Origin: a bacterium
GTDB lineage: Bacteria; UBP7; UBA6624
DNA: 64,000 nt
NCBI GenBank assembly: GCA_014384545.1
Contig: JACNFQ010000089.1
Span: 5,603 to 69,602 of the forward strand
Direction of reading: 5' to 3'
Part shown: positions 1 to 64,000 of the stretch, in pieces
How positions within the stretch are numbered: position 1 is the stretch's first letter
Layout: each line of letters begins with the position of its first letter
Made by a program: the position numbers and the translations under genes
The notes under the pieces: model-generated
Told to the model about the DNA's origin: nothing
Seen by the model: only the letters and a program-made list of their open reading frames with translations
The model's database searches: none

Positions 1-16
1 CGAAGCGAAAGAGCGC

Positions 17-628
17 TTGGAAGAATTTGCTCACCACTGGCGACGCCTTTGGGAAGTCGCCGAACCGTGGGTCTCTGCGCCGGGTCCCCACGCCCTTCCC
101 CCCTCCAACGCTGATGATGAATCTCACTTCCTAAGGGAAAGAGAGTGGGTGGGGCGTCACCTATTACCTGTAGCGATGGATATCGGAGGCACGCCTGAAC
201 GTGCCGCGTCGGTAGCCCAAGGCATCCGAACCCTCCTAGATATGGCTGTCAGCCTACGCGATTTGGGTACAAAAGATGCGACACGCGGACATTTCCAAGC
301 CCAATGGAATCACACCCACAACCGTCTTTCTATCGCCCTTTCTCGCTATGAGCCTGGAGTTGACAAACGGCTTATTGCCCAACAAGAATCCACCCTTTAC
401 CCCTCAGGAAACCCTCCTAAGGGGATACTCCCAACAGGCGACAATCCCCTAAAGCGACTCCTTTTCGGTGTCGTTTGGGTCCTCTTTGCGTGGAAAATGC
501 TAGATTTGGCATATATCGCTTGGCGATTTGCTGTAGAGAGTTCCTGTGCCACCCTCGCCCAGCCAGGGACTGGGGATGCCGCAGACTGTCTCCCTGGATT
601 CGTCCCCTTCTTCCCGTGGCCGGGCTAG
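17..628 (+). CDS. hypothetical protein. The reading frame is open back to position 2, so this is probably the 3' part of a gene starting upstream of the window.
   Basis: Open frame with no stop from position 2. No recognisable motifs. High-GC antisense ORFs overlap it. Confidence 0.2.
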   Translation: MEEFAHHWRRLWEVAEPWVSAPGPHALPPSNADDESHFLREREWVGRHLLPVAMDIGGTPERAASVAQGIRTLLDMAVSLRDLGTKDATRGHFQAQWNHTHNRLSIALSRYEPGVDKRLIAQQESTLYPSGNPPKGILPTGDNPLKRLLFGVVWVLFAWKMLDLAYIAWRFAVESSCATLAQPGTGDAADCLPGFVPFFPWPG

Positions 629-1287
629 TCCCCGCCGAGCGCCTCGATTCGGCGTCTGTCGCCGCTGCTGCGGTGCGTGCAGCTCTACGGGGAGCCCCCT
701 TTTCAATCACCTCTCGCTACCCACCCATCTACAAGCATGTTGCTCACCTCCTTCACCTCTTGCCCCTCCGTATGAGGAACGCTGCAGTCGCATGGGGGGC
801 GTCATGGTCTGTGGGCACCACCTTTGAGTCCCTTCGGGAGATGGATGGCGACCTCTTGGCTCGGCACCTGCTCAAGGGGTGGCCGAAGAGACGTTTCTCT
901 GGGATCCACATGGGAAGCCCTGCAGGAGGCGCTGCTTCGTGGGCAGCTGTGGAGTGGTCCCCTTTTCTTCCAACAAGCGTTCTCTTTTCGTTGCAATGTC
1001 GCAAAGATCCCGACGACCTTGATGCCGTTATCTCAAGGGCAAAAGCCTGGGGGAAGGAGCTCGCCCCGCGACTCCCTGATTGGGAGCTCGTATGGCACCA
1101 CGACCCCATCCACGACCGTCTTTTGGTAAGGAATGTCCTCCACCTCAGGTGCCGTCTAAAGAGGCTTCCTGCCTCGTGGTCCGATTGGATACGATCACAC
1201 ATACCCCCTAGCTCCCCGGCTCTCCTCCACCATCTTCCCGGTTACATGTGGCCCCGTTGGGGGTTGGGAGAGGCGGGGTTTTTTTAG
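475..1287 (+). CDS. hypothetical protein. Same frame as the following ORF, separated only by a TAG at 1285-1287.
   Basis: 270-aa ORF with no recognisable domain. It ends at a TAG embedded in poly-G/poly-T runs. Confidence 0.25.
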   Translation: MGPLCVENARFGIYRLAICCREFLCHPRPARDWGCRRLSPWIRPLLPVAGLVPAERLDSASVAAAAVRAALRGAPFSITSRYPPIYKHVAHLLHLLPLRMRNAAVAWGASWSVGTTFESLREMDGDLLARHLLKGWPKRRFSGIHMGSPAGGAASWAAVEWSPFLPTSVLFSLQCRKDPDDLDAVISRAKAWGKELAPRLPDWELVWHHDPIHDRLLVRNVLHLRCRLKRLPASWSDWIRSHIPPSSPALLHHLPGYMWPRWGLGEAGFF

Positions 1288-1863
1288 GTGGGGGGGTTGG
1301 GGGGGATTGATCCTGAGGGTTTTCCCCAACCGGTAGGGTTTGAAGGTCCTTTCCCCGCCGTAGAGAGTGAAAGGGGGGGGGAGTCCACATTGGTCAAGGA
1401 GGTCTCGGAGGGACTTCCCCGTGTGGGCGTCAACCTCTCGGTCCACACCTATCCCACCGTGGAATCCCTCTCGATGGCTTCGTTTCGCAGGCAGGTTATG
1501 GAGCTCCGCCTACGAGGGGAGGTGCGGGAGGGGGTCGCTGCGGTTGATTCCTTCACCCATCAAGATCCCGGATCGTGGCACCGCCTGGGTATCCCTGTCT
1601 TATGGATGCCTTTCAACACCACGGATGCCTTGTCTTGGATCCCCTCGTTCTTGGAAGAACATTCCATCCGAAAGGTGTTTTGGACTGCTGTTCCCTCTTA
1701 TGACAACGCCTCCGATACCGTGACCTTTGAAGATTTGGAGGCTCTCTTCAAACCTTTTGGTGGTATCCCGGTAGGCCCCAACCCTTCCCAATGGCCCTCC
1801 GACCCCCTATGCCCCCTCCGGTACGATTCCCGAGATCTCTCCTCATTGGTAGGGGGAGGGTAG
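1288..1863 (+). CDS. hypothetical protein, possibly the continuation of the previous ORF
   Basis: 191-aa ORF starting at the GTG immediately after the in-frame TAG. No known motifs. Confidence 0.3.
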   Translation: MGGLGGIDPEGFPQPVGFEGPFPAVESERGGESTLVKEVSEGLPRVGVNLSVHTYPTVESLSMASFRRQVMELRLRGEVREGVAAVDSFTHQDPGSWHRLGIPVLWMPFNTTDALSWIPSFLEEHSIRKVFWTAVPSYDNASDTVTFEDLEALFKPFGGIPVGPNPSQWPSDPLCPLRYDSRDLSSLVGGG

Positions 1864-1891
1864 CGATTACCATATCCGTTTTACAGTATCT

Positions 1892-2707
1892 ATGCTTGCC
1901 CGTTTTTTTGTTTTCCTATTATCCCTTTCTCCGAGAATGAAGAAGGAGGGATGGTTGTGGTGGTACCAATCTCTTGCCAAGGGGCATAGAGAAGGAAACT
2001 GGCGGTATATGAACTATGGGTTCTCCGACCCAAATGCGCACCCTATTCCCCTTGAGGAAGAGGACGAAATAGATCGCCCATTGATTCAACTTTATCACCA
2101 CACAGCGACACAACACAACATTGAAGGGTTGCGGGTCTTGGAAGTTGGATGTGGGAGAGGTGGGGGTGCCTCATATGTCGCTCGCTACCTAAACCCATCT
2201 TCTGTTGTAGGGTTGGACCTTTCTCCCCAGGCGATTTCTCTTTGTGAGGATTTCCACCACCACATCTCCAACCTTTCCTTCGTCCAAGGTGATGCAGAGG
2301 ATCTCCCTTTTGATGATGCCTCTTTTGATGTCGTCCTGAATGTGGAGTCGTCCCATTGCTACCCCCATATGGACCGATTCCTTTCAGAGGTTCAACGCGT
2401 CCTTAGACCGGGTGGTCGATTCCTCTATTGTGACCTGCGCCTCAATGGAGCTTTGCCCCAGTTAGAGGAAGCGTTAGCCCGTATCAACCTTGAGTCTGTC
2501 CAACGGGAAGATATTACCCCCCACATTCTGAACGCCCTTGATGGTATCAACGAACGGAAAGAGGGAGCGATCACCTCCTATGTGCCCCCTTTCTTTAGGA
2601 ACGCTTTCCGTGCTTTCTCTGCGACAAAGGGAACTTTCGTCTATAAGGCGCTGACGGACGGTTCAGGAATCTACATTAGTTGTATGCTCCAAAAGAAAAA
2701 CCACTAG
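1892..2707 (+). CDS. class I SAM-dependent methyltransferase (Methyltransf_11-like)
   Basis: Motif I VLEVGCGRGGGA. The acidic post-I residue and LDLSP motif II are present, and the overall layout matches small-molecule/lipid methyltransferases. Confidence 0.8.
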   Translation: MLARFFVFLLSLSPRMKKEGWLWWYQSLAKGHREGNWRYMNYGFSDPNAHPIPLEEEDEIDRPLIQLYHHTATQHNIEGLRVLEVGCGRGGGASYVARYLNPSSVVGLDLSPQAISLCEDFHHHISNLSFVQGDAEDLPFDDASFDVVLNVESSHCYPHMDRFLSEVQRVLRPGGRFLYCDLRLNGALPQLEEALARINLESVQREDITPHILNALDGINERKEGAITSYVPPFFRNAFRAFSATKGTFVYKALTDGSGIYISCMLQKKNH

Positions 2708-2713
2708 GGGGTG

Positions 2714-3619
2714 TTAGAGGGAGACACTCTCAAGTGTAGAGAGATGAATCTCTACGACATCCCCCGTCTCTTTGGCATACCCCCCAGCTAGGACCACAGA
2801 TAGCGGAATCCCTCGCTGCTGACACCACGCACCCACTGAATCGTCCCGTGCCCTCAACCCCTTCTTTGAGAGCGCTAGCCCTCCCAGTTGGTCCTTCATA
2901 AAGGGATCCGCACCAGCCAGAAAGAGGACAAGGTCGGGACGGGGTTTCTTCTCTAACCACGTCAACGCCTTTCCCAGCGCCTCCAAGTAGGCGCTATCTT
3001 CCATTCCATCCGGTAGACCTATGTCCAAATCGCTGGGGGGTTTCCAAGCAGGGTAGTTGTTCTCTTGGTGGAGAGAGATTGTATGTACACGCTCTTCCTG
3101 GGCAAAGCAGACAGCCGTTCCATTACCCTGATGCACATCTAGGTCCAAGACCGCAGCCGTTGATACAGCGCCTTCGTGGAGGAGTTGTGCAAGGGAAATG
3201 GCAACATCATTCAAGATACAGAAACCCTCGCCATGGTCGGGGAATGCATGATGAAAACCCCCTCCAATGTGAAATCCCCATCCCTGCTTCAATGCATCAC
3301 GACAAGCAGACAGCGTGCCCGCAGCAGCCCCAAGAACGCCCCTGTAGACCTCTACGGAGCACGGCGCCTCAAACTCCCACACCCCCGCTTCAGGGTTCTT
3401 GAAATACCCCTTGATTCTCTCTAGATAGGTTGCCGAATGGACTCTCTCAACAGCACCCAAAGGGAGCGGTTGGGGATGGGTTATCTCAAGGGAAGGGAAG
3501 ACTGTATTGATGTGGTCAACACACCGTTGGTATTTCTCAACGGGGAAGATATGCTCCCCCCAGGGAAAAACTGATTGCTCCGCAAATCGAACCTTGCCCA
3601 TCCCCCTATTCTCATTCAC
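2714..3619 (-). CDS. histone deacetylase-family amidohydrolase (AcuC/acetylpolyamine amidohydrolase-like). The likely true start is the MGKV Met near 3601.
   Basis: GGGFHHAFPDHGEGFCILNDVAI and DLDVHQGNGT Zn-binding/active-site signatures of the arginase/HDAC fold. Confidence 0.8.
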   Translation of the reverse strand: MNENRGMGKVRFAEQSVFPWGEHIFPVEKYQRCVDHINTVFPSLEITHPQPLPLGAVERVHSATYLERIKGYFKNPEAGVWEFEAPCSVEVYRGVLGAAAGTLSACRDALKQGWGFHIGGGFHHAFPDHGEGFCILNDVAISLAQLLHEGAVSTAAVLDLDVHQGNGTAVCFAQEERVHTISLHQENNYPAWKPPSDLDIGLPDGMEDSAYLEALGKALTWLEKKPRPDLVLFLAGADPFMKDQLGGLALSKKGLRARDDSVGAWCQQRGIPLSVVLAGGYAKETGDVVEIHLSTLESVSL

Positions 3620-3621
3620 AC

Positions 3622-3651
3622 CTGTCTCAACACCGTCTCAATTGAATCAAC
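3622..3651 (+). promoter_or_regulatory. putative Pho box: three 11-bp-phased direct repeats (CTGTCTCA / CCGTCTCA / TTGAATCA) about 30 bp upstream of pstS
   Basis: Direct repeats at helical-turn spacing immediately upstream of pstS. The divergent phoB-family regulator gene lies in the same locus. Confidence 0.4.
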
Positions 3652-3680
3652 CACCATTCAAAGGGAATGAAGATACCCCT

Positions 3681-4538
3681 ATGAACAGAAAATTCTCTAT
3701 CAAACTCTTCCTAATGCCCGTCCTTCTTGTCACCTTTGTGACCAGTTGTGCCCGCCCTGTAAACGAAGAGAGTCAGATTCAAGTGACAGGTAGCGATACG
3801 ATGGTCAACCTAGGGCAAGCGTGGGCTGAGGCATACATGTTTGAAAGCCCCGAAACCTTCATTGCGGTCGGGGGGGGAGGCTCTGGGGTCGGTATCGCCG
3901 CCCTCATCAATGGCACAGCAGACTTAGCACACGCCAGCCGCTCCATGAAAGAAAAAGAGAGTGCCAAAGCGGAAGAAAACGGCATTCACCCACAAGAACA
4001 TATTGTGGGGTATGACGGGCTTGCTGTCGTCGTTCATCCCGACAATCCCGTAAACGAACTCACGCTTCTCCAATTGGCCAAGATATTCTCTGGAGAGATT
4101 ACAAACTGGAATGAACTGGGTGGTGAGGATTTGGGCATTGTGCTCCTAAGCCGGGAAGTGAACAGTGGAACCCACGTCTACTTCAAAGATAACGTCTTGG
4201 GTGTAGCAGAAGAGGGAACGGAGTTTTCTGAAAACGCCCTCCTTATGCCCTCCAGCCAATCGATCGCTGATGAGGTTGGCCAAAACACGGGTGCTATCGG
4301 CTACTACGGCATGGGGTACATTAGCCCCCAACAACGACCCGTGGCTGTGGGAACAAGTGAGGGATTTGTTTTGCCCACAGTGGCGAATGTCGTCAATAAG
4401 AGCTACCCCATCGCACGCCCCCTCTTCATCTATACGAATGGCGCCCCCGAAGGGACCATTCGTGCCTATATAGATTGGATTCTTTCCGAGAGTGGTCAAG
4501 CGGTCGTAACGGCTCAAGATTTCGTCCCGATTCTCTAG
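3681..4538 (+). CDS. pstS: phosphate ABC transporter substrate-binding lipoprotein PstS
   Basis: PstS-family sequence (TGSDTMVNLGQAWAEAY..GGGGSGVGIAALINGTADLAHASRSM). Signal peptide with lipobox VTSC. Start taken at the MNRKF Met. Confidence 0.9.
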   Translation: MNRKFSIKLFLMPVLLVTFVTSCARPVNEESQIQVTGSDTMVNLGQAWAEAYMFESPETFIAVGGGGSGVGIAALINGTADLAHASRSMKEKESAKAEENGIHPQEHIVGYDGLAVVVHPDNPVNELTLLQLAKIFSGEITNWNELGGEDLGIVLLSREVNSGTHVYFKDNVLGVAEEGTEFSENALLMPSSQSIADEVGQNTGAIGYYGMGYISPQQRPVAVGTSEGFVLPTVANVVNKSYPIARPLFIYTNGAPEGTIRAYIDWILSESGQAVVTAQDFVPIL

Positions 4539-4563
4539 CCACGCCCTAGACTAGACTCCCTCT

Positions 4564-5496
4564 TTGAACCCTTCTGTAAAGCGATCACCTCCCCGGGGGA
4601 AAGGACCAAGGGTCACGCTGCGGGCTACCTATAGAAAGCCGTGGTCAGAGCGTTTGTTAGAAGGAGGTGTACACCTCGCCGCGTGGTTGTGTATCCTCTT
4701 TGTGGTGCTGATTCTCTTCTTCCTTGCTAGAGAGAGTGGGGGGTTGGTCTTTAAAGATGTTTTTCAAGTAGTAGGGAGGTATTGGCGCCCCATAAGCGAG
4801 CCCCCCCAATTTGGGGTTCTACCTCTTCTTGCTGGCTCCCTCTTAGTGACCCTAACAGCGACCGCAATTGCTGTGCCTTTAGGTGTGGGTGCCGCAATCT
4901 ACATTGGCGAGTTTGCCCCTCCTCAAGTAAGAGAGATATTGAAAGTCTCCGTGGAGTTTCTTGCCGCGATACCGAGCGTCGTTATCGGTTTCTTGGGGAT
5001 GATTGTCCTTGCCCCCCTCGTAAAGTCCCTCTTCAACCTGCCCACGGGGCTTACCGCTCTCTCTGCCAGCCTGATGTTGGCTTGGATGGCGATGCCCACG
5101 ATCGTTTCGCTGACCGAAGATGCCCTTAGAAGTGTCCCCGATACGTTGCGCCATGGTGCTTACGCCCTGGGGGCTACACGATGGCAGACGATTAGGCGCG
5201 TCCTCTTACCCGCTGCGAAGCCCGGTATCTTGGCGGCAACGATGTTAGGTGTAGGACGGGTCATTGGTGAGACGATGGCTGTCTTGATGATTAGTGGCAA
5301 TGCTGCACGCATACCTCACTCGGTGCTAGAGCCGATTCGCACACTCACAGCGACCATCGCCGCCGAAATGGGGGAAACCGTTCAAGGAAGCGACCATTAC
5401 CAAGCTCTCTTCTCCTTGGGGCTTGTGCTCTTTGGCATCACTCTCGTTGTAAACACCATTGCCGACCGCCTTGTGCATCGGGGAGAGACATCTTGA
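4564..5496 (+). CDS. pstC: phosphate ABC transporter permease PstC
   Basis: Six-TM permease with the EAA-like loop and typical PstC N-terminus. It sits directly downstream of pstS. Confidence 0.9.
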   Translation: MNPSVKRSPPRGKGPRVTLRATYRKPWSERLLEGGVHLAAWLCILFVVLILFFLARESGGLVFKDVFQVVGRYWRPISEPPQFGVLPLLAGSLLVTLTATAIAVPLGVGAAIYIGEFAPPQVREILKVSVEFLAAIPSVVIGFLGMIVLAPLVKSLFNLPTGLTALSASLMLAWMAMPTIVSLTEDALRSVPDTLRHGAYALGATRWQTIRRVLLPAAKPGILAATMLGVGRVIGETMAVLMISGNAARIPHSVLEPIRTLTATIAAEMGETVQGSDHYQALFSLGLVLFGITLVVNTIADRLVHRGETS

Positions 5497-6347
5497 GAAG
5501 GCAAGACCCCCTTGCACAAGAACGGCGCGCTCGCTTGGGGTTGCTCCTTGTAACGATTCTTGTTATCGTTCCTGTCGCACTTATTGTGGGCACTGTGATT
5601 GTGAAAGGAATCGGTGCTGTAGATTGGGAATTCCTCTCTACAGCCCCACGCAATGGACTTCGAGAAGGGGGCATTCTCCCAGCGATCGTGGGCACCCTAG
5701 TCTTGGTTGCGGGTGCCGTGTTATGGAGCGTTCCTTTTGGTGTTGCGACGGCGATCTATTTGGTGGAGTATGCACCCCGTAGCCAGATTGCCCGTTGGGT
5801 TCGCCTTGCGATCCTTAACTTAGCCGGAATTCCTAGTGTGGTCTATGGTCTATTTGGGTTGGGTATCTTCGTCATTGGGCTTAAGTTAGGCGTAAGCATC
5901 TTGGCGGGCACCTTAACTCTAGCTCTGATGAACCTTCCTGTGATTGTGACAAGCACAGCGGAATCCCTCAAAGCCGTTCCGGACCGGTTCCGGGTAGCAA
6001 GTTTGGCGTTGGGTGCAAGTCGTTGGCAAACGGTTCGCCACATCGTTCTTCCCAACTCTCTCCAGGGCATCCTGACGGGTATCATTCTTGAAACAAGCCG
6101 TGCTGCTGGTGAAACCGCCCCTATTCTCTTTACCGTTGCCGCTTTCTATCTTCCCCGATTGCCCCGCACTATCTACGACCAAGTCATGGCTTTGCCGATG
6201 CACCTTTATGCCATTAGCACCCAAGTGCCCAATATTGGGATGGATGTTCGGTATGGGGTCGCTCTTGTCCTGTTGGGGCTCGTTTTGGGGGTGAATGCGA
6301 TTGCGATTGCTGTCCGTTCTCGCATGAGGAGGAATCGCATATGGTAA
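5493..6347 (+). CDS. pstA: phosphate ABC transporter permease PstA
   Basis: PstA-family permease. Its start overlaps the pstC stop by 4 nt. Confidence 0.9.
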   Translation: MRRQDPLAQERRARLGLLLVTILVIVPVALIVGTVIVKGIGAVDWEFLSTAPRNGLREGGILPAIVGTLVLVAGAVLWSVPFGVATAIYLVEYAPRSQIARWVRLAILNLAGIPSVVYGLFGLGIFVIGLKLGVSILAGTLTLALMNLPVIVTSTAESLKAVPDRFRVASLALGASRWQTVRHIVLPNSLQGILTGIILETSRAAGETAPILFTVAAFYLPRLPRTIYDQVMALPMHLYAISTQVPNIGMDVRYGVALVLLGLVLGVNAIAIAVRSRMRRNRIW

Positions 6348-7105
6348 TGCCCACCACAGATGCACTTTCCATCCAAAACCTCTCTGTCAACTTTGGGAAT
6401 AAGACGGCACTTAGAGATATCTCTTTAGATATCCACAAAGGAGAACTTTTAGGCATCATTGGTCCAACAACCTCTGGAAAAACGACTTTCTTGACGGTGC
6501 TAAACCGGATGATTGACACGTTGCCCGATGCGAAAGTCCGTGGGCGTATTCGCATGGGAGACTTGAATCTGTTGGCTACGCAACAGGTTCAGTCTGTTCG
6601 GCGTCGTGTAGGGATGATCTTTGCTCTTCCCGTTGCCCTCCCCTTGACGATTCGAGGGAATGTGGAGTATGGACCTCGCCGTTCAGGGGTTCGAGATCCA
6701 GGCATCCTGGATGTTCTCGTTGAAGATAGCCTCAAAGCAGCGGGTCTTTGGGAAGAGGTAGAGACCCGCTTGGACAGCCCTGCCCTCAAGCTCTCTGGCG
6801 GGCAACAACAACGGCTCTGTATCGCTCGTGCCCTTGCCCTCAAGCCCGAAGTTCTCCTTTTGGATGAACCTTGCTCGGGGCTAGACCCCCTCTCAACAGC
6901 TCGTGTGGAAGACACATTGATTGCCCTTCGGGGAGATGTCACCATTGTCCTCGTTACGAACAACCCCTACCAAGCTTCTCGTGTCGCTGATAGAACGGCC
7001 TTTTTCTTGGGTGGCGAACTCGTTGAGTTGAACGATACCAAAGCTCTCTTTACGCTTCCGAAAGATGAGCGGACTCAAGCGTATATTGAGGGGAAGTTCG
7101 GGTAA
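6341..7105 (+). CDS. pstB: phosphate ABC transporter ATP-binding protein, copy 1, with a degenerate H-loop
   Basis: Walker A GPTTSGKTT, signature LSGGQQQR and Walker B LLLDEP are present. The H-loop position reads VTNNPYQ, with Asn in place of the conserved His. Confidence 0.85.
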   Translation: MVMPTTDALSIQNLSVNFGNKTALRDISLDIHKGELLGIIGPTTSGKTTFLTVLNRMIDTLPDAKVRGRIRMGDLNLLATQQVQSVRRRVGMIFALPVALPLTIRGNVEYGPRRSGVRDPGILDVLVEDSLKAAGLWEEVETRLDSPALKLSGGQQQRLCIARALALKPEVLLLDEPCSGLDPLSTARVEDTLIALRGDVTIVLVTNNPYQASRVADRTAFFLGGELVELNDTKALFTLPKDERTQAYIEGKFG

Positions 7106-7863
7106 TGGAACCGATTGTTCAAGCCCGAGATTTTTCGTTGTGGTATGGGGATTTTCAAGCACTTATTGATGTCAACCTCTCCGTGCCTCCCCAGCGAGTA
7201 ACCGCCATTATCGGTCCTTCTGGATGTGGCAAGAGCACCTTTCTCCGCTCCGTCAATCGCCTCAACGATGCGATACCTGGAGTTACCACCTCGGGCTCGT
7301 TGTCTGTAGGTAAGACGAAGATCTACGAGCCCTCGACCGAGATTGTGGGTCTCAGAAGAGAGGTAGGAATCGTCTTCCAACGCCCCAACCCTTTTCCTCT
7401 CTCTGTTTACGACAATGTCGCGTTTGGTCTCCAAACAGGTGCGGATGTACCTGACAGAGATGAGACCTCTCAACGGGTGGTAGATGCACTAGAAGAGGTC
7501 GGTTTGATGGAGGACCTAGGTGGAGACTTAGAGAAGAAGGGGACCTCTCTTTCGTTGGAGCAACAACAACGTCTCTGTATTGCCCGATGTCTCCCCACCC
7601 AACCGGAAGTCCTCTTGATGGACGAACCCTGTTCCGCTCTAGACCCCGAAGATACCGAGAGGGTTGAACGTCTTATCCGCAAACTGAAGAAGACCGTTAC
7701 CGTTGTGATTGTGACCCACAATCTCCAACAGGCAGGACGCATTTCCGACATCTGCTCCCTTTTCCACTTGGGACGCGTCGTTGAAACATCTAAGACAAGA
7801 GAGATTTTTCACAATCCACAAGAGAAACTTACACGAGATTTTATTACAGGAAGATATGGTTAG
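7105..7863 (+). CDS. pstB: phosphate ABC transporter ATP-binding protein, copy 2 (canonical)
   Basis: GPSGCGKST, LSLEQQQRLCIAR, LLMDEP and a canonical H-loop IVTHNLQQA. Confidence 0.9.
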   Translation: MEPIVQARDFSLWYGDFQALIDVNLSVPPQRVTAIIGPSGCGKSTFLRSVNRLNDAIPGVTTSGSLSVGKTKIYEPSTEIVGLRREVGIVFQRPNPFPLSVYDNVAFGLQTGADVPDRDETSQRVVDALEEVGLMEDLGGDLEKKGTSLSLEQQQRLCIARCLPTQPEVLLMDEPCSALDPEDTERVERLIRKLKKTVTVVIVTHNLQQAGRISDICSLFHLGRVVETSKTREIFHNPQEKLTRDFITGRYG

Positions 7864-7871
7864 GAGGAACG

Positions 7872-8522
7872 ATGAGTAAGAGACTAACACGCGTGATTAC
7901 ACGCATCAAGGAGAAGACCCTTTCTTATGGTCGGATGTCCCAAGAAGCAATGGAGAAAGCACTCCTTGCCCTATTGGATGGAGATCCATTAGCCTATGAG
8001 ACGATTCGCCAAGATGAGGTAGAACTTGATGCGATTGAGGTAGAGATTGAAGAATCTATCTTGGGTGCGATTGCCCTCCATCAACCCGTTGCCGATGATC
8101 TGCGCCTCCTTGCCGCTCTCCTCAAGATTACGAACGACCTTGAGAGGATTGGTGATTATGCGGTCAAGGTTGCTAAACGTGCCCAGTCCATCGACCCCCT
8201 CCTTCTAGCAACGATTCGACCCCACTTTGAAGAGTTGGGCGACCGGAGTATCCAGATGCTCAAGGACGCTCTCCTCGCTCTATCGGCGGGAGATGGTGCA
8301 TTAGCCCAGAGAGTTCGCGATGCCGACGACGAAGTTGATGACCTGAATAAGGACATTATCCAGAATCTATTGGAAGCGGGGGACGAGGATGTGTCCAGTG
8401 TCGTCTATCTCATCTCGGTCTCTCGCCGCTTTGAGCGTGCCGCCGATCACGCCACCAATATCGCTGAAGATGTGCTCTATTGGTTAGAAGGCCGCATCAT
8501 GCGTCACGGCGAGAGTTCCTAG
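7872..8522 (+). CDS. phoU: phosphate signalling complex protein PhoU
   Basis: Duplicated PhoU helical repeats (DxxxD motifs; ITNDLERIGDYA, RRFERAADHATNIAE). Confidence 0.9.
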   Translation: MSKRLTRVITRIKEKTLSYGRMSQEAMEKALLALLDGDPLAYETIRQDEVELDAIEVEIEESILGAIALHQPVADDLRLLAALLKITNDLERIGDYAVKVAKRAQSIDPLLLATIRPHFEELGDRSIQMLKDALLALSAGDGALAQRVRDADDEVDDLNKDIIQNLLEAGDEDVSSVVYLISVSRRFERAADHATNIAEDVLYWLEGRIMRHGESS

Positions 8523-9769
8523 TCTGTTGGCGGGTTTGAAAGGGGGAGAGAAACGACGACTCTAAGCCCCCTTCCCTCCCTTGAAAGAAGACTTAGTTCC
8601 CCTCCCGCCCGTTCTATCAAGCGATGAGCGATCGCTAATCCCATACCTGAACCGCTCCCCCTTTCTGTTCCCACTCTTTCAAAGGGGCGTTTCACTCTCT
8701 CCCTGTCGGCAAGTGGAATCCCGGGACCATTATCAATGACCTCAAACCCAACCTTTCCTCCCACCAGCTTTACCCACCTTTCGCCTGATTCCACATGGTG
8801 GAGCAACCCGTTCATGACAAGTGCCTGAAGAACGACTTCCATTGCTCGCTCCTCTATGGCGAATATGGGTGTGTCCTCAATCCCTCCCTCAATGAGGGAG
8901 ATTCCCTCCTGATCCGCAAGAGCTTGGCAGCGTGGAAGAACATCTGCCCACACCTCTCCCAAAGAGGATTCCCCCTCTCCTAAGCTCACTCGAAGCCTAT
9001 TTTCAACGAGCTCTGTGAGTCGGATAATCTCATCTTCAGCAACACGCTTGAGGGGAGCTTCCTCCCCCGGATTCCACGCCTCCAACGCCCCCTTTATCAC
9101 AGCCAAGGGGGTCTTCATTTCATGGGTGGCGGCGATGCGGAATGCTTCTTCTCCCTCTTCTCTTTCCTTTCTATCCGTGATATCCCGCACGACCAAGAGG
9201 CTCTTGGCTCCTTTCGTTCTCGTTGTATAGGCTTGAATCCAAATCCCTTTTCTACCCAGTCGGAGTCTCTGGCGCTCTTCTTTCCCCCCCAAGACCATTT
9301 CCACCAAACGACGGTCGGGGAGTGCTCCTACCGATTCCACACTCTCTGCCAACCCCAACATTTCTTGTGCTGAACCGTTTAGATAGAGAGCCCTTTCACC
9401 TTCAAAGATAAGGACGCCTTCGTCCAAACCACCCAACGCTGCCTCCATCAATCCTCTCGTGGCCTTGACCTCCCCTTTGGCTCGCCCTTCCCCCCGTCGA
9501 GCCCTTTGGAGGGCGTGGGCGATGCGGTCAAAGGGAGGTCCCAGCCTCATAGGGGGTGGGGCAGGAGGAATATCTACCATCTTTGATAGAGCTTCCAAGG
9601 GCTTTGTTACACCTTCCCTAAGTCCCCTCACAGTGCACCACCACAAGAGAACAGAGGTGCTTACAGCTCCCCACCACGGGGGGTTTTCTCTCCCTAAGTA
9701 GAGAATCCCTATTGGTACTAGAAAGATGAAGGCGAGCCCCCATTCCCATCGTGCGTAGCGTCTCTTCAT
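8519..9769 (-). CDS. phoR: sensor histidine kinase, PhoR-like
   Basis: Two N-terminal TMs with a short loop. H-box HEMKTPLAVIKGALEA and a HATPase_c G-box region. Convergent with phoU and overlapping it by 4 nt, and upstream of phoB. Confidence 0.8.
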   Translation of the reverse strand: MKRRYARWEWGLAFIFLVPIGILYLGRENPPWWGAVSTSVLLWWCTVRGLREGVTKPLEALSKMVDIPPAPPPMRLGPPFDRIAHALQRARRGEGRAKGEVKATRGLMEAALGGLDEGVLIFEGERALYLNGSAQEMLGLAESVESVGALPDRRLVEMVLGGKEERQRLRLGRKGIWIQAYTTRTKGAKSLLVVRDITDRKEREEGEEAFRIAATHEMKTPLAVIKGALEAWNPGEEAPLKRVAEDEIIRLTELVENRLRVSLGEGESSLGEVWADVLPRCQALADQEGISLIEGGIEDTPIFAIEERAMEVVLQALVMNGLLHHVESGERWVKLVGGKVGFEVIDNGPGIPLADRERVKRPFERVGTERGSGSGMGLAIAHRLIERAGGELSLLSREGRGLRVVVSLPLSNPPTD

Positions 9770-10437
9770 TTCTCCATCAAGGCGAGCCTATATCCATACC
9801 CTGGAACGGTCTCCAATAGGGCACTTGCCGCTCCCAGTCTCTTTCTGAGTCGGCTCATATGTTGATCCACCGCACGAGTCGCCGCCGTTTCTTTCCACCC
9901 CAAAGCTCGGAGTAAATCGTCTCGATGGACTGCATGGGGAGCGCGCATCGCCAAAGTTCCCAATAGTGAAAGCTGGTCACCTGTAAGTTGGATCGGGATT
10001 CCCCCCAGAGAGACTTCCCTCTTCCCCAAATCAATCTCTAACTCTCCGCACTGAACGATTCCACCTCTTTTCTTGTTTCGGCGCGTCAAGATGGCGTTGA
10101 TGCGTAGAACGAGCTCTTTTCCACTGAAGGGTTTCACCATGTAATCATCACATCCCGCCAAGAAACCCTCTACTCTTTGCGCCTCCTCTCCCAGGGCGGA
10201 GAGGATAATCACGGGCAAACTATACCCTTGGCTTCTGAGCAAGGCTAGTGCCTCTTTCCCCCCCATTCCCGGAAGCATTAGGTCTAGAATCAGCAGGTCA
10301 ACCCCCCCTCTTCTTATTCTCTTCAGCCCCTCTTCTGCCGTCCTCGCCTCATCCAGAGCATACCCCTCTTTCATCAGGATGTGGCGTAGAACAAGTCTTA
10401 GGTTCGCATCGTCTTCAACCAGAAGGAGTTGTATCAC
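9766..10437 (-). CDS. phoB: OmpR/PhoB-family response regulator
   Basis: Receiver domain (LLVEDDANLR..DLLILDLMLPGMGG) plus a winged-helix C-terminus (GYGYRL). Its stop overlaps the phoR start. Confidence 0.85.
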   Translation of the reverse strand: MIQLLLVEDDANLRLVLRHILMKEGYALDEARTAEEGLKRIRRGGVDLLILDLMLPGMGGKEALALLRSQGYSLPVIILSALGEEAQRVEGFLAGCDDYMVKPFSGKELVLRINAILTRRNKKRGGIVQCGELEIDLGKREVSLGGIPIQLTGDQLSLLGTLAMRAPHAVHRDDLLRALGWKETAATRAVDQHMSRLRKRLGAASALLETVPGYGYRLALMEK

Positions 10438-10451
10438 GTCACTTCTTTCTC

Positions 10452-10847
10452 TTAGGAAACTGCTGCGAGTGCTTTCTTGAATGCCGCAGCTGCTGTTGCC
10501 ATCTCTTCACAGATGCTTACCCCTTTTTCTCCCAAGAGAGGAAGGAGGGCTACTGGATCAATGACGCCAATACGAACCCTCCCTGAAGGGAGTTCCCGAG
10601 CCAATGCGCCACAGGGAAGGAATAGACCGATGTCTGGCACCGATGTCGTCGCCTTGTGAGCAAGGGCGGGGTTGCAGACCCCCAAGAGGCGGTATCCTTC
10701 AATCTCCTCCCCTATCTTCTCTTTGAGGAGCGTACGGACATCAATGTCCACTAGGGTACCAAACCCCTCCGCCTTCATCGCAACGATAAACCTATCCACG
10801 ACATCGTCCATTGGACCATCCACTTCCACAAAAAAACCGTATTCCAT
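10452..10847 (-). CDS. DUF302 family protein
   Basis: The MEYGF N-terminus, about 130 aa length and hydrophobic pattern are typical of DUF302. Confidence 0.55.
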   Translation of the reverse strand: MEYGFFVEVDGPMDDVVDRFIVAMKAEGFGTLVDIDVRTLLKEKIGEEIEGYRLLGVCNPALAHKATTSVPDIGLFLPCGALARELPSGRVRIGVIDPVALLPLLGEKGVSICEEMATAAAAFKKALAAVS

Positions 10848-10895
10848 AAGGACATCCTAGAACTCTTTGGGTGTTCTGAATATGATATCTTCTCA

Positions 10896-12599
10896 ATGGA
10901 ACTCCTCCTCGTTGCCTCATTCCTCTTTCCGCCACCAGACAGAGAAGTGCCACCCCACCCACGACTTATGGCAACGCCCCCTACCCTAGAGGCGTTACTG
11001 GAAGATGTTGATAGGGGGGAGATACCCGACCTGCTTGTAACGAATGTACTGTCTAGGGCCAATCAGTATCTATCAGCACCCCCCATCACTTATAGTAAGA
11101 GTAGCCGTGACAATCTCTATGGTCCTAGTCGAGAGGCGGGGTTGCGAATCTGGTCCTTGGGAATGGCATGGTGGCTAACTGGATCCGCAAAATACAGGGA
11201 GGCTGCTGTCACAATCATGCGTGATATCGCCGCCTTCCCCGATTGGAATCCCAGCCACTTCTTAGATACAGGAATGTTCTCGCTCGCTTTGGGGTTGGGC
11301 TACGATTGGTTCTACGATGATCTCTCCCTAGATGAGAGAGAGCTTATTCGGGAGGCGCTCGTAGAGAAAGGTCTCAAACCAGGTCTTGAAGCTCTAAAGG
11401 GGAAAATGACTGGTTGGTGGCGCTATGCAAACAACAACTGGAATTTAGTCTGCAATGGCGGTCTTATTGTCGCCTCGTTGGCTTTGTGGGATGAAGAGGA
11501 GAAACTTGCCTACGAAGTCTTATCTCGTTCCGTTGAGAGCCTCCAGAAACCCCTTGACCATTGGCCTGATGACGGGGGATGGCTAGAAGGTCCTGGGTAC
11601 TGGGATTACGGGACCGAGTTTCTCATATACGCCCTTGACTCGCTCTCATCGGTCTTTGGAGATGATGGAGGGCTCTCTGCCTCTCTGGGGTTTTCCAGAA
11701 CAGGGAACTACAGAATGCAAGTGGTAGGTCCTTCTGGAAAACCGTTCAACTATGGAGATAGTACCGACTTGCTTAGGGAATCTCCACATATCGCTTGGCT
11801 CTCTAGACGATTCCACCGTCCCGATTGGTCATCTTGGCATCGCAACCACCTCTCCTACCTACCCCAAGACCTCCTTTGGTACGTTCCAGAGGAGGAGGGT
11901 GTGGAGAGTGAATCCCCACCCCTAACCGCTCTCTTCCCCGAAACAGGCATCGCCTTCTTGCGCTCTAGTTGGGACGAGAATGCCTTCTTTGTGGGTATCA
12001 AAGGGGGCCAAAATGGTGTCAGCCATGGACACTTGGATTTGGGCTCTTTTGTCTTGGACTGGGAAGGAGAGCGATGGATTACCGAGTTGGGGCGAGACAG
12101 TTACTCTCTCCCTGGATACTTCGGCATCCGTCGCAACTCTTACTACAGAAACAACACCTTCGGTCACAATACGCTCTTGGTTGATGGATTGGGGCAGAAG
12201 AGAGATGGGCTTGCCCCCCTAACCCATCAAGAAAACGATTTGATCATCGTGAATCTATCCAAAGCGTACTCCGGCTTTGAAGAACTCTTTCGGGAATGGT
12301 CTCTTGGAGAGGGGCGTGTTCTCGTTAGAACCTGGGGTCGTTCAGCCCATCCTTCCTCTGCTGTTATAAGGCTACACACCCCTGCCCATGTCCTTCGTAT
12401 ACCTACGGGTATTCAGTTGTCCCTTGGAGAGAATCGCCTCTGTCTCGCTGGTGGTTCCCAACCCTTACCCCCGTGGACCCTCTCTCCTGCTGCGCCACCC
12501 ACAGAACGAGAGAATCCCAATGAGGGTATCACCCGCATTGACTTCAATACCGCCTTTGACCCTCTGGGAGAGCTCCTTCTTTCGTTTTCTCCCTGTTAG
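10896..12599 (+). CDS. heparinase II/III-family protein (polysaccharide lyase-like)
   Basis: DDGGWLEGPGYWDYG and HGHLDLGSFVLDWEGERW match the conserved heparinase II/III C-terminal signatures, on an alpha/alpha toroid-like N-terminal region. Confidence 0.6.
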   Translation: MELLLVASFLFPPPDREVPPHPRLMATPPTLEALLEDVDRGEIPDLLVTNVLSRANQYLSAPPITYSKSSRDNLYGPSREAGLRIWSLGMAWWLTGSAKYREAAVTIMRDIAAFPDWNPSHFLDTGMFSLALGLGYDWFYDDLSLDERELIREALVEKGLKPGLEALKGKMTGWWRYANNNWNLVCNGGLIVASLALWDEEEKLAYEVLSRSVESLQKPLDHWPDDGGWLEGPGYWDYGTEFLIYALDSLSSVFGDDGGLSASLGFSRTGNYRMQVVGPSGKPFNYGDSTDLLRESPHIAWLSRRFHRPDWSSWHRNHLSYLPQDLLWYVPEEEGVESESPPLTALFPETGIAFLRSSWDENAFFVGIKGGQNGVSHGHLDLGSFVLDWEGERWITELGRDSYSLPGYFGIRRNSYYRNNTFGHNTLLVDGLGQKRDGLAPLTHQENDLIIVNLSKAYSGFEELFREWSLGEGRVLVRTWGRSAHPSSAVIRLHTPAHVLRIPTGIQLSLGENRLCLAGGSQPLPPWTLSPAAPPTERENPNEGITRIDFNTAFDPLGELLLSFSPC

Positions 12600-12617
12600 C
12601 TTGCTCTCCTCCATACA

Positions 12618-13802
12618 ATGCCCTTCCCGATGTATACCCTCCCCTTTGACCTTGCTTTGATTCAATCCTCTTTGCGGGAGGCCCGAAAGGATGGATGGCT
12701 CCTTTTGGGCAATAAGGAAAACAACCCCATTGCTAAGAAAGCTCTGGGGGGGGGTGCTTTTCTCTCGCGACGCTTTGCGCTTTGGATTCCTCTAGAAGGA
12801 GCTCCAACTCTCTTGGTTCATCGTATCGAGTCTCGTTCCTTGCCCCCCTTCGACATCCCAGTCCTTACATACACGGGATTTGTCCAATGGCGCAAACATC
12901 TTTCCCAAGTCGTCGGTGGAAAGTCTCTTCTCTTGGAATGGCACCCCTTAGGGGAGATCTCCTATCTCTCTCTCATAGATGGTGGTGTCGTTGACCTCCT
13001 TCGAGAACTCGGTTGCACCCTCCACTCCAGTGCAGATCTTGCACAACACCATTTCTTGCTCTGGAACGAGAAACAGATGGAATGCCACCAACTCGTTGCT
13101 AGAGAACTTACCCATGTCGTCCACGAAACTTTCCAGAGGATTCGGCAAACCCCACCTGGTGGCGTCGATGAAAAAGGTGTCCAACAGTGGATGATGGATT
13201 CCTTCTTGGCAAGGGGTATTGAAACAGATCACCCCCCTATCGTCGCTGTTGATGCTCATGCTGGCGACCCCCACTATGTGCCCCCCAAAGAGGGCTCCTC
13301 CCTTTTGGGAGCAGATTTTGTCCTCTTGATTGATCTTTGGGGGTGCCATCCTGGTCCCCATCAAACCTATGGAGATATTACTTGGATGGCTCGACGTGGT
13401 CAGATTCCTGAAGAGGCAGATAGGGCATTCCATACCATTCTCCAAGCCCGAGACGCTGGCATCTTAGCTCTTGAAACGAGCTTCTCCGAGAATCGTTTTC
13501 TTCCCGGGAATGAAGTGGACCGAATCGTGAGAGGGGTGGTAGAGAGATCCGGCTTTGGTTCTTCCTTTACACATAGGACCGGTCACAGCCTTGGGGTGCA
13601 TGGTGGACACGGACTAGCCGCACAGATTGATAGCTATGAAGCAGAAGATAGGCGCTTGATTGAATCGGGTTGGGCAGGAACGATTGAACCTGGAATCTAC
13701 TGCCCCCAGTTGGGTTGGGGGGTGCGAACAGAGATTGATGTGGTTATGCATCCAGGACCAATCGTTACTACTCCTAGACAGACCGAATGGGTGGTCATTT
13801 AG
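12618..13802 (+). CDS. M24-family metallopeptidase (Xaa-Pro dipeptidase/aminopeptidase-like)
   Basis: Pita-bread fold metal ligands (HRTGHSLGVHGGHG .. EPGIY .. E). Creatinase-like N-terminal domain. Confidence 0.75.
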   Translation: MPFPMYTLPFDLALIQSSLREARKDGWLLLGNKENNPIAKKALGGGAFLSRRFALWIPLEGAPTLLVHRIESRSLPPFDIPVLTYTGFVQWRKHLSQVVGGKSLLLEWHPLGEISYLSLIDGGVVDLLRELGCTLHSSADLAQHHFLLWNEKQMECHQLVARELTHVVHETFQRIRQTPPGGVDEKGVQQWMMDSFLARGIETDHPPIVAVDAHAGDPHYVPPKEGSSLLGADFVLLIDLWGCHPGPHQTYGDITWMARRGQIPEEADRAFHTILQARDAGILALETSFSENRFLPGNEVDRIVRGVVERSGFGSSFTHRTGHSLGVHGGHGLAAQIDSYEAEDRRLIESGWAGTIEPGIYCPQLGWGVRTEIDVVMHPGPIVTTPRQTEWVVI

Positions 13803-14314
13803 AGGGTGGAAAGGTAGGATTACTGCTGATGGATTCAGAAAACCCCTTTCAGGACTTGCCCCCCATTATTGATGAGATCCCCCTAGGAAAAGAGCTCTTA
13901 CAGGAGACTTGTCAAAGGCTAAAACTTGCTTTTGAAGACCACCTCATGGATGCCGCCGACGACCGTGTTGTCGTTGGTTATTGGACAGAGGATAACATCC
14001 CCATCGTCTTTGGCGTCTTCAAGGAAGAAGAGTTTGCCTTGTTCCGAGTAGAAGCCCGTTGTTTCCCCCTTCCAGAAAAGCGTCATCTCTCTTTTTTCCG
14101 AGCGTTACTCAATCACGCTCACTTCTCTGAAGCGAGTCTCTCGGCACCTGGAGATGGGTGGGTATACGCTTGTCAGAATAAACCCCTTTTGGAGCTCGGT
14201 CCCGAAGAGATGGTCTTAGCGATTGAAAGTGTTGAACGCTCTGCCCAAGACGTCCAAAAAGAGATTGGGAAATCCCATGGTCTTTCGCCACCCCAACCTG
14301 ACGATCTAGATTGA
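13787..14314 (+). CDS. hypothetical protein, weakly YbjN/T3SS-chaperone-like
   Basis: Small acidic protein with an LLNHAHFSEASL..DGWVYAC pattern reminiscent of the YbjN family. No strong motif. Confidence 0.3.
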   Translation: MGGHLEGGKVGLLLMDSENPFQDLPPIIDEIPLGKELLQETCQRLKLAFEDHLMDAADDRVVVGYWTEDNIPIVFGVFKEEEFALFRVEARCFPLPEKRHLSFFRALLNHAHFSEASLSAPGDGWVYACQNKPLLELGPEEMVLAIESVERSAQDVQKEIGKSHGLSPPQPDDLD

Positions 14315-16050
14315 CCCCTCGAGGCATGGATCGTTTTGACGAAGTTCACCTTTATGGGCGACCTATGGGAATGGCTGATAAGCCGAGTCAACCGCCCTCT
14401 GCCCCCAAAGGAGCCACTAAGCGGTGTGCCACCTGGGATATCGAAGCAGCCTACCGCCTGTTGCAGAACAATCTTGACCCTCGTGTTGCACTTGATTGGG
14501 AAAACCTAGTCGTTTATGGAGGAACCGGGCGGGCAGCAAGGACTTGGACGGATTACCACCAGATTCTCAGGGCATTAGAGCGATTAGAGCCTGACGAGAC
14601 CCTCTGTATCCAAAGCGGACGACCCGTCTATGTGGGCAAGACCCACAAGCGCGCACCCCGCATCTTGATCGCAAACAGCAATCTCGTTCCCCACTGGGCA
14701 ACCCCTGATGTATTCTCTGAACTTGACAGAAAAGGTCTCATGATGTATGGGCAAATGACTGCTGGTTCCTGGATCTATATCGGCACTCAGGGTATTCTTC
14801 AAGGGACTTATCAAACCTTTGTCGCTCTTGCCGAAATAGAGTATGGCACGCCAGACCTATCCCGACGATGGATTCTTACGGGGGGGATGGGGGCGATGAG
14901 CGGTGCCCAACCCTTAGCAGGCGCGATGGCAGGGGCGGCTATCTTGGTCGTTGAATCTGTGAAGGCGCGTATACAGAAAAAGTGTGACCAAGGTTTTTGT
15001 GACCGAATGACTGATAACTTGGACGAAGCGTTGGCCTGGAAGGATGAAGCTATCTTGGAGGGGAGGGGGCTTTCTATCGGTTTGGTAGGGAATATCGCCA
15101 CGATTGCCCATACACTTTTAGAGCGAGATGAGATTCCAGATATCGTGACAGACCAAACGAGTGCTCATGACCTTCTTTCCTATTGGCCCGAAGGGAACTT
15201 GGAAGCGTTGGAGAAACTCAAGAGATCAAACCCGTCCCTTTACAGGGATCGTTCGGCAGAGACGATCCTGAAACATACCCGTGCGATTCTCGGGCTCAAG
15301 GCGAGGGGGGCTATCGCTTTTGATTACGGGAATGCCCTTAGAGACCAAGCCGAGCGAGCGGGGTTATCTGAGATTCGTCTTTCGGATGGCTCTTTTGCTT
15401 ATCCCGGGTTCTTGCCCGCTTATGTCCGTCCGCTATTCTGCCAAGGAATGGGACCCTTTCGTTGGGCTGCCCTGTCAGGAAACCCCGACGATATTAGAAA
15501 AACGGACGAAGCGATGTTAGCCCTCTTTCCTGAGGATTTATTCTTGCACCGATGGATTCGCTTAGCCCAAGAACGCGTTCCTTTTGAGGGAATGCCCACG
15601 CGCATCTGTTGGTTGGGGTATGGCGACCGTGCCAAAGCGGGGCTTCTCCTGAATGAAATGGTAGCGAGTGGCGAGGTGGATGCCCCCATCGCCATCGGTC
15701 GAGACCATTTGGATACAGGTTCGGTTGCTAGCCCAAGTCGTGAAACCGAAGCGATGAAAGATGGCTCGGATGCCGTAGCCGACTGGCCCCTGCTGAACTT
15801 TGGGTTGAACACGGCGAGTGGTGCCAGTTGGGTCTCTTTCCATAGTGGCGGGGGGGTGGGTACGGGGCTATCTATGCACGCTGGTGTCGTTGTCGTTGCT
15901 GACGGCACACCCGAAAGAAGAGAGATTTTGCAGACCGTTCTTACGAACGATCCAGGTTTGGGAGTTGCCCGCCATGCAGATGCCGGTTACAGAGAAGCGC
16001 TTGATGTTGCCCGAGAAAGAGGTGTAGATCTGGGGAAGGACCTTGTCTAA
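14311..16050 (+). CDS. hutU: urocanate hydratase
   Basis: Highly conserved urocanase core (YGGTGRAARTW.., QSGRPV.., GQMTAGSWIYIGTQGILQGTYQTF). The true start is probably at the MGMADK Met. Confidence 0.9.
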   Translation: MTPRGMDRFDEVHLYGRPMGMADKPSQPPSAPKGATKRCATWDIEAAYRLLQNNLDPRVALDWENLVVYGGTGRAARTWTDYHQILRALERLEPDETLCIQSGRPVYVGKTHKRAPRILIANSNLVPHWATPDVFSELDRKGLMMYGQMTAGSWIYIGTQGILQGTYQTFVALAEIEYGTPDLSRRWILTGGMGAMSGAQPLAGAMAGAAILVVESVKARIQKKCDQGFCDRMTDNLDEALAWKDEAILEGRGLSIGLVGNIATIAHTLLERDEIPDIVTDQTSAHDLLSYWPEGNLEALEKLKRSNPSLYRDRSAETILKHTRAILGLKARGAIAFDYGNALRDQAERAGLSEIRLSDGSFAYPGFLPAYVRPLFCQGMGPFRWAALSGNPDDIRKTDEAMLALFPEDLFLHRWIRLAQERVPFEGMPTRICWLGYGDRAKAGLLLNEMVASGEVDAPIAIGRDHLDTGSVASPSRETEAMKDGSDAVADWPLLNFGLNTASGASWVSFHSGGGVGTGLSMHAGVVVVADGTPERREILQTVLTNDPGLGVARHADAGYREALDVARERGVDLGKDLV

Positions 16051-17254
16051 CGAATCTGACGGACGGGCGCTGAATAAACTGGGGCGCCTCGTTGCCCATC
16101 AAGATAACCCAGATCGACTCTTGTCCGAACTTGTGGCACTTGCCCGAGAGACGACGAATGCCGACGCGGGTTCGTTATACCTTATTGACCCAAGCAGAGA
16201 GGAACTTCTCTTTCGTGTTATTCAATCCCAATCCCTTTCATTAGATTGGAATCATACCCAGGGCACACCTTCTCCTCTGCCCAACCTTGCTATGGATGGA
16301 TCGGATGGTTTCCACTTTGCCCTTGATGCGCTGACCGCCCACAAAGCAGTGGTGGGGATTCCTGATAAGGCACATGGGGGGACTCTGAAGAATGCCGCCA
16401 TGCTTGGTTATTCTCCCAAACTGATCGCCTCAGTCGCTATCCTTGCAGAAGGAACGAGTATTGGGGTGCTTCAGGTCATCAATCCTCAAGGGGGGCGTTT
16501 TAGCAGGAAAGACCTCAATGATCTCTTTGCTCTAGCATCAGTAGCCGGGTCGGTCGTTAGGAACAGCCGCATCCTCGTTGACCTAAAAAGGGCAAATGAA
16601 CTGAATCAGGCTCGTCGCACCCTGATTTCTGGTATCGCTCACGACCTCAAGTCACCTCTTGCCATTATCGCCAATGCGGGGGATGTCGTTGCCGAAGTTG
16701 AGGGAATGGCTTCTCTAGGAGAAGGGATTCGAAAAGAGGCAGAGGTTCTCCTTTCGCTGACGAACGATCTTGTAGATCTCTTGAGGATGGAGGAGGGACT
16801 GGAATCGTCCAACCCCGTCCCTTTTGATGTCGCCGAGACCGTAGCGGGAATCACATCCGGCTTAGATTCACTGTTTGATCGAGTTGGGGCGGATTGTGAA
16901 CTTCTTTTGCCCGAAGGAATCGCCGGTTTCTTTGACGGTCGCCACTTCCGTCGAATCCTACTCAACCTTATCTCAAATGCTCTCCACCACGGCAAAGGGA
17001 AATCGGTCATTGTCTCAGCAAGAACAACCCGTTCGGGGGTTGAGGTCGTTGTTCAAGACGAGGGTCCTGGTATTCCCACAAGTCAACAAACAGAACTCTT
17101 CGAGCCCAAATCTCGAAAGGGGAGTGGGGGGGCTTTTGGATCAGGATTGGGGCTATCTGTCTCTCGACGGTTGGCTCACCTAAATAATGCGGACCTCATC
17201 CTTGCCCCTTCAAGAGTGGGTGCTCGTTTCGTTCTCTCTTTCCCTTCTGCCTAA
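16043..17254 (+). CDS. cytoplasmic GAF-domain sensor histidine kinase
   Basis: N-terminal GAF region, H-box GIAHDLKSPLAII, and N/G boxes in a C-terminal HATPase_c domain. No TM segment. Its start overlaps the hutU stop by 8 nt. Confidence 0.8.
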   Translation: MSNESDGRALNKLGRLVAHQDNPDRLLSELVALARETTNADAGSLYLIDPSREELLFRVIQSQSLSLDWNHTQGTPSPLPNLAMDGSDGFHFALDALTAHKAVVGIPDKAHGGTLKNAAMLGYSPKLIASVAILAEGTSIGVLQVINPQGGRFSRKDLNDLFALASVAGSVVRNSRILVDLKRANELNQARRTLISGIAHDLKSPLAIIANAGDVVAEVEGMASLGEGIRKEAEVLLSLTNDLVDLLRMEEGLESSNPVPFDVAETVAGITSGLDSLFDRVGADCELLLPEGIAGFFDGRHFRRILLNLISNALHHGKGKSVIVSARTTRSGVEVVVQDEGPGIPTSQQTELFEPKSRKGSGGAFGSGLGLSVSRRLAHLNNADLILAPSRVGARFVLSFPSA

Positions 17255-18759
17255 GAAAAAATACGGCGGTATTTCCTCTCTAGATAGAGAAGGAAATCAT
17301 CAGCCGTAGGCAACTTCCCTGTTGCCTCTTCCATCAGTGCCTCAGAACGGTGGAATGTCCCACGCTGGTGGATGTTATGCCGCATCCACGCCAACGGCGT
17401 AGAGCAATCTCCTCGGGCAACCTCACTCTCCCACTTGGGGTGATCTCTCGTCAACGCTTCTCCCAATTGTGCTGAATAGAGTCTCCCGAGTGCATAGGTT
17501 GGAAAATACCCCAACCCCCCCATAGACCAGTGAATATCTTGGAGAACCCCCGTCGTGTCATCTTCTGGAGAGAGGCCGACAAGCTCCTCCATTTTCTCTC
17601 TCCATACCCCCGGCAAATCATCTAGAGAAATCTCTCCACGGATGATATCTCTCTCCATCTCAAAGCGAAGAATGATATGGAGGGGATAAGTCACTTCATC
17701 TGCTTCTACTCGGATGAGAGATCGAGAGACCCGATTGACACGTTTTTGCATCTCTTCATATCCCACTCCTTCTGCCCTTCCCGGAAAATGGGATTTGAAG
17801 AAGGGCAGTGCATAAGTCCAAAAGGCCTCGCCTTGTCCCAAGACCGACTCAAAAAAGAGAGATTGGCTTTCGTGTATTCCCAATGAGACAGCTGTCCCCC
17901 TGGGTGTCCCCTGATGCTCCGAAGGTAATCCTTGTTCGTATAGACCGTGTCCCGCTTCATGTAACGCTCCCCCAAAGGATTTGAGGGGATCATTCACATC
18001 ATATCGAGTGGTCAGGCGGATATCACCTGAGCACGTTCCTGAACAGAACGGGTGAACCGCTGTGTCCATTCTCCCGGCGTCAAAGTCAAATCCGATATGT
18101 CTTGCTCCCCACTTGCAGAACCGAGCCTGTTCTTCCACAGAGTACTTTCCTTCCAAGGGATCTGGACCGACTTCTCCTTGCCAGTCAAGGATTCTTTCAA
18201 GAAGGGGCACCAATCTATTCCTCAATCCTGAAAAGAGGGTGTCAATGCCTTGGGTGGTCATTCCCGCTTGGTATTGGTCTAGAAGAGCGTCATAGGGTTC
18301 GTCGGTATACCCCAAGTGCTCAGCACTCTCCTTTGCAATCTCAATAAGTTCTCCTAGGTCCGTTGAAAAGAGCGAGAAGTCGTCCTTTGCTCTTGCCTCC
18401 TTCCAACTTTCGTGGGCTCTAGTCGAAGCGAGTGCCCGTCTTTCTACAAGGTCTTGGGGGATCTTCGTTGCCAATTCCCACTCTCGCCTCCATTCACGCA
18501 TGTTGGCTTTACTGTTCTCGTCCACTGCCTCGTTCTCTGCTTCCCCCAACCACTCACCTATCTGGGGGTGGGTAGCTCTCTTGTGGCCTTCTATCGCCAA
18601 CCACGCCATCATCTTCCCCCTGTGCTCTGTCCCCTTTGGGGGCATGTTTACTTCTTGGTCCCACCCTACCAAAGCACCAATGCTCCCCATCACATGGAGT
18701 TCTTTGCTCATCTCCTGTAGTTTTTCGTAGGCACTCTTTTTACTTGCTTTCTCTTTCAC
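17251..18759 (-). CDS. M32 family carboxypeptidase (carboxypeptidase Taq-like)
   Basis: HEAGHGLYEQG (HExxH) and HESQSLFFE/ IRVEADEVTYPLHI signatures of the M32 family. Confidence 0.85.
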   Translation of the reverse strand: MKEKASKKSAYEKLQEMSKELHVMGSIGALVGWDQEVNMPPKGTEHRGKMMAWLAIEGHKRATHPQIGEWLGEAENEAVDENSKANMREWRREWELATKIPQDLVERRALASTRAHESWKEARAKDDFSLFSTDLGELIEIAKESAEHLGYTDEPYDALLDQYQAGMTTQGIDTLFSGLRNRLVPLLERILDWQGEVGPDPLEGKYSVEEQARFCKWGARHIGFDFDAGRMDTAVHPFCSGTCSGDIRLTTRYDVNDPLKSFGGALHEAGHGLYEQGLPSEHQGTPRGTAVSLGIHESQSLFFESVLGQGEAFWTYALPFFKSHFPGRAEGVGYEEMQKRVNRVSRSLIRVEADEVTYPLHIILRFEMERDIIRGEISLDDLPGVWREKMEELVGLSPEDDTTGVLQDIHWSMGGLGYFPTYALGRLYSAQLGEALTRDHPKWESEVARGDCSTPLAWMRHNIHQRGTFHRSEALMEEATGKLPTADDFLLYLERKYRRIFS

Positions 18760-18838
18760 CCTAACACCTCCTTTTTTGAAGAGGGTAATGGTATTCGGTT
18801 TTCGGGCTTCATTGCGTGCTTCCCCGTAGGATTTCGTT

Positions 18839-20044
18839 ATGGTTCGTTCTCCCCTCCTCCTTTCGACTCAGGGGTCAGCCTGGGATGGGTTTGCTCTCAA
18901 GTTAGGTCCTATCTCCATCTTGATAGAAGAGGGGATCATTTCAGAGTTTTTGCACGGATTGGAGGCTGTAGAACTCGTTCAAGAGAACGACTTTGCTCAT
19001 CACTTAGACCTAGGCGACCGCTTTTTGACACCGGGGCTCGTTGATGCCCACACCCACCTCCTTTATGGGGGCGACCGCTCATTTGAAAGGGAGCTGAGAG
19101 AATCGGGTGCCTCTTACTTAGAGATATTGGAAGCAGGTGGAGGAATACACGCCACCGTAAACGCCACCACAGAGACAGATGACGCCACCCTTCTTTCCTT
19201 GGCGGCCCAACGCCTACAGATCATGCGCTCTTGGGGAACGACGACGGTAGAGACAAAAACGGGGTATGGGCTTCTTGCCGAAGAAGAGATGCGTCACCTT
19301 CGCCTTTACCAAGACTTGAAATCTACCAATGCCTCTACGATTGTCCCCACATATCTAGGAGCCCATGCCCTCCCCAAAGGGGAATGTAGGAAAGACCACA
19401 TCCAATCGATACTCCGTACCCTTCATCGCGTTGCAGAAGAATCTCTCTCCACCCGCTTTGACCTCTTCTTGGAACGAGGAGCTTACCGATACCAAGAGGC
19501 AGATACTCTCTTTCGTTTGGCCCGCTCGTTAGGGTTTGATCTGACCCTCCATGCAGGGCAGTTTAGCGACCAAGCCGGGGGTGACCTTGCCCTAAGACAC
19601 CGAGCTGCTTCGCTGGACCATGGGGAGTTTCTGGGATCTCAAGATGGAGAACGGTTCGCAGAAGCGGGCGTGGCAATCGGTCTCCTCCCCACATGTAATC
19701 TCTATCTAGAAACAGGAGTACAGCCCCAAGCCCGAAAACTCATTGATCACGGAGTATCTCTCTTCTTGGGTACCGATCACAACCCTGGTTCGTCCCCGAC
19801 ACTTTCTCTCCTAGAGGTCGCCGCAATCGCCCATTCTCACTTAGAGATGAGCACCCAGGAAATCCTCCTAGCGATGACGTCTGCTCCAGCACGCGTTCTT
19901 GGGCTTCCCACGATAGGCTGTTTGACCCCCGGAGCCCAAGGAGATGTCGCTGTTTGGAACGGAGGGTCGTCCCTCTTCGGGATCTCTCACCAACACTCTC
20001 CTCTAGAGAGTCTCTTCATAGGTGGAGTGCTTTCCACAGACTAG
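18839..20044 (+). CDS. hutI: imidazolonepropionase
   Basis: Amidohydrolase with PGLVDAHTHL and a HutI-specific conserved block (SYLEILEAGGGIHATV). Confidence 0.9.
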   Translation: MVRSPLLLSTQGSAWDGFALKLGPISILIEEGIISEFLHGLEAVELVQENDFAHHLDLGDRFLTPGLVDAHTHLLYGGDRSFERELRESGASYLEILEAGGGIHATVNATTETDDATLLSLAAQRLQIMRSWGTTTVETKTGYGLLAEEEMRHLRLYQDLKSTNASTIVPTYLGAHALPKGECRKDHIQSILRTLHRVAEESLSTRFDLFLERGAYRYQEADTLFRLARSLGFDLTLHAGQFSDQAGGDLALRHRAASLDHGEFLGSQDGERFAEAGVAIGLLPTCNLYLETGVQPQARKLIDHGVSLFLGTDHNPGSSPTLSLLEVAAIAHSHLEMSTQEILLAMTSAPARVLGLPTIGCLTPGAQGDVAVWNGGSSLFGISHQHSPLESLFIGGVLSTD

Positions 20045-20062
20045 GGCTCCTATAATAGAGAC

Positions 20063-21229
20063 GTGAAACGGCTCTCCTTCCCTCTTGCCCTTATCTTTCT
20101 CTCTTGTGGAGGGGGTGGTGGGGGTGGTACACCCGCCAATCCCATTCAGTACAACCTCTCTTCTTCTCAGATCATCATGGATGGCGTAAATGGAGTGGAT
20201 GCCGTTCCCTTTTCTCTTGCTGGGATCGCCCATCTCCTCATTTGTGATGCGACATCGGGTGAACTTCACCATTACTTGCAGGATCCCTTTACAGCCCCTC
20301 CGGGAGATAACACGGTGGACAACCAAGGCTGCTCGGGGCTCTTTGGGGTCTCTGACGAAGCGAATGGAATCTACCACGCTCTCTATGTCCGTGATCCTGG
20401 CACAGGCAAAGAGCTCGTCCATGCTTGGTGGGATGGAAGTAGCTGGGCACTCGCCCCCGTCGGCCCCGTTGGAGCTCTGGGAGGCTCGCCCCATCTCCTT
20501 CTGGGGGGAACGGCGCTCCACCTTGTCTTTCGGAATGGAACGGGGGCTTTTGCTACCCCCACTTATGCAGAGACGCCTCTAGGTGTTGGTCCTTTTGTTT
20601 GGACCACCCCTATCGATATTGGCACCCCAGGAGCCGGGATGGGAGGAACGCCCCAACTTGTTCTTTCTGGAACCAGCCTCTATCTCTTTCACTTTGATGG
20701 AGCGGCCGGTGCCCTTCGTCTACTATCGTGTGCTTCCAGTTGTGATCTCGTTTCGAATTGGACACCCGACCCCTCTCCCCCCCTTATCCCCGATGTTGGG
20801 GCGGCTTTTTCCGTAGATGTCGTACCCAGCACAGGGAATCTTGCCCTCCTATACCGCGACACCATCAATAGCGAAGTCCGGTACCGAGCATGGTCGACTG
20901 CGAATCCATTTACCCCCGGTTCCAACATCGTCCCCGTTTGGTCGGTATCGGGGTTGCTGACACCCCGCCTCCACCTAAAGATTGAACCGGGGGGGAGACG
21001 TCACAACTTGGCATGGATTCAGAATGGGGCAAACCTAGAACTTCGCCACCGTTACGGATTTGGTGCCTTTATTGATGATGGAAATGACCCCTTCTATATC
21101 CAACCTATGGATCCCTCTTTTACGCCTTCACTCCACCCCCTATTTGAGGCAGGAAGCAACCCCATCATGGTCCTTTCATGGGTTACAGGGCCCTCTGTTC
21201 GCTGGGAACGCCGTACCCCTGTCTTCTAG
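20063..21229 (+). CDS. hypothetical lipoprotein, possibly beta-propeller-like
   Basis: Signal peptide with lipobox LSCGGGGGGG. Gly/Trp-rich repeats. No catalytic motif. Confidence 0.5.
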   Translation: MKRLSFPLALIFLSCGGGGGGGTPANPIQYNLSSSQIIMDGVNGVDAVPFSLAGIAHLLICDATSGELHHYLQDPFTAPPGDNTVDNQGCSGLFGVSDEANGIYHALYVRDPGTGKELVHAWWDGSSWALAPVGPVGALGGSPHLLLGGTALHLVFRNGTGAFATPTYAETPLGVGPFVWTTPIDIGTPGAGMGGTPQLVLSGTSLYLFHFDGAAGALRLLSCASSCDLVSNWTPDPSPPLIPDVGAAFSVDVVPSTGNLALLYRDTINSEVRYRAWSTANPFTPGSNIVPVWSVSGLLTPRLHLKIEPGGRRHNLAWIQNGANLELRHRYGFGAFIDDGNDPFYIQPMDPSFTPSLHPLFEAGSNPIMVLSWVTGPSVRWERRTPVF

Positions 21230-23217
21230 CCCTCTTCCGACAAGACGCCACAAAAGACCGTAACGACTTGGGGGTCAAACTGGCTTCCTCCGTTCTCTTG
21301 GAGGATACCGATTGCCTCCTCTTCTGTTCGCTTCTTTCTGTACGGTCTGTCGGTCGTAATCGCATCGAAAGTATCAACCACACTGATGATTCGGGCTCCC
21401 AAAGGAATCTCTTCTCCTTTTAGACCTTGAGGATACCCCCTTCCATCAAACCTCTCGTGATGGTGTGCCACCATCTCCACAATCTCTTTAAGTTCGCTTA
21501 GGTGGTGGAGCGCCTTGACACCAAGGTCGGGATGTTCTTTCATCTTCTCAAACTCCACCTTTGACAACGGTCCTGGCTTGAGAAGAATCTCATCAGAGAT
21601 CCCAATCTTACCTATGTCATGAATGCGGGAAGCTATTCTCAAATCTCTCCTCTCTCTATTTCCCATCCCCAAACGATCCCCCACCTTATCAGCCCAAACG
21701 GCTAATCGTTCCGAATGCCCTTCCGTATACGCATCTCGCATTTCTAACAACTCGCTAATCACATTCAAGGTCGCCACAAATGATCTTTCCAGTTTTTCTC
21801 GCTTCTTCAAGTTTGCCAAGGCGACTGAAAGTTGAGCCACAAACGAGGGTAGTAGCCCCCCCTCTTCTTCTCCCAATCCTCCACTTGGTTCCAGAAAGAC
21901 AAGTGCTCCTAGGAGATTCCCCTCCGAGACCATGGGGCGAGCAACGAGGGGCTCTCCTTCCTTTTCATCCATGAAGAGCCCTCCGCCCGACAAGACATCA
22001 ATTGTGGGTGCACCGATGCCGTTCTTCTCTTCGGACCAAGACACTGATGGTTCCATCTTCTCTTCCCATAGATAGACCCAACCCTCCCTAAACTGAAACT
22101 CCTCCGCAAGGTGCCCCAATGCCGCACGAAAGAGAGCCTCTTGACTGTTGAACTGAGAAAGGGCTTCCGCAAAAGCCGTAGCTCTCCCCAACCTCTTCCC
22201 CCTCCCCTCCGCTGATCGTACCGAACGCGTACGATCCACCGCTGTGCCCAAGGGTAGTGCCAATAACCTCAAAAAGGCTTCTGTGGACGGATTATAGAAA
22301 TCTCCCTCTTGCGCGATTCTTAGCAATCCCACAGGCTCTTTTCCTGTCCACAACCCCAGCGCTATCTCCTTTACCTCTTCCCCCGTCACCACGAGTGCCT
22401 CCTCCACGGGGGGTAACTCCATAATCTCTGTCGATAGTTTTCCCTCTTTCCGAACCAACCGCATCTCCTCTTTTTCGCAGAGAAAGAGTGCAGCCCCCTT
22501 TATCCCCTCTAATGTTTCCGTCAAGATATCCAAGAAGCCCCTAGCCAGTTCATCCACCTTGACCGAGGCATTCAGTTGGCGCAAGATTCGTGCTTGGAGA
22601 ATCTCTCTCTCCTCAAGGGCCTTTCTCTCTGTCAGGTCTCGGAGAATGAGCGAGTGGAATGTTCCATCAGCAAGAGGAAATGCACTCAGGGTAGCTTCCA
22701 GCTCTAGCCTCTTGCCTCCTTCTGTCTTTCCCTCAACCAGAGCACGGGTAATCTCCTCCCTAACACCCACACGACGGAACCACCGGGACGCCCCCTCATC
22801 AAAGAGCTCCTCAATGACCTCACCCATGACACCCTCAAGAAGAACTTCAAAGAGGCTCTCTGCCGCCTTGTTCATATACCTAATCTCCCAACTCGGATTC
22901 GTTACAACGATCGCATCCCCCGTGTGGTCCAAGAGGCTCTTCATCCTCTGTCTTGACCGCCTGAGTTCCCCCTCTTTTACAACACTCACTACCAAGAGGG
23001 TCGTCAAGACACCCGCCAAGATTGGTATCAAGAGAAGATGGAGTGTTTCCCACGGAAAGTTACTCCTGTCCCCCCCAAGGTAGCCTGCGATCGTCTCTCC
23101 GTGCTCCTCTAACAGAAGTTGGAGAGAGAATACGAAGACAAGAACACCTAGACCAGGAATCAACCAAGAGATAAAGGGGCGAAAGACCCTTTCCAGATTG
23201 GCTTCCTCAGGCATCAA
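21226..23217 (-). CDS. membrane-anchored PAS/GAF-containing HD-GYP phosphodiesterase
   Basis: C-terminal HD-GYP signature (HDIGKIGISD..HHERFDGRGYP). Upstream PAS-like and GAF-like regions. Two N-terminal TMs. Confidence 0.85.
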   Translation of the reverse strand: MMPEEANLERVFRPFISWLIPGLGVLVFVFSLQLLLEEHGETIAGYLGGDRSNFPWETLHLLLIPILAGVLTTLLVVSVVKEGELRRSRQRMKSLLDHTGDAIVVTNPSWEIRYMNKAAESLFEVLLEGVMGEVIEELFDEGASRWFRRVGVREEITRALVEGKTEGGKRLELEATLSAFPLADGTFHSLILRDLTERKALEEREILQARILRQLNASVKVDELARGFLDILTETLEGIKGAALFLCEKEEMRLVRKEGKLSTEIMELPPVEEALVVTGEEVKEIALGLWTGKEPVGLLRIAQEGDFYNPSTEAFLRLLALPLGTAVDRTRSVRSAEGRGKRLGRATAFAEALSQFNSQEALFRAALGHLAEEFQFREGWVYLWEEKMEPSVSWSEEKNGIGAPTIDVLSGGGLFMDEKEGEPLVARPMVSEGNLLGALVFLEPSGGLGEEEGGLLPSFVAQLSVALANLKKREKLERSFVATLNVISELLEMRDAYTEGHSERLAVWADKVGDRLGMGNRERRDLRIASRIHDIGKIGISDEILLKPGPLSKVEFEKMKEHPDLGVKALHHLSELKEIVEMVAHHHERFDGRGYPQGLKGEEIPLGARIISVVDTFDAITTDRPYRKKRTEEEAIGILQENGGSQFDPQVVTVFCGVLSEEG

Positions 23218-23301
23218 CCCGATTCTATTCTCAATATGCTCTTCTCGTGGAAACTACCCCGACCCTAACGAGGTATAGGATGGGGTTATCTCATTAGCCC
23301 C

Positions 23302-23874
23302 TTGGAAAATGAATCTTGTGATGATAATGAACTTATGGCCCGTCTCCAAGAGGGTCAAACGGACGCTCTTGACGTGCTCGTGGCACGCCACCAGAGCAGT
23401 GTCTATAACTTCCTTTTTCGATTCCTTCGGGATCCCTCTACAGCGGAATCTGCAACGGCGGAGGCTTTCTTTCGTGTTTGGAAGTTTGCCCCTAGTTTTC
23501 GCCCCTATCACGCGGGGAGTTTTCGGGCTTGGATCTTTACAATTGCGCGAAACCAAGCGATGTCCCTCCTCAAAAAACAACAGAAGCGCCCTGCCTCGGT
23601 ACAGAGTATTTTCGTTTCCGACGATCTTCCTCAACCCGAACCCGAAGACCGGAGTGAACCCTCTCCAGAAAAAGCTGCCTTTGCTACGCTCAAGAGTGAA
23701 GTCTTGGGCGAAGAGATTTCGCGCCTACCACTCCGGCTTCGAGAAGCTCTTCTGTTGGGGATTCAACCCCAATTGGGCTATGAAGATATCGCTAAAATCC
23801 TTGGTTGCACCGTTTCGGCTGTCAAGGCGAGAATCCACAAAGCTCGTGTTCGGTTGCGGAACGCTATCAAGTGA
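23302..23874 (+). CDS. ECF (group IV) RNA polymerase sigma factor
   Basis: Sigma-70 region 2 (FFRVWKF..FRAWIFTIARNQA) and region 4 HTH (LGYEDIAKILGCTVSAVKARIHKAR). Confidence 0.85.
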   Translation: MENESCDDNELMARLQEGQTDALDVLVARHQSSVYNFLFRFLRDPSTAESATAEAFFRVWKFAPSFRPYHAGSFRAWIFTIARNQAMSLLKKQQKRPASVQSIFVSDDLPQPEPEDRSEPSPEKAAFATLKSEVLGEEISRLPLRLREALLLGIQPQLGYEDIAKILGCTVSAVKARIHKARVRLRNAIK

Positions 23875-24296
23875 GTAACCTTGATCAATACCTTCAACGC
23901 CTCGAAAAGGCGCTGGTCCCCGTTCAGCCACCTGAGGGGATTCTGGATCGGGTCCATTCTTTGATTCAAGAGGCTCCCCTTGTATCCGACCTTCCTGAGT
24001 TGCCCGTCGTTGACCTGCCTGCCCCTCGTCTTGCAGATGAGATTCGGCGACGTATCCAGAAAACAGAGGGTGTATGGCGTCTTCAAAAGTATATGGGAAC
24101 CTCAGCCGCTGTCGCTGCAACCCTCTTTCTTGCCGTTTCGTGGATGGGATGGGGTTATGTCAGGGACTCGTTCCAATCAGTTGCTGATCTTGGCAATCAG
24201 TCTGTCCGTATTGAGCGGTCACTCTCTACGGGAATCTCGGGGGCTCCCAGTACCCTGTTGGGAATCCTAGAAGACGACCCCTTTATGAACGGATGA
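23871..24296 (+). CDS. putative single-pass anti-sigma factor
   Basis: A GTG start at 23871 overlaps the sigma-factor TGA (GTGA). Single TM segment AAVAATLFLAVSWMGWG. Position is typical for an ECF anti-sigma. Confidence 0.5.
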   Translation: MSNLDQYLQRLEKALVPVQPPEGILDRVHSLIQEAPLVSDLPELPVVDLPAPRLADEIRRRIQKTEGVWRLQKYMGTSAAVAATLFLAVSWMGWGYVRDSFQSVADLGNQSVRIERSLSTGISGAPSTLLGILEDDPFMNG

Positions 24297-25282
24297 CTTC
24301 CCTCCCAAAGACCCCCTTTTTCCTAGCCACACCTCTTTTCTTCCTCCTTCTCTATGCTGGTACTTCCCCTTCTCTAGAAACTCTCTCTTTCCATGGAGAG
24401 GTTCTTCTTACTTTCCAGGGCGAAGCTCAACCCCCTATTCCCTTTGCTGTCGCAGAAGAGTCCGTCCGATTGGACCTTGGTGATTATTCCTATTATCTCT
24501 TCCAGCAAGGGGGGGTTCACCATGTTTTTCCCGACCACAAGTTCTTCCTTCTTCTACCCCAGACTGATGTTTTGTTGGAGAACCAAGTCCGCCTAACACG
24601 CCTCCTCTCTCCTGGTGCCTTTTGGGAAAGTGCGCATGGACGATCTGTCCTTTCTGGGGCAGAGGAGATCGTTCAAGACGGGCAAACTCTTCTTCTTGTC
24701 ACTTCCCTTGATTCCCTTTGGGAGGAGAAGGGGGTCAGAATGACTTATTGGTTAGACCCCCAAAGACGCATCCCTGTTCGTCGAATTGTAGAGCGAAAAG
24801 TCAACCCATTACCAGATATTCTCCAGGTCAATCTCGCAGAAACGCCCCCCGACGAATCGGTCTTTGAGATTCCTGATGACTACACACCCCTCCATGTAGA
24901 AAACCTCCTCCCAAGCGAAGAGTTACCCTCTTGGGTCCTAACCCACCCCTCAAACCTCTCTCTCCAATCTGTAAGACGCCTTTTCATCTCCACCACTTCA
25001 TCCCCGCCATCCCCCCTTGCTTGGGTCCTCTATTATCAGGGCAAAGAGCCCGGGCGTTTCGTAGGTGTCGTGTGGTTGAGAACAGGGGATCATCCCTTTG
25101 CCCCCCTCCTAAAGGTGCTCTCTAAACCGTTCGTTCAAGAAAGTGGTCTCTCCGCACGACCCTATTCTTCTGAGGGGTGGGAGGGACGGATCATTACAAA
25201 CCTCCCCTTTCCCTCTGTTTTTTCTTGGCTACTCCCACCACAGCCATCACAGCCTGATGGATTGGAGGGAGATAATCCTTAG
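24293..25282 (+). CDS. secreted hypothetical protein, possibly a LolA/RseB-like partner of the anti-sigma factor
   Basis: N-terminal signal peptide. Its start overlaps the anti-sigma stop. No catalytic motifs. Confidence 0.4.
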   Translation: MTSLPKTPFFLATPLFFLLLYAGTSPSLETLSFHGEVLLTFQGEAQPPIPFAVAEESVRLDLGDYSYYLFQQGGVHHVFPDHKFFLLLPQTDVLLENQVRLTRLLSPGAFWESAHGRSVLSGAEEIVQDGQTLLLVTSLDSLWEEKGVRMTYWLDPQRRIPVRRIVERKVNPLPDILQVNLAETPPDESVFEIPDDYTPLHVENLLPSEELPSWVLTHPSNLSLQSVRRLFISTTSSPPSPLAWVLYYQGKEPGRFVGVVWLRTGDHPFAPLLKVLSKPFVQESGLSARPYSSEGWEGRIITNLPFPSVFSWLLPPQPSQPDGLEGDNP

Positions 25283-26304
25283 TTGGAGATTTCTACCACG
25301 GGGGCACCGATCTTGATGCGCCCCTGACCGTCCCAAGAGACGATTTCAACGAAAGCGTCCGTCCCCAACCTTTGAAGTGCTAATACAATCCACGCCCCTT
25401 CCGTCCGAACATCTGTTACCTCAAGGTGATTGTCTCCCTGCGGTTCTCTTCTCCACTCCCCATTTTCTTGTCGGAGAACGACCCGCCGCTTTCCTTCCTC
25501 TAGGACGACACCGCCAGGAAGAGAGTCGGGCCCCAAAACGAGGCGGCCCGACCATGCCATTTCTTCATGGGGCGAAACCTCTTGACACCCCTCACTTCCC
25601 CCTATACCTTGACATAGCAACCAAGCCTGTCCTCTCCTAAAGAGAAGAGCTCCCCCCCTTATAGTAAGTCCCTCTTCTACACCCTCCCCATCAAGTATCT
25701 TTGTCGCCGTTCCACCCCTGCTTGGTACTGAAGCAAGTCCTATCTCTTTCCCCTTGCGGAACTGGTGAAGCACGAATGATTCTCCCCCTTCACCCTCCCA
25801 CAACAACGGTTGCCAACGCCAAGCGTCATCCGACAGCAAGATGTTCCGTTCGCTTCCATTCACACCTTTCCTAAGAAGAGCATACCCAGCGCCCTCTCTA
25901 ACTCTGTAGATAAGAGCATCGCCTTCAAGAGAAAAGAGTGCATCGCCTTCGGGGCTTTTGTCGTTCGTCAAATGGGATGGTGGGGTGTGCTCGTTCCAAA
26001 GGTAAAGGTCTCGTTGTCTCGTCATTGTCGCTGCAACAGCGACGGTACCTCCATCTGGAGAAAACGCCACAGACTGAACCTCTTTCCATCCCTCGTACCT
26101 AGCGATCTCTTCCACACCATCCTCTAGAACGGTATAGAGTATCGTTAGTGCGGGTGCAGGCGTTTTCCGTGGCCCTCCTCCCCAAACAACGACGAGCCGT
26201 TCCCCGTTGGGAGAAAATGCGATAGTTTCAACCATCCATGGAGTTGCGGGGCGATAACACCCAGCTAAGGCAAGGAGCGCTAAAAGAGGAAATACCTTTT
26301 TCAA
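25279..26304 (-). CDS. TolB-like WD40/beta-propeller lipoprotein
   Basis: Lipobox LAGC. Repeated FSPDG/FSPNG beta-propeller blades. Confidence 0.55.
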   Translation of the reverse strand: MKKVFPLLALLALAGCYRPATPWMVETIAFSPNGERLVVVWGGGPRKTPAPALTILYTVLEDGVEEIARYEGWKEVQSVAFSPDGGTVAVAATMTRQRDLYLWNEHTPPSHLTNDKSPEGDALFSLEGDALIYRVREGAGYALLRKGVNGSERNILLSDDAWRWQPLLWEGEGGESFVLHQFRKGKEIGLASVPSRGGTATKILDGEGVEEGLTIRGGALLFRRGQAWLLCQGIGGSEGCQEVSPHEEMAWSGRLVLGPDSLPGGVVLEEGKRRVVLRQENGEWRREPQGDNHLEVTDVRTEGAWIVLALQRLGTDAFVEIVSWDGQGRIKIGAPVVEISN

Positions 26305-26330
26305 GGGGTCGTTATCGTATCACTCATTCC

Positions 26331-28742
26331 TTATTCTTCAAGGAGTCTGTTCACAAAGCGCCTTGCTCTTCCTTGAGCTCCGCGAATAAGGAGGACACTT
26401 CCCGCAAATCGCCGCGAAAGATTCTCAACCAATCCGCCCATTCTCGCTTTTTCCCACACCCGACTTTCAGCGGCACCCAAGATAAGCATGTCGTGCCCCT
26501 TAGCGCCCCCTAGAAGCCCCTCAACGACCCGTGGCCCTGCAATTACAGTCTTGCCCACCTCCACGTCTGGAGCACTCACTCCAATGAGCTCTTCCGCTTT
26601 ATCGAGACGCGATTGGCAGTCCTCCAGCTCCGATTCAGAGCGGGATACGCATCCCAAGGTAAGAGAGGCCTGGGACCCTTTAGCTAAGTCAGTGGCAATC
26701 TCCAAGACAGCCCTCGTGTTGGGACCGCCACCGACCGCTACAAAGATCTTTTTCCATGGCCCCTCGCCCCGAGCCTTGAGTACCGCTACTCGGGCTGTTG
26801 CCTTGCCCAATACCCCATCCAATGTGTCGCCCAAAAAGAACCCCTTCTTTTTCCGCCCCCCCCTCCAGCCCATCAAGATAAGGTCCGATGACGACGATAT
26901 CGCTGTTTCGGCAATCGCTGTCTCTGCTTGGTGCCCCACAACGAGTGTGGAGTTTACTCTTGCGCCCAACTCTTCAAGGACCCCCTTAGTCTCTTCTACA
27001 CATCTAGAAGCAGCCCCTAAATCTGAATAACCTACTGCAGTTAGGGGTGTCGTTTCTGGAATCACCGCTACTGAAACCGCATGGACATCCCCTTGGCGGG
27101 CTTTCGCTAATGCACTTGCTACGCGACAAAGGGGAAGAATCGTCTTTTGATAACCTGATGCCAATAGAACCCTCCAGACCTCTTTGGCATGGAAAGCCGT
27201 TTCGGAAACGACTCTTGTCTGTTCCATCGGTTGGAGTTTCCTAAATGGCCCCGCATAAAGAAGGAGCCCCAACACCATCCACCCCCCTGTTACCGCCCAT
27301 GCAATCGCTCCGGGAGAGCCATGCCCTCCCCCATGGGAAGCTAGAGGGTGTTCGGGCAAGAAGAAAACCCCAGCAGCAATCGTCAATTGGAGAACGATAG
27401 CAATCCCGGGAACCCAAGGGACCCCTGGAAGTTTATAGGCACGAGGTACATCCGGACGGGTCTTTCTAAGACGAATCAGAGCAGCATTTACCATCGTAAA
27501 CAGAAGAAGGAACATCACAGCAGCAGCAGCCGAGACAGCTGCAAGAGGAATGGCTACTGCCATAAAAACGGTCGCAATAACCGTCACGATAATGCCCATT
27601 GCGGGCGTCTTTTTCTTGGGATGGATTCTTCCTAAGAAATGGGGAACAAGCCCTTGTCGCCCCATCGCGAAAGCGACCCTACTAGAAGAAAAGATCGTTC
27701 CGTTTAGAGCAGACAATGTCGATGTAAGACCTGCCAAAATGACCAAGAACATTCCTACTGAATAAGCTGTGCCTGGAAACTTAACGGGCAACATGAACTG
27801 ATCTGCTGCCTCCACCACAACGCATTCCCCCAAAAAAACCATCAAATTTGCGTTCGTATCTAGAACTTCTGAATGAACAGCAAGCGCTTCGCCATAATCC
27901 TTGATTTGGCTCCCATCTAGGGCGCCCATCGTTGCTCCTCCCACCAAGAGGTAGACGGGGAGAACGACCAAGATGGAGATGAATATCGCTTTGGGTATGT
28001 TCTTTTCGGGGTTCTTCGTCTCCTCTCCTGCTTGGACGATGACCTCATATCCTTCAAAAGCCATGTAGGTGATACCCATCGCTAAGAGGATGAGGATAGG
28101 GGCAGAGAATCCTCCACTCTCCACAAAAAAGGGCGTATAGTTCGCAGCCAAATCGGGTTGGGAAAGGACTTTAACAAAGCCAAAACCCGCAAATAGAAGG
28201 AGGATTGCAACCTTCGTTGTACTCATAATAGAGCCCAATTTGCCCGTTTCCGAAACGCCCCCAAAATTGACCCAACCCAAAACAACGGCAATGACGACAG
28301 CACCTATCCGAATCCAGAATGGATATGCCCCCTTCATTCCTTCTACAGAAACGATGCCAAAGAAGTTGAGGAACTCAAGAAAATAGACACCAAAACCGAG
28401 AGCATATACCGAGCAGGCTACCGTGTGGCTAAACCAACCCAACCACCCCGTCAAGAAAGAGAAGACCTTGTGGAATCCTTGTGCCACCCATGTAAATGCG
28501 CCCCCTGCTTCAGGAAACGAAGAGCCCAACTCGGCATAAGCCCCCGCCGTCAACATCGCCACCACACCATTGAGTGTAAACGCCAGCAAGAAAGCCGGAC
28601 CGGCAAGCCCTGCAGCACGACCCGTTAGCACAAAAATACCTGCACCAATCATGGCGGCGACACCAATCATGGTGACGTCATATAGCCCCAAGGTTCGGGC
28701 AAGATGTGTCGTTGGTCCGCCGGCTCTCTTCTCTTGTGCCAT
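26331..28742 (-). CDS. APC-family amino-acid permease fused to two C-terminal UspA domains
   Basis: The N-terminal roughly 480 aa is a 12-TM amino-acid permease (GAGIFVLTG, FPEAGGAFTW). The C-terminal roughly 300 aa carries two Usp-like alpha/beta repeats (ILMGWRGG, MLILGAAES). Confidence 0.8.
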   Translation of the reverse strand: MAQEKRAGGPTTHLARTLGLYDVTMIGVAAMIGAGIFVLTGRAAGLAGPAFLLAFTLNGVVAMLTAGAYAELGSSFPEAGGAFTWVAQGFHKVFSFLTGWLGWFSHTVACSVYALGFGVYFLEFLNFFGIVSVEGMKGAYPFWIRIGAVVIAVVLGWVNFGGVSETGKLGSIMSTTKVAILLLFAGFGFVKVLSQPDLAANYTPFFVESGGFSAPILILLAMGITYMAFEGYEVIVQAGEETKNPEKNIPKAIFISILVVLPVYLLVGGATMGALDGSQIKDYGEALAVHSEVLDTNANLMVFLGECVVVEAADQFMLPVKFPGTAYSVGMFLVILAGLTSTLSALNGTIFSSSRVAFAMGRQGLVPHFLGRIHPKKKTPAMGIIVTVIATVFMAVAIPLAAVSAAAAVMFLLLFTMVNAALIRLRKTRPDVPRAYKLPGVPWVPGIAIVLQLTIAAGVFFLPEHPLASHGGGHGSPGAIAWAVTGGWMVLGLLLYAGPFRKLQPMEQTRVVSETAFHAKEVWRVLLASGYQKTILPLCRVASALAKARQGDVHAVSVAVIPETTPLTAVGYSDLGAASRCVEETKGVLEELGARVNSTLVVGHQAETAIAETAISSSSDLILMGWRGGRKKKGFFLGDTLDGVLGKATARVAVLKARGEGPWKKIFVAVGGGPNTRAVLEIATDLAKGSQASLTLGCVSRSESELEDCQSRLDKAEELIGVSAPDVEVGKTVIAGPRVVEGLLGGAKGHDMLILGAAESRVWEKARMGGLVENLSRRFAGSVLLIRGAQGRARRFVNRLLEE

Positions 28743-28792
28743 AAGGGGTATCCTACCCCTGTGCCCTTTGCTCTGTTATCTAGAATGGGGGG

Positions 28793-29359
28793 GTGTTCTG
28801 CCCCTTTGCCTCACAACGACCCCTCCCCTTTCACGATGAAAGAGGCTGTCCCCCCCGACTTGTTGTTCTCCATTACACAGCGACCACACGGGCTGACAAA
28901 GCGTTAGAAATCCTCAAGCGTAGGGAGCTCTCAGCCCACTTCTTGTTGGGTTTACAAGGTCATCTATTTCAGATGGTCCCCATCAGTCGGCGAGCCTGGC
29001 ATGCAGGTATCTCTTCTTATAGGGGCGTTTCGGGGGTAAATGCTTACTCGGTGGGTATTGAGTTGGTAAACCCTGGTCCCCTAAAGAGAAAGAATGGGGG
29101 GTGGTTTGCGGGTAATAGGCGCTGGATGGGGCGTGTGGTAAAGAAGGGGCATACTGTCTGGGCTGGGTGGTCCCATAAACAGATTTCCTCCCTCCTTTCT
29201 CTTCTCCAATGGCTCGGAGAGAAGGAGCCTGCACTTAGAGGAAAAGTCGTAGGGCACGAGACAATATCTCCCAAACGGAAGATCGATCCTGGCCCCGCCT
29301 TTCCTTGGGGTTTATTGGCTGATGCTGGGTGGCCCCCAGCAGATAACTGCTCCCGATAA
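28793..29359 (+). CDS. N-acetylmuramoyl-L-alanine amidase, AmpD/PGRP (amidase_2) family
   Basis: VVLHYTA...SAHFLL...RAWHAGIS...NAYSVGIELVN are the amidase_2 Zn-ligand/active-site blocks. Confidence 0.75.
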   Translation: MFCPFASQRPLPFHDERGCPPRLVVLHYTATTRADKALEILKRRELSAHFLLGLQGHLFQMVPISRRAWHAGISSYRGVSGVNAYSVGIELVNPGPLKRKNGGWFAGNRRWMGRVVKKGHTVWAGWSHKQISSLLSLLQWLGEKEPALRGKVVGHETISPKRKIDPGPAFPWGLLADAGWPPADNCSR

Positions 29360-32254
29360 CTAGAGAATCGTCGCGCGGGCTAAGACGGCCCCCATATGTG
29401 CCTCGCTCTCAATAACTCCCGGGAGTTTGATTCTTTGACCAGGTCCCGTAAGAACGATGAGACACGCTCCTTGCCCCATTGCTGAAGGAACCTGCCCCAT
29501 CACTTCGCTACATTCCTTGGAACCTAGCGCTCTCAAGTCCACGATGGCATTTGAAAACCGATGGGTTACTGATTCTCCTAATGTCTTCCTTTGGGCTTTC
29601 CTCAGTTTTGCCAAGTACGATCTTACACCTGTCTCCTCTATCTCAATCCCCGACAACCCCTTGAGGTGAAGAGAGAGCCTTGTCATGGCTACTTGTAGTT
29701 TTCTGTGGTCAACCAATTTCCCCAAGTGCCTAAACCACCCCCTCAAGAAATCATCCACTTCTAGGGACTCCTCTCCTTCTACAATCCGCTTGATTCTCCT
29801 TTGATCAGAGACCAACCAAACCCACGGGAATAGAAACTCCCTGCCCTCTTTTCCTTTGACCGCCAAACCATCATCCGTTACGGCATAATCTGATGTTTCA
29901 AGTGTCGTTAGGAGTGTCTCAAGAACAGAAACAGCTGTCTCGCCAGAACCCGTCGGGAGAATCAGTGTGGGGGCGTCCCAAGAGATAGGTCTTTGAATCA
30001 ACCATTGGGTAAAGACCTCTGTATCCATCCTTGTTGCATCTTCGCGAGAGTAGTATTTCTCGTCCAAGATACGCTGGAAAGTCTTCCAAGTAAACTCTTT
30101 CTTCATCTGCCAAGAAAGTCCTCCCAAAGCACCCCCCATTCCTCCTTCTCCTAAGAGTAATTCAAGCTCTTGAAGATCTTGGGTTACATCTTGGTTGATT
30201 GCAATTTCTGGTTGGAAAGAGCCAAAGGCTTTGCGGAACCCCGAGTAGATTTCGGCCTCAATAAGTCCTTCTTCTCCTTGGGCAAGAATCTCCATCAAGT
30301 CGCAGGGGTCAGCCTCCTCCCACCCCGTGGAGAGGTTCAAGTCAGCGGTCTCAATGGGGCTCCACGAAAGAACCCTTTCAACGACCATTCCCCCCTTTTT
30401 CTTCGTAGCCACGCAGGCGGCGACTGATTTCCCCGTCTCGTTGAAACAACCAATCACATCTCCTTCGTTGACCTCCATCCCCGGGGGCAGTTTGAGCTTG
30501 TCACCTTCGGCAAGAGATGAGGGGGCGGTCCAAAACCATGCCCTCCTCGGTGTCCCCATCACGGGCGCAGAATAGACCGAAAGGCGTCGTCCCAGAGAGG
30601 TCCGTCCCTCGTGGAATCGCCAGCGACCCTCTCGCGCTTCAAAAGCGAATGTACTGACAAGGGCACTTGCCAGAGCTCTTCGACTTACCCGGCGAATGAA
30701 AAGGAATCTATGGAGGAGGTCCTCAAACCCCAACCCTTCTGGATAGGCACCCAAGATCTGTCCCGCCAAGTCTGTTATCTCTTCTGCAGGAGATTCTTGG
30801 AGGCGTTGGAGTTGTTCAATCTCGGCATCCTCAAGTTGGGGAACACGAATGGGGGTCAGCACTTCCAACCTAAATCGAGATACACTACGGTACTCCAGCG
30901 TCAGAACGGAACCCAATGCCGCAGACGCATTTATCCACGCAGCCAATCCATAGAGGACGGAATGGGCAAAATCTGCCAAGACAACGAGGCTCTCCCCTCC
31001 GGGTAACTCCACTTCAAATTCCGCCCAGTTTCCTGGAGGAACCAAAACCGCATTGAGGGCGGTTGCTAACGGGGGGGGAAGAGGGGTGACTTCATCGTTT
31101 AGGAAATCATTTAGAGTGATGATGAGAAGGGGCTCCACCCCAGGAAATCCATCTTCAGCAAAATCTCCGTCTAGCCAATAGAGAACTTCACTTTGGAGGT
31201 TGAGTAATAGATCCATCGTTAGACCTGCGTCTCCTACCAATAAGCCCTCATCCATCCCACGCTTCTTGCCACCACCCACAATTCCCTTGTCCGTAGGAAG
31301 ACCAGATGCCTTTCGCCAATAGGGGTTGTCTTCAGAAAAGCGAACTCTTACCAGCTCTCCCGCTCCTTCCTTGACCGACAGAACATCATCCACATCCCCA
31401 AGGTACGAGGGGCTGGCTTGGTTTCTACTGGGACCAAGAAGGTAAGAAAGGAGATTCTCTCTAGATACACTCTTTGTCGGTTCTTGTGCTTCAAAGAACT
31501 GATCAATCTTCTCGCCTACTTCTTTTCGAAGGCGCTTCTCCCTCTTGCTGATTACAGTAGGTTCCTCTTTCTTTTTTGTCGTCTTCTTTCCCCACCTTCC
31601 ACCCTCCATAGCAAATCGCTTATCAAGTTCGGGCTGGAAGAACGCTTGGAGATCCGTTCGGAGATGAGCCTTTTTCTCTGCTCTCTCAATAATATCTTTC
31701 TTCTTGATCGCACCCGCTTCTTGGACAATCTCCAAAGCGGGAGAGTTGACCAGTCTCCACCCCACTCGTCCCCACAACCTACCTCGACCCTGGACTTTCT
31801 TCGCGGGGATTTCGGTTTCTGTAGCAACGCGAAAACGCTTGTCTGCCAATAACCAGAGTTTCGTTTCTCTTACTTTTTTCCCCATACTCTTAGCCACAAT
31901 TGACCGAATCTTGGACTCAATCAAGAATCCTTGTTTCTCCTCCAAAACCCTCAAGGCTAGCTGGTGCGTGGGGAGATTCTCGGGTAAAAGTTGCCATCCA
32001 CCTTTCACTTTTTCCGCAAAGTTACATTTCTCTAAGAATGGGACGGCTCTCTCTCCCACAAATTGAGCCGGTGAAACACCCGTTCGTTTAGCCAAAGGGG
32101 CAAGAACATCTTCAAGGTCCTTTTCTGGAACGGGGCTAAGAATAACCGCCCCCTCCCTATCCTGAAAATGGGCATCTGGGTCGGGCTGAGTCTGCTCTGC
32201 CAATCGACCAATAATCAACTCACTCATTGAGAGTGCTGCATCTTGTTTAGCCAT
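29360..32254 (-). CDS. large uncharacterised cytoplasmic protein of about 965 aa. The start is assigned to the internal Met preceded by AAGGAGG.
   Basis: A single long ORF with coding-like composition and no TM or signal peptide. The only motif-like element is a degenerate P-loop-like LILPTGSGET. An RBS AAGGAGG lies 5 nt upstream of the ATG at 32254. Confidence 0.6.
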   Translation of the reverse strand: MAKQDAALSMSELIIGRLAEQTQPDPDAHFQDREGAVILSPVPEKDLEDVLAPLAKRTGVSPAQFVGERAVPFLEKCNFAEKVKGGWQLLPENLPTHQLALRVLEEKQGFLIESKIRSIVAKSMGKKVRETKLWLLADKRFRVATETEIPAKKVQGRGRLWGRVGWRLVNSPALEIVQEAGAIKKKDIIERAEKKAHLRTDLQAFFQPELDKRFAMEGGRWGKKTTKKKEEPTVISKREKRLRKEVGEKIDQFFEAQEPTKSVSRENLLSYLLGPSRNQASPSYLGDVDDVLSVKEGAGELVRVRFSEDNPYWRKASGLPTDKGIVGGGKKRGMDEGLLVGDAGLTMDLLLNLQSEVLYWLDGDFAEDGFPGVEPLLIITLNDFLNDEVTPLPPPLATALNAVLVPPGNWAEFEVELPGGESLVVLADFAHSVLYGLAAWINASAALGSVLTLEYRSVSRFRLEVLTPIRVPQLEDAEIEQLQRLQESPAEEITDLAGQILGAYPEGLGFEDLLHRFLFIRRVSRRALASALVSTFAFEAREGRWRFHEGRTSLGRRLSVYSAPVMGTPRRAWFWTAPSSLAEGDKLKLPPGMEVNEGDVIGCFNETGKSVAACVATKKKGGMVVERVLSWSPIETADLNLSTGWEEADPCDLMEILAQGEEGLIEAEIYSGFRKAFGSFQPEIAINQDVTQDLQELELLLGEGGMGGALGGLSWQMKKEFTWKTFQRILDEKYYSREDATRMDTEVFTQWLIQRPISWDAPTLILPTGSGETAVSVLETLLTTLETSDYAVTDDGLAVKGKEGREFLFPWVWLVSDQRRIKRIVEGEESLEVDDFLRGWFRHLGKLVDHRKLQVAMTRLSLHLKGLSGIEIEETGVRSYLAKLRKAQRKTLGESVTHRFSNAIVDLRALGSKECSEVMGQVPSAMGQGACLIVLTGPGQRIKLPGVIESEAHMGAVLARATIL

Positions 32255-33239
32255 TCCAACCTCCTTGGAGGGCTTTTCTTGTAGCCCGTTGAACTCTCTG
32301 ACTTGCCTCAAGGGATGTGGTGGGAATATCCGTTCCCGCCGCGATGATCTTCATCCCTTTGAGCGCCTTGACCTTTGGGGGAAGCCCCGAAACATAGAGA
32401 ACTCTTACCCCGTGTTGAATCGCCCGCTCTGCCAACCACCATGGTCCCTTACCCATCAAGCTCTGTTTGTCAACGATCCCTTCTCCTGTCACAAGCCAAT
32501 CTGTGTCCTCCCATTCATTGTCCAGCCCTATCTCTCGGGCGACAAATGGCGCCCCTTTCCATATCTTTCCGCCCAATACCCCCAATCCGAGGGGGAGTCC
32601 TCCAGCGGCCCCCATTCCCTCGATATCAGAGTGTGGGATCTCTTCTTGCAGGGGCAATAATGCTCTTGCAAGGTTGCCCATTCCGGCTTCCAGCCGGCGG
32701 ACAGCGGACGGGTTAGCACCTTTTTGGGGTCCGTAAACCGTCGCTGCTCCCTTTTCCCCAAGTAAGGGGTTGGCAACATCGGCGATTATATCAAATTGAA
32801 TGCCCCTTAGGGGATTTCCCCGAATGGGTGGAATCACCCGCCCTACTCTTTCCATCATTCCCCCTGATGGCTTGAGGGGTTTTCCATGGGAAGAGAGGAA
32901 CTGATAACCAAGTGCGTGGAGCATCCCCATTCCCCCGTCCACCGTCGCTGTTCCACCAATACAGAGCCAAATACGCTTTACCCCAGCTTCACCAATCGCT
33001 TCCAACAGTTTGCCCACTCCCCCAGAATGGAGCTTGAGGGGGTTTCTTTCCTTGATAGGTACATGGGTCAACCCCACCACAGTCGCAGTCTCGGCAATCC
33101 CGAGAGTTCCCTTTTCCGCTTGGCACCACCTTGCAGATACGGGATGACCCAAGGGGGTTTCGCAGAGAGCCTGCCTCCAAACCGCCTCCTTTGACTGGGC
33201 AAGGGCATCCATCGTTCCCTCTCCACCATCACCGAACAA
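32247..33239 (-). CDS. glycerate kinase (GK-I family). The conserved N-terminus continues upstream to about 33365 with no ATG, GTG or TTG start.
   Basis: DGGEGT, IWLCIGGTATVDGGMGM and the GAAGG-type C-terminal motifs. Manual translation upstream of 33239 gives VPKFLVALDSFKGTLTSKEAGEAA, the canonical kinase N-terminus. Confidence 0.8.
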   Translation of the reverse strand: MFGDGGEGTMDALAQSKEAVWRQALCETPLGHPVSARWCQAEKGTLGIAETATVVGLTHVPIKERNPLKLHSGGVGKLLEAIGEAGVKRIWLCIGGTATVDGGMGMLHALGYQFLSSHGKPLKPSGGMMERVGRVIPPIRGNPLRGIQFDIIADVANPLLGEKGAATVYGPQKGANPSAVRRLEAGMGNLARALLPLQEEIPHSDIEGMGAAGGLPLGLGVLGGKIWKGAPFVAREIGLDNEWEDTDWLVTGEGIVDKQSLMGKGPWWLAERAIQHGVRVLYVSGLPPKVKALKGMKIIAAGTDIPTTSLEASQRVQRATRKALQGGWNG

Positions 33240-33369
33240 GAGGACTTTACCTTTGAAATGGGGGCAAACTGACTGAATCCCTTTCCAAGCTGCTTCTCCT
33301 GCCTCCTTGGAGGTAAGCGTACCCTTGAAACTATCAAGAGCAACAAGGAACTTGGGAACAGTCAGAAGT

Positions 33370-34278
33370 CTAGAAAATCCGGATTATTTCGCCCGTTCGG
33401 GCATCAACGGGGAGGTGTATTCTTCCTCCGGGCTCTACAACGACATTCACATCCCATGCAGGGACAAGCTCTCTATCTTCTCCCCGCTTCCACGCCTCTT
33501 CAAGGGCGGACCAAGTGTAAACAAGACGAATACCCGTTACCTTGACCGTGGCATAGGGTTTCTCACCCAAGAGCTGTGTGTAAACGAACGAAACGACTTC
33601 TTGGGCTGCCGTGACTGCGGGAATCACTTGGGCGGGCTCTCCAAGGATGGAGGGCTCTGCTCCCCAGGACCAGTACATCTCAAAGACGCGGGGGCCCACG
33701 ACCGTGATTTGGATGTGGTCGGGGTGGAGTTGAACTCCATCGTGGCGTCGTCCATATTCAAAGAAATAGCCCAAAGGTAGCCCCAGTGCGTCCCGGCTAG
33801 ATTGCACATCTCCACCCTTGATTTCACCAGAGCGAATCATCGTGGCATCTGGGGGAAGACCCCCCTCAATCCCCCCAAGAAAAAGATCTCTTATCTCTTC
33901 GGCTTCCTTTCGAGTTACAGGTCTAATCACAGCACTTGAGTGGTAGGGATAACGATAGGCAAATCCCCCATGTGGATAGATCTCAACTTCTTGTTCGTAG
34001 GGGTTTCTGTATCGTTGCGAGCCCTGATCAATAACCCTGCTAAAGCCCATATAGGGTACGCGTTCTCTGGTAGATCCTAAGAGAGACTCCAATAGGTTCT
34101 CTTCTTCCACTGTGGAATAGTTGATGCTGAGGTTAGAGAGTGTGGGACGGTCAACAGGTACATGGACCCCAGGAATGACATTCAGCATAATGAAAATGTC
34201 ATCCGTAGAGAGTTCGTTGGTGGCTGACCCCATCGATGCCCCCAGAAAGGCAAACAGTGTTAAGACGTTTCTCTTCAT
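33370..34278 (-). CDS. secreted protein with a C-terminal PepSY-like domain
   Basis: Signal peptide. The C-terminal PAWDVNVVVEPGGRIHLPVDARTGEII matches the PepSY consensus. Confidence 0.45.
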   Translation of the reverse strand: MKRNVLTLFAFLGASMGSATNELSTDDIFIMLNVIPGVHVPVDRPTLSNLSINYSTVEEENLLESLLGSTRERVPYMGFSRVIDQGSQRYRNPYEQEVEIYPHGGFAYRYPYHSSAVIRPVTRKEAEEIRDLFLGGIEGGLPPDATMIRSGEIKGGDVQSSRDALGLPLGYFFEYGRRHDGVQLHPDHIQITVVGPRVFEMYWSWGAEPSILGEPAQVIPAVTAAQEVVSFVYTQLLGEKPYATVKVTGIRLVYTWSALEEAWKRGEDRELVPAWDVNVVVEPGGRIHLPVDARTGEIIRIF

Positions 34279-34485
34279 CTAGGGGAGTTTACCTTATTCA
34301 GCCCCACCATAGCGATAAAGGGAAAGGGAACAATCTGGCGTCCTCCTCCAATCCGTTATTAGGCGGGGGGCTGTGGCTCTCCGTTAGCCCGAGGGTTGTG
34401 GATCTCCGAGCCACCATTTCGGGTGCTCCGGCGCAGAGCCAGACGCAAGCGTCCTTCTCTGGCCCCCGTCCCTCATGTCCACGCC

Positions 34486-34601
34486 CCCGTTGCCCTCCCT
34501 TCGGGGTGAGAGGATTGCGTGCTTCGCACAGGACTCCACCCCTGCGGTCGGTCCCGTGGACGCTACGCGCCCCCGCTGCCCTCCCTTCGGGGTGAGAGGA
34601 T
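34486..34601. repeat. direct repeat (34486-34516 and 34571-34601, period 85 bp) of the tRNA-Pro 3' end (last ~15 nt) plus 16 nt of 3' flank
   Basis: cccgYtgccctcccttcggggtgagaggatt is present twice. This resembles an att-like tRNA 3'-end duplication. Confidence 0.7.
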
Positions 34602-34660
34602 TCGAACCTCCGACCTCCGCATCCCGAATGCGGCGCTCTGACCAGGCTGAGCCACACCCC
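34586..34660 (-). tRNA. tRNA-Pro (anticodon CGG)
   Basis: Manual fold gives a 7-bp acceptor stem (CGGGGTG/CACCCCG), D-arm GCTC/GAGC, anticodon stem CCGCA/TGCGG with loop TTCGGGA, T-arm GGAGG-TTCGAAT-CCTCT, and discriminator A. No encoded CCA. Confidence 0.8.
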
Positions 34661-34870
34661 GTGGCAAGGGGTGATTCTAAAAGTAGCCGCATTCGGGGTG
34701 GAACATCCCGGACCACGGCGTAGCCGGGGTTAGCCACGCACTGCGAAGCAGGGTGTGGCAATCAGGCGCTCTGACCAGGCTCTGCCACACCCCGTGACAA
34801 GGGGTGATTCTAAAAGTAGCCGCATTCGGGGTGGAACATCCCGGACCACGGCGTAGCCGGGGTTAGCCAC
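34631..34870. repeat. two tandem copies (34631-34736 and 34765-34870) of a 106-bp unit. Each covers the 5' ~30 nt of tRNA-Pro plus about 76 bp of its upstream region.
   Basis: Direct sequence comparison shows 3-5 mismatches. The copy-2 tRNA fragment has CTC changed to CAG in the D-arm. The junction (34737-34764) can pair with 34784-34793 as a 10-bp hairpin. Confidence 0.75.
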
Positions 34871-35082
34871 TGTGGATACTCGGGCGACACAATGAGCTCA
34901 ATCTCTTACCGCTTGGACCTTTATCTCCCAAAGAGGTTCTCTTCGTGGCACACGGATAGGGCATAGGATGGGCTTGATGAAAGTAAAACACTTTATGGAA
35001 TCTGGAATCGGTTATCGTGTTCCACCTCTTGATATCTCTATTAATGAGTGGCTAGAAGAGATGGGCTCATCCATTCAAATCG

Positions 35083-36015
35083 TTGAGGTTAAGTACTCAA
35101 CCTCTACCACCACGGCCTCCCAAGAAGACTTCGTTGCCAGTGAAACGGTCGTTGTGGCGGGAGCACTTGTCCTCTACAAAGAAACCTAGTCCCCGCTTTG
35201 TTCAAGAGGGTCCTTCTTTTTGGGAGGGTTTACACCAAGAAGCAAAAGGTTACTTTTCTTCTTTTGGTCGCTCACAATCATTAGGTCAGAACTTCCTCGT
35301 TGACCCCTTTGCCCTCCACGCCATCTCTCTATTGATTGAGGCTCGTCCCTCTCCTTGGACTGTAGAGGTAGGGGCTGGACTGGGGTTTTTAACACGCGGT
35401 CTCTCCCACAGACCTCACCTCACCCTCTTTGAGCTGGATCTCTCTCTATTGTCACGCCTGTCGTCCCACTTTCCAAACGCTTCCCTTTTGGGTGACTTTA
35501 GGGATTGGGACGCATCAAGTGCCCCCCCAAACGGACTCCTCGTGGGAAATATTCCCTACTCTCTTTCGGGTTCCGTTCTCTCTCTGTTGGCTCGGTACCC
35601 ATCACGCTTTATCGGTAGCATTCTTACGCTTCAGCGAGAGGTCGCCCAGCGCGTGGCGGCACCGATACATACGAAGCGCCGAGGTCTTTTATCTGGTCCT
35701 CTCCAAGCGATCTACAACGTGGAAGTCGCCCGACGACTGCCCCCTGGTGTGTTTGCACCACCTCCTCGTGTTCACTCCGCTGTTTTGGTTCTAGATAGGA
35801 ACGAAATCTTTCCAGATGACAAATGGGCCCATAATCACCTTGCTCTGATGAAACTCGCTTTCTCACAGCGGCGGAAAAAGGTGGCAAACCTCTTGTCTCA
35901 TGTGCTTCCGGAAAAGTGCCTCAACGAGATTCCTGATGGAGCGCGTGCCGAAGATCTTCCCACATCCCTGTCCCTCCACCTCTCCTCTTTTTTTCAGCCC
36001 AAGAAAACGTCTTAG
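35083..36015 (+). CDS. ksgA: 16S rRNA (adenine1518/1519-N6)-dimethyltransferase. The N-terminal extent is uncertain.
   Basis: SLGQNFLVD, VEVGAGLGFLT and LVGNIPY motifs of KsgA/RsmA. Confidence 0.85.
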   Translation: MRLSTQPLPPRPPKKTSLPVKRSLWREHLSSTKKPSPRFVQEGPSFWEGLHQEAKGYFSSFGRSQSLGQNFLVDPFALHAISLLIEARPSPWTVEVGAGLGFLTRGLSHRPHLTLFELDLSLLSRLSSHFPNASLLGDFRDWDASSAPPNGLLVGNIPYSLSGSVLSLLARYPSRFIGSILTLQREVAQRVAAPIHTKRRGLLSGPLQAIYNVEVARRLPPGVFAPPPRVHSAVLVLDRNEIFPDDKWAHNHLALMKLAFSQRRKKVANLLSHVLPEKCLNEIPDGARAEDLPTSLSLHLSSFFQPKKTS

Positions 36016-36824
36016 TCGTTTAGCCCTAAAGCATCCTCTGAAAGGTCTCGCAAAGTCGCCAAATCAAAAACGGGGCCTCTGGTCCAAATGTTGACACCAG
36101 CCAAGAGGTCTTGGTTGCTCCACCCCAAACCCGTGGTCCAGTTCCTGTTGACGAGGAAATAGATATCCTTGTCGCGAAGTCTTGACTTTTCTAAGATGCC
36201 CATTAGAACCTTTTGGAAGGGCCTCGTTCCTCCAACGGCTGCTCCTACCATGCCCTGGAGAATCTTCTTCTTCATAATCTGATCTCTGAGAAAGGTCTCC
36301 CAAGGTTGATTCCCCCTGTCTTTACTCGCAATCAGGTGGACTTGGATGGGAGAACTTTCCTCTGAAGCTTTCTCCAGCGCTTTCGCCAAGACCGGGTTCT
36401 CCTTATCCGTTGTCAGATGAGTGATAACGACCTCTTTTCCCTGTGCCAATAGAGCATTTACCAGCCCGCGTTGGGCGGCTAGCCCCATATCCATGGAGAA
36501 GAGCCCTATCTTTCCCTCGGGCCATCCCTCTGTCGGAAGACCATTCCCATACGGTCCCCTTAGCCCTAAAGCCTGTCCCTCAGAAAGAAGGAATAGGCGA
36601 TGTGTAACGCTATCCACGTCTTGGAGAGAAACCCCAAAACAGTCTTTGCTAACCTCCGAAACGACCCCTGTCGTTTCCCCCCGCCCAAAAACTGATATCT
36701 TGAAACCTTGTCCGGGAGTGATTGGTGAAAACCCCTCTCTTGAAAAGAAGAGGGTCAGCACACCTCCCCCTTCCTCTTGTATCGACTCAATCGAATGGAT
36801 GTGAGGAATAAGGGGATCTGTCAT
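36012..36824 (-). CDS. AsrB/PyrK/sulfhydrogenase-gamma-like FAD/NAD(P) oxidoreductase-fold protein lacking the C-terminal [2Fe-2S] cysteines and with a degenerate NAD-binding motif
   Basis: FNR-like beta-barrel plus Rossmann pattern (RLFLLSEGQALGLRGPYG). No Cys cluster at the C-terminus. Its start overlaps the stop of the upstream gene. Confidence 0.5.
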   Translation of the reverse strand: MTDPLIPHIHSIESIQEEGGGVLTLFFSREGFSPITPGQGFKISVFGRGETTGVVSEVSKDCFGVSLQDVDSVTHRLFLLSEGQALGLRGPYGNGLPTEGWPEGKIGLFSMDMGLAAQRGLVNALLAQGKEVVITHLTTDKENPVLAKALEKASEESSPIQVHLIASKDRGNQPWETFLRDQIMKKKILQGMVGAAVGGTRPFQKVLMGILEKSRLRDKDIYFLVNRNWTTGLGWSNQDLLAGVNIWTRGPVFDLATLRDLSEDALGLND

Positions 36825-37840
36825 CCGAAATCTACACCTTGAATGATCTTCCTGACATCATGTTTTGTGGGCATCGCCGCCACACATCTATGTGCACCTG
36901 AACAACCCAGAAATCCATGTCTCTTGGGGAAGTAAAGGAACATCTCCAGAAGCCAGTCTCTTATCCTCTCCTTCATCCCGGGTCGATAGTCGTCCCCATC
37001 GGGTAGTCGAGAGTATCCTGGGGCATGAGGGTGCGTCCAAACTCTGTACCGTGTTCCTTGGTGACCTTTGGGGACATCTATAAATCGAAATTGGGTTCCC
37101 GAGTAGAAATACCGACTGATCGCTGCACTGGGAATCATCCCCAAGTAGACCTCGTCCCAGTAAGGTAATGCCAAAATCTCGGCATCCGAAAACTCTTCCC
37201 ACCGCTCCAGTTCTAGAGATTGATCGGTAGATCCCCGTACCCCCGCCTTTGCTTTTCGGGCATCTTCGCGATGGTCGGATTCTGCGGGATTGAACTGGTC
37301 AGTAATCAAGGCCATCCCCCGCTCGGTCAATACTTGGACATAGTAGGTTCTACCTAAATCGGTAAGGAGCATATCTACCCCCTCTTCAGGGAAAAGATCC
37401 ACCCCGACCGACTCAGCAAAGCAACACGGTGGCGGGTTGTGGTAACCCACACAGATTATGGCACTATTCTCTCTCCTAGCCTTGTACCGTTCATCGGTCA
37501 CATCCCCCATCCAATACGCATCCATAATCTCCAACCCTCTTACATCGGGTGGTCGCATGCCAAAAATAACCCTAGGAGTCGTGTCGGGCGGTTTGGGTGT
37601 AATCTCGACTTTGTCTGGAAGAATATCATAGGAGAAGATCTCTTCGCGAGGAGGAAAGAAAATCGCCTTAGGAGATTCCTTCGTATTCGTATACTCGGTA
37701 ATCACTTCTTCGCCCAGAGGGTTCCGGGTAAAGTGCAAGCTACCCTCCTTACCCGTGGGTGCCCAAACCTCTTGGCTCAATCTAAGATCGTCCAACCAGT
37801 AGCGAAGTTTCGCTTTCGCAAAGATGAAATCCGCAATCAC
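36821..37840 (-). CDS. AsrA/HydB(FlxB)-like protein with degenerate [4Fe-4S] motifs
   Basis: Alignable to AsrA blocks ([24 protein letters not shown] vs [32 protein letters not shown] vs FENCFCVSMG). The terminal CxxCxxCxxxCP is replaced by [12 protein letters not shown]. Confidence 0.5.
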   Translation of the reverse strand: [339 protein letters not shown]

Positions 37841-38727
37841 TGTTCTATCTTCCTTGAGAGTGTTAGAGGATTGTCTCCACGGTCTCCTGGACGGTAATCA
37901 AAAATGCGTCGGAAATGGCGTGACGACCAAGCTCGGATTGCTGAAACAGGTACTTTTCCTCTTTCTGTACCCAAATCAGAAAGGTCAAAACCAGACAGCC
38001 TTCCCAATCCCTGGTAGACCCAACATAGGTGCTGAAAAAAGAGATCTTCGGGACTGTAGTCACCTCGAACAAGCCCCGTCTCGGTCAGGTGGTCCCCCCC
38101 ACCATAAGTAGACGGGAAATGAGAAATAGTCTCATTTACTGGTGATGCTGAGCCAAACATCTCTAACCAATGTGCTCGTCTTTGTGGGTGGGTCATGTGG
38201 GAGAGTCTCTCTAGGTTTGTTCTTCCTAGGTCAGGTTTTTCCTTGTTCTCAAGATCAAACATCCACCGGGGTTCAACCAATAGGTCACATTCTTCGGGTT
38301 TTTCAAAAAGATCGTGCCAACTCCACTCCCAAAGAGCTTCTGGGCAATCAGGGAAGGTTATCTGATTCTCGTTACTCCTTGAAACCAAAACACGGTTGGG
38401 GTCTAGATACCCTGTAAACCGGACGCCAATAATGTGGAGGTTTTCTCTTTTAACGAGCCCATCCTTGACCAACTCCTTGATTGAACGCACCACGGCAGGG
38501 GTAGCAACAATTCCTACTTTTCCCTGAATCCCAGGAAGGTATGTAGCTAGGTTTAAGGTGGAGAAACAGTTAAAGACGAGGGATTGAACATCGTCGGGGC
38601 GGAATGCAAAACAGGGAGCCGTCGTGCCCGGGTATGGACCCACTTGATACCCAATAACGACACTCACGTAGTCTCGTTTTAGGAGACGTCTTGCCTCCCT
38701 CTGAATACTGATTCTTAGTTCGTTCAT
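37837..38727 (-). CDS. FrhB-family-like (coenzyme F420 hydrogenase/dehydrogenase beta-like) protein with Cys substitutions
   Basis: KVGIVATPAVVRSIKEL..LHIIGVRFTG parallels FrhB KLGTVAIPCQTMGIRKM..LLVGIYCMENF. The conserved Cys positions are Ala/Val here. Confidence 0.4.
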   Translation of the reverse strand: MNELRISIQREARRLLKRDYVSVVIGYQVGPYPGTTAPCFAFRPDDVQSLVFNCFSTLNLATYLPGIQGKVGIVATPAVVRSIKELVKDGLVKRENLHIIGVRFTGYLDPNRVLVSRSNENQITFPDCPEALWEWSWHDLFEKPEECDLLVEPRWMFDLENKEKPDLGRTNLERLSHMTHPQRRAHWLEMFGSASPVNETISHFPSTYGGGDHLTETGLVRGDYSPEDLFFQHLCWVYQGLGRLSGFDLSDLGTERGKVPVSAIRAWSSRHFRRIFDYRPGDRGDNPLTLSRKIEQ

Positions 38728-41072
38728 TCGTTAAAACCTAACGGTCCTAGCGCCTGAATACCCTTGCTGAACTCCTGGAGGGTTTCTCGGAGTTCTCTAA
38801 TCTGATGAGGCCCCATAAACGCTACCTTTATTCTGTTGGGTTCGATACCTGCTCCATCCATTACGCCCTCTAAGGCACGAAATCGTCTCATAGCCAAGTA
38901 GTTATCTTGGTGGAACCTACCTTCACCGAGGGGTCCTGCTAAGATGAGAACCCCATCAGCACCTCCCAAGAGTGTCTTGAGAACGAGGAGGGGGTCTAGA
39001 TGTGCCGAGGATCGAACACGTAAGAATCGATACGATGAACTGTATCCTTGTCTCTCCCTCCCCAACATCTCCAGAAGTGGATACCCGCCAAACTGCGTAG
39101 CAAAACCTGTAATCCGAGGTTTCCAGATCGTTCCCAATCCATCACTCCAAAGTGACTCTATTTCTGCAAGAGCCTTACCCATCTCCCACCCCCTTAGCTC
39201 CACATTTCTGGTGGGGCTAGCAGGAACGGATGCCCCACTCTCTGTTCCCCCCTCTCCAGCAACCCGAATGCGTTGAGACAATGTGCCCTCATTTGTCACT
39301 TCAAATTGCTCTGGAGAAACACGAGCACAATCTCGGTCATATCGACTCTCTTCTCTCGACCTAAGAATCAGTTTGTGTGGACTCCCTTTTTTTTTTCCTA
39401 AAACCCCAAGTGCTTTGGCCGCTGCCGCTTCAGCAGAAATCACTGCAGTTCGGATATCCCCGGGAGACGTGCAGTCTCCCGCCACGAAGACACCATCATT
39501 GTTCGTTGCGCAAGGATCCAATGCAGGGTGGGTTTCCTTCAAAAACCCACTCTTGTCAACCCCAACCTGAACAAGTTCTGACAACATCGCTGTTTCATCG
39601 TGAGGTACAGCCTCCGTCACTAAAACCACACCATTCGCCCTAAGGCGACGTTCGCCACCCTGCAAAATATCATGAACGACCACAACGGAACCTCCCGCCT
39701 GTGGTGAAACCTGAGAAGAGGCACCTCGAATCAGTTCCACTCCATATTCTTCAACAGCGGTCCTAAGAAACTCCCTATACCCTCTTGTGTGAGCTCGAAG
39801 ATCTTTGTAAACGACCGTACATGAACAATCGGGGTGATTCTTCTTGACCATAATCGCTTGCTTTGCTGCAATCATGAGGGGTATCTCGGTCGCATAGGGT
39901 ACCCCCTTTTGGGGATCATCACTACCAACATCTGTTAGCCAAACAAGAGACTGAGGAGCCTTCCCCCCCAAGAGTATCTCACCTTGAGTTGGTCCACCCG
40001 AAGAGAGAATTCTTTCAAATCCTTCCGCCGAAAAACTCCCCTCCGCACTCGGGTTTAGGTGCTGTAACGAAGAAGGGTCAAATCTCTTTGATCCCACAGC
40101 AAGAATGATCGCTCCCACCCTTTCGTGTACAACCTTCTCTTTTTCGTTGGGGTCAATCGCTCCCTCTTCTAAAAGGGATGTTGCCCCAGAGAGGGCACCT
40201 TTGATGTGGTCGGGGTCTACCAGAGGGTCGTCTGGTACCGCACCGGGAAAGGGGAGATAGAGAGCCGCCCTCATGGAAAGCCCCTCTTGATAACTATCTG
40301 GGATATTCTTAGGCAACGCCTCCATCGCTTTTTCCAACCCCTCCAACTTGTTCTTGTCAACGAATCTTGGTTTCTTATGAATATCCACTTCGTAGTTGCC
40401 CGGAACTCCCGATATCGAGCCCACTTCACTATAAGCATAAACCTCAATGTTTTCACTTTGGTGGCATTCCAACATCAACTGTCGCGCCAACCCTTGGGCT
40501 TCATCCAGTCGTGGCCACAGTCGATCTAACTGAACCAATCTACCCCCCAAAGAGGGTGCCCTCTCAACTAAGACCACCCCATACCCCCCTTTGGCTAGGC
40601 GAAGTGCTGCTGTCATCCCAGCGACCCCACCACCCACCACCAAAACCTGCTGTTCCACCCGAATGTGCTCACTCTCTATAGGTTTGCCTTGCTGTGTTCT
40701 CTTTACAGCTGTGCGCAAGAGTTGGAACGCTTTTTCTGTCGCTTCATCCTTATCTTCATGGACGAAGGCAACCATCTCTTTTAGGTTAACGACTTCCACA
40801 AGGTGCGGGTTGATTCCTTTACTTTCTAGTGCCGCCTTGATCGTTGCCTCTCCCCTCTCTAACGACCCCCCACCCACAACGACATACGCAAGAGCTTCTT
40901 CTTGGGCAACACGCCCCATTTCCTCTAGCCCCGCTACCGTATTGATGTCGTCATGTAGGTGAACATGGTCCACTTCTTGGAGTTCGTCCTCTAGCCGGTG
41001 AGCAATCCCTTCTAAGTCCAAGACTTCAAGGTCTCCCCCTTCTCTACTAATAAACACACCTATTTTGCTCAT
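38724..41072 (-). CDS. HdrA-like FAD flavoprotein flanked by N- and C-terminal MvhD-like domains, all lacking Fe-S cysteine ligands
   Basis: FAD fold VLVVGGGVAGMTAALRLAKGG..GGRLVQLDRLWP and NIEVYAYSEV match HdrA. The HdrA CxxCxxCxxxCP block is replaced by KLEGLEKAMEALP and DCS(I/M)C is lost. In the C-terminal MvhD-like domain, RVRSSAHLDP replaces RVPCSGRVDP and AGPLGEGRF replaces GCHPGDCHY. Confidence 0.7.
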   Translation of the reverse strand: MSKIGVFISREGGDLEVLDLEGIAHRLEDELQEVDHVHLHDDINTVAGLEEMGRVAQEEALAYVVVGGGSLERGEATIKAALESKGINPHLVEVVNLKEMVAFVHEDKDEATEKAFQLLRTAVKRTQQGKPIESEHIRVEQQVLVVGGGVAGMTAALRLAKGGYGVVLVERAPSLGGRLVQLDRLWPRLDEAQGLARQLMLECHQSENIEVYAYSEVGSISGVPGNYEVDIHKKPRFVDKNKLEGLEKAMEALPKNIPDSYQEGLSMRAALYLPFPGAVPDDPLVDPDHIKGALSGATSLLEEGAIDPNEKEKVVHERVGAIILAVGSKRFDPSSLQHLNPSAEGSFSAEGFERILSSGGPTQGEILLGGKAPQSLVWLTDVGSDDPQKGVPYATEIPLMIAAKQAIMVKKNHPDCSCTVVYKDLRAHTRGYREFLRTAVEEYGVELIRGASSQVSPQAGGSVVVVHDILQGGERRLRANGVVLVTEAVPHDETAMLSELVQVGVDKSGFLKETHPALDPCATNNDGVFVAGDCTSPGDIRTAVISAEAAAAKALGVLGKKKGSPHKLILRSREESRYDRDCARVSPEQFEVTNEGTLSQRIRVAGEGGTESGASVPASPTRNVELRGWEMGKALAEIESLWSDGLGTIWKPRITGFATQFGGYPLLEMLGRERQGYSSSYRFLRVRSSAHLDPLLVLKTLLGGADGVLILAGPLGEGRFHQDNYLAMRRFRALEGVMDGAGIEPNRIKVAFMGPHQIRELRETLQEFSKGIQALGPLGFNE

Positions 41073-41755
41073 GCTGTTACCCCTCGGTGAATAGATTGAA
41101 CCACTTTGTAAGAAATCCCCAACAGAAGGAGGATTGGGCCCGCCAAGAGAACTTGGCTAACCACATCCGGTGGTGTCAGGAGTGCTGCCATAACAAATGT
41201 CAATACAATCAAGTGCCCCGCCTTCTGTTTAAAAAAGAGTGGCGTAAGTAAGCCGATTCTAGCCAATAGCCCACAAATGACGGGCAACTCAAACGCCAAA
41301 GCCGCCCCCCCGACAATGCCTTGGACAAAACCCAACCACGCTGAGAATGTCCAAACAGGCTCCAAACCATGCGATAATCCGAACCGAAAGAGAAATCCTG
41401 AGGAGACTGGAAGAAGAACAGACCACCCAAACCAAGAACCTAATACCAACATCAGAATTGCGGGCAAAAAGACCCATTTGAGTCCTGCCACCTCTTTCTC
41501 CTTTAGCCCTGGGCGAACAAAGAGGACGATTTCTCGGACCCAAACCGGAAGAGAAAGGAGGGCACCCCCCGTCAGGGCAAGTCTCACCACAGATAGGAAT
41601 GCTTCTTGGGGTGAGAGAATGTGTAAAGAGACCTCAAACTTCTCTATGGGTATCTTGAGGGCGTCCAGTAGCACCCCTGCTTTCCACCCCACAAGAAGGG
41701 TCGCAACGAGCCAAGCAAGGAGCGACCGAATTAGCCCACCCCTCAAATCCCCCAA
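41069..41755 (-). CDS. tatC: twin-arginine translocase subunit TatC
   Basis: Six-TM protein with the conserved TPPD motif (ALLTPPDVVSQ) and a TatC-like N-terminus. Its stop overlaps the HdrA-like start (ATGA). Confidence 0.8.
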   Translation of the reverse strand: MGDLRGGLIRSLLAWLVATLLVGWKAGVLLDALKIPIEKFEVSLHILSPQEAFLSVVRLALTGGALLSLPVWVREIVLFVRPGLKEKEVAGLKWVFLPAILMLVLGSWFGWSVLLPVSSGFLFRFGLSHGLEPVWTFSAWLGFVQGIVGGAALAFELPVICGLLARIGLLTPLFFKQKAGHLIVLTFVMAALLTPPDVVSQVLLAGPILLLLGISYKVVQSIHRGVTA

Positions 41756-41793
41756 GTGCTCAACGAGTGGTCTGGGTTGGTCCTCTTTGGAGG

Positions 41794-42015
41794 TCAGGGC
41801 AAAGGTGGTTCTTCTTCTTCTACTACAGAACCGTCCTCAACGCTCTTCTTGATCTCCTTTTCCCCCTCTTTCAGCCCCCCTTTGAACTCCCCCACAGATG
41901 CCCCAATAGATCGGGCAAACTCCTTTATCTTTCCTGGACCAAAGAAGATGAGCGCCACAACCGCAATCACCACAATCTCTGTTGTTCCGAACCCTACACC
42001 CAATAGAAATGGCAT
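41794..42015 (-). CDS. tatA: twin-arginine translocase subunit TatA/E
   Basis: TM helix followed by amphipathic helix (GTTEIVVIAVVALIFFGPGKIKEFARSIG) and an acidic tail. Confidence 0.8.
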   Translation of the reverse strand: MPFLLGVGFGTTEIVVIAVVALIFFGPGKIKEFARSIGASVGEFKGGLKEGEKEIKKSVEDGSVVEEEEPPLP

Positions 42016-42044
42016 TCTTGTTCCTCCTACCCTCTTATCCTAAT

Positions 42045-43421
42045 CTAGATATGTAGTGCCCCCATATCTGTAGCCGCTAGGGCTGCTTCCTTGAGCGATT
42101 CAGATAATGTGGGGTGGGCATGAACGAGGATGCCCATATCTTCGGCATCACCCCGAAAGCCCATTGCCATTACAGCCTCTCCAATAAGTTCAGAGGCGTG
42201 TGGGGCTAAGAGATGAACGCCAAGAATCTCTCCCCCCTCTCTTGCGGCAACGACCTTTGTCATCCCCTCCGTCTCTCCCAGAGCTGTTGCTCGCCCCGAG
42301 GCGACGAGTGGAAAAACCCCCACACGGGTCTCTATTCCCTTGTCATTTGCCTCCTTCTCTGTCATCCCCACAGCCGCGAACTCGGGGTCGGTATAGACGA
42401 CTGTCGGTATGTGGTCATATTCCATTCTTGCCCTCTTGCCAGAAATCGTCTCGGCTGCAACAACACCCTCTTCGCTCGCTTTGTGGGCCAACATCGGACC
42501 AGGAACAAGATCTCCTATGGCATAGATTCCCTTTGTGGTCGTTTCCATCTCTTCGTTCACAAGAACAAACCCACGACCATCCGTTTCTACACCAAGAGCC
42601 GCTAGGTCAATCCCTCCATTCGAAGGCTTCCTCCCCACTGCAACTAGGACATAGTCCACTTCAACAACCCCCTCCTCTTCTCCACTTCTCCAACTTAGTT
42701 CTGCCCCTTTTTCTCCCACTTTGACCCCTGTCGCCCCCGTCCCTGTCCTTATCTGCATTCCCCCTTTTAGCAGTCTCTTTCTAAGGGCTCTTGCTAATTC
42801 CTTGTCCATTGTAGGGAGTATTTCATCCTCCCACTCAAAAAGGGTCACTTTCGTTCCTGCTCTATGATAAACAGAACCCAACTCCAACCCGATTGCCCCT
42901 CCGCCAATCACAGCAAGTCTTTGGGGCACTTCTTTCAGTTCAAGAGCAACCGTAGAGTCAATCACCCTCTTGTTACCGAAGGGAACTGCGGGCAATGCCA
43001 TGGGTGTGGATCCTGTAGCCAAGACGATTGTCCGGGTTGAAAGTCTCTCTTCTCCCACAACGACCGAACCCGGCGCTGGAATCGTTGCTGTTCCTCTAAT
43101 GACAACGACTCCCGCTTTTTTCAAGAGATGCCCCACACCACCAGATAACTTGGCAACGACCTTCGCCCGTCTCTTTTGTAATATGGTCCAATCTAGAGAA
43201 AGTCCTTTAGAGATGATTCCGTGTTTTCCGCCCTCCATTGCCCTCTGAAAAATCTCCGTAGTATCAAGAAGAGTCTTGCTGGGGATACAACCGGTATTCA
43301 AACAGACCCCACCCAGTTTCTCTCTTTCCACGAGGGCTGTCTTAAGCCCCAACTGTGCCGCCCGCAGAGCGGAGACATACCCCCCCGGACCGCCCCCCAC
43401 AATCGTGATGTCGTACGTCAA
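42045..43421 (-). CDS. lpd: dihydrolipoyl dehydrogenase (E3)
   Basis: GGGPGGY, redox-active disulfide GVCLNTGCIPSK, and the C-terminal HAHPTLSE. Confidence 0.9.
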   Translation of the reverse strand: MTYDITIVGGGPGGYVSALRAAQLGLKTALVEREKLGGVCLNTGCIPSKTLLDTTEIFQRAMEGGKHGIISKGLSLDWTILQKRRAKVVAKLSGGVGHLLKKAGVVVIRGTATIPAPGSVVVGEERLSTRTIVLATGSTPMALPAVPFGNKRVIDSTVALELKEVPQRLAVIGGGAIGLELGSVYHRAGTKVTLFEWEDEILPTMDKELARALRKRLLKGGMQIRTGTGATGVKVGEKGAELSWRSGEEEGVVEVDYVLVAVGRKPSNGGIDLAALGVETDGRGFVLVNEEMETTTKGIYAIGDLVPGPMLAHKASEEGVVAAETISGKRARMEYDHIPTVVYTDPEFAAVGMTEKEANDKGIETRVGVFPLVASGRATALGETEGMTKVVAAREGGEILGVHLLAPHASELIGEAVMAMGFRGDAEDMGILVHAHPTLSESLKEAALAATDMGALHI

Positions 43422-44662
43422 CGCAATGGCCCCGTGGCTAGGAATCCGGGTTGCTCCAAAATCTCCTTGACCCTAATAAGAAAGTTCACAGCTCTAACAC
43501 CATCCACAATGCGGTGGTCACTGGCAAGGGAAAGGTAGACCATCGGCCTCGCCTCTATCCTGCCCCCTACAACAACGGCTCTCTCTTTGATGGTATGTAT
43601 GCCTAGGATGGCGACTTGGGGTTGGTTGATAATGGGGCTGGAAAAGAGAGGACCTCCAAACATCCCCGCATTCGTAATCGTGAATGTTCCCCCTGTAATC
43701 TCATCTAGGGTTAGTTTCCCCTCTCGCGCTCTATGAGACAGTCTGTTTATCTCTTGGGATAATCCCAATAGGTCATAGTGATCTGCATCCTTAACGACAG
43801 GAACGATTAGGTCTCCCCCCACACTCGCTGCCATCCCAATATCTCTCCCACCATGGAAAACGATTTCATCCCCCTCCACCGATGCGTTGAGACGCGGAAA
43901 CTCTTGTAGCGCTTTTGCAGCTGCTCGGACAAAAAAGGGCATCAATGTCAATCGAATGCCTTCTTTTTCGTTCTTCTTCTTCAGTCTATTGTAGATAGCG
44001 AGCGTTCCACTGATATCCGCTTCGTCCACGATGTGGAAATGGGGACTTGTAGCTACCGATGAAACCATATGTTTCGCCATCGCTTTGACGGGGTTGGTCA
44101 TCTTTTCTCGGTAGGTCTCATTGGGTCGCTCCGTTTCGCCACCTCCAACGCTTTTTTCTACATCGGATAACATCACTCGACCCTTCGAACCGCTACCCCT
44201 TATCAAGCGAATCTCTACCCCCATTTCTGTAGCTCTCTTGCGGGCAGCAGGGCTTGAAAGAACCCGTCCTCCTTTTGTTGGGGCACTTGGGTCTCTTCCT
44301 TTCCTTTCTCTTTTCTTCGTGGTTGGTCTCGCTTTCTCCTTCTTACCTTCGCCTTCTTCTTTTGGGGGGTCTTCTTCCTCTTTGCCTGCCCAAACTTGAG
44401 CTTCTTTTTGGGTCAGTCGCTCTCCCTTGAGTGAAATAACCCCAATCGTAGAGCCGACCTTGACGACATCCCCCTCAATAGCAAAAAGTGCTGCAATCTC
44501 TCCCGCTTTGAAGGCAGTAAGCTCCTGTGTAATCTTGTCTGTTTCCAACTCGCCAATAGGCTCATCTCTTGTGACGGTATCTCCGACGCCTTTTTTCCAT
44601 TTTCCAACGGTCGCCTCCACGACAGATTCTCCCAGTTCAGGTACGAGGATTTGGATGGGCAT
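43418..44662 (-). CDS. dihydrolipoamide acyltransferase (E2) of a 2-oxoacid dehydrogenase complex
   Basis: Lipoyl domain (ELETDKITQEL), E3-binding domain, catalytic DHRIVDG. Confidence 0.9.
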   Translation of the reverse strand: MPIQILVPELGESVVEATVGKWKKGVGDTVTRDEPIGELETDKITQELTAFKAGEIAALFAIEGDVVKVGSTIGVISLKGERLTQKEAQVWAGKEEEDPPKEEGEGKKEKARPTTKKRERKGRDPSAPTKGGRVLSSPAARKRATEMGVEIRLIRGSGSKGRVMLSDVEKSVGGGETERPNETYREKMTNPVKAMAKHMVSSVATSPHFHIVDEADISGTLAIYNRLKKKNEKEGIRLTLMPFFVRAAAKALQEFPRLNASVEGDEIVFHGGRDIGMAASVGGDLIVPVVKDADHYDLLGLSQEINRLSHRAREGKLTLDEITGGTFTITNAGMFGGPLFSSPIINQPQVAILGIHTIKERAVVVGGRIEARPMVYLSLASDHRIVDGVRAVNFLIRVKEILEQPGFLATGPLR

Positions 44663-45720
44663 TAGTCGTTTTCCATAGCCCCTTTTGCCGCCTTTAGTAT
44701 CGTCTCAACACTGGGAAGATACGCTTTTTCCATCGCAGGATCAAAGGGGTATGGTGTATCCGGCGCAGAGATCATTCGGATAGGGGAAAGTAAATTCCAG
44801 AATGCACCCTCTTGCACGCGGGCTGCTATCTCGCTAGAAAACCCATATGAAGAGTGACTCTCACTAATAACGACACATCTTCCCGTCTTACAAACCGAGT
44901 TCACAATCGTATCCAAATCAAGGGGCCAAAGGGTTCTTGGGTCTATCACCTCAACCGAAACTCCCTCTTTTTGGAGTATTCTCGTTGCCTCCATCGCTCG
45001 AATGAGCATATTTCCATAGGCGACAAAGGTGATGTCTGAACCCGATTGGTGAATGCGTGCTTTCCCGATTGGAACCATGAAATCAGGGTCTGTAGGTGCT
45101 TCTCCCTTTACGGATCGGTAAAGTTTCTTATGTTCTATAAAGAGGACGGGGTCGTCACACCGAATCGCCGTTCTAAGTAGTCCAGCAGCATCCTCCACTG
45201 TGCTGGGGGTCATCACAATGAGTCCTGCCGCATGACAGAACCAAGCCTCGTTGCTTTGGCTATGGGTAATGCCTCCACCAATATCCCCGCCAAACGGTGT
45301 CCGTATCGTCAGCGGACAACACCAAGAACCATTCGTTTTGAACGACATCACACCTGCTTGGTTGACGATATGCCCCATGGCACAATCGATAAAATCCATG
45401 AACTGGATTTCGGCAATGGGTCTATACCCCGCTATCGCAGAGCCAATTGCTCCCCCAATGATAGCGTTTTCTGCCAAGGGTGCGTCCAAGACACGCAAGG
45501 GACCAAACCGATCGTACATCTTCTCAGATTGGTCAGGTGAGCCATCCTCTTGACTTTTCCAGGCTGTTGCTTTGAAGACTCCACCATAACGACCACAGTC
45601 CTGCCCCAAGACAAAGACTTTTTCGTCCCTCTCCATCTCCGACCACATTGTGTCGGTAATCGCTTGGATAAGGGTCATTTCAGCCATCTCTTTTCTCCCA
45701 CTCTCTCCGTACCACCTCAT
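44662..45720 (-). CDS. 2-oxoacid dehydrogenase E1 component beta subunit
   Basis: Transketolase-like Pyr and C-terminal domains. Typical E1-beta N-terminus. Confidence 0.9.
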   Translation of the reverse strand: MRWYGESGRKEMAEMTLIQAITDTMWSEMERDEKVFVLGQDCGRYGGVFKATAWKSQEDGSPDQSEKMYDRFGPLRVLDAPLAENAIIGGAIGSAIAGYRPIAEIQFMDFIDCAMGHIVNQAGVMSFKTNGSWCCPLTIRTPFGGDIGGGITHSQSNEAWFCHAAGLIVMTPSTVEDAAGLLRTAIRCDDPVLFIEHKKLYRSVKGEAPTDPDFMVPIGKARIHQSGSDITFVAYGNMLIRAMEATRILQKEGVSVEVIDPRTLWPLDLDTIVNSVCKTGRCVVISESHSSYGFSSEIAARVQEGAFWNLLSPIRMISAPDTPYPFDPAMEKAYLPSVETILKAAKGAMEND

Positions 45721-46816
45721 TGAGAGAAGATGTCCGAAAAGTCACATCTAAGAACTGATCGGGTTGTGGATCTGTACTCTCTTCTTCAACCCAATCAATC
45801 GCTTCATCTATCTCCTCGTTTATTTCTGCCTCAATCTTCGCAACAATCTCTTCGTCCCACTCACCCCTCTCTTCCATTGTCGCTCTAAAGACGAGCAGGG
45901 GGTCCCTCTCTTTCCACTTTGCCACCTCTTCCTCGGTTCTATAGTCTGCAGGATCGATTTCTGAGTGCCCATACCATCGGTAGGTCATGCACTCAATCAA
46001 GGTGGGACCACCTCCACGCCTTGCTCGGCGAACCGCTTCGCCTACAACTCTGTTTACTTCAAAGATGTCGTTCCCATCAATCGTGATGCCTGGCATTCCA
46101 TAGGCAGCAGCCCTGTCACTCACCTTTTCAGTAGGCACATTCTCGGTAAGGTGGGCTGACTCTGCCCATAGGTTGTTCTCACAGACATAGACCACGGGTA
46201 GCTTATGAATCCCTGCAAAGTTCAGTGATTCGTGAAAGTCCCCTTTCGCAGTAGCCCCATCTCCGAAAAAAGAGAAGGCGCAGTTCATCTCGTGCCCTTC
46301 TTCTAGTGTCCAGTTCCCCGCCCAAACAATGCCCTCCTTATCCCAGTTAATCTTGACCTTTCCCTCTCTCCATGCATCCATGAGATAGGCGTATGCTGCC
46401 CCTGCTGCCAAGACCACTTGAATGGCGACGTGCCCCGTGGGAGAAACGATATCCAGTTGGGGGTCGCCAAAGTGGCAGGGGTGTTGTTGAGCCCCATCAG
46501 GGCTTTCAGCCTTTGAGTAGACTTGAGCCATCACCCTCTTTGCGGTAATTCCTCTGGCTACCATCGCTCCTAACTGCCTGTGTGAGGGAGCCAATATATC
46601 TCCCTCTCTCATATGAGTTCCTGTCCCTACGTTCGTGGCTTCTTGTCCAACAGCTGAGAAATACGTCCCCTTGAAGCGCCCTTGCCGAAAGAGTTTACGC
46701 ATTCGTTCGTCAAGGAGCCGTGTCTTGAGCATCGGTCTAAAAAGAGCGTAGCTCTCCTTACTCTTTGTGGGGTCAGTCATCCTTGGGATTCTAATTGGGG
46801 GTTCTTGGTGTCTCAA
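45680..46816 (-). CDS. 2-oxoacid dehydrogenase E1 component alpha subunit (TPP-binding)
   Basis: TPP motif GDGA..NN and the phosphorylation-loop-like YRWYGHSEID. Confidence 0.9.
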   Translation of the reverse strand: MRHQEPPIRIPRMTDPTKSKESYALFRPMLKTRLLDERMRKLFRQGRFKGTYFSAVGQEATNVGTGTHMREGDILAPSHRQLGAMVARGITAKRVMAQVYSKAESPDGAQQHPCHFGDPQLDIVSPTGHVAIQVVLAAGAAYAYLMDAWREGKVKINWDKEGIVWAGNWTLEEGHEMNCAFSFFGDGATAKGDFHESLNFAGIHKLPVVYVCENNLWAESAHLTENVPTEKVSDRAAAYGMPGITIDGNDIFEVNRVVGEAVRRARRGGGPTLIECMTYRWYGHSEIDPADYRTEEEVAKWKERDPLLVFRATMEERGEWDEEIVAKIEAEINEEIDEAIDWVEEESTDPQPDQFLDVTFRTSSLNEVVRREWEKRDG

Positions 46817-47648
46817 GTCCAGCTAGCTTCTCTGCCCGATATGAGGAACGAACGAGGGGGCCGCATAAGGCGCGCATGCCTCGTTCTTTCGCTGATTCTT
46901 CAAGAGATTTAAACCAAGAGGGTTTGTAATGTCTCACCACAGCTATTTCCCGAGGAGTGGGTTGGAGATACTGTCCAGCCGTAAACGCCCACACGCCGAC
47001 ATCTCTTAGATCATCTAGTAACTCCATCACTTCGCCCCATTCTTCTCCCATCCCTGCCACAAGTGATGATTTCGTTCGAATCCCTTCTTGGGATACCCTG
47101 TCCAGAAGATCTAACGCTCCTTGGTAGTCACCTTGTGGTCGGCGATGTGGATAGAGGCGTCTTACGGTTTCAATGTTGTGGGCAAAGACATCTACCCCTG
47201 CATGAACGATCTTCATGGGCTCCTCTTCTCTTCCGCGAAAATCTCCCACCAAGACCTCAACAAAAGGGGGGGGATCCAGTCCTTTGATTCTCTCAACAGT
47301 CTCCGCTATATGGTCCGCTCCACCGTCAGGTAGGTCATCTCTATCTACCATCGTTAGAACGACATAATTCCACCCCGCTTCTCTTACCGCCTCGGCTACC
47401 TCTCTTGGTTCGTTTCTGTCGGGGGGAAAAGGCTTTCCTTTCTGGATAGAGCAATAGGTACAACCCCGTGTACAAATCGACCCCAATACCATTATCGTAG
47501 CCGTCCCTCGCCCCCAACATGAAGGTAGATTGGGACATTGTGCCTCTTCACAAACGGTTGTCTGTTTCTTTCGGTTGAGCAACTTAGCCAATCTATCGCT
47601 TCTCTTTTCACGAACCCGTACCTTTGTCCAAGGAGGGTGTTGGCTCAT
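46791..47648 (-). CDS. lipA: lipoyl synthase
   Basis: CEEAQCPN auxiliary cluster and the radical-SAM CTRGCTYCSI motif. Confidence 0.9.
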   Translation of the reverse strand: MSQHPPWTKVRVREKRSDRLAKLLNRKKQTTVCEEAQCPNLPSCWGRGTATIMVLGSICTRGCTYCSIQKGKPFPPDRNEPREVAEAVREAGWNYVVLTMVDRDDLPDGGADHIAETVERIKGLDPPPFVEVLVGDFRGREEEPMKIVHAGVDVFAHNIETVRRLYPHRRPQGDYQGALDLLDRVSQEGIRTKSSLVAGMGEEWGEVMELLDDLRDVGVWAFTAGQYLQPTPREIAVVRHYKPSWFKSLEESAKERGMRALCGPLVRSSYRAEKLAGLETPRTPN

Positions 47649-48271
47649 AGTCGCCCCCTAAGGATTTCACCAATACGCCGAGCCACTAGAGAGAGATCCT
47701 CTTTCCTCTCCCCGTTGATTGAAGTCATATCTTGAGAATCTTTCCCACAGGGTCTAATCTGTGGGGGGGAATCACACCCCCTAATGTTCAAGGAAAAACC
47801 GTGGAGTGACAGATGTCCCAACAGAGCCATCCCCACCGAGCCAACCTTCTTCCCAGATTGGAGGGTGATGGCAGGATTGTCACCCCGAAAGGTAGCATCC
47901 GTACCCGCTTCTCTTATCCATTGAACGAGGCTTTCTCCCACAACAGACACCAGTGCGCTTGGTGACAATCTCCTTCTCTTTAGATCAATGATTGGGTATC
48001 CCACAATCTGCCCCCTTCCATGCCACGTAGCACGCCCTCCCCTTCGTGCCCGCAGCAACGCCAGTCCATTCTTTCTTGTTTCTATTGTCTTCGGTTCCTC
48101 TCTCTGCGGGGTTGCCCGACCCAAGGTTACAACGGGTAGATGTTCAAAGAATAGAACCTCATCCATTCCCCCTACCTTTACCCGAGAAACTGCTTCGTAT
48201 TGTCTTCTTAGCCCCACACTCCACGGCGCGCTAATAAGTGGATGTATCTGGAGGTTATTCTTGGGGGCCAC
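47645..48271 (-). CDS. lipB: octanoyltransferase LipB
   Basis: LipB/BPL catalytic domain (RGGRATWHGRGQIVGYPI..K). Confidence 0.85.
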   Translation of the reverse strand: MAPKNNLQIHPLISAPWSVGLRRQYEAVSRVKVGGMDEVLFFEHLPVVTLGRATPQREEPKTIETRKNGLALLRARRGGRATWHGRGQIVGYPIIDLKRRRLSPSALVSVVGESLVQWIREAGTDATFRGDNPAITLQSGKKVGSVGMALLGHLSLHGFSLNIRGCDSPPQIRPCGKDSQDMTSINGERKEDLSLVARRIGEILRGRL

Positions 48272-49523
48272 AAATCGTTCCCTTAATCGCCGACAGGGCG
48301 GCGACGCGGGGAGACGCTAGATAAACGAGCGAATCGGGATGTCCCATCCTTCCGTGGAAGTTTCTGTTACTTGTAGAAAGACAAACTTCTCCTGCTGCCA
48401 TCACTCCTCCATGCCCACCCAAACAGGGACCACATGTGGGCGTAGAAAAAACGCACCCTCTTTCTACAAAGAGTTTAGCCAATCCCTCTTCTACGGCTTT
48501 TAGGTACGTTTTTTGATCGCCAGGAATGATAACGACTCGAGCAGCCTTACAGGAAACTCCAGGGGCCATTCGGAAGATCTCTCCGACCTCCCGAAGATCT
48601 CCTATCCGAGCATTTGTACAGGAGCCCACAAAGACTTGATCAATCTTGATTCTCTCTTTTTCTAGCTTCCTGACTTCGATCACATTATCTGGGCTAAAGG
48701 GTTGGGCGATTAGGGGTTCTAGTTGCCCCGTATCTATTTCAATCTCTAATGAGTAGGTTGCACCCTTGTCGGGATAAACTGCCTTGTAAGGATGTTTGAC
48801 GCGCCCCTTTACGAACTCTTCTGTTATCTTGTCAGGAACGAAAATGCCCGCCTTAGCCCCCCATTCAATCGCCATATTTGCTATCGTTAGGCGACCCTCC
48901 ATGGAGATTCCACTCTCTGTTTCGTCGTGGAACTCTATCGTTTGGTAGTTAGCCCCTTGAACCGTCAGTATCCGACCCAAGGCAAGTGAGAGGTCTTTTG
49001 GAGAAACGTGCTTAGCGGGCTTACCTAAGTAGGTCACCTTTATAGATTCGGGCACCCTTAGCCAGACTTTGCCCGTAGCCAAAACAGCTGCCAAATCGGT
49101 ATGCCCCACCCCAGTGGCAAGGGCGCCCAATGCACCATTTGTACATGTGTGACTGTCAGCTCCGATGATGATTTCGCCGGGGGCAACAAGACCATCTTCT
49201 GGCATCACTACATGGCAAATGCCGCCCCTTCCTTCGCCATAATAATGACCCACTTCATAATCCTCAGAAAAAACTCGGAGCTCTTTCCCTAATTTCGCTG
49301 CTGCCAAATCTTTTGCAGGCACAAAGTGGTCTGCGACCATGACGACTTTTTCTTTATCCCATACCTCATCAATCCCTGCGTCTCTTAGTACGGCGGCGGC
49401 GGCAGGCCCGGTAATATCGTGCCCCATGGCACGGTCTACATCGGCTAGGACAATCTCTCCAATCAGTACATTACCTCCTGAGCGACTCCCAATAATCTTC
49501 TGTACAAGTGTTTCGTTTTTCAT
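48255..49523 (-). CDS. leuC: aconitase-family dehydratase large subunit (archaeal-type LeuC/homoaconitase-like), start taken at the MKNETL Met
   Basis: Aconitase cluster ligands (GSCTNARIGDL, CGPCLG) and substrate-binding blocks. Roughly 420-aa archaeal-type length. Confidence 0.75.
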   Translation of the reverse strand: MKNETLVQKIIGSRSGGNVLIGEIVLADVDRAMGHDITGPAAAAVLRDAGIDEVWDKEKVVMVADHFVPAKDLAAAKLGKELRVFSEDYEVGHYYGEGRGGICHVVMPEDGLVAPGEIIIGADSHTCTNGALGALATGVGHTDLAAVLATGKVWLRVPESIKVTYLGKPAKHVSPKDLSLALGRILTVQGANYQTIEFHDETESGISMEGRLTIANMAIEWGAKAGIFVPDKITEEFVKGRVKHPYKAVYPDKGATYSLEIEIDTGQLEPLIAQPFSPDNVIEVRKLEKERIKIDQVFVGSCTNARIGDLREVGEIFRMAPGVSCKAARVVIIPGDQKTYLKAVEEGLAKLFVERGCVFSTPTCGPCLGGHGGVMAAGEVCLSTSNRNFHGRMGHPDSLVYLASPRVAALSAIKGTICGPQE

Positions 49524-49527
49524 GGTA

Positions 49528-50376
49528 CTAATCGTACTCGTAAAACCCTTTGCCTGACTTTCTACCCAAATCACCTTTCTTGACCATTTCCACAAGAAGT
49601 TGTGCTGGTTGGTGTCTCTTTCCCTCTAACCCTTCATGGAGGACATTCAAGATTGCCAGACAGGTGTCCAACCCAATCAAGTCCGCCAATTTTAGGGGTC
49701 CTAAGGGGTGGCGCATACCCAACTCCATTACGGTATCAATCGCCTCCACTGTTCCTACCCCTTCTTCCCTTGCTCGAATAGCCTCGTTGATCATAGGCAT
49801 GAGAACTCGGTTGCTAATAAACCCTGGAAGGTCCTGACTAATCACTGGTTTTTTTCCGAGTTCTATCGCCAAAGAAACAATCTCATCCAAGACCTCTCTC
49901 TTTGTCTCCTTTCCAGCAATAATCTCTACTAAGGGCATGACGGGTACGGGGTTCATGAAGTGCATGCCTATCGTCTCCCCTGGTCGCCCTGAAGCACGAG
50001 CTAAGAGGTCAATAGAGAGCGAAGATGTATTTGAGGCCAGAATCGTTCCCGGATCCGCACTTTCCCCGAGGCGAGAGAATAGCTCTTCCTTGGTTCCTTG
50101 ATCTTCGACAATCGCCTCCACTACAAGACCTACGCCCTTGGTGTTGCACTCTGTCTGGGGGCAAAGAAGCTCTTTGACCCTCTTAGTCGTTCCGTCAACA
50201 CACTTTCCTCTTCTTTCTCTTTTCTTGAGGCGGGCAACTGTTTTTTCTTTGGCTTCTTCTGCAGCCCCCTCTTGAACATCAAAGAGCCTAACTTCTCTGC
50301 CGCTACTTGCCATAATCTGAGCAATGCCAGCACCCATCTGCCCGGCACCCACCACAAGAACTTTCTTTCGTTTCAT
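49528..50376 (-). CDS. 3-hydroxyacyl/3-hydroxybutyryl-CoA dehydrogenase, start taken at the MKRKK Met
   Basis: NAD Rossmann fold KVLVVGAGQMGAGIAQ and the HFMNPVPVMPLVEI catalytic block. Contains a Cys-rich insertion in the helical region. Confidence 0.8.
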   Translation of the reverse strand: MKRKKVLVVGAGQMGAGIAQIMASSGREVRLFDVQEGAAEEAKEKTVARLKKRERRGKCVDGTTKRVKELLCPQTECNTKGVGLVVEAIVEDQGTKEELFSRLGESADPGTILASNTSSLSIDLLARASGRPGETIGMHFMNPVPVMPLVEIIAGKETKREVLDEIVSLAIELGKKPVISQDLPGFISNRVLMPMINEAIRAREEGVGTVEAIDTVMELGMRHPLGPLKLADLIGLDTCLAILNVLHEGLEGKRHQPAQLLVEMVKKGDLGRKSGKGFYEYD

Positions 50377-50472
50377 AAAGGGGATGATACCTTCACCGTT
50401 GGGAGGTTTGGCGAGGTTTTCATTTTTTGATTCGTTCCCTTCTTTTCTTTTCGTCCCGTAGGATTCTCCGAT

Positions 50473-51819
50473 GTGCCACCGTCTTTCTCTACACCCCCTC
50501 CACGTCAACTCCTAGACTCCCTTCCCCCCTCTGTTGACCCACGGTTACGCCCTTTCTTGTTGCGCGTGGCTTGGACCGTTGAAGAGGGTTCAGCCTCTGT
50601 CGTCTTGCACCCTCTAAGCGAAGCGGGTTATCGTCTGGCACAAAAACATCTTTCGCTCTTGTGTCGGTTGGCTAAGGATCTTCGTTTTTGTCTTGTTCTA
50701 GGAGATTTTAAAGCGACAACTTCTCTATCTCCGTCTCAACAAACTTCCCCCCGAAAAGAAAAGACCAAAGCAACCCCTCGTTCCTCCTCTCTCGTTCATT
50801 GGGCGGGCATTAAAGAGGCTCTTGTCTTGTTGGATTCTTTGGTTCAGGGAGACCGCCTTCCCCAACCCCTCTTATTCTTTGGACCCCCTGGTGTGGGAAA
50901 AACGCGCTTGTTACAACGGGCATCGGAGAAAGTCTTGGGGTCCCTTTATCTCTCTTCACAGGGGTTTACCGAGCGCGTCGTTCGGGCAGCAAGAACGAAC
51001 AGAATTGGGCACCTAAAGTCCGCCCTCTCTTCCCCCCCCCTTCTCTTAGTAGATGATCTCCAAGCTCTAGCGGGGAGAAAGCGGAGTTTGGAGGTGTTGT
51101 TGGTCGTCTTGACCATGCGGATTGAATCTCATCTTCCCACACTCTTTGCTCTGGACAGAACGCCTCAATCTTTACAGGATTTCCCCGCCCGTCTATCCAG
51201 TCGCCTAGGTCAAGGGCTCTCTCTTTCTATTCCTCCCCTAGACCAAGAGTCAAGGAAAAAGCTACTCCAGTCTTTTGCGCGGTCTTTTCCCGAGGTTAAA
51301 TGGCCCCCAGGGGCCCTCTCTCTTGCTTCTGGTGGTTTGACAGGGGACGTTCGGGCTCTTCAGGGGTTTGTCCATCGATATCACTGGGGGTGCACCCGTG
51401 GGGGGCTCTCTCCCAAAGAAGCTCTTGCCGCGGCTTTAGGGTCCCCGAAGAAAAACCACCCCTCCCTCCCCTTTCTTGAAGAGGTGTCTCAGGCTCTCTC
51501 TTTGCTCCCATCAGCTCTTCTGTCTAAGGTTCGTCATGTGGACTTGGTGCGGGCACGGCGTATTTGGGCGATTCTTCTCTTGTGCCGGGAGGGGGGTTCT
51601 CGTTCCTCAGCTGCTCGGATTATGGGGGTTGATCCCTCTACCATCGCTTACGCTGTGAAAAAGGGGGGAGAACTCTGGAAAAAGGACCTCCTCTTTACGA
51701 AGACCCTCTCTGCCCTTGCTACTTTCCACCACCTTTCCCTACCCTTTTCCTCCCCCGCTATTTCTTCTGAAAACCCGACTATTCCCCAGCTTTTTCCGTT
51801 GCAGGAGGAGGAGTTGTAG
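50473..51819 (+). CDS. dnaA: chromosomal replication initiator DnaA (divergent)
   Basis: AAA+ Walker A FFGPPGVGKTRLL, Walker B LLLVDDLQ, sensor region ALDRTPQSL, box VII RLSSRLGQGL, and a domain IV HTH (ARRIWAILLLCREGGSRSSAARIMG). Confidence 0.75.
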   Translation: MPPSFSTPPPRQLLDSLPPSVDPRLRPFLLRVAWTVEEGSASVVLHPLSEAGYRLAQKHLSLLCRLAKDLRFCLVLGDFKATTSLSPSQQTSPRKEKTKATPRSSSLVHWAGIKEALVLLDSLVQGDRLPQPLLFFGPPGVGKTRLLQRASEKVLGSLYLSSQGFTERVVRAARTNRIGHLKSALSSPPLLLVDDLQALAGRKRSLEVLLVVLTMRIESHLPTLFALDRTPQSLQDFPARLSSRLGQGLSLSIPPLDQESRKKLLQSFARSFPEVKWPPGALSLASGGLTGDVRALQGFVHRYHWGCTRGGLSPKEALAAALGSPKKNHPSLPFLEEVSQALSLLPSALLSKVRHVDLVRARRIWAILLLCREGGSRSSAARIMGVDPSTIAYAVKKGGELWKKDLLFTKTLSALATFHHLSLPFSSPAISSENPTIPQLFPLQEEEL

Positions 51820-51865
51820 AATCTCTTATGTTAACTTATTATCCTTATCGGAGTCACTTCTTTTC

Positions 51866-53002
51866 ATGAAACAATATCTTGATGCGAACCAGCTATACAA
51901 AGCACTTTCTAAGTTATCAACCGCTGCTGGAGATTCGATGTTGGGAGGAGGTAGAGGCACCCCCCACGTTTCAGTCAAGCAGGAAAAAGGACAGCTAAAG
52001 TTAGAGACATTTAGTTCAGTTTCTGGGGCACAAGTTACACTTGAGACGCCCCACATTACAGAGGGAGATGGCGAAACAAGGATATATCCCTTAGTAGAGA
52101 TGCGCGAACTTGTAAGAAGACTGGGCGGAAAAATGGAGTTTATGGTCGACAAGAAAGGACACCTGCTTCTTTCTTCGGGGGGGTCTCGATACAAGATAAA
52201 GAGTGTGATTCCAGATGCCCCCCTGGAGTTTCCTTTTGGCGAAGAAGAGTCTGAGGAGAGTTTTGAAGTAGATGGCCCCGTCCTGTTCAAGGCGCTACAA
52301 GAAGTTCTCGTCGTGGCAAAGAGCCCATCGGGCAGGTCCTATTCGGGGGGGACACTCTTCGATTTTCGAGGGAAACTCCGCCTCGTAAATACAGACGGGT
52401 TTCGCATGGCGGTCATCTCACTAGAAAACCCTAGTGGGATTCAAAGGCGCATTCAAGTGGATACGGAAGCGATCAAGAACTTCGCTAAAGCGTTGGGCAA
52501 CGAGGAGGGCATCGTAGAAGGAGAGATTCATGACCACTATATCCTCTTCGTAAAGGACTCCATGAGGTTTTCGGTCACTACCTTGACGGTATCTTATCCC
52601 GACTACGAAAAAATCTTGGATCGTAAACAGCCCGGAGAAATCCACTTTGACAAAGAAGAGATGCAAGGCGCACTAGAAAGATTACTACAGTTTGGGAAAT
52701 ACCAAGAACAGAGCAATGCGATTCAGTTCCATTTTGAAAACGGAGAAGTGTTACTAACGATTGAAGAAACGCCCAAAGGAAAAGGGGAAGAGACATTGAC
52801 ATTCCCCGTGGAGACAGAAGAAGACGCTTTTTCGGTCTCTCTCAACGGAGGTTTTCTCTTGGACTTCTTACGAGTCGCGAACGCAAATAAGATCATACTT
52901 CTCCACGACACACCACAAGCTGCGTGTCTTTTTTACCCTGAGGGAAATGAGGATTTTTCCTATTACCTAATGACCCTAAAGCATCCAGGAATAAGAAGCT
53001 GA
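51866..53002 (+). CDS. dnaN: DNA polymerase III beta sliding clamp
   Basis: Three-domain clamp pattern (RYKIKSVIPDAPLEFPF, NTDGFRMAV, YPDYEKIL, C-terminal FLLDFLR). Confidence 0.8.
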   Translation: MKQYLDANQLYKALSKLSTAAGDSMLGGGRGTPHVSVKQEKGQLKLETFSSVSGAQVTLETPHITEGDGETRIYPLVEMRELVRRLGGKMEFMVDKKGHLLLSSGGSRYKIKSVIPDAPLEFPFGEEESEESFEVDGPVLFKALQEVLVVAKSPSGRSYSGGTLFDFRGKLRLVNTDGFRMAVISLENPSGIQRRIQVDTEAIKNFAKALGNEEGIVEGEIHDHYILFVKDSMRFSVTTLTVSYPDYEKILDRKQPGEIHFDKEEMQGALERLLQFGKYQEQSNAIQFHFENGEVLLTIEETPKGKGEETLTFPVETEEDAFSVSLNGGFLLDFLRVANANKIILLHDTPQAACLFYPEGNEDFSYYLMTLKHPGIRS

Positions 53003-53040
53003 GAAAAGGGGGCAAAGAGGCAAGAAGCCTCCTTGAAGGG

Positions 53041-53265
53041 TTGGTGAGAGAGCTTGTCCCCCAGGCAAGCAAGAATAGAGAAGTTCGGGGTGCCTTGGCA
53101 AAGGAAGCACCTGCAGAATGGTTAGAGAGGATAGAGGTTGTCTCACTGGTGAACGGCGTACTAACACTTCGCGTAGAGCACCCTGCGATGAGAGAAGAGG
53201 TAAGGAGATGTTCCCCAGGTTGGATTATCCCGATTGAAGGGGTTAGGGAGGTTCGGGTTCAATGA
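53041..53265 (+). CDS. DUF721 (DciA/YaaB-like) small protein
   Basis: W..V.GVLTLRVEHPAMREEV pattern. Conserved position immediately upstream of the gyrB region. TTG/GTG start. Confidence 0.45.
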   Translation: MVRELVPQASKNREVRGALAKEAPAEWLERIEVVSLVNGVLTLRVEHPAMREEVRRCSPGWIIPIEGVREVRVQ

Positions 53266-54605
53266 GAAATCTCTCTGGCTGGGGGGCAAACGGGTTTCTG
53301 TTCGGCCGTTGGGGGAGAGAGGCTACAAGTAGGAGCTTATCCGAAGCAGCACTTTGGGCTTTTAGAGAGAGCGAAAAAGAGGGTGTTCTTCTGGGTCATG
53401 ACGGATATCGGTTTATGTCTTCTGAGATTGCTGAAGCGATTCAAGAGCGGCTAGTGGGACAAGGGATACCCGTGCGAGGACTGGAAAGAGCGACGACGCC
53501 CCCAGCAATCGCACAGGAGGTGAAGAGAACGAAAGAAGTGATGGGTATTGCTGTCACGGGGGCAGGAGAGAGAGCGGGCTTTGTGGGAATCAAACTCTTT
53601 GGTAATATGGGCCACCCCATGAAACTGAAAATGCCCCCAATTGAGGAGAGAGAGCAGCCCCCCCCAGCAAGGGAGGCTGTCGAACCCCTAGTTGATCGTT
53701 CTGACCTAGGAGCAAATCTCGTAGCAAAAGTCCTAACGATAGCGGGTAAGGGGCGCGGAAGGAAGATAGGGTTGGATCTTTGTCACGGAAGCGGAAGGAG
53801 ATTATGGAAGACTCTGTTTCACGAAGAAGAGCTGGTGTGGTTTAGAGAAGAGAAGAGACCGATGGCGATGGGGTTTAGAGAAGAGAGAGACTTTGGACAA
53901 GAGATTGAGAAAGGGGGGTTCTCTTGTGGAATCCGTGTAGAAGATGGAGGAGAGAGGTTTACAGTTTGGGACGAAAAGGGAAGTGAAGTTCCCGACGCCA
54001 TCGTACAGAGTATGGTTCTACAAGAGGTGGTCAAACTCAAAGGAGCTAAAGGACCACTCGTCAGATCTGTAGATACAAGCTCCACGATAGGGCAAGCGGC
54101 GAAAGAGATGGGGCTTAGTGAAGTTTTTACCTCCACAAAAGAGGGGAACATTACTGATGTCACCCACCAACACCACGGCGTAATGGCGGTAAAGAGGGGC
54201 AACTGGATTTACCTCCCCTTTGGAGCACCCTGTGGAGATGCGATGTCTTCTATCGTCCTTTTCCTAGGGCACTGGGGAAGAACAAGAGGAACACTATCGA
54301 CCTTGGTAAACGAAACGTTACGCCGACTGGGAAGAAGGTATACCAGCGAAGTGAGGCTTACCCTAGACACCAATGAGTATCTGCGGGTCGACCATAGACT
54401 AAAAGAAGAACCGATTATGGAACTAGCTAACTCCCCCCTTTCTGGAGTTCGAGATATTGAGGGCATTAGGACCGATTATGAGAATGGGACCTGGTTTTGG
54501 GCTTCTCCTCGCAAGTTTGGGCAAATCGTTCTCTTCCTAGAGTCTCCCAATGAGGCGACATTGAGGCGTAGTGAGGGAGAGTTACTAAAGAGGTTAGGAC
54601 TATAG
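53262..54605 (+). CDS. alpha-D-phosphohexomutase-fold protein with substituted catalytic residues (probably non-catalytic)
   Basis: Domain-I block GHDGYRFMSSEIAEAI..GIPV..TPP is present. The TASHNP phosphoserine loop is replaced by TGAGER. In domain IV, WFWASPRKFGQIVLFLES replaces WVLVRPSGTEPLLRVYAEA. Confidence 0.6.
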   Translation: MRNLSGWGANGFLFGRWGREATSRSLSEAALWAFRESEKEGVLLGHDGYRFMSSEIAEAIQERLVGQGIPVRGLERATTPPAIAQEVKRTKEVMGIAVTGAGERAGFVGIKLFGNMGHPMKLKMPPIEEREQPPPAREAVEPLVDRSDLGANLVAKVLTIAGKGRGRKIGLDLCHGSGRRLWKTLFHEEELVWFREEKRPMAMGFREERDFGQEIEKGGFSCGIRVEDGGERFTVWDEKGSEVPDAIVQSMVLQEVVKLKGAKGPLVRSVDTSSTIGQAAKEMGLSEVFTSTKEGNITDVTHQHHGVMAVKRGNWIYLPFGAPCGDAMSSIVLFLGHWGRTRGTLSTLVNETLRRLGRRYTSEVRLTLDTNEYLRVDHRLKEEPIMELANSPLSGVRDIEGIRTDYENGTWFWASPRKFGQIVLFLESPNEATLRRSEGELLKRLGL

Positions 54606-54621
54606 AATAACCGGAGGAAAC

Positions 54622-56691
54622 ATGGCAAAAACGAGCGGCAAGAAAGGAGAGTACACAGCGGGTCAAATCCAAGTTCTACAAGGACTTGAAGCTGTGCGCA
54701 AACGACCAGCTATGTATATTGGCGATACCTCTTCTGGTGGGCTACATCATTTGGTTTGGGAAGTGTTGGACAATGCGATTGATGAGGCAATGGCTGGGGA
54801 GTGTACCAAGATCGTTATTGAACTGATAGAAGATGGCAGTTGTCGGGTAACTGACAATGGTCGAGGAATCCCCGTGGACATACACAAAGGTGAAGGTGTC
54901 CCGGCGGTTGAACTCGTTCTAGGAAGACTCCACGCTGGTGGCAAGTTCGATGCAGAGGCTTACAAGGTTTCTGGGGGACTTCATGGTGTGGGGGTTTCTT
55001 GTGTCAACGCTCTTTCAAGTTCACTTATAGCAACGATTCACCGAGATGGTGGCAGGCACGAGATTACCTTTGAAAGAGGAAGTGTGACAAAACCCCTAAA
55101 GAAAACAGGGAAGAATAGTGGAAGGGGCACAACGATTCAGTTCATACCAGATCCTGAGATTTTTCGTGAAGGGACACGGTTCAACAGGAGAACACTCCAA
55201 AAGAGAATCAAGGAGTTGGCTTATCTCAATAAGGGGCTATCGATTCAACTTATTGATGGACGAAAAGATGAAGAAGAGGCGCTCAATGTTACTTATCTTT
55301 TTGAGGGGGGTATTTCAGAATATGTTCAAGAATTGGTTCAAAATGCTCCAACCCTCCTAAACGAACCGTTTTTCTGCCATGAAACGGTCCCCGGGAAAGG
55401 GGAGAGTAGTGGGGTAGAGGTGGAGGTTAGTTTCCAATACTTTACCCAACGCAGAGGAGAGACCCTCTCTTTTGTCAACAATATTCGCACCCATAATGGT
55501 GGAACCCATGTGACAGGATTGAATATGGCGATTACAGGTGCTATCAAGAAGTACATGACCGAGTATCGGCTTGAAGAAAAGGGACTAAAGATAGATGGAG
55601 AGTCAATTCGGTACGGGTTACAAGCTGTTTTAGCCGTTCGTCTCCACGAACCCCAGTTTGAGGGGCAAACGAAAGGGAAACTAGGAACGACGGCAGCGAA
55701 AGGAGCTGTTCAGACCGCGGTCTGGGGCACCTTTTATAGGTGGCTTGAACAGAATCCATCAGAAGCGAAGAAGATCGTACTCTTGACCGTCACAATTGCT
55801 AAAGCGACCCAAAAAGCGAAGAAGGCATTTGAGCTTGAAAGGAACAAGGAGGTTTTTGGGAGTGGGGTTCTTCCAGGTAAACTGACAGACTGTATTTTGA
55901 AAGACCCTTCTCGAACAGAGCTCTTTATTGTAGAGGGTGATTCAGCGGGTGGGAATACAAAACAGGGAAGAGAGGCAGAGTTTCAGGCCGTCCTGCCATT
56001 GCGTGGGAAGATCCTTAATGTGGAGAAGGTAATCTCAGAAGAGAGGCTGTTGTCGAATGTGGAGATCAAGGCGTTGATTCAAGCGGTGGGCGTGGGGTAT
56101 TGCCCAGAGGCGGACTATCTCCCTGACAGAGTCTTTGAGGATCTTTACCCGACAGAAGATGCGGCCCGAGAAGCAAGGGCAATCAAGAGAACATTCCCGG
56201 TTTCCGAGATGAGCACGGTAGCGAGAGGAGGGATGGCGTTAGATAAGTTGCGGTACAACAAAATCATTATCATGACAGATGCAGATGTGGACGGAGCTCA
56301 CATTACGACCCTCCTCCTCACCTTTTTCTACCGCAGGATGTACCCCTTGTTGGAGGATGGGCACATCTATGTTGCTCAACCCCCACTCTACAAAGTTCGC
56401 GCAGGTAAAGACGAAAGATATGTAGCTGACGACCGAGAAAAAGAAGCCGTGATGGAAGAGCTAGCAGATAAAAACCCTGTGGTGCAGCGATTCAAGGGGT
56501 TGGGTGAGATGGATGCGATTGAACTTTGGGACACCACGATGGATCCAGATAAGAGGACCCTTCACCGTGTTCAGATCGTGGAAGCAGAAGAGGCAGAATC
56601 TGTATTCCAGACCCTTATGGGAAAAGATGTGGAATCTCGCAAGCGGTTTATTGAAAGGAACGCGACTAAGGTCATGAACCTCGACGTCTAG
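54622..56691 (+). CDS. gyrB: DNA gyrase subunit B
   Basis: GHKL ATPase (VLDNAIDEA, GLHGVG), Toprim EGDSAGG, PLRGKILNVEK, and the C-terminal tail. Confidence 0.95.
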   Translation: MAKTSGKKGEYTAGQIQVLQGLEAVRKRPAMYIGDTSSGGLHHLVWEVLDNAIDEAMAGECTKIVIELIEDGSCRVTDNGRGIPVDIHKGEGVPAVELVLGRLHAGGKFDAEAYKVSGGLHGVGVSCVNALSSSLIATIHRDGGRHEITFERGSVTKPLKKTGKNSGRGTTIQFIPDPEIFREGTRFNRRTLQKRIKELAYLNKGLSIQLIDGRKDEEEALNVTYLFEGGISEYVQELVQNAPTLLNEPFFCHETVPGKGESSGVEVEVSFQYFTQRRGETLSFVNNIRTHNGGTHVTGLNMAITGAIKKYMTEYRLEEKGLKIDGESIRYGLQAVLAVRLHEPQFEGQTKGKLGTTAAKGAVQTAVWGTFYRWLEQNPSEAKKIVLLTVTIAKATQKAKKAFELERNKEVFGSGVLPGKLTDCILKDPSRTELFIVEGDSAGGNTKQGREAEFQAVLPLRGKILNVEKVISEERLLSNVEIKALIQAVGVGYCPEADYLPDRVFEDLYPTEDAAREARAIKRTFPVSEMSTVARGGMALDKLRYNKIIIMTDADVDGAHITTLLLTFFYRRMYPLLEDGHIYVAQPPLYKVRAGKDERYVADDREKEAVMEELADKNPVVQRFKGLGEMDAIELWDTTMDPDKRTLHRVQIVEAEEAESVFQTLMGKDVESRKRFIERNATKVMNLDV

Positions 56692-56703
56692 TGTTGAGAT
56701 AAG

Positions 56704-57606
56704 GTGGACCTAGTGAGACTCGCTGGCGCGGGGGTAGCGGGTGGGCTCGTTTCTTTCTTTTCCTCAATCGTATTACCTAGACTTTTCCCCCACCTTCTAC
56801 TAGACCACCCCCAAGAGAGAAAGTCCCACGACAAACCGACCCATCTCTGGGGCGGGATGGCGATGGTTCTTGGGTTTTTCACCTTTATCACAATCTCTGA
56901 CACAAGCCTACCTATGAGCTTGTGGGGGGTCTTACTAGGTGCAGCCCTCTTAGGTGTTATAGATGACCTAAGGGGAGTGTCCGCTCTCCCGAAACTATTT
57001 TTCCAAGGCGTGTTAGGTGTGGGATTTGTAGCGACTCATGGTCACCTACCCTTTTTTGGTCCCAACTGGGTTGAAGTGTGTGGAACGATTCTCTTTTTTG
57101 TTCTTGTCCTAAACGGATACAACTTTCTAGATGGGTTGAACGGGCTATTGGGGGGACACATCTTCCTTTCCGCTCTAGCTCTCCTAATCATGGGCATCAC
57201 GATGGAAAGTCCCCTTGTGGCTGTATTGGGAGCAGGAATGGTGGCAACGACTTCGGGATTCCTAATCCCCAATTCGAAAGGGGACCTCTTTATGGGGGAT
57301 GGGGGCTCTCTTTTCTTGGGGGTGGCGATGATAAGTGGACTTCTCGCTCTTTCCTCTATTGAAACCCTAGGAAGAGGTGTGTGGTGGGTGGCACTCCCCC
57401 TTCTATTACCTCTGGGAGATCTGGGTTGGGTGACGATCCGACGCATGAGCAAAGGAAGAAGCCCTTTTGTGGCTGACAAGAAGCATCTCCACCATATACT
57501 CGCGAAGAGATTAGGGGCAAAACGGTCTGTAGCGATTCTCTTGGTGATTACAGCCGGATTGTCCACACTTGGTGTCTTGGGGGCACTTGGTAGGATTTCC
57601 CCATGA
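56704..57606 (+). CDS. polyprenyl-phosphate N-acetylhexosamine-1-phosphate transferase (MraY/WecA family)
   Basis: Multi-TM protein with the NGYNFLDGLNGL signature. Confidence 0.8.
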   Translation: MDLVRLAGAGVAGGLVSFFSSIVLPRLFPHLLLDHPQERKSHDKPTHLWGGMAMVLGFFTFITISDTSLPMSLWGVLLGAALLGVIDDLRGVSALPKLFFQGVLGVGFVATHGHLPFFGPNWVEVCGTILFFVLVLNGYNFLDGLNGLLGGHIFLSALALLIMGITMESPLVAVLGAGMVATTSGFLIPNSKGDLFMGDGGSLFLGVAMISGLLALSSIETLGRGVWWVALPLLLPLGDLGWVTIRRMSKGRSPFVADKKHLHHILAKRLGAKRSVAILLVITAGLSTLGVLGALGRISP

Positions 57607-58946
57607 AGGTTGTCGTTGCTGGGATGGGGTATGTGGGGCTGGTTACAGGTTTGGTGTTGGCTGAAATGGGACACGAAGTGGTGGGAATGGAGAAGGATAA
57701 GAAGAAGAGGGAGCTTCTAAGAAGCGGCATCCCTCCTTTTTATGAACCCCACCTAGAAGAGTTGCTGGCGCGCCATACAGAGGTGGTTTATCCAGATGAA
57801 TGGGGCGGGTGGGGGGCATGCGCAGATGTCATCATCGTCTCAGTAGGAACCCCCCCCCTCCCCCAAGGGGGCTCTGATTTGTCTCAAGTTCGAGCTCTTG
57901 CCCAAGAGATTGCTCGTGCAGGAATTGGGAAAGAGACGGTCATCATCAACAAGTCAACTGTCCCAATGGGAACGGGGGGGTGGCTATCACGAGAGATTCA
58001 TTCTCATATGAAAGGGCAGAGGTTTCTTCCCCGTGTCGCTTCTTGTCCCGAGTTTCTTAGAGAAGGTGTCGCCTTTTATGACGCTTTCTATCCAGACCGC
58101 ATCGTCATCGGTGCCGACCGTCCCACGACACGCGCGAAGGTCAGGATGTTGTTTGAGAAGATTGAGAAGCAAAACTTTGAACCCCCGCCCACCCTGGAAA
58201 GAGCGACGGGCAAGAGGGGAAGAGTTCCTGTGTTAGAGACGGGGCTAGAGAGTGCAGAGCTTATCAAATATGCTTCCAACGCATTCCTAGCTACAAAAAT
58301 CTCCTTTATCAACGAAGTGGCAAACATCTGCGATGCTGTGGGAGCAGACATTGGAGAGGTTTCTAAGGGGATGGGGTTAGATGCTCGCATAGCTGGTCGG
58401 TTCTTGCGCGCGGGATTGGGTTGGGGTGGTTCTTGTTTTGGGAAAGATGTCTCCTCCCTCTCTCACCAGGCAGCAGAGAGGGGGTATGTAGCACGACTTC
58501 TCCAGTCAGCGATTTCTGTAAATGCTTTCCAAAGAGAGAAGGCGGTTCAGAAGTTAGCTGAGGGGATGGGAGGTGTTCGAGGAAAGAGAGTTACTTTGTT
58601 GGGGATTTCGTTCAAACCAGGGACGAGCGACCTTAGGGATGCCCCGGCTCTGACGATCGCCCAAAAACTTATTGACCGAGGGGCACTTGTGACGGCGACA
58701 GACCCCGTTGCTCTACCTTTTGCAAGAGAAGAAGGTGTGCCCTTTTCCCTTGTAGCCTGCCCCTATGAAGCGATGGAGGGGGCAGACAGTGTTCTCTTGG
58801 CTACCGAGTGGCCCGATTACCTAGATTTGGATTGGGACCGCATCAAAAAGGGAATGCGTGGAAAGTTGGTGTTGGATGGAAGGAACTCCCTTGACCGAGC
58901 AGTCGTGGAAGGGGCGGGATTGAGGTATAAGGGGGTGGGAAGATAG
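57603..58946 (+). CDS. UDP-glucose/nucleotide-sugar 6-dehydrogenase
   Basis: N-terminal GMGYVGLV Rossmann fold, catalytic GWGGSCFGKDV, and the C-terminal UDP-binding domain. Confidence 0.9.
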   Translation: MKVVVAGMGYVGLVTGLVLAEMGHEVVGMEKDKKKRELLRSGIPPFYEPHLEELLARHTEVVYPDEWGGWGACADVIIVSVGTPPLPQGGSDLSQVRALAQEIARAGIGKETVIINKSTVPMGTGGWLSREIHSHMKGQRFLPRVASCPEFLREGVAFYDAFYPDRIVIGADRPTTRAKVRMLFEKIEKQNFEPPPTLERATGKRGRVPVLETGLESAELIKYASNAFLATKISFINEVANICDAVGADIGEVSKGMGLDARIAGRFLRAGLGWGGSCFGKDVSSLSHQAAERGYVARLLQSAISVNAFQREKAVQKLAEGMGGVRGKRVTLLGISFKPGTSDLRDAPALTIAQKLIDRGALVTATDPVALPFAREEGVPFSLVACPYEAMEGADSVLLATEWPDYLDLDWDRIKKGMRGKLVLDGRNSLDRAVVEGAGLRYKGVGR

Positions 58947-59885
58947 GTGAACCACCTTATTGCTGGTGGGGCAGGGTTCTTGGGAGGACACCTTGCAAAG
59001 AGCGTATTAGATAGGGGGGGGCGCGTCGTTGTTCTTGATAACCTCATTACAGGGAAAAAGGAGAACATCCCAAAGGGGGCGGACTTTATTCAGGAGGATG
59101 TGAGTTTTTGGGGGTGGGAACTCCCCTGGAGAGTTGATAGAGTTTGGCATTTGGCAAGTCCAGCTAGTCCTCCCCGCTATAGAGAAAACCCTTGGGAGAC
59201 GATAGCTGCCAATACGAAAGGAACAGAGAATCTGGTGAGGTTGGCTAAAGAGAACAAGGCAAGATTTCTTTATGCCTCTACAAGTGAGGTATATGGAGAT
59301 CCTGAAGTTCATCCCCAAACCGAAGAGTATAAAGGGTCGGTAGAGACTTTAGGACCTCGAGCATGTTATGACGTTTCCAAGCGGATGGGGGAAACGATCG
59401 TGTGGGAAGGGGGACAGTTGGGGGTTGAGTGCCGAATTGCACGCATATTCAACACCTATGGCACCCAAATGGACCCCCGAGATGGGCGGGTCGTCACAAA
59501 CATGGTAGGGCAAGCTCTTCTCAACAAACCCCTCACCCTGTTTGGGGATGGACTCCAGACAAGATCATTCTGCTATGTGGACGACATGGTAGAAGGACTC
59601 GTTGCGCTCATGGAGAGCAACGATCTCCAGGCGACACCTGTCAATCTAGGGAACGACAAAGAGATTACGATGGTGGCATTGGCCGATACGATTGAGAGGG
59701 TGGTGGGTTCAAATTGTGGACGAATAGAGAAACCCCTACCCCAAGATGACCCCCAGCGAAGACGCCCAGACCTAAGCCGCGCAAGGAGGTTCTTGTCTTG
59801 GTCGCCCAAGGTAGAACTTGAAGACGGGTTGAGGATGGTGGTGGATTGGTTCAAGGAGATTGGAGCATCAGGATGGGAAAAGTGA
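58947..59885 (+). CDS. UDP-glucuronate decarboxylase (UDP-xylose synthase)-like SDR
   Basis: GGAGFLG, YASTSEVYGDP, the YDVSKR catalytic dyad, and typical UXS length and blocks. Confidence 0.8.
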   Translation: MNHLIAGGAGFLGGHLAKSVLDRGGRVVVLDNLITGKKENIPKGADFIQEDVSFWGWELPWRVDRVWHLASPASPPRYRENPWETIAANTKGTENLVRLAKENKARFLYASTSEVYGDPEVHPQTEEYKGSVETLGPRACYDVSKRMGETIVWEGGQLGVECRIARIFNTYGTQMDPRDGRVVTNMVGQALLNKPLTLFGDGLQTRSFCYVDDMVEGLVALMESNDLQATPVNLGNDKEITMVALADTIERVVGSNCGRIEKPLPQDDPQRRRPDLSRARRFLSWSPKVELEDGLRMVVDWFKEIGASGWEK

Positions 59886-60328
59886 TACTCGTTACATCGG
59901 CTGGGGGGCACCTAACAAACCTCTTAGCTCTTCGAGATGCTTGGGAGGGGTGGGAAGAGACTTGGGTCTGTCGTGATGCCCTAGATGCACGAACGCGTCT
60001 AGAGGTGGATAAAGTGGAGTGGTTAGAAAAGGACGCAGATAGAAACCACCTTTGGAACTATTTGGGGGGGTTTGTTAGGGCCTGGAAAGGCGTGAAAAGA
60101 GAGAAACCAGACAGACTTATTACGATGGGAGCGGGACCCTGCCTACCTTGGGTCATAGCGGCACGAATCCAGGGTGTTCCTTGTCTCTATATTGAACTCT
60201 TTGGGCGCGTTGAAAAGCCCACCGTTTCAGCGAAGATTAGTCGTTGGTTTGGTGCCAAAGCATTCGTTCAACACCGGACCCTGTTACCACAGCTAAAAGG
60301 CTCAACTTATGAGGGTACGCTATGGTAA
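59873..60328 (+). CDS. Alg14-like glycosyltransferase accessory subunit
   Basis: KVILVTSAGGH...ITMGAGPCLPWVIAARI matches the Alg14/PssD family. Confidence 0.7.
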   Translation: MGKVILVTSAGGHLTNLLALRDAWEGWEETWVCRDALDARTRLEVDKVEWLEKDADRNHLWNYLGGFVRAWKGVKREKPDRLITMGAGPCLPWVIAARIQGVPCLYIELFGRVEKPTVSAKISRWFGAKAFVQHRTLLPQLKGSTYEGTLW

Positions 60329-60780
60329 AGGTCTTTGTCACTGTAGGTACTTACCCCTACCCTTTCCAAAGGTTGGTGGATGGGGCAGCAAAACTCCCTA
60401 CGGATTGGGACGTTGTGGTGCAATGGGGACACGCCGAAGGTGGGGGGCTAAAGGGGGCACCTTTCTTGGATTTTCCCACACAACTTCAACATATGAAAGA
60501 TGCTGATGTGGTGGTAACAACAGGTGGAGAGACCGTAACAGAGATTCTTCTATTGGGAAAGATGCCCGTTGTCGTTCCCCGCAAAGAGAGCGAAGGGGAG
60601 CACGTTAATGACCACCAAGTAGCTTTTGCCCATTACATGGCAGAGCGCGGCTGGGCTATACGAGGGGACAATAACCTTCAGGAGGCGATTGAAAGAGCTG
60701 CCAAGAGTCTCCCGGAGAAAAAAGCGCGTGAAGGCAACTTAAAAACCGCGATTAGAAACTGGTTAGAGGACGATAGTTGA
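60322..60780 (+). CDS. Alg13-like (GT28 C-terminal domain) glycosyltransferase catalytic subunit
   Basis: VFVTVGT..FQRLV and DADVVVTTGGETVTEILLLGKMPVVVP match Alg13/PssE. Confidence 0.75.
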   Translation: MVKVFVTVGTYPYPFQRLVDGAAKLPTDWDVVVQWGHAEGGGLKGAPFLDFPTQLQHMKDADVVVTTGGETVTEILLLGKMPVVVPRKESEGEHVNDHQVAFAHYMAERGWAIRGDNNLQEAIERAAKSLPEKKAREGNLKTAIRNWLEDDS

Positions 60781-60829
60781 GCCACATGTTATCAGATTGC
60801 AAGACAGATAACTCCCTTAGGATAATCTC

Positions 60830-62419
60830 TTGAAAAGAGTCTTCGTATTGGGGCTTGATGGGATGGCTTGGCATATCCTTCGTCGACGCTTTGAGCGAGG
60901 CGAAATGCCCTATTTAGAGTCCCTTGTAGAAGAAGGAGGATGGGGCACGCTCATGTCCGTTACTCCCCCCGTAACAGCACCAGCTTGGACGACTTTCCAA
61001 ACGGGTGTAATGCCCGGAACACATGGACTTCTTGATTTCACCATGGTCAAACCCAGAGGATACGAAACAACCCTAGTCAACTCTTCTACTTTTAGTGAAG
61101 AGACGATCTGGGAAACGGTGAGCAGGCATGGGGGGAAGGTTGTGGCAGTGAATGTGCCTCTCACATGGCCCCCCCGCCCCGTGGAGGGTATCCTCGTTGG
61201 AGGGATGCAATCCCCCACCCTTGATTCCCCCTTTATTTATCCCCCAGAACAAAAGGAAGAGCTCCTTAGAGAAGTGGGGGACTATCGGATTATTACGACA
61301 CAACATCGCTTTGCGGAGTGGGGGTTAGAGCGGTTTGTTGCCGAGCTAACAGCGACAGTGGAGGCTAGGTTCAGGATGGGAAAGGCTTGCCTTGATAGGG
61401 TAAGTGATTGGAATCTAGGGATGGTTCACATCCAATCTACAGATGTCTTTATGCACGCTGCGTACCCATCGGTAGATCCCACAGACCACCGCTATCTAGA
61501 AGAAGAGGAAGACCTCGTTGGGAGTTTTTACCAAAAACTAGATAAAGGAATCAAAGCCCTCCTTGAGCCAATGGTTGAAGAGGACATCCCAATCGTCGTT
61601 ATGAGTGACCACGGTTTTGGGGGTATTGACAGGGTCGCTTTCCCCAATGCATTCCTAAGAAAAAGGGGGCACCAAGCCCGTGCTGGCGGTCTAATGGGGA
61701 GGTTGTTGGGTGGCGTGTTGGGGGCGCTAAGAAAGTGGGACAAGTGGGGGCTAGGAGAGAGGTTGGGCAAAGCTCCTCGTGCCGCAGCAAATACGGCAGG
61801 AAGCGTTACTGAATGGGGAAAGACCAAGGCATTCCATATGGCCGGATGGGTGGGTGCGTTTATTCATATCAACAAGAAAGAGAGAGCAATGGGTAAGGTA
61901 GACCCTGAAGAGGAAGAAGAACTAAGAGAGAGATTGATAGAAGAGTTTACCCAGTGGAAGGGGAGAAATGGACGGCGGGTTGTGAAAGAGGTTCTTAGGG
62001 GTGTGGACATCTATCCAAACCTGAAAAAGGAGTGGGCTCCAGACCTTTACCTCGTTCCAGCAGAAGGGGTGGAGTTTAGTTCTTCCTTTATCCACGCCAC
62101 GGAAGGACCAGTATCCGTAGATAATAAGAGAGACCATGTAGGGAGCCATAGACCCGAGGGGATTTACATCGCACTTGGGCGTGGTGCCAAGAGGGGAGAA
62201 GGTGGCGATTATGGGTTGGTAGACCTTATGCCCACTCTCCTTTCTCTCTTAGAGATACCTGTAGGAGAACATCTAGAGGGATCTATCATGGATGACCTCT
62301 TCCCAGAACTCACCATGAAAGGCAAAGAGAGAGAAACGGGGGGTGGAAAAGGGGATACGGGTGGTGGAGACGATGATGAGATCATGGCTCAACGGCTTCG
62401 GGACTTGGGCTACCTTTGA
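60830..62419 (+). CDS. alkaline-phosphatase-superfamily phosphodiesterase (type I phosphodiesterase/NPP-like)
   Basis: GLDGM...SVTPPVTAPAWTTFQTGVMPGTHGL metal-site/nucleophile-Thr block. MSDHGFG. Confidence 0.7.
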   Translation: MKRVFVLGLDGMAWHILRRRFERGEMPYLESLVEEGGWGTLMSVTPPVTAPAWTTFQTGVMPGTHGLLDFTMVKPRGYETTLVNSSTFSEETIWETVSRHGGKVVAVNVPLTWPPRPVEGILVGGMQSPTLDSPFIYPPEQKEELLREVGDYRIITTQHRFAEWGLERFVAELTATVEARFRMGKACLDRVSDWNLGMVHIQSTDVFMHAAYPSVDPTDHRYLEEEEDLVGSFYQKLDKGIKALLEPMVEEDIPIVVMSDHGFGGIDRVAFPNAFLRKRGHQARAGGLMGRLLGGVLGALRKWDKWGLGERLGKAPRAAANTAGSVTEWGKTKAFHMAGWVGAFIHINKKERAMGKVDPEEEEELRERLIEEFTQWKGRNGRRVVKEVLRGVDIYPNLKKEWAPDLYLVPAEGVEFSSSFIHATEGPVSVDNKRDHVGSHRPEGIYIALGRGAKRGEGGDYGLVDLMPTLLSLLEIPVGEHLEGSIMDDLFPELTMKGKERETGGGKGDTGGGDDDEIMAQRLRDLGYL

Positions 62420-63498
62420 GCAAGAGTGTCGTCTTTCTTTCTAGTATTTCCTGGGGAATGACGTGGCAAAGACATCACGAGTGGGCGGTGGGGTTGGCAG
62501 AGAGAGGGTGGCAAGTTCAGTTTGTTGAAACGACAGGGAAGAGAATCCCCCCGCCGCTTGAAATCTTAAACCGGTGGGGACGCAAAACGGGTGTTGAGCG
62601 ACCGATACCAGAGGGAATAACGGTACATAAGCGACAGATTATTCCCCCGGCATGGGGGTGGATGCGACAGGTAAATCGCAGCGAGATAAAGAGATTCGCC
62701 AACGAGATCAATCTGCAGGCAGGGGGGGTGGTGGATGCGGTCGTGGTTCATCTTCCGACATGGACAAGTTTAGACTTAATGAGAGAGATAAGCCCTAAGA
62801 AAACCCTTTACGATTCGGCGTCCCTATTCAAGGAATTGAAGGGGACGATTCCCACATTGGACGAAGCAGAAAAGGAGATCTGTAGAACGGTTGAAAAGGT
62901 ATGGGCAGATGGCCCCTTCTTGGCAAAACACTGTAAGAAACAGGGTGCAAAAAAGGTCTCCGTCGTGGGACCTGGTGTTCACTTTCGTCGCTGGTGCGGG
63001 ATGGAACAGGGAAGAACACCTATAAAGACTGTCGGCTATTTTGGGATGGTTAGAAGGGAAGACCTTAACCTTTCCGTATTGAGGGGGTTGCCTAAGCATG
63101 GGATAGGCGTGCGTGTGGTAGGACCCGACCCGGAGGGGCTGCTGAGGGGATCAGATGTGCGTTGGGAACCTCCCGTTTCTCCCAAAGATCTTCCAAGGGC
63201 ACTTGCGGGGGTGGACGCTTTGATTCTTCCCTATAAGGGGACGAGGTTTACTGATGGCATCGTCCCTGCCAAAACGATGGAATGCCTAGCCTCGGGGCTT
63301 CCGGTCTTTGTGACGGGGCTCTCTTCTCTGATAGATAACCCTGCATTCATTCCAATTGAAGGGGGGGTGCGCAAGGTTGCTAATGCGATAAAGGGGCATA
63401 ACGAGAGTGATAAGAAAAGGGCATCTAGATGGGAAATAGCTAAGGAGAACGATTGGTCACAAAAGGTCAATCTTCTCGAGGCGGCACTCTCTACTTAA
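62416..63498 (+). CDS. GT-B glycosyltransferase (GT4/GT1 family)
   Basis: C-terminal E..E-type GT1 domain (ALILPYKG..VPAKTMECLASGLPVFVTG). Confidence 0.75.
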   Translation: MSKSVVFLSSISWGMTWQRHHEWAVGLAERGWQVQFVETTGKRIPPPLEILNRWGRKTGVERPIPEGITVHKRQIIPPAWGWMRQVNRSEIKRFANEINLQAGGVVDAVVVHLPTWTSLDLMREISPKKTLYDSASLFKELKGTIPTLDEAEKEICRTVEKVWADGPFLAKHCKKQGAKKVSVVGPGVHFRRWCGMEQGRTPIKTVGYFGMVRREDLNLSVLRGLPKHGIGVRVVGPDPEGLLRGSDVRWEPPVSPKDLPRALAGVDALILPYKGTRFTDGIVPAKTMECLASGLPVFVTGLSSLIDNPAFIPIEGGVRKVANAIKGHNESDKKRASRWEIAKENDWSQKVNLLEAALST

Positions 63499-64000
63499 TG
63501 GGGTGGGCACCCGCACTCTTTGCAGCATTGGCGACTCTTTGGTGGTGGTTGGGGTTAGATTTCTTGGCGCTTCCTCTCTTGGGGATACTTTCCTTGGTGT
63601 CAGGCGCCTTCACTCCGGGAAGGCGCGTCAGGATTCCCGCGCTGGGCTGGTGGATAGCGTTCTTGGTTTGGGCTTTGCTTTCTTTGGTGGTGAATGGTGA
63701 ATCAACCGCCCCCTTCTCCTTGCGGAGTCTTCTCTCATACGCTGCCTTTCCTGCTATCCTGTGGGGGGCACAACGCATTGCCCAGAGATTGGGACCACTA
63801 CCCCTAGTTCGAGGTGTAAGCTGGGGGGTACTAACAGCACATATTGTGGGCATTACAGCGACAATCTTGCAATGGCCCCCACCGTTCTGGGCTTTGGGCG
63901 CCTCAAGGGTTCCCCCAGCTATCCTCTTGACCGAACTGGGACAACAAGCACTCTTTAAAGAGGCAGTTAGACTCAAGGGGTCTCCCCTTCTTGGTCAGGT
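63498..64000 (+). CDS. polytopic membrane protein, possibly an O-antigen ligase/polymerase (5' part; continues beyond the window)
   Basis: Open frame from the ATG overlapping the GT stop (TAATG). Multiple hydrophobic segments (WWWLGLDFLALPLLGILSLV..). Confidence 0.4.
   Translation, partial: MGWAPALFAALATLWWWLGLDFLALPLLGILSLVSGAFTPGRRVRIPALGWWIAFLVWALLSLVVNGESTAPFSLRSLLSYAAFPAILWGAQRIAQRLGPLPLVRGVSWGVLTAHIVGITATILQWPPPFWALGASRVPPAILLTELGQQALFKEAVRLKGSPLLGQ

Follow-up and report, generated by a model that had tools for sequence, protein, structure and literature searches.

A rare, undescribed family of large cytoplasmic proteins encoded beside glycerate kinase and predicted to end in a methyltransferase-fold domain

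Within a 64,000-nucleotide stretch of bacterial DNA (the window), the gene directly downstream of a glycerate kinase is a genuine gene encoding a large cytoplasmic protein, here called X, that is unrecognized by any curated family model. Sequence comparison indicates that X represents a very rare, lineage-restricted and undescribed family of proteins of ~950–980 amino acids, and modeling predicts that its C-terminus folds as a class-I SAM-methyltransferase domain. We tentatively favor the hypothesis, to which we assign somewhat less than an even chance, that X is a non-methylating, nucleic acid-associated regulator or adaptor that carries a pseudo-methyltransferase and is coupled to glycerate kinase.

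The gene, its family and its neighborhood

X lies in a single uninterrupted minus-strand open reading frame (29360..32311, or 983 codons counted from the first TTG), a length far beyond chance because, at ~4% stop codons per position, we estimate the expectation for such a frame at ~1e-17. Translation starts at the ATG at 32254..32252 and ends at the TAG at 29362..29360; the resulting N-terminus (MAKQD...) lines up with that of the homologs (MKQNK...). In agreement with the initial annotation, which described a very large reading frame of clean coding composition with a strong ribosome binding site, the product is 964 amino acids long and AAGGAGG lies 5 nt upstream of the ATG, within the 3' end of glxK (Table 1); GAGGTG is found at the equivalent position in homologous loci. 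The size given there, ~965 amino acids, was accurate, but the span, 29360–33370, covers both X and glxK. An identical 964-amino-acid product is recorded at NCBI (MBC8515449.1), and the same sequence is present in independent assemblies. The protein had been called cytoplasmic, which is borne out by the lack of any signal peptide or transmembrane segment (the maximum 19-residue Kyte–Doolittle mean, 1.69, falls within a predicted beta domain).

X itself has no significant match in Pfam, NCBIfam, PADLOC or PDB sequences (phmmer). A search of 1.84 billion cluster representatives returned 17 matches, all of those with a source name being a "hypothetical protein," so the suggestion that X is a candidate new family stands. 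Collinear homologs of ~950–980 amino acids with conserved ends are encoded in ~12 distinct lineages, all known from metagenome-assembled genomes of unclassified uncultured bacteria. For this reason X is not a fusion artifact, and the missed stops that the initial annotation had considered can be set aside. The homologs form two clades, A and B, between which identity in X is only 22–28%. Overall dN/dS is 0.04–0.08, with values of 0.01–0.19 for individual domains; no domain shows relaxed selection, and all are under strong purifying selection. No relative was found on viral contigs, no PADLOC model matched X, and its loci have housekeeping genes as neighbors and no defense-island context. X is probably neither a mobile nor a defense element.

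Table 1. Features of the X locus in the window (residue numbers refer to X)
Feature	Coordinates	Strand	Basis
AmpD-like N-acetylmuramoyl-L-alanine amidase	28793..29359	+	Pfam Amidase_2 1.5e-25; NCBIfam AmpD 3.9e-27, under its cut-off
X coding sequence, 964-aa protein	29360..32254	-	Reading frame list, start context, conserved N-terminus, collinear homologs
Helical lead-in and predicted class-I SAM-methyltransferase-fold (Rossmann) domain, residues 686-964	29363..30199	-	Cropped AF2 model
IVDLRAL, residues 904-910	29525..29545	-	End of strand beta4, motif IV position; invariant D and R columns
LILPTGSGET, residues 764-773	29936..29965	-	Strand beta1 and Gly-rich loop; position, family alignment
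Small all-beta barrel, residues 570-648	30311..30547	-	AF2 strands 572-648
Fifth winged helix, residues 476-547	30614..30829	-	AF2 model, conservation; conserved F-I-R-R-V-S-R-R helix at 519-526
Acidic helix-loop and beta-barrel module, residues 340-466	30857..31237	-	Invariant columns; Foldseek on full model
Array of four winged-helix-like domains, residues 44-315	31310..32125	-	AF2 secondary structure, pLDDT 75-90
HARE-HTH-like pair, residues 95-222	31589..31972	-	Carries invariant D211-x-R213-F214...W221
Stop/start overlap ATGGCTAA, 8 nt	32247..32254	-	X ATG overlaps last codons and TAA of glxK
glxK-like glycerate kinase	32247..33365	-	PF02595 1.2e-82; TIGR00045 253.6 bits
Shine-Dalgarno sequence of X, AAGGAGG	32260..32266	-	Sequence read
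302-aa predicted secreted protein, first gene of the string	33370..34278	-	Reading frame, N-terminal signal-like sequence

X had been placed 7 nt after the kinase stop, whereas the two genes in fact overlap by 8 nt (ATGGCTAA, 32254..32247), an arrangement that suggests translational coupling of X to glxK. Frame analysis shows that the conserved N-terminus of the kinase, KFLVALDSFKG, is not preceded by a canonical start codon, and its start is likely the CTG at 33365..33363. At homologous loci the junctions overlap or abut (ATGA in L004, L013 and L015; a 17-nt overlap in L005), and glxK is directly upstream of X at every locus with enough sequence, in ~12 distinct lineages and both clades, a linkage that could partly reflect shared ancestry inside one poorly sampled phylum. 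The proposed co-transcription with glycerate kinase is supported, and the linkage is conserved at every homologous locus examined. Upstream of glxK lies the gene for the 302-amino-acid protein (up302), which has no Pfam, NCBIfam or PADLOC match; tblastn places homologs upstream at loci L004–L008, L012–L018 and L022–L025, again in both clades. The remaining neighbors differ between the clades. Convergence on an AmpD-type amidase was correctly described (Amidase_2 1.5e-25), the two stops abutting with 0 nt between them, but this arrangement is kept in clade A only, with overlaps of 0–20 nt; in clade B an M23 peptidase and a bactofilin are encoded near X.

Domain architecture

The initial annotation found no recognizable domains and recommended remote-homology searches. 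The first statement is true of direct sequence searches only: Foldseek, hhalign and Pfam scans across the family recover winged-helix (including HARE-HTH) and class-I methyltransferase folds. In the full-length AF2 model (pLDDT 69.6), winged-helix proteins are matched with probability 0.9–0.99. Weak matches to Pfam HARE-HTH occur in 7 of the 12 family members, the best having E 1.4e-5. P0003 (25.8 bits) falls just short of the cut-off (25.9), and X itself is also under it; P0014, a shorter relative, scores 29.5 bits and exceeds it. The second and third winged helices are basic for the most part.

The module spanning residues 340–466 is the most constrained of the protein, with dN/dS of 0.01–0.03 in the two closest clade-A pairs and 0.065 in a more distant pair. 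It consists of an acidic helix-loop with the invariant residues Y359-W-L-D362-G-D364-F-x-E367...P371 (the YWLDGDFxE motif) followed by a beta-barrel, and has no PDB match at the sequence level. Foldseek on the full model returned the N-terminal domain of LlaJI.R1 (6c5d, probability 0.95/0.91) and the B3 domain of ARF2 (8oj1, probability 0.82), at E values of 0.09–0.5 and with the query range unreported; in our reading of the model, the order of strands and helices predicted for residues 376–466 fits a pseudobarrel. Tentatively, this barrel may have a B3-like, DNA-binding pseudobarrel fold. X is acidic overall (139 D+E vs 123 K+R) and this best-conserved module is strongly so in every member (pI 4.1–5.6), which speaks against a nucleic-acid role. 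The second, smaller barrel is the least conserved domain, and its dN/dS, 0.08–0.19, is the highest.

The C-terminal region was modeled separately (pLDDT 83.9, pTM 0.84), and the best 50 Foldseek PDB matches to this cropped model are all class-I methyltransferases. Amino-methyltransferases lead: the top matches are CamA (8cxw; E 6.8e-4, probability 1.0), RlmKL (3v8v), HsdM (2okc) and TrmN (3tma). At the sequence level there is no methyltransferase match, and no Pfam methyltransferase model is matched, even weakly, by members of the X family. Given that the top 50 PDB matches are only methyltransferases, LILPTGSGET is best read as the equivalent of methyltransferase motif I and not as a Walker A motif. 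The family consensus is h-h-x-P-x-G-x-G-[ED], with P767 and G769 invariant, G771 and E772 almost invariant, and no conserved Lys or Thr position; in P0004, G-D-A-D stands where the consensus has G-x-G-E. The string aligns to VLNPAAQAG in an unnamed 655-amino-acid family (see below), which in turn aligns to VLDPACGTGGF of the HsdM structure 3ufb and VQDPAAGTAGF of EcoKI HsdM. Motif I lacks the acidic residue (Asp/Glu) ahead of its proline, and acidic residues after strand beta2 are conserved. At the motif IV position, an invariant D906-x-R908 replaces the catalytic (D/N)PP(Y/F/W); here IVDLRAL aligns to ILGNLTF of the 655-amino-acid family and thereby to IVATNPPFG of EcoKI HsdM. Other invariant polar residues include Y735, S736, R742 and R851; together with D906 and R908 these are also compatible with a still-active enzyme of other chemistry. 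In three clade-A pairs with unsaturated dS, dN/dS of the domain is 0.03–0.06.

Proposed role and alternatives

X appears to be built of modules typical of restriction-modification and DNA-modification-reader proteins, in the order winged-helix array (some HARE-HTH, partly basic), YWLDGDFxE motif with perhaps a B3-like barrel, winged helix, beta-barrel and methyltransferase-like domain. The last would have descended from gamma-type N6-adenine (amino-) methyltransferases, and it retains features of a nucleotide/SAM pocket, namely the Gly-rich loop PxGxGE and the acidic end of beta2, and has lost the (D/N)PP(Y/F) catalytic tetrapeptide, in the place of which stands Asp-x-Arg. We infer that X may be a non-methylating regulator or adaptor associated with nucleic acid, most likely DNA, whose pseudo-methyltransferase domain would bind a ligand or a partner. 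Because synthesis of X would be in fixed coupling to that of glycerate kinase and of the secreted protein encoded upstream, X probably shares a physiological module with the kinase instead of belonging to a defense system.

Alternatively, X would be an active enzyme whose methyltransferase-fold domain catalyzes a non-canonical transfer, either methylation at some other atom or delivery of a group other than methyl, with the winged helices directing it to nucleic acid or protein. The strong constraint on the domain (omega 0.03–0.06 in the three clade-A pairs), its intact Gly-rich loop and acidic residues after beta2, the clustering of invariant Y735, S736, R742, P767, G769, D906 and R908 at the positions of motifs X, I and IV, and a fold that matches active amino-methyltransferases with probability 1.0 are all consistent with catalysis. 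However, the Pro-Pro and aromatic residues of motif IV, which all characterized methyltransferases of this group need for placing the flipped base or amino group, occur in no member of the family; the lack of an acidic residue ahead of the motif I proline, the G-D-A-D of P0004 and the absence of any match to Pfam methyltransferase models likewise argue against activity, which we regard as unlikely. It is decidedly unlikely that X binds the kinase or (phospho)glycerate instead of nucleic acid, as a regulatory or scaffolding subunit either of glycerate kinase or of a module related to the envelope, to which the secreted protein encoded upstream would also belong. Such a role would suit the stop/start overlap with glxK at every locus, which is typical of fixed-ratio subunits, the conserved up302-glxK-X string, the proximity of AmpD in clade A and of the M23 peptidase and bactofilin in clade B, and the acidity of X, whose invariant Arg could bind carboxylate or phosphate; all recognizable domains of X, however, are of nucleic acid-associated types. 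To our knowledge, no glycerate kinase requires a partner.

Domain types shared with restriction-modification enzymes and a lost catalytic motif are what would be expected if a restriction-modification or defense gene were decaying, but we find it very hard to credit either such decay or an artefactual fusion through missed stops. Omega of 0.04–0.08 without a relaxed domain, full-length collinear orthologs with conserved ends in ~12 lineages, identical sequence in independent assemblies, a constant place beside glxK across clades and the absence of PADLOC matches and of relatives on viral contigs all weigh against it. The initial annotation had offered a scaffold or a degenerate ATPase as examples and rightly noted LILPTGSGET, but its comparison with the helicase/ATPase motif does not hold. 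A degenerate P-loop ATPase or helicase with the Walker A Lys replaced by Glu has in its favor the single local resemblance of PTGSGET, in the window protein, to PTGSGKT; homologs read AGHGE, SGEGE, AGDAD, LGDGE and LGEGE, conserving neither K nor T, and the motif aligns to motif I of methyltransferases, the only fold among the 50 best structural matches. At the level that these tools reach, we reject this identity as highly improbable; 12 members also gave no helicase, AAA or P-loop family match at E<=10.

Relationship to known systems

One likeness to X is found in the 655-amino-acid family (P0010–P0013), which combines two winged helices with a degenerate N6-methyltransferase domain. The resemblance to X extends to both ends: the winged-helix pair at the N-terminus is recovered by phmmer (E 8e-9 to 1.7e-5), and the methyltransferase-like domain at the C-terminus, its motifs similarly degenerate (NPAAQAG, GNFTF), by hhalign (probability 95.2, E 2.6e-8, 240 columns). 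Unlike X, it lacks the middle section of DGD/barrel module, fifth winged helix and beta-barrel, and its genes adjoin not glycerate kinase but pantothenate genes, FapA and TatD. This family is nearer than X to canonical methyltransferases: its profile matches HsdM 3ufb (E 0.029) and M.TaqI (E 0.2), and it is collinear with EcoKI HsdM over motifs X, I, IV, beta5 and VIII (E 8e-4). The last 280 residues of X are predicted to adopt the class-I Rossmann fold of the gamma-type N6-adenine/amino-methyltransferases (HsdM, M.TaqI, CamA; N6_Mtase PF02384) and, where it can be traced through the 655-amino-acid relatives, to share their collinear order of elements, that is, helical lead-in (motif X), beta1 with Gly-rich loop, acidic beta2 end, motif IV after beta4 and helix-G-beta5. 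These enzymes carry NPPY or DPPY, whereas X has the invariant D-x-R and no Asp/Glu before the motif I proline. X also has no specificity or nuclease partner genes and resides in a housekeeping, glycerate kinase-linked context.

HARE-HTH domains (PF05066) occur at the N-termini of restriction enzymes, in the RNA polymerase delta subunit and in ASXL/HB1, and can bind proteins instead of DNA, as in the delta subunit. Two to three N-terminal winged helices match this domain in 7 of 12 members, and within the X family itself no score rises above the gathering cut-off; X differs in its array of four to five winged helices joined to a pseudo-methyltransferase, an architecture unrecognized by the four libraries searched. 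One proposal for HARE-HTH domains is that they read modified bases in DNA (PMC11037411). The likeness to B3-like pseudobarrels (LlaJI.R1 N-terminal domain, EcoRII-N and plant B3 factors) comes from Foldseek (probability 0.82–0.95 to 6c5d/8oj1, with non-significant E values), and the barrel of X is strongly acidic in every member, unlike DNA-contacting B3 domains. Finally, single-chain restriction-modification and BREX-type methyltransferases (type IIG, PglX) resemble X as large polypeptides with N-terminal domains of DNA-recognition type and a C-terminal gamma-type methyltransferase fold. X departs from them in having no PADLOC match, nuclease domain or defense island, in the loss of the catalytic motif, and in a chromosomal position that is constant across deep lineages.

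The X gene, its neighbours and the coupling to glycerate kinase

The product of the minus-strand gene X is 964 aa long and is identical to a protein in NCBI, MBC8515449.1, which is named "hypothetical protein [bacterium]". The initial annotation of this region is largely confirmed: the length of about 965 aa, the strong ribosome-binding site, the glycerate kinase gene (glxK) upstream and the AmpD-like amidase gene (ampD) downstream were all borne out. Its one positional error lies at the junction of glxK and X. Rather than beginning 7 nt after the glxK stop, X begins at an ATG that overlaps the glxK 3' end by 8 nt (ATGGCTAA), and the interval 29360-33370, treated as a single gene, holds two. 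The N-terminus of X, MAKQDAALSMSELIIG, aligns with that of its homologues, MKQNKVIDMGLIITE, and the homologues have GAGGTG where the window has its AAGGAGG. X carries neither a signal peptide nor a membrane segment. At the other end, the stop codons of X (29362..29360) and of the convergent amidase gene (29357..29359) adjoin with a spacer of 0, and in clade A, one of the two groups of X homologues, the 3' ends of these genes overlap by up to 20 nt (10846..10865 in locus L004; 8704..8712 in L012). Such stop-to-stop or overlapping ends leave no space for terminators between the convergent genes. The amidase gene was overlooked by the ENA gene caller in loci L001-L003.

In every locus with enough upstream sequence, glxK lies directly upstream of X with overlapping or abutting stop and start codons. 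These loci are the window, L004, L005-L018, L022, L023 and L025, from about 12 distinct lineages; in L011 the glycerate kinase gene is fragmented. Translation of X is chained to that of glycerate kinase throughout these lineages. In clade A the order is up302 (a gene for a putative secreted protein), glxK and X, followed by the convergent ampD and the permease/Usp gene. In clade B, up302 is followed by genes for an M23 peptidase, a bactofilin and a 111-aa protein, then by glxK and X, and then by genes for a large GAF protein, PlsY and GpsA. As the other neighbours vary between the clades, the glxK-X pair is the conserved unit, with up302 staying nearby. Of the two linkages on which neighbourhood conservation was to be judged, that with glxK thus held in all loci, whereas convergence with ampD did not extend beyond clade A. 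The glxK linkage persists across lineages with only about 25% identity in X, an unusual pairing, and literature searches confined to HARE-HTH and accessions found no precedent for it and no description of the X architecture. It also offers a testable handle on function, through a possible complex of X and the kinase and through potential binding of SAM, phosphoglycerate or DNA.

The start of glxK is itself unusual. In the window (33323..33383, minus strand) a canonical start codon is missing before the conserved (K/N)FL(V/I)ALDSFKG. In clade A (all seven loci, L004 and L012-L017) an in-frame ATT shares bases with the stop codon of the gene before glxK, as ATTAA or ATTAG, an arrangement that would imply an AUU start with termination-reinitiation coupling. 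This ATT is absent from the window, where the sole start candidate is a CTG (33365..33363) 4 nt past the up302 TAG; clade B glxK genes have ordinary ATG or TTG starts. Because of the non-canonical start, public gene calls lack the full N-terminus and give products of 330 aa in L001 and 370 aa in L004. A programmed frameshift between up302 and glxK is unlikely, given that up302 is predicted to be secreted and that the conserved clade-A ATT start overlaps the stop.

Other features of the neighbourhood are listed in the table. The up302 product has no match in Pfam, NCBIfam or PADLOC, and its gene is kept upstream of glxK-X in both clades, with the three intervening genes in clade B. The tRNA-Pro gene lies just upstream of the up302-glxK-X string. 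The permease-Usp fusion is common to the window and most clade-A loci, and in L004 (11413..13826) the permease (580 aa) and Usp (204 aa) are separate genes. The window organism and clade A (L004 1..4820) show synteny over the HdrA/FlpD-like cluster, a hint that the metabolism of this unclassified lineage may be anaerobic or electron-bifurcating.

Features of the window and predicted modules of X
Feature	Position	Strand	Remarks
HdrA/FlpD-like flavoprotein (782 aa), Fer4_22 protein, unannotated genes, then RsmA/KsgA	~36000..41100	minus	
tRNA-Pro (CGG)	34587..34661	minus	sole RNA gene detected in the 64-kb window
up302, predicted secreted, 302 aa	33370..34278	minus	N-terminus MKRNVLTLFAFLGASMGSA
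X ORF, uninterrupted	29360..32311	minus	983 codons counted from the first TTG
X start codon, ATG	32254..32252	minus	AAGGAGG at 32266..32260, 5 nt upstream
Amino-acid permease fused to two universal-stress-protein domains, 803 aa	26331..28742	minus	
Four winged-helix-like units	residues 44-315 of X		AlphaFold2 model
Winged-helix pair	residues 95-222 of X		invariant D211-x-R213-F214...W221
Most constrained module	residues 340-466 of X		invariant Y359-W-L-D-G-D-F-x-E367...P371, then beta-barrel
Fifth winged helix	residues 476-547 of X		conserved FIRRVSRR helix
Small beta-barrel	residues 570-648 of X		poorly conserved
C-terminal domain	residues 686-964 of X		holds LILPTGSGET

Members, distribution and selection of the X family

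X has no significant match in Pfam, NCBIfam, PADLOC or PDB sequences (phmmer), and its matches to Rif1_N (E 0.22), capsid and 3C protease are noise. A word-indexed search of 5.8 billion proteins returned X as the sole match and did so again with alignment A1, which holds the homologous proteins P0002-P0007; with P0003 as the lone query it found four relatives. An exhaustive phmmer search over 1.84 billion cluster representatives gave 17 matches to X. Since the word-indexed search missed known relatives, its negatives on divergent families do not amount to absence; it is insufficient for the X family, which an exhaustive search of representatives detects. Six of the 17 matches, P0002 to P0007, are long and collinear with X: P0002 reaches 34% identity over the full length (E 1e-183), and P0003-P0007 reach 26-28%. 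The matches beyond these cover parts of X only, and P0008, a 1554-aa Ig-repeat protein, is spurious. About 15 further copies came from GTDB species genomes, JGI metagenomes and an additional word search.

Every copy derives from a metagenome-assembled genome labelled "bacterium" or "uncultured bacterium", and the one named host species that we checked is placed in "unclassified Bacteria" in the NCBI taxonomy. Clade A comes from marine samples (Tara and the like) and shows 33-37% identity to the X of the window, and clade B shows 22-28%; no relatives were found on viral contigs. Within clade A, dN/dS of X is 0.04-0.08 overall and below 0.2 in each domain.

These data bear on whether X is a real gene. 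An open reading frame of this size could be several genes fused by missed stops, a possibility raised at the outset, but the collinear homologues with their shared N-terminus contradict this, and the low clade-A dN/dS argues against a decaying remnant of a restriction-modification (R-M) system. That X is a remnant or an artefact is accordingly most improbable, and the data support the suggestion that it represents a new family. Being tiny and restricted to uncultured bacteria that are unclassified, this family has limited general importance unless new chemistry emerges.

Domain architecture and the PTGSGET element

The full-length AlphaFold2 model of X, built from seven sequences, has a mean pLDDT of 69.6, with values of 75-90 over residues 40-660 and poor confidence in the C-terminus. 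Compared with PDB and BFVD, it gave nothing at E<=0.001, with winged-helix and B3-like hints at the level of domains only. Likewise, among PDB sequences there was no meaningful match to a profile built for the family as a whole, for the DGD/barrel module or for the C-terminus; the profile matches to portal protein and thymidine kinase (E>0.07) are noise. X probably contains winged helices. Foldseek matched these units to Fur, FOXO1, cullin WHB and MarR-type domains (probability 0.9-0.99), and 7 of 12 family members weakly match HARE-HTH (PF05066; gathering cut-off 25.9 bits), the best being P0003 (25.8 bits, E 1.4e-5); the X of the window has no Pfam match to this domain.

The most constrained module, residues 340-466, has a dN/dS of 0.01-0.03 in the two closest clade-A pairs, and every member is strongly acidic here (pI 4.1-5.6). 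In Foldseek the full-length model of pLDDT 69.6 matched the N-terminal B3-like domain of LlaJI.R1 at probability 0.95 and a B3 domain from a plant at 0.82, with E values of only 0.09-0.5, and the sequence profile of the module had no meaningful match among PDB sequences. We therefore describe the barrel tentatively as B3-like on the basis of the model and do not assume DNA binding. Two other proteins share only parts of X. P0014 (821 aa) matches residues 139-225, the second/third winged-helix region; it has HARE-HTH domains (29.5 bits, above the cut-off), lacks the DGD motif and has an apparent stretch resembling the barrel plus fifth winged helix. P0015 matches residues 417-547. The unit of barrel and winged helix thus looks like a mobile module.

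We consider it very probable that residues 686-964 adopt a methyltransferase fold. Modelled alone (nine sequences), this domain reached a pLDDT of 83.9 and a pTM of 0.84, and Foldseek placed nothing but class-I SAM-dependent methyltransferases among its best 50 PDB matches (49 of them at probability 0.87-1.0). At their head stood the amino-methyltransferase group, with the CamA adenine DNA methyltransferase (E 6.8e-4), RlmKL, type I HsdM (2okc), TrmN and RsmD-like proteins; the matches had modest TM-scores of 0.35-0.42 on the query and at most 0.63 on the target. At the sequence level the link runs through an unannotated family of 655-aa proteins (P0010-P0013; loci L019-L021), whose C-terminus aligns with that of X over 240 columns (hhalign probability 95.2, E 2.6e-8). 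The top PDB sequences for the profile of this family are HsdM 3ufb (E 0.029) and M.TaqI (E 0.2), and the family aligns collinearly to EcoKI HsdM across motifs X, I, IV, beta5 and VIII (E 8e-4). Direct comparison of the X C-terminus with EcoKI HsdM covered the beta5 region only and was not significant (E 0.11); the connection is thus transitive, and it agrees with the fold result. No N6_Mtase model in Pfam or NCBIfam matched X or any of the 12 members, and the one weak match to a methyltransferase model was in the 655-aa relative P0012 (E 0.087). The proteins of this family, about 655 aa long, pair two winged helices of HARE-HTH-like type with a gamma-type N6-methyltransferase domain that is degenerate (NPAAQAG at motif I, GNFTF at motif IV), and they neighbour pantothenate genes, FapA and TatD, with no adjacent glycerate kinase.

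The element LILPTGSGET (residues 764-773) had been likened to the helicase/ATPase motif I (Walker A) with its Lys replaced by Glu, which would suit a dead ATPase. That position is Glu or Asp in all members, the following Thr is not conserved, and no P-loop, helicase or AAA Pfam model matched any of the 12 members at E<=10. With neither a conserved Lys/Thr nor such a match, and with a fold search that returns methyltransferases, this tempting reading is unsupported and very improbable. LILPTGSGE instead aligns with VLNPAAQAG of the 655-aa family and thence with VLDPACGTGGF, so that it corresponds to strand beta1 and the Gly-rich loop of methyltransferase motif I. Functional N6-methyltransferases are expected to carry (D/E)PxxGxGxF, part of which the X family keeps as P-x-G-x-G-[ED] (TGSGE, AGHGE, SGEGE, LGDGE, AGDAD): the Pro and first Gly are invariant and the second Gly nearly so, the acidic residue before the Pro is absent, and Glu or Asp follows. 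At motif IV, IVDLRAL of X aligns with ILGNLTF of the 655-aa family and thence with IVATNPPFG, and the catalytic (D/N)PP(Y/F/W) is replaced by an invariant D906-[LFIG]-R908 in all members having a C-terminus. Acidic residues are retained at the end of beta2 (T-D-D, E-E-D). Thus, features of the nucleotide pocket are partly kept and the catalytic tetrapeptide is gone.

Possible function and relation to known systems

X combines winged helices with a gamma-type methyltransferase fold lacking NPPY, and it is under strong selection. Our leading but tentative proposal for X is a regulator or adaptor that associates with nucleic acid, does not methylate and shares a physiological unit with the kinase; its pseudo-methyltransferase domain may serve to bind a ligand or a partner. 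The acidity of X as a whole, and of its best-conserved module, is a caveat to a nucleic-acid role; HARE-HTH domains can also bind protein, an example being the delta subunit of RNA polymerase. An active enzyme with non-canonical chemistry would fit the invariant D-x-R and the further polar residues that never vary; we consider it unlikely with the catalytic tetrapeptide replaced, and a scaffold of the kinase or of an envelope module seems somewhat less likely again.

The coupling to glycerate kinase together with the invariant D-x-R leaves a small chance of new chemistry, namely that X and the co-translated enzyme of the glycerate kinase family form a new housekeeping modification or sensing machine. 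Here, a group derived from (phospho)glycerate would be bound or transferred by the methyltransferase-fold domain, or sensed by it together with SAM; the Asp-x-Arg in place of NPPY would suit carboxylate or phosphate binding, and the winged-helix array would steer the activity to DNA or RNA. Improbable as we judge it, such a machine would represent new chemistry for the amino-methyltransferase fold and would tie central carbon metabolism directly to nucleic-acid modification or regulation in an uncultured lineage.

Among known systems, the nearest are the gamma-type N6-adenine/amino-methyltransferases, which the X C-terminus resembles in fold and order of elements. At the structural level X belongs to the class-I methyltransferase fold, whereas the absence of motif IV and of any model match excludes it from the functional N6-methyltransferases. 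Next nearest are the HARE-HTH proteins of R-M systems, which have been proposed to be readers of modified bases (PMC11037411), and the resemblance to single-chain type IIG or PglX-like enzymes is looser. X is not a member of the known defence proteins: with no PADLOC matches, viral-contig relatives or BFVD fold matches, and with a genomic context of housekeeping genes that is no defence island, a phage or defence origin has no support. The architecture of five winged helices, acidic DGD/barrel, beta-barrel and pseudo-methyltransferase, with its obligate glycerate kinase partner, has no counterpart in Pfam, NCBIfam, PADLOC or PDB. X offers a clear example of R-M and "epigenetic reader" domains, here HARE-HTH-type winged helices and a gamma-type methyltransferase fold, that have been exapted to build a chromosomal gene which is conserved, coupled to a kinase and under strong selection although the canonical catalytic motif has been lost.

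Follow-up and report, generated by a model that had tools for sequence, protein, structure and literature searches.

The window, a stretch of 64,000 nucleotides from a rare group of uncultured marine bacteria, carries six open reading frames on the minus strand between positions 36012 and 42015, namely tatA, tatC, and four genes referred to here as A, X, B, and G, all of which were recovered. The tatA gene (41794-42015; 73 aa) matches Pfam TatA_B_E (E = 4e-14) and scores 54.6 bits against TIGR01411, for which the cut-off is 53.9. The mechanical open reading frame of tatC opens at TTG 41755 (41069-41755; 228 aa) and matches Pfam TatC (E = 3e-43). As the in-frame sequence PLVEHLGDLR upstream of this codon corresponds to the TatC N-termini of relatives, in which PLVEH is conserved, and no ATG, GTG, or TTG start that would cover PLVEH is available there, a CTG start at 41797 is plausible; tatC thus probably spans 41069-41797 (242 aa) and shares CTGA with the tatA stop. 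The four genes that follow encode an HdrA2-type fusion of HdrA with a C-terminal MvhD domain (A; 38724-41072, 782 aa), an FrhB/FdhB-like protein encoded between mvhD and the HydB-like gene (X; 37837-38727, 296 aa), a HydB/AsrA/FlxB-like protein (B; 36821-37840, 339 aa), and a HydG/AsrB/PyrK/FlxA-like protein (G; 36012-36824, 270 aa).

The sequence-only reading described all six genes as overlapping by 4 nt. Four junctions do so (41069-41072, 38724-38727, 37837-37840, and 36821-36824), whereas the tatA/tatC junction has this overlap only with CTG 41797 as the tatC start and a 38-nt gap otherwise. Overlaps of 4 nt occur at 13 of the 43 same-strand junctions in the window (30%), and the genes of this genome are generally closely packed. 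The tatA and tatC genes sit within a 14-gene co-directional array beside oriC. Upstream of tatA, on the same strand (42045-50508), the array comprises genes for E3 (Lpd), E2, E1 beta, E1 alpha, LipA, a LipB/LplA-like protein, an aconitase-family protein, and a 3-hydroxyacyl-CoA dehydrogenase, in an order identical in two related loci (L001 and L004); dnaA lies beyond these genes and is divergent from the array.

Subunit A is related to HdrA (PDB match 5odc_A, E = 4e-91), and its C terminus is related to MvhD (E = 1e-15) and to Pfam FlpD (80 bits against a cut-off of 22; E = 1.7e-22). The NCBIfam HdrA2 model aligns end to end (residues 3 to 779 with model positions 1 to 775 of 777, E = 3e-134), at a score of 449 bits that is far under the 1100-bit cut-off. 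In the AF2 model (pLDDT 78), the core superposes on HdrA 8rvu_a with a TMt of 0.93 and an RMSD of 2.2 Å. The HdrA N-terminal domain (residues 1 to 132; 40677-41072), in which the cluster ligands are replaced by Ser9, Glu11, Asn44, and Gly69, weakly resembles the MvhD domain along co-linear positions (hhalign E = 0.017). The thioredoxin-reductase-like FAD core (residues 140 to 560; 39393-40655) contains an inserted ferredoxin-like relic (residues 236 to 312), and its GxGxxG, Glu170, and GD motif are intact and invariant, as had been noted for the Rossmann motif. Glu353 and Lys404, the equivalents of HdrA Glu356 and Lys409, which have bifurcation-linked roles (PMC12054007), are also invariant, as are Cys203, Cys521, and Cys534 within the clade. 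In the L003-L007 subclade, a 13-aa deletion removes the HdrA SGPTGG loop adjoining Glu353, so the flavin environment may be altered there. In the relic of the C-terminal 2x[4Fe-4S] ferredoxin (residues 566 to 630; 39183-39377), the eight cysteines are replaced by S, D, C/A, and S in the first motif and by G/K, S, S/P, and S in the second, while all eight are present at these columns in "bacterium JZ-2024 1" and in a canonical relative (L012). The MvhD/FlpD domain (residues 653 to 782; 38727-39116) has Thr659, Gly662, Ser688, Gly713, and Gly718 in place of the [2Fe-2S] ligands and is the most conserved domain of A within the clade.

Subunit X has no direct match in Pfam, but P0126 (E = 2.5e-37) and PF04432-bearing relatives tie it to the FrhB/FdhB-like Fe-S proteins; its position is FlxC-like, and both CxxCxxCxxxCP motifs and the N-terminal cysteine are lost. 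Among 1.84 billion representatives, the Cys-less clade of X forms a single 50%-identity cluster. Subunit B is related to HydB of Pyrococcus furiosus sulfhydrogenase I by sequence (E = 7e-19) and by predicted fold (Foldseek E = 6e-20, TM = 0.67). Nine of the 12 canonical ligand cysteines of B are lost, and the other three, together with one new cysteine and one new histidine, make up a set (Cys139, Cys140, Cys313, His317, and Cys319) that is invariant in every Cys-less locus. Cys140, in the segment PPCCFAE (Cys139-Cys140; 37421-37426), remains from the third HydB-type cluster, and Cys139 is new, whereas GCSGAHRC (Cys313, His317, and Cys319; 36884-36907) is what is left of ferredoxin motif 2, in which Cys II has become Ala and Cys IV has become Met; His317 adjoins the lost Cys II. 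Subunit G matches PyrK (2e-15), AsrB (1e-14), and HydG (1e-6). Its [2Fe-2S] cysteines are replaced by T/S, S, D, and W, GGGxGxxP reads SMDMGLAA, and the flavin motif is 2 aa shorter, which agrees with the earlier description of an AsrB-like protein with a degenerate NAD site and no C-terminal cysteine cluster. B and G fall far short of every curated NCBIfam cut-off, and recognizable cofactor motifs are absent from X, B, and G, apart from the invariant Cys/His set of B.

The module was aligned column by column with the canonical hdrCBA-mvhD-X-B-G cluster of L012 and with the JZ-2024 operon. Every cluster ligand of HdrA, MvhD, X, and G is replaced, and the degenerate motifs quoted in the sequence-only reading are present as written; its term "cysteine-stripped" thus suits these four but must be qualified for B, which keeps the set described above. 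The cysteine counts for A (including MvhD), X, B, and G are 40, 20, 18, and 7 (85 in total) in the canonical cluster and 6, 5, 5, and 1 in the window, where the cysteine content of the module (approximately 1.0%) matches the background of 0.97%. As had been stated, Fe-S enzymes elsewhere in the window keep their cysteines: LipA has both CX4CX5C and CX3CX2C, and the aconitase-family protein retains its cysteines. The gene order is hdrC-hdrB-hdrA-mvhD-X-B-G in L012 and tatC-hdrA-mvhD-X-B-G in JZ-2024. In the latter operon, X and B still have their dicluster motifs and G its PyrK-type motif; HdrA has retained the C-terminal ferredoxin domain, but its N-terminal and FAD-proximal clusters are already gone. 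The three thus form a graded series from the canonical cluster through JZ-2024, with about half of the clusters, to the Cys-less clade with none; neither hdrB nor hdrC was found in the window or in the related loci. Together with the profile searches, which place A, B, and G in the expected families and X indirectly through its relatives, these alignments bear out the proposed descent from an Hdr/Flx/sulfhydrogenase-type Fe-S module with ligand loss.

The same Cys-less gene block with tatA and tatC, which was sought in related genomes, recurs in approximately 14 independent marine contigs (L001-L007 and L013-L018) at 49 to 67% identity, and all of them are Cys-less. The residues that replace the cysteines are themselves invariant, for example, Phe204 and Phe247 of X, Ser236, Asp239, and Trp247 of G, and the four substitutions in the N-terminal domain of A. 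Between L004 and L005, dN/dS is 0.020 for A, 0.014 for X, 0.011 for B, and 0.068 for G, compared with 0.054 for tatC; all four module genes are under strong purifying selection, and X and B are the most constrained subunits. Decaying pseudogenes, or an artifactual absence of cysteines caused by assembly or sequencing, have nothing in their favor but the ligand loss itself. The open reading frames contain no stop codons and are intact in all loci, the cysteines are replaced by various sense codons conserved across the clade, an identical protein is found on 8 contigs from several sources and independent assemblies, and dN/dS is 0.01 to 0.07. We rejected this explanation as having a negligible probability, and the loss is not a product of frameshifts either.

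The adjacency of tatC and hdrA also occurs in the Fe-S-bearing JZ-2024 operon; this linkage therefore predates the cysteine loss. The junction was retained, with overlapping open reading frames, in both the Cys-less clade and the JZ-2024 lineage with different genes lying upstream (PDH genes and tatA in the former, a split transketolase in the latter), a persistence beyond the random-synteny expectation, and TatC has diverged to a similar degree (35% identity to JZ-2024 TatC) as the module proteins (33 to 38%). These features are what would be expected if the module worked with the Tat translocase, serving TatC from the cytoplasm in docking, proofreading, or cofactor sensing, a role that would account for tatC staying joined to it. 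However, none of the four subunits carries a twin-arginine or other export signal, the module relatives L011 and L012 lack tatC, close gene packing is usual in this genome, and our literature search found no functional link between hdrA and tatC. To our knowledge, no Tat component or chaperone is Hdr or Flx related. A partnership with Tat is accordingly quite improbable, and the functional coupling that had been proposed is not upheld. The adjacency of tatA and tatC to the module is most simply read as a gene order inherited within a long operon-like array, a reading with which the similar divergence of TatC and the module proteins also agrees; it gives no indication of the complex being exported by Tat.

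With almost all cluster cysteines lost and only one flavin site apparently intact, the complex must now work differently. The best reading is a cytoplasmic complex that no longer bifurcates via Fe-S wires and acts as a flavin-only enzyme or a pseudoenzyme scaffold. That it is a vertically inherited, strongly constrained descendant of a FlxABCD-HdrA-type complex, which lost HdrBC and essentially all Fe-S ligands and became a flavin-only enzyme, has in our estimation about an even chance. The four proteins would remain assembled in the cytoplasm in the arrangement of their ancestor; lacking inter-subunit Fe-S wires, the complex could neither bifurcate electrons nor pass them singly. It would most likely be a two-electron enzyme that has the FAD of A at its center and reacts with a soluble partner directly, possibly with the participation of Cys203, Cys521, and Cys534. 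The other three subunits would then have no redox function and would contribute to structure or to substrate binding. Purely passive roles fit poorly with X and B being the most constrained subunits. The "flavin-only" description put forward earlier is limited to A, for which FAD binding is predicted from motifs; the NAD and flavin motifs of G are degenerate.

If all catalytic redox chemistry were lost, any FAD in A were purely structural, and selection acted on a new binding or structural function, the complex would be a non-redox scaffold or regulator. The strong constraint on X, B, and G despite their lack of recognizable cofactor motifs and the invariance of the residues replacing cysteines (in A, X, and G) are consistent with such a pseudoenzyme, and FhcB and a Molybdop clade without cofactor cysteines provide precedents (PMC12054007). 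A merely structural flavin, however, has no obvious need for the dinucleotide-binding signature of A or for its equivalents of Glu356 and Lys409, all of which are invariant, and we regard this alternative as possible but doubtful. The five invariant residues of B could bind a metal, and B possibly keeps a residual metal or thiol site, as three of its cysteines are relics of canonical ligands and His317 lies beside the lost Cys II. A persistence of metal centers through non-canonical ligands, with these five residues forming one cluster or a Zn/Fe site in B as the candidate and with part of the electron transfer kept, is improbable: the relic cysteines of B derive from two different canonical clusters, no partner cluster for electron exchange is retained in X, A, MvhD, or G, and the B loops have a pLDDT below 50 (AF2), so that the model does not define their geometry.

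Our literature search found no description of this Cys-less complex, in agreement with the earlier suggestion that it is undescribed. The Fhc complex is an analogue rather than a homologue: FhcB, a cofactor-less FwdB homologue, is retained as a non-catalytic part (PMC12054007), much as redox subunits that lost their ligand cysteines are retained here, but the families are unrelated, and the other Fhc subunits keep a known catalytic function, while none is known for the module. B and G are related to HydB and HydG of P. furiosus sulfhydrogenase I (PDB accession numbers 9nez and 9nf0) and to AsrA, AsrB, and PyrK; the module differs in having no hydrogenase or sulfite-reductase catalytic subunit, in the lost cysteines of B, and in the loss of the [2Fe-2S] motif and GGGxGxxP loop from G. 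The sHdr HdrA of Hyphomicrobium denitrificans (PDB accession number 6tjr; Foldseek E = 6e-25, TMt = 0.91) resembles A in its HdrA-type FAD core, reduced clusters, and non-methanogenic, probably aerobic setting. It binds one [4Fe-4S] cluster. This 340-aa minimal protein, placed with other sulfur oxidizer proteins in the "A0" minimal HdrA class (PMC12054007), works with HdrB and HdrC, whereas A keeps all accessory domains as Cys-less relics without HdrBC. HdrA2 of Methanosarcina acetivorans, an HdrA-MvhD fusion in HdrA2B2C2, contains one FAD, four [4Fe-4S] clusters, and one [2Fe-2S] cluster (PMC5296606); A shares its domain order from end to end but has no surviving ligand set, scores 449 bits against the cut-off of 1100, and has no HdrB2C2 partner nearby. 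FlxABCD-HdrABC, a flavin oxidoreductase/heterodisulfide reductase, occurs in anaerobes such as Desulfovibrio vulgaris (Ramos et al. 2015, cited in PMC5296606). Its subunit set and gene order match those of L012, and the module retains counterparts of the HdrA flavoprotein, the MvhD/FlxD-type domain, two Fe-S-type subunits (X and B), and the HydG/PyrK-type subunit (G). In contrast, the module lacks HdrB and HdrC, has MvhD fused to HdrA, has lost all cluster ligands but three relic cysteines of B, has degenerate NAD(P) and flavin motifs in its FlxA-like subunit, and adjoins tatC. FlxABCD-HdrA(BC), in the order hdrCBA-mvhD-X-B-G found in L012, is the closest template, relative to which the module is a predicted iron-sulfur-free relic of an electron-bifurcating complex, retained under strong selection.

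The six open reading frames are arranged in tandem on the minus strand from 36012 to 42015 and comprise tatA (41794-42015, 73 aa), tatC (41069-41755, 228 aa from a TTG start), an HdrA-MvhD fusion (A; 38724-41072, 782 aa), an FrhB/FdhB-like protein (X; 37837-38727, 296 aa), a HydB/AsrA-like protein (B; 36821-37840, 339 aa), and a HydG/AsrB/PyrK-like protein (G; 36012-36824, 270 aa). The first two match the Pfam families TatA_B_E (52 bits against a gathering threshold of 21) and TatC (148.5 bits against 25.1), respectively. In the sequence-only reading, all junctions were described as 4-nt overlaps. Four of them are (tatC/A, A/X, X/B, and B/G), whereas the tatA/tatC junction would fit only with a CTG start, because the first canonical start of tatC, TTG 41755, lies 38 nt past the tatA stop. 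The tatC frame is open upstream of this TTG and codes for PLVEHLGDLR, which resembles the TatC N-termini of relatives (SLSEH..DLQ and TFWEHLEELR). No ATG, GTG, or TTG is usable for this segment; the sole candidate, CTG 41797, forms a CTGA overlap with the tatA stop, and tatC probably starts there, so that a fifth overlap is plausible but unproven. The tatC of a related locus (L001) likewise looks truncated if a canonical start is demanded. The 4-nt overlap is the commonest junction type in the window (13 of the 43 same-strand junctions) and was therefore rejected as a special sign of coupling; it reflects tight packing.

Residues 17 to 561 of A match HdrA in the Mvh-Hdr structure from M. thermolithotrophicus (5odc_A, E = 4e-91), and the C-terminus matches MvhD of that complex (5odc_D, 1e-15) as well as the Pfam MvhD/FlpD family (PF02662, residues 654 to 776, 80.2 bits against a gathering threshold of 22.3). 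The NCBIfam HdrA2 model, which describes an HdrA-MvhD fusion, aligns with A from end to end at 449 bits, below its cut-off of 1100, and every domain is placed in the AlphaFold2 model (pLDDT 78). MvhD-like domains had been proposed at both ends of A; the C-terminal one stands, while the N-terminal domain resembles MvhD weakly by sequence (hhalign E = 0.017, probability 2.7%). A structural kinship of this N-terminal domain to MvhD is reportedly described in the HdrA crystal structure paper.

The FAD core of the A model superposes on that of HdrA (8rvu_a) with a TMt of 0.93 and an RMSD of 2.2 Å. The dinucleotide-binding GxGxxG motif (EQQVLVVGGGVAGMTAALRL), which had been noted as intact, is invariant across the clade formed by the window and its Cys-less relatives, as are Glu170, the GD motif, Glu353, and Lys404. 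The last two correspond to Glu356 and Lys409 of HdrA, which have been singled out as key residues of the flavin site (PMC12054007). Within the clade, conservation of A is highest in the MvhD domain (51% invariant) and the first FAD subdomain (48%), and lowest in the relic of the inserted ferredoxin-like domain (18%). Three cysteines of A are invariant: Cys203 and Cys521, found only in this clade, and Cys534, shared by all HdrA proteins and located beside the GD motif. A subclade (L003 to L007) and related loci carry a 13-aa deletion at the columns equivalent to residues 355 to 372 of the window protein. This deletion takes out the HdrA SGPTGG loop just past the Glu356 equivalent; the loop is kept in the window and in L001. 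Judged from these motifs, A appears to be the only subunit of the module with an intact FAD site.

By sequence, B is similar to the beta subunit of P. furiosus sulfhydrogenase I (HydB; 9nez_B, 7e-19), to which its predicted fold also corresponds (Foldseek 5.6e-20, TM 0.67), and it matches Pfam Fer4_22 (33.2 against a cut-off of 27), with a score under the NCBIfam equivalog cut-off (80 against 750). G matches the PyrK, AsrB, and HydG profiles (2e-15, 1e-14, and 1e-6, respectively), again under the NCBIfam cut-offs (57 and 54 bits against 224 and 289). No Pfam or NCBIfam model matches X directly, and its co-linear PDB profile match to FdhB (9t1s_M) has an E value of 0.19. It is clearly homologous by sequence to the X protein of the 'bacterium JZ-2024 1' operon (P0126; E = 2.5e-37, 95% coverage). 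Its relatives of about 315 aa all have 4Fe-4S dicluster domains together with FrhB_FdhB_C/PF04432 matches, and one of them bears the annotation formate dehydrogenase subunit beta; these relatives would tie X to the FrhB_FdhB family by transitive homology. The template is a Flx-Hdr-type module, because a canonical cluster (L012, GCA_022712815.1) has the order hdrC-hdrB-hdrA-mvhD-X-B-G, of which the window retains the hdrA(+mvhD)-X-B-G portion. Neither HdrB, with its CCG domains, nor HdrC was found when the L012 proteins were used as phmmer queries against six-frame translations of the 64-kb window and of L001 to L007.

To tabulate the cofactor ligands, six members of the clade were aligned with the JZ-2024 operon (L008) and with L012, and every Cys-bearing column was listed. 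At the four Cys of the canonical N-terminal cluster of HdrA, the clade has Ser9, Glu11, Asn44, and Gly69, and at the six of the FAD-proximal cluster it has Glu191, Gly194, Asp381, Ala394, Pro398, and Leu399. The nine Cys of the inserted ferredoxin domain are replaced by Leu, Leu, Ala, Leu and Ile, Leu, Ala, Leu, Ala, and the eight of the C-terminal ferredoxin domain by Ser576, Asp579, Cys/Ala582, and Ser586 in its first half and Gly/Lys609, Ser612, Ser/Pro615, and Ser619 in its second. All of these HdrA columns are non-Cys in six of six members, except for position 582, where two retain Cys, and no Fer4 Pfam match is found in A. The five [2Fe-2S] ligands of MvhD, which are Cys in both L012 and JZ-2024, read Thr659, Gly662, Ser688, Gly713, and Gly718. 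In X, canonically with two CxxCxxCxxxCP motifs and an N-terminal Cys, no ligand is left; all eight motif positions are replaced, and Phe204 and Phe247 are invariant at the Cys of 'CP'. The PyrK-type CxxxxCxxC...C [2Fe-2S] motif of G reads Thr/Ser231, Ser236, Asp239, and Trp247. Its nucleotide loop has changed from GGGxGxxP to SMDMGLAA and the flavin-binding motif is 2 aa shorter, so that NAD(P)H or FAD binding by G is unlikely.

B differs from the other subunits in that the loss is partial. Of the twelve Cys that canonically hold three [4Fe-4S] clusters, only Cys140, Cys313, and Cys319 stay: motif 1 has lost all four, the third (CxC/CxC) cluster keeps Cys140 beside a new Cys139, and motif 2 keeps its first and third Cys (Cys313 and Cys319), with the second and fourth replaced by Ala and Met and a new invariant His317. 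The earlier claim that every redox-subunit homologue has lost its Fe-S ligands thus holds for A, MvhD, X, and G and in part for B; the degenerate motifs quoted in its support were all found exactly as written. Cys counts for A(+D), X, B, and G fall from 34+6, 20, 18, and 7 in the canonical cluster to 6, 5, 5, and 1 in the window. Genome-wide avoidance of Cys, already discounted in the sequence-only reading, was rejected: the module has about 1.0% Cys against a window background of 0.97%, LipA retains its CX4CX5C and CX3CX2C motifs, and the aconitase-family protein retains its Cys. On this ligand record, the module appears to be an Fe-S-free descendant of a Flx/Hdr module.

Eight contigs, drawn from NCBI, ENA, and Logan assemblies, encode the identical A protein. 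The A-X-B-G block is also present in L001 and L002 (58 to 67% identity), L003, L004, three GTDB species genomes (L005 to L007), and six more metagenome contigs (L013 to L018), all from marine records or unclassified records of an 'uncultured bacterium'. The block recurs with tatC, which precedes it wherever the upstream sequence suffices. No stop codon interrupts it in any locus, and dN/dS for a close pair (L004/L005, dS 0.6 to 0.8) is 0.020 for A, 0.014 for X, 0.011 for B, and 0.068 for G, with 0.054 for tatC. Intact reading frames, dN/dS of 0.01 to 0.07, and identical sequences in independent assemblies exclude pseudogenes, frameshifts, and sequencing error as the source of the missing Cys. 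In an exhaustive phmmer search of X against 1.84 billion representatives, the Cys-less clade forms a single 50%-identity cluster, and the next relatives (32 to 39% identity) all have Fe-S motifs. The block occurs in only 3 of 185,579 species genomes; the lineage is narrow, and its genes are under strong purifying selection.

A less reduced state is found in 'bacterium JZ-2024 1' (L008 to L010; GCA_054402795.1 and GCA_054402895.1), with an operon of split transketolase, tatC, hdrA (655 aa), mvhD, X, B, and G (L008, 5078-12797). Its X and B have two CxxCxxCxxxCP motifs each, its G has the [2Fe-2S] motif, and its HdrA, with only 16 Cys in all, retains the C-terminal ferredoxin domain and one inserted-domain cluster. 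The N-terminal and FAD-proximal clusters of HdrA have already disappeared, as has the third cluster of B, and by this stage G has a degenerate nucleotide loop (AQNSG). This operon appears to be an evolutionary intermediate in a series from canonical through half-stripped to stripped. Another relative of X (L011; JGI 3300041958 contig, 178-5703) lies in a locus with the gene order GltD/NfnB-like flavoprotein, HdrA-MvhD fusion (702 aa, with Fer4), X, and methionine sulfoxide reductase (PMSR), which lacks tatC, B, and G.

The module belongs to a 14-gene co-directional array (36012-50508) that includes tatAC and starts beside dnaA (50473-51819, plus strand) and the switch of GC skew at about 52 kb. 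The cumulative skew minimum lies at about 52 kb, with a sign change near 52000, and gyrB follows at 54622-56691 (plus strand); the region of about 50473-56691 is likely the replication origin region, from which the array runs away on the leading strand. A 447-aa ORF between dnaA and gyrB (53262-54605, plus strand) and a 983-aa ORF (29360-32311, minus strand) have no Pfam match at E ≤ 1e-8; the former could be a divergent dnaN by position. The sole Rfam/ARAGORN match in the window is a tRNA-Pro (CGG; 34587-34661, minus strand), and ORFs of 80 to 125 aa overlapping it (34236-34761) are probably spurious. Genes for a heparinase II/III-like protein (10896-12599), urocanase (14311-16050), an M32 carboxypeptidase (17251-18759), and an amino acid permease fused to Usp (26331-28742) suggest a heterotroph living on amino acids and peptides. 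Between 35500 and 51000, 6 promoter-like sites (10.7 expected) and 25 terminator-like sites (17.3 expected) were found, and none would divide the array at a junction between genes.

The adjacency of the module to tatA-tatC, emphasized in the sequence-only reading, is conserved; the tatC-hdrA overlap occurs in the JZ-2024 operon as well as in the Cys-less clade, despite different genes upstream (2-oxoacid dehydrogenase E1-E2-E3, lipoylation genes, and tatA in the clade; split transketolase in JZ-2024). Because the divergence of TatC between the two lineages (35% identity) resembles that of A (33%), X (33%), and B (38%), the block was apparently inherited together, and the linkage is older than the Cys loss. 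We treat the adjacency as real, inherited synteny, which by itself would indicate neither export nor coupling. A candidate Tat signal on X (EARRLLK) was rejected, since no hydrophobic region follows and EARRLL is a conserved structural element common to cytoplasmic Fe-S relatives.

Electron bifurcation calls for a flavin wired to two one-electron Fe-S output paths; here the flavin site is kept, and the ligand columns of all four subunits leave no Fe-S path between them. We propose that A-X-B-G would stay cytoplasmic in its ancestral assembly and be unable to bifurcate electrons or relay single electrons, and that its likeliest role, at about even odds, would be that of a flavin-only enzyme of two-electron chemistry centered on the FAD of A, in which X, B, and G would serve as non-redox partners. 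A fully non-redox scaffold, in which even this flavin chemistry would be gone, seems rather unlikely. That B holds a residual non-canonical metal site is improbable, even though Cys139, Cys140, Cys313, His317, and Cys319 are invariant in every locus; the loops bearing them have pLDDT below 50. Decay or artefact is refuted.

A Tat-associated role is quite improbable, given that no twin-arginine signal is present on A, X, B, or G in any member of the clade, that two module relatives (L011 and L012) lack tatC, and that tatAC in the window is embedded in the larger 14-gene array. Very improbable is one particular version, in which the Fe-S-free A-X-B-G has acquired a new role outside electron transfer, with a physical tie to the Tat machinery, for instance as a cytoplasmic partner of TatC in docking or quality control. 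Such a use would account for the persistence of the tatC-hdrA junction since an Fe-S-bearing ancestor, in spite of the change in all that lies upstream, and for the fact that X and B, which lack cofactors, are the most constrained. The strong constraint on these two subunits is the main fact that no reading, including the flavin-only enzyme that we favor, explains well.

It is unusual for about 14 clusters to be discarded while a whole multidomain architecture is kept under strong selection. The module is a natural experiment on what the HdrA/Flx folds are capable of without Fe-S, and the three-step series lends itself to studying how redox enzymes become flavin-only enzymes or pseudoenzymes, a change that may be connected with a habitat of oxic, iron-poor seawater. 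A and B carry the NCBI names 'hydrogenase iron-sulfur subunit' and '4Fe-4S dicluster domain-containing protein' (P0001, 38724-41072, and P0281, 36821-37840, respectively). These names imply clusters whose ligands are absent, and metabolic reconstructions of these metagenome-assembled genomes would be misled by them into assigning an anaerobic metabolism linked to Hdr or hydrogenase.

In anaerobes, flavin-based electron bifurcation is the textbook function of HdrA/Flx-type complexes, which work as iron-sulfur machines. HdrA2 of HdrA2B2C2, for example, carries one FAD, four [4Fe-4S] clusters, and one [2Fe-2S] cluster (PMC5296606). A Cys-less descendant of such a complex had been thought undescribed, and full-text literature searches indeed turned up neither a report of a Cys-less HdrA or Flx module nor a functional link between hdrA and tatC. 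The closest systems are FlxABCD-HdrABC, HdrA2B2C2, the beta and gamma subunits of P. furiosus sulfhydrogenase I, and the reduced HdrA of sHdr (6tjr). The window proteins have fold and order in common with these systems. By their ligand columns and profile scores, they fall short of every cofactor-ligand requirement and every curated equivalog cut-off.
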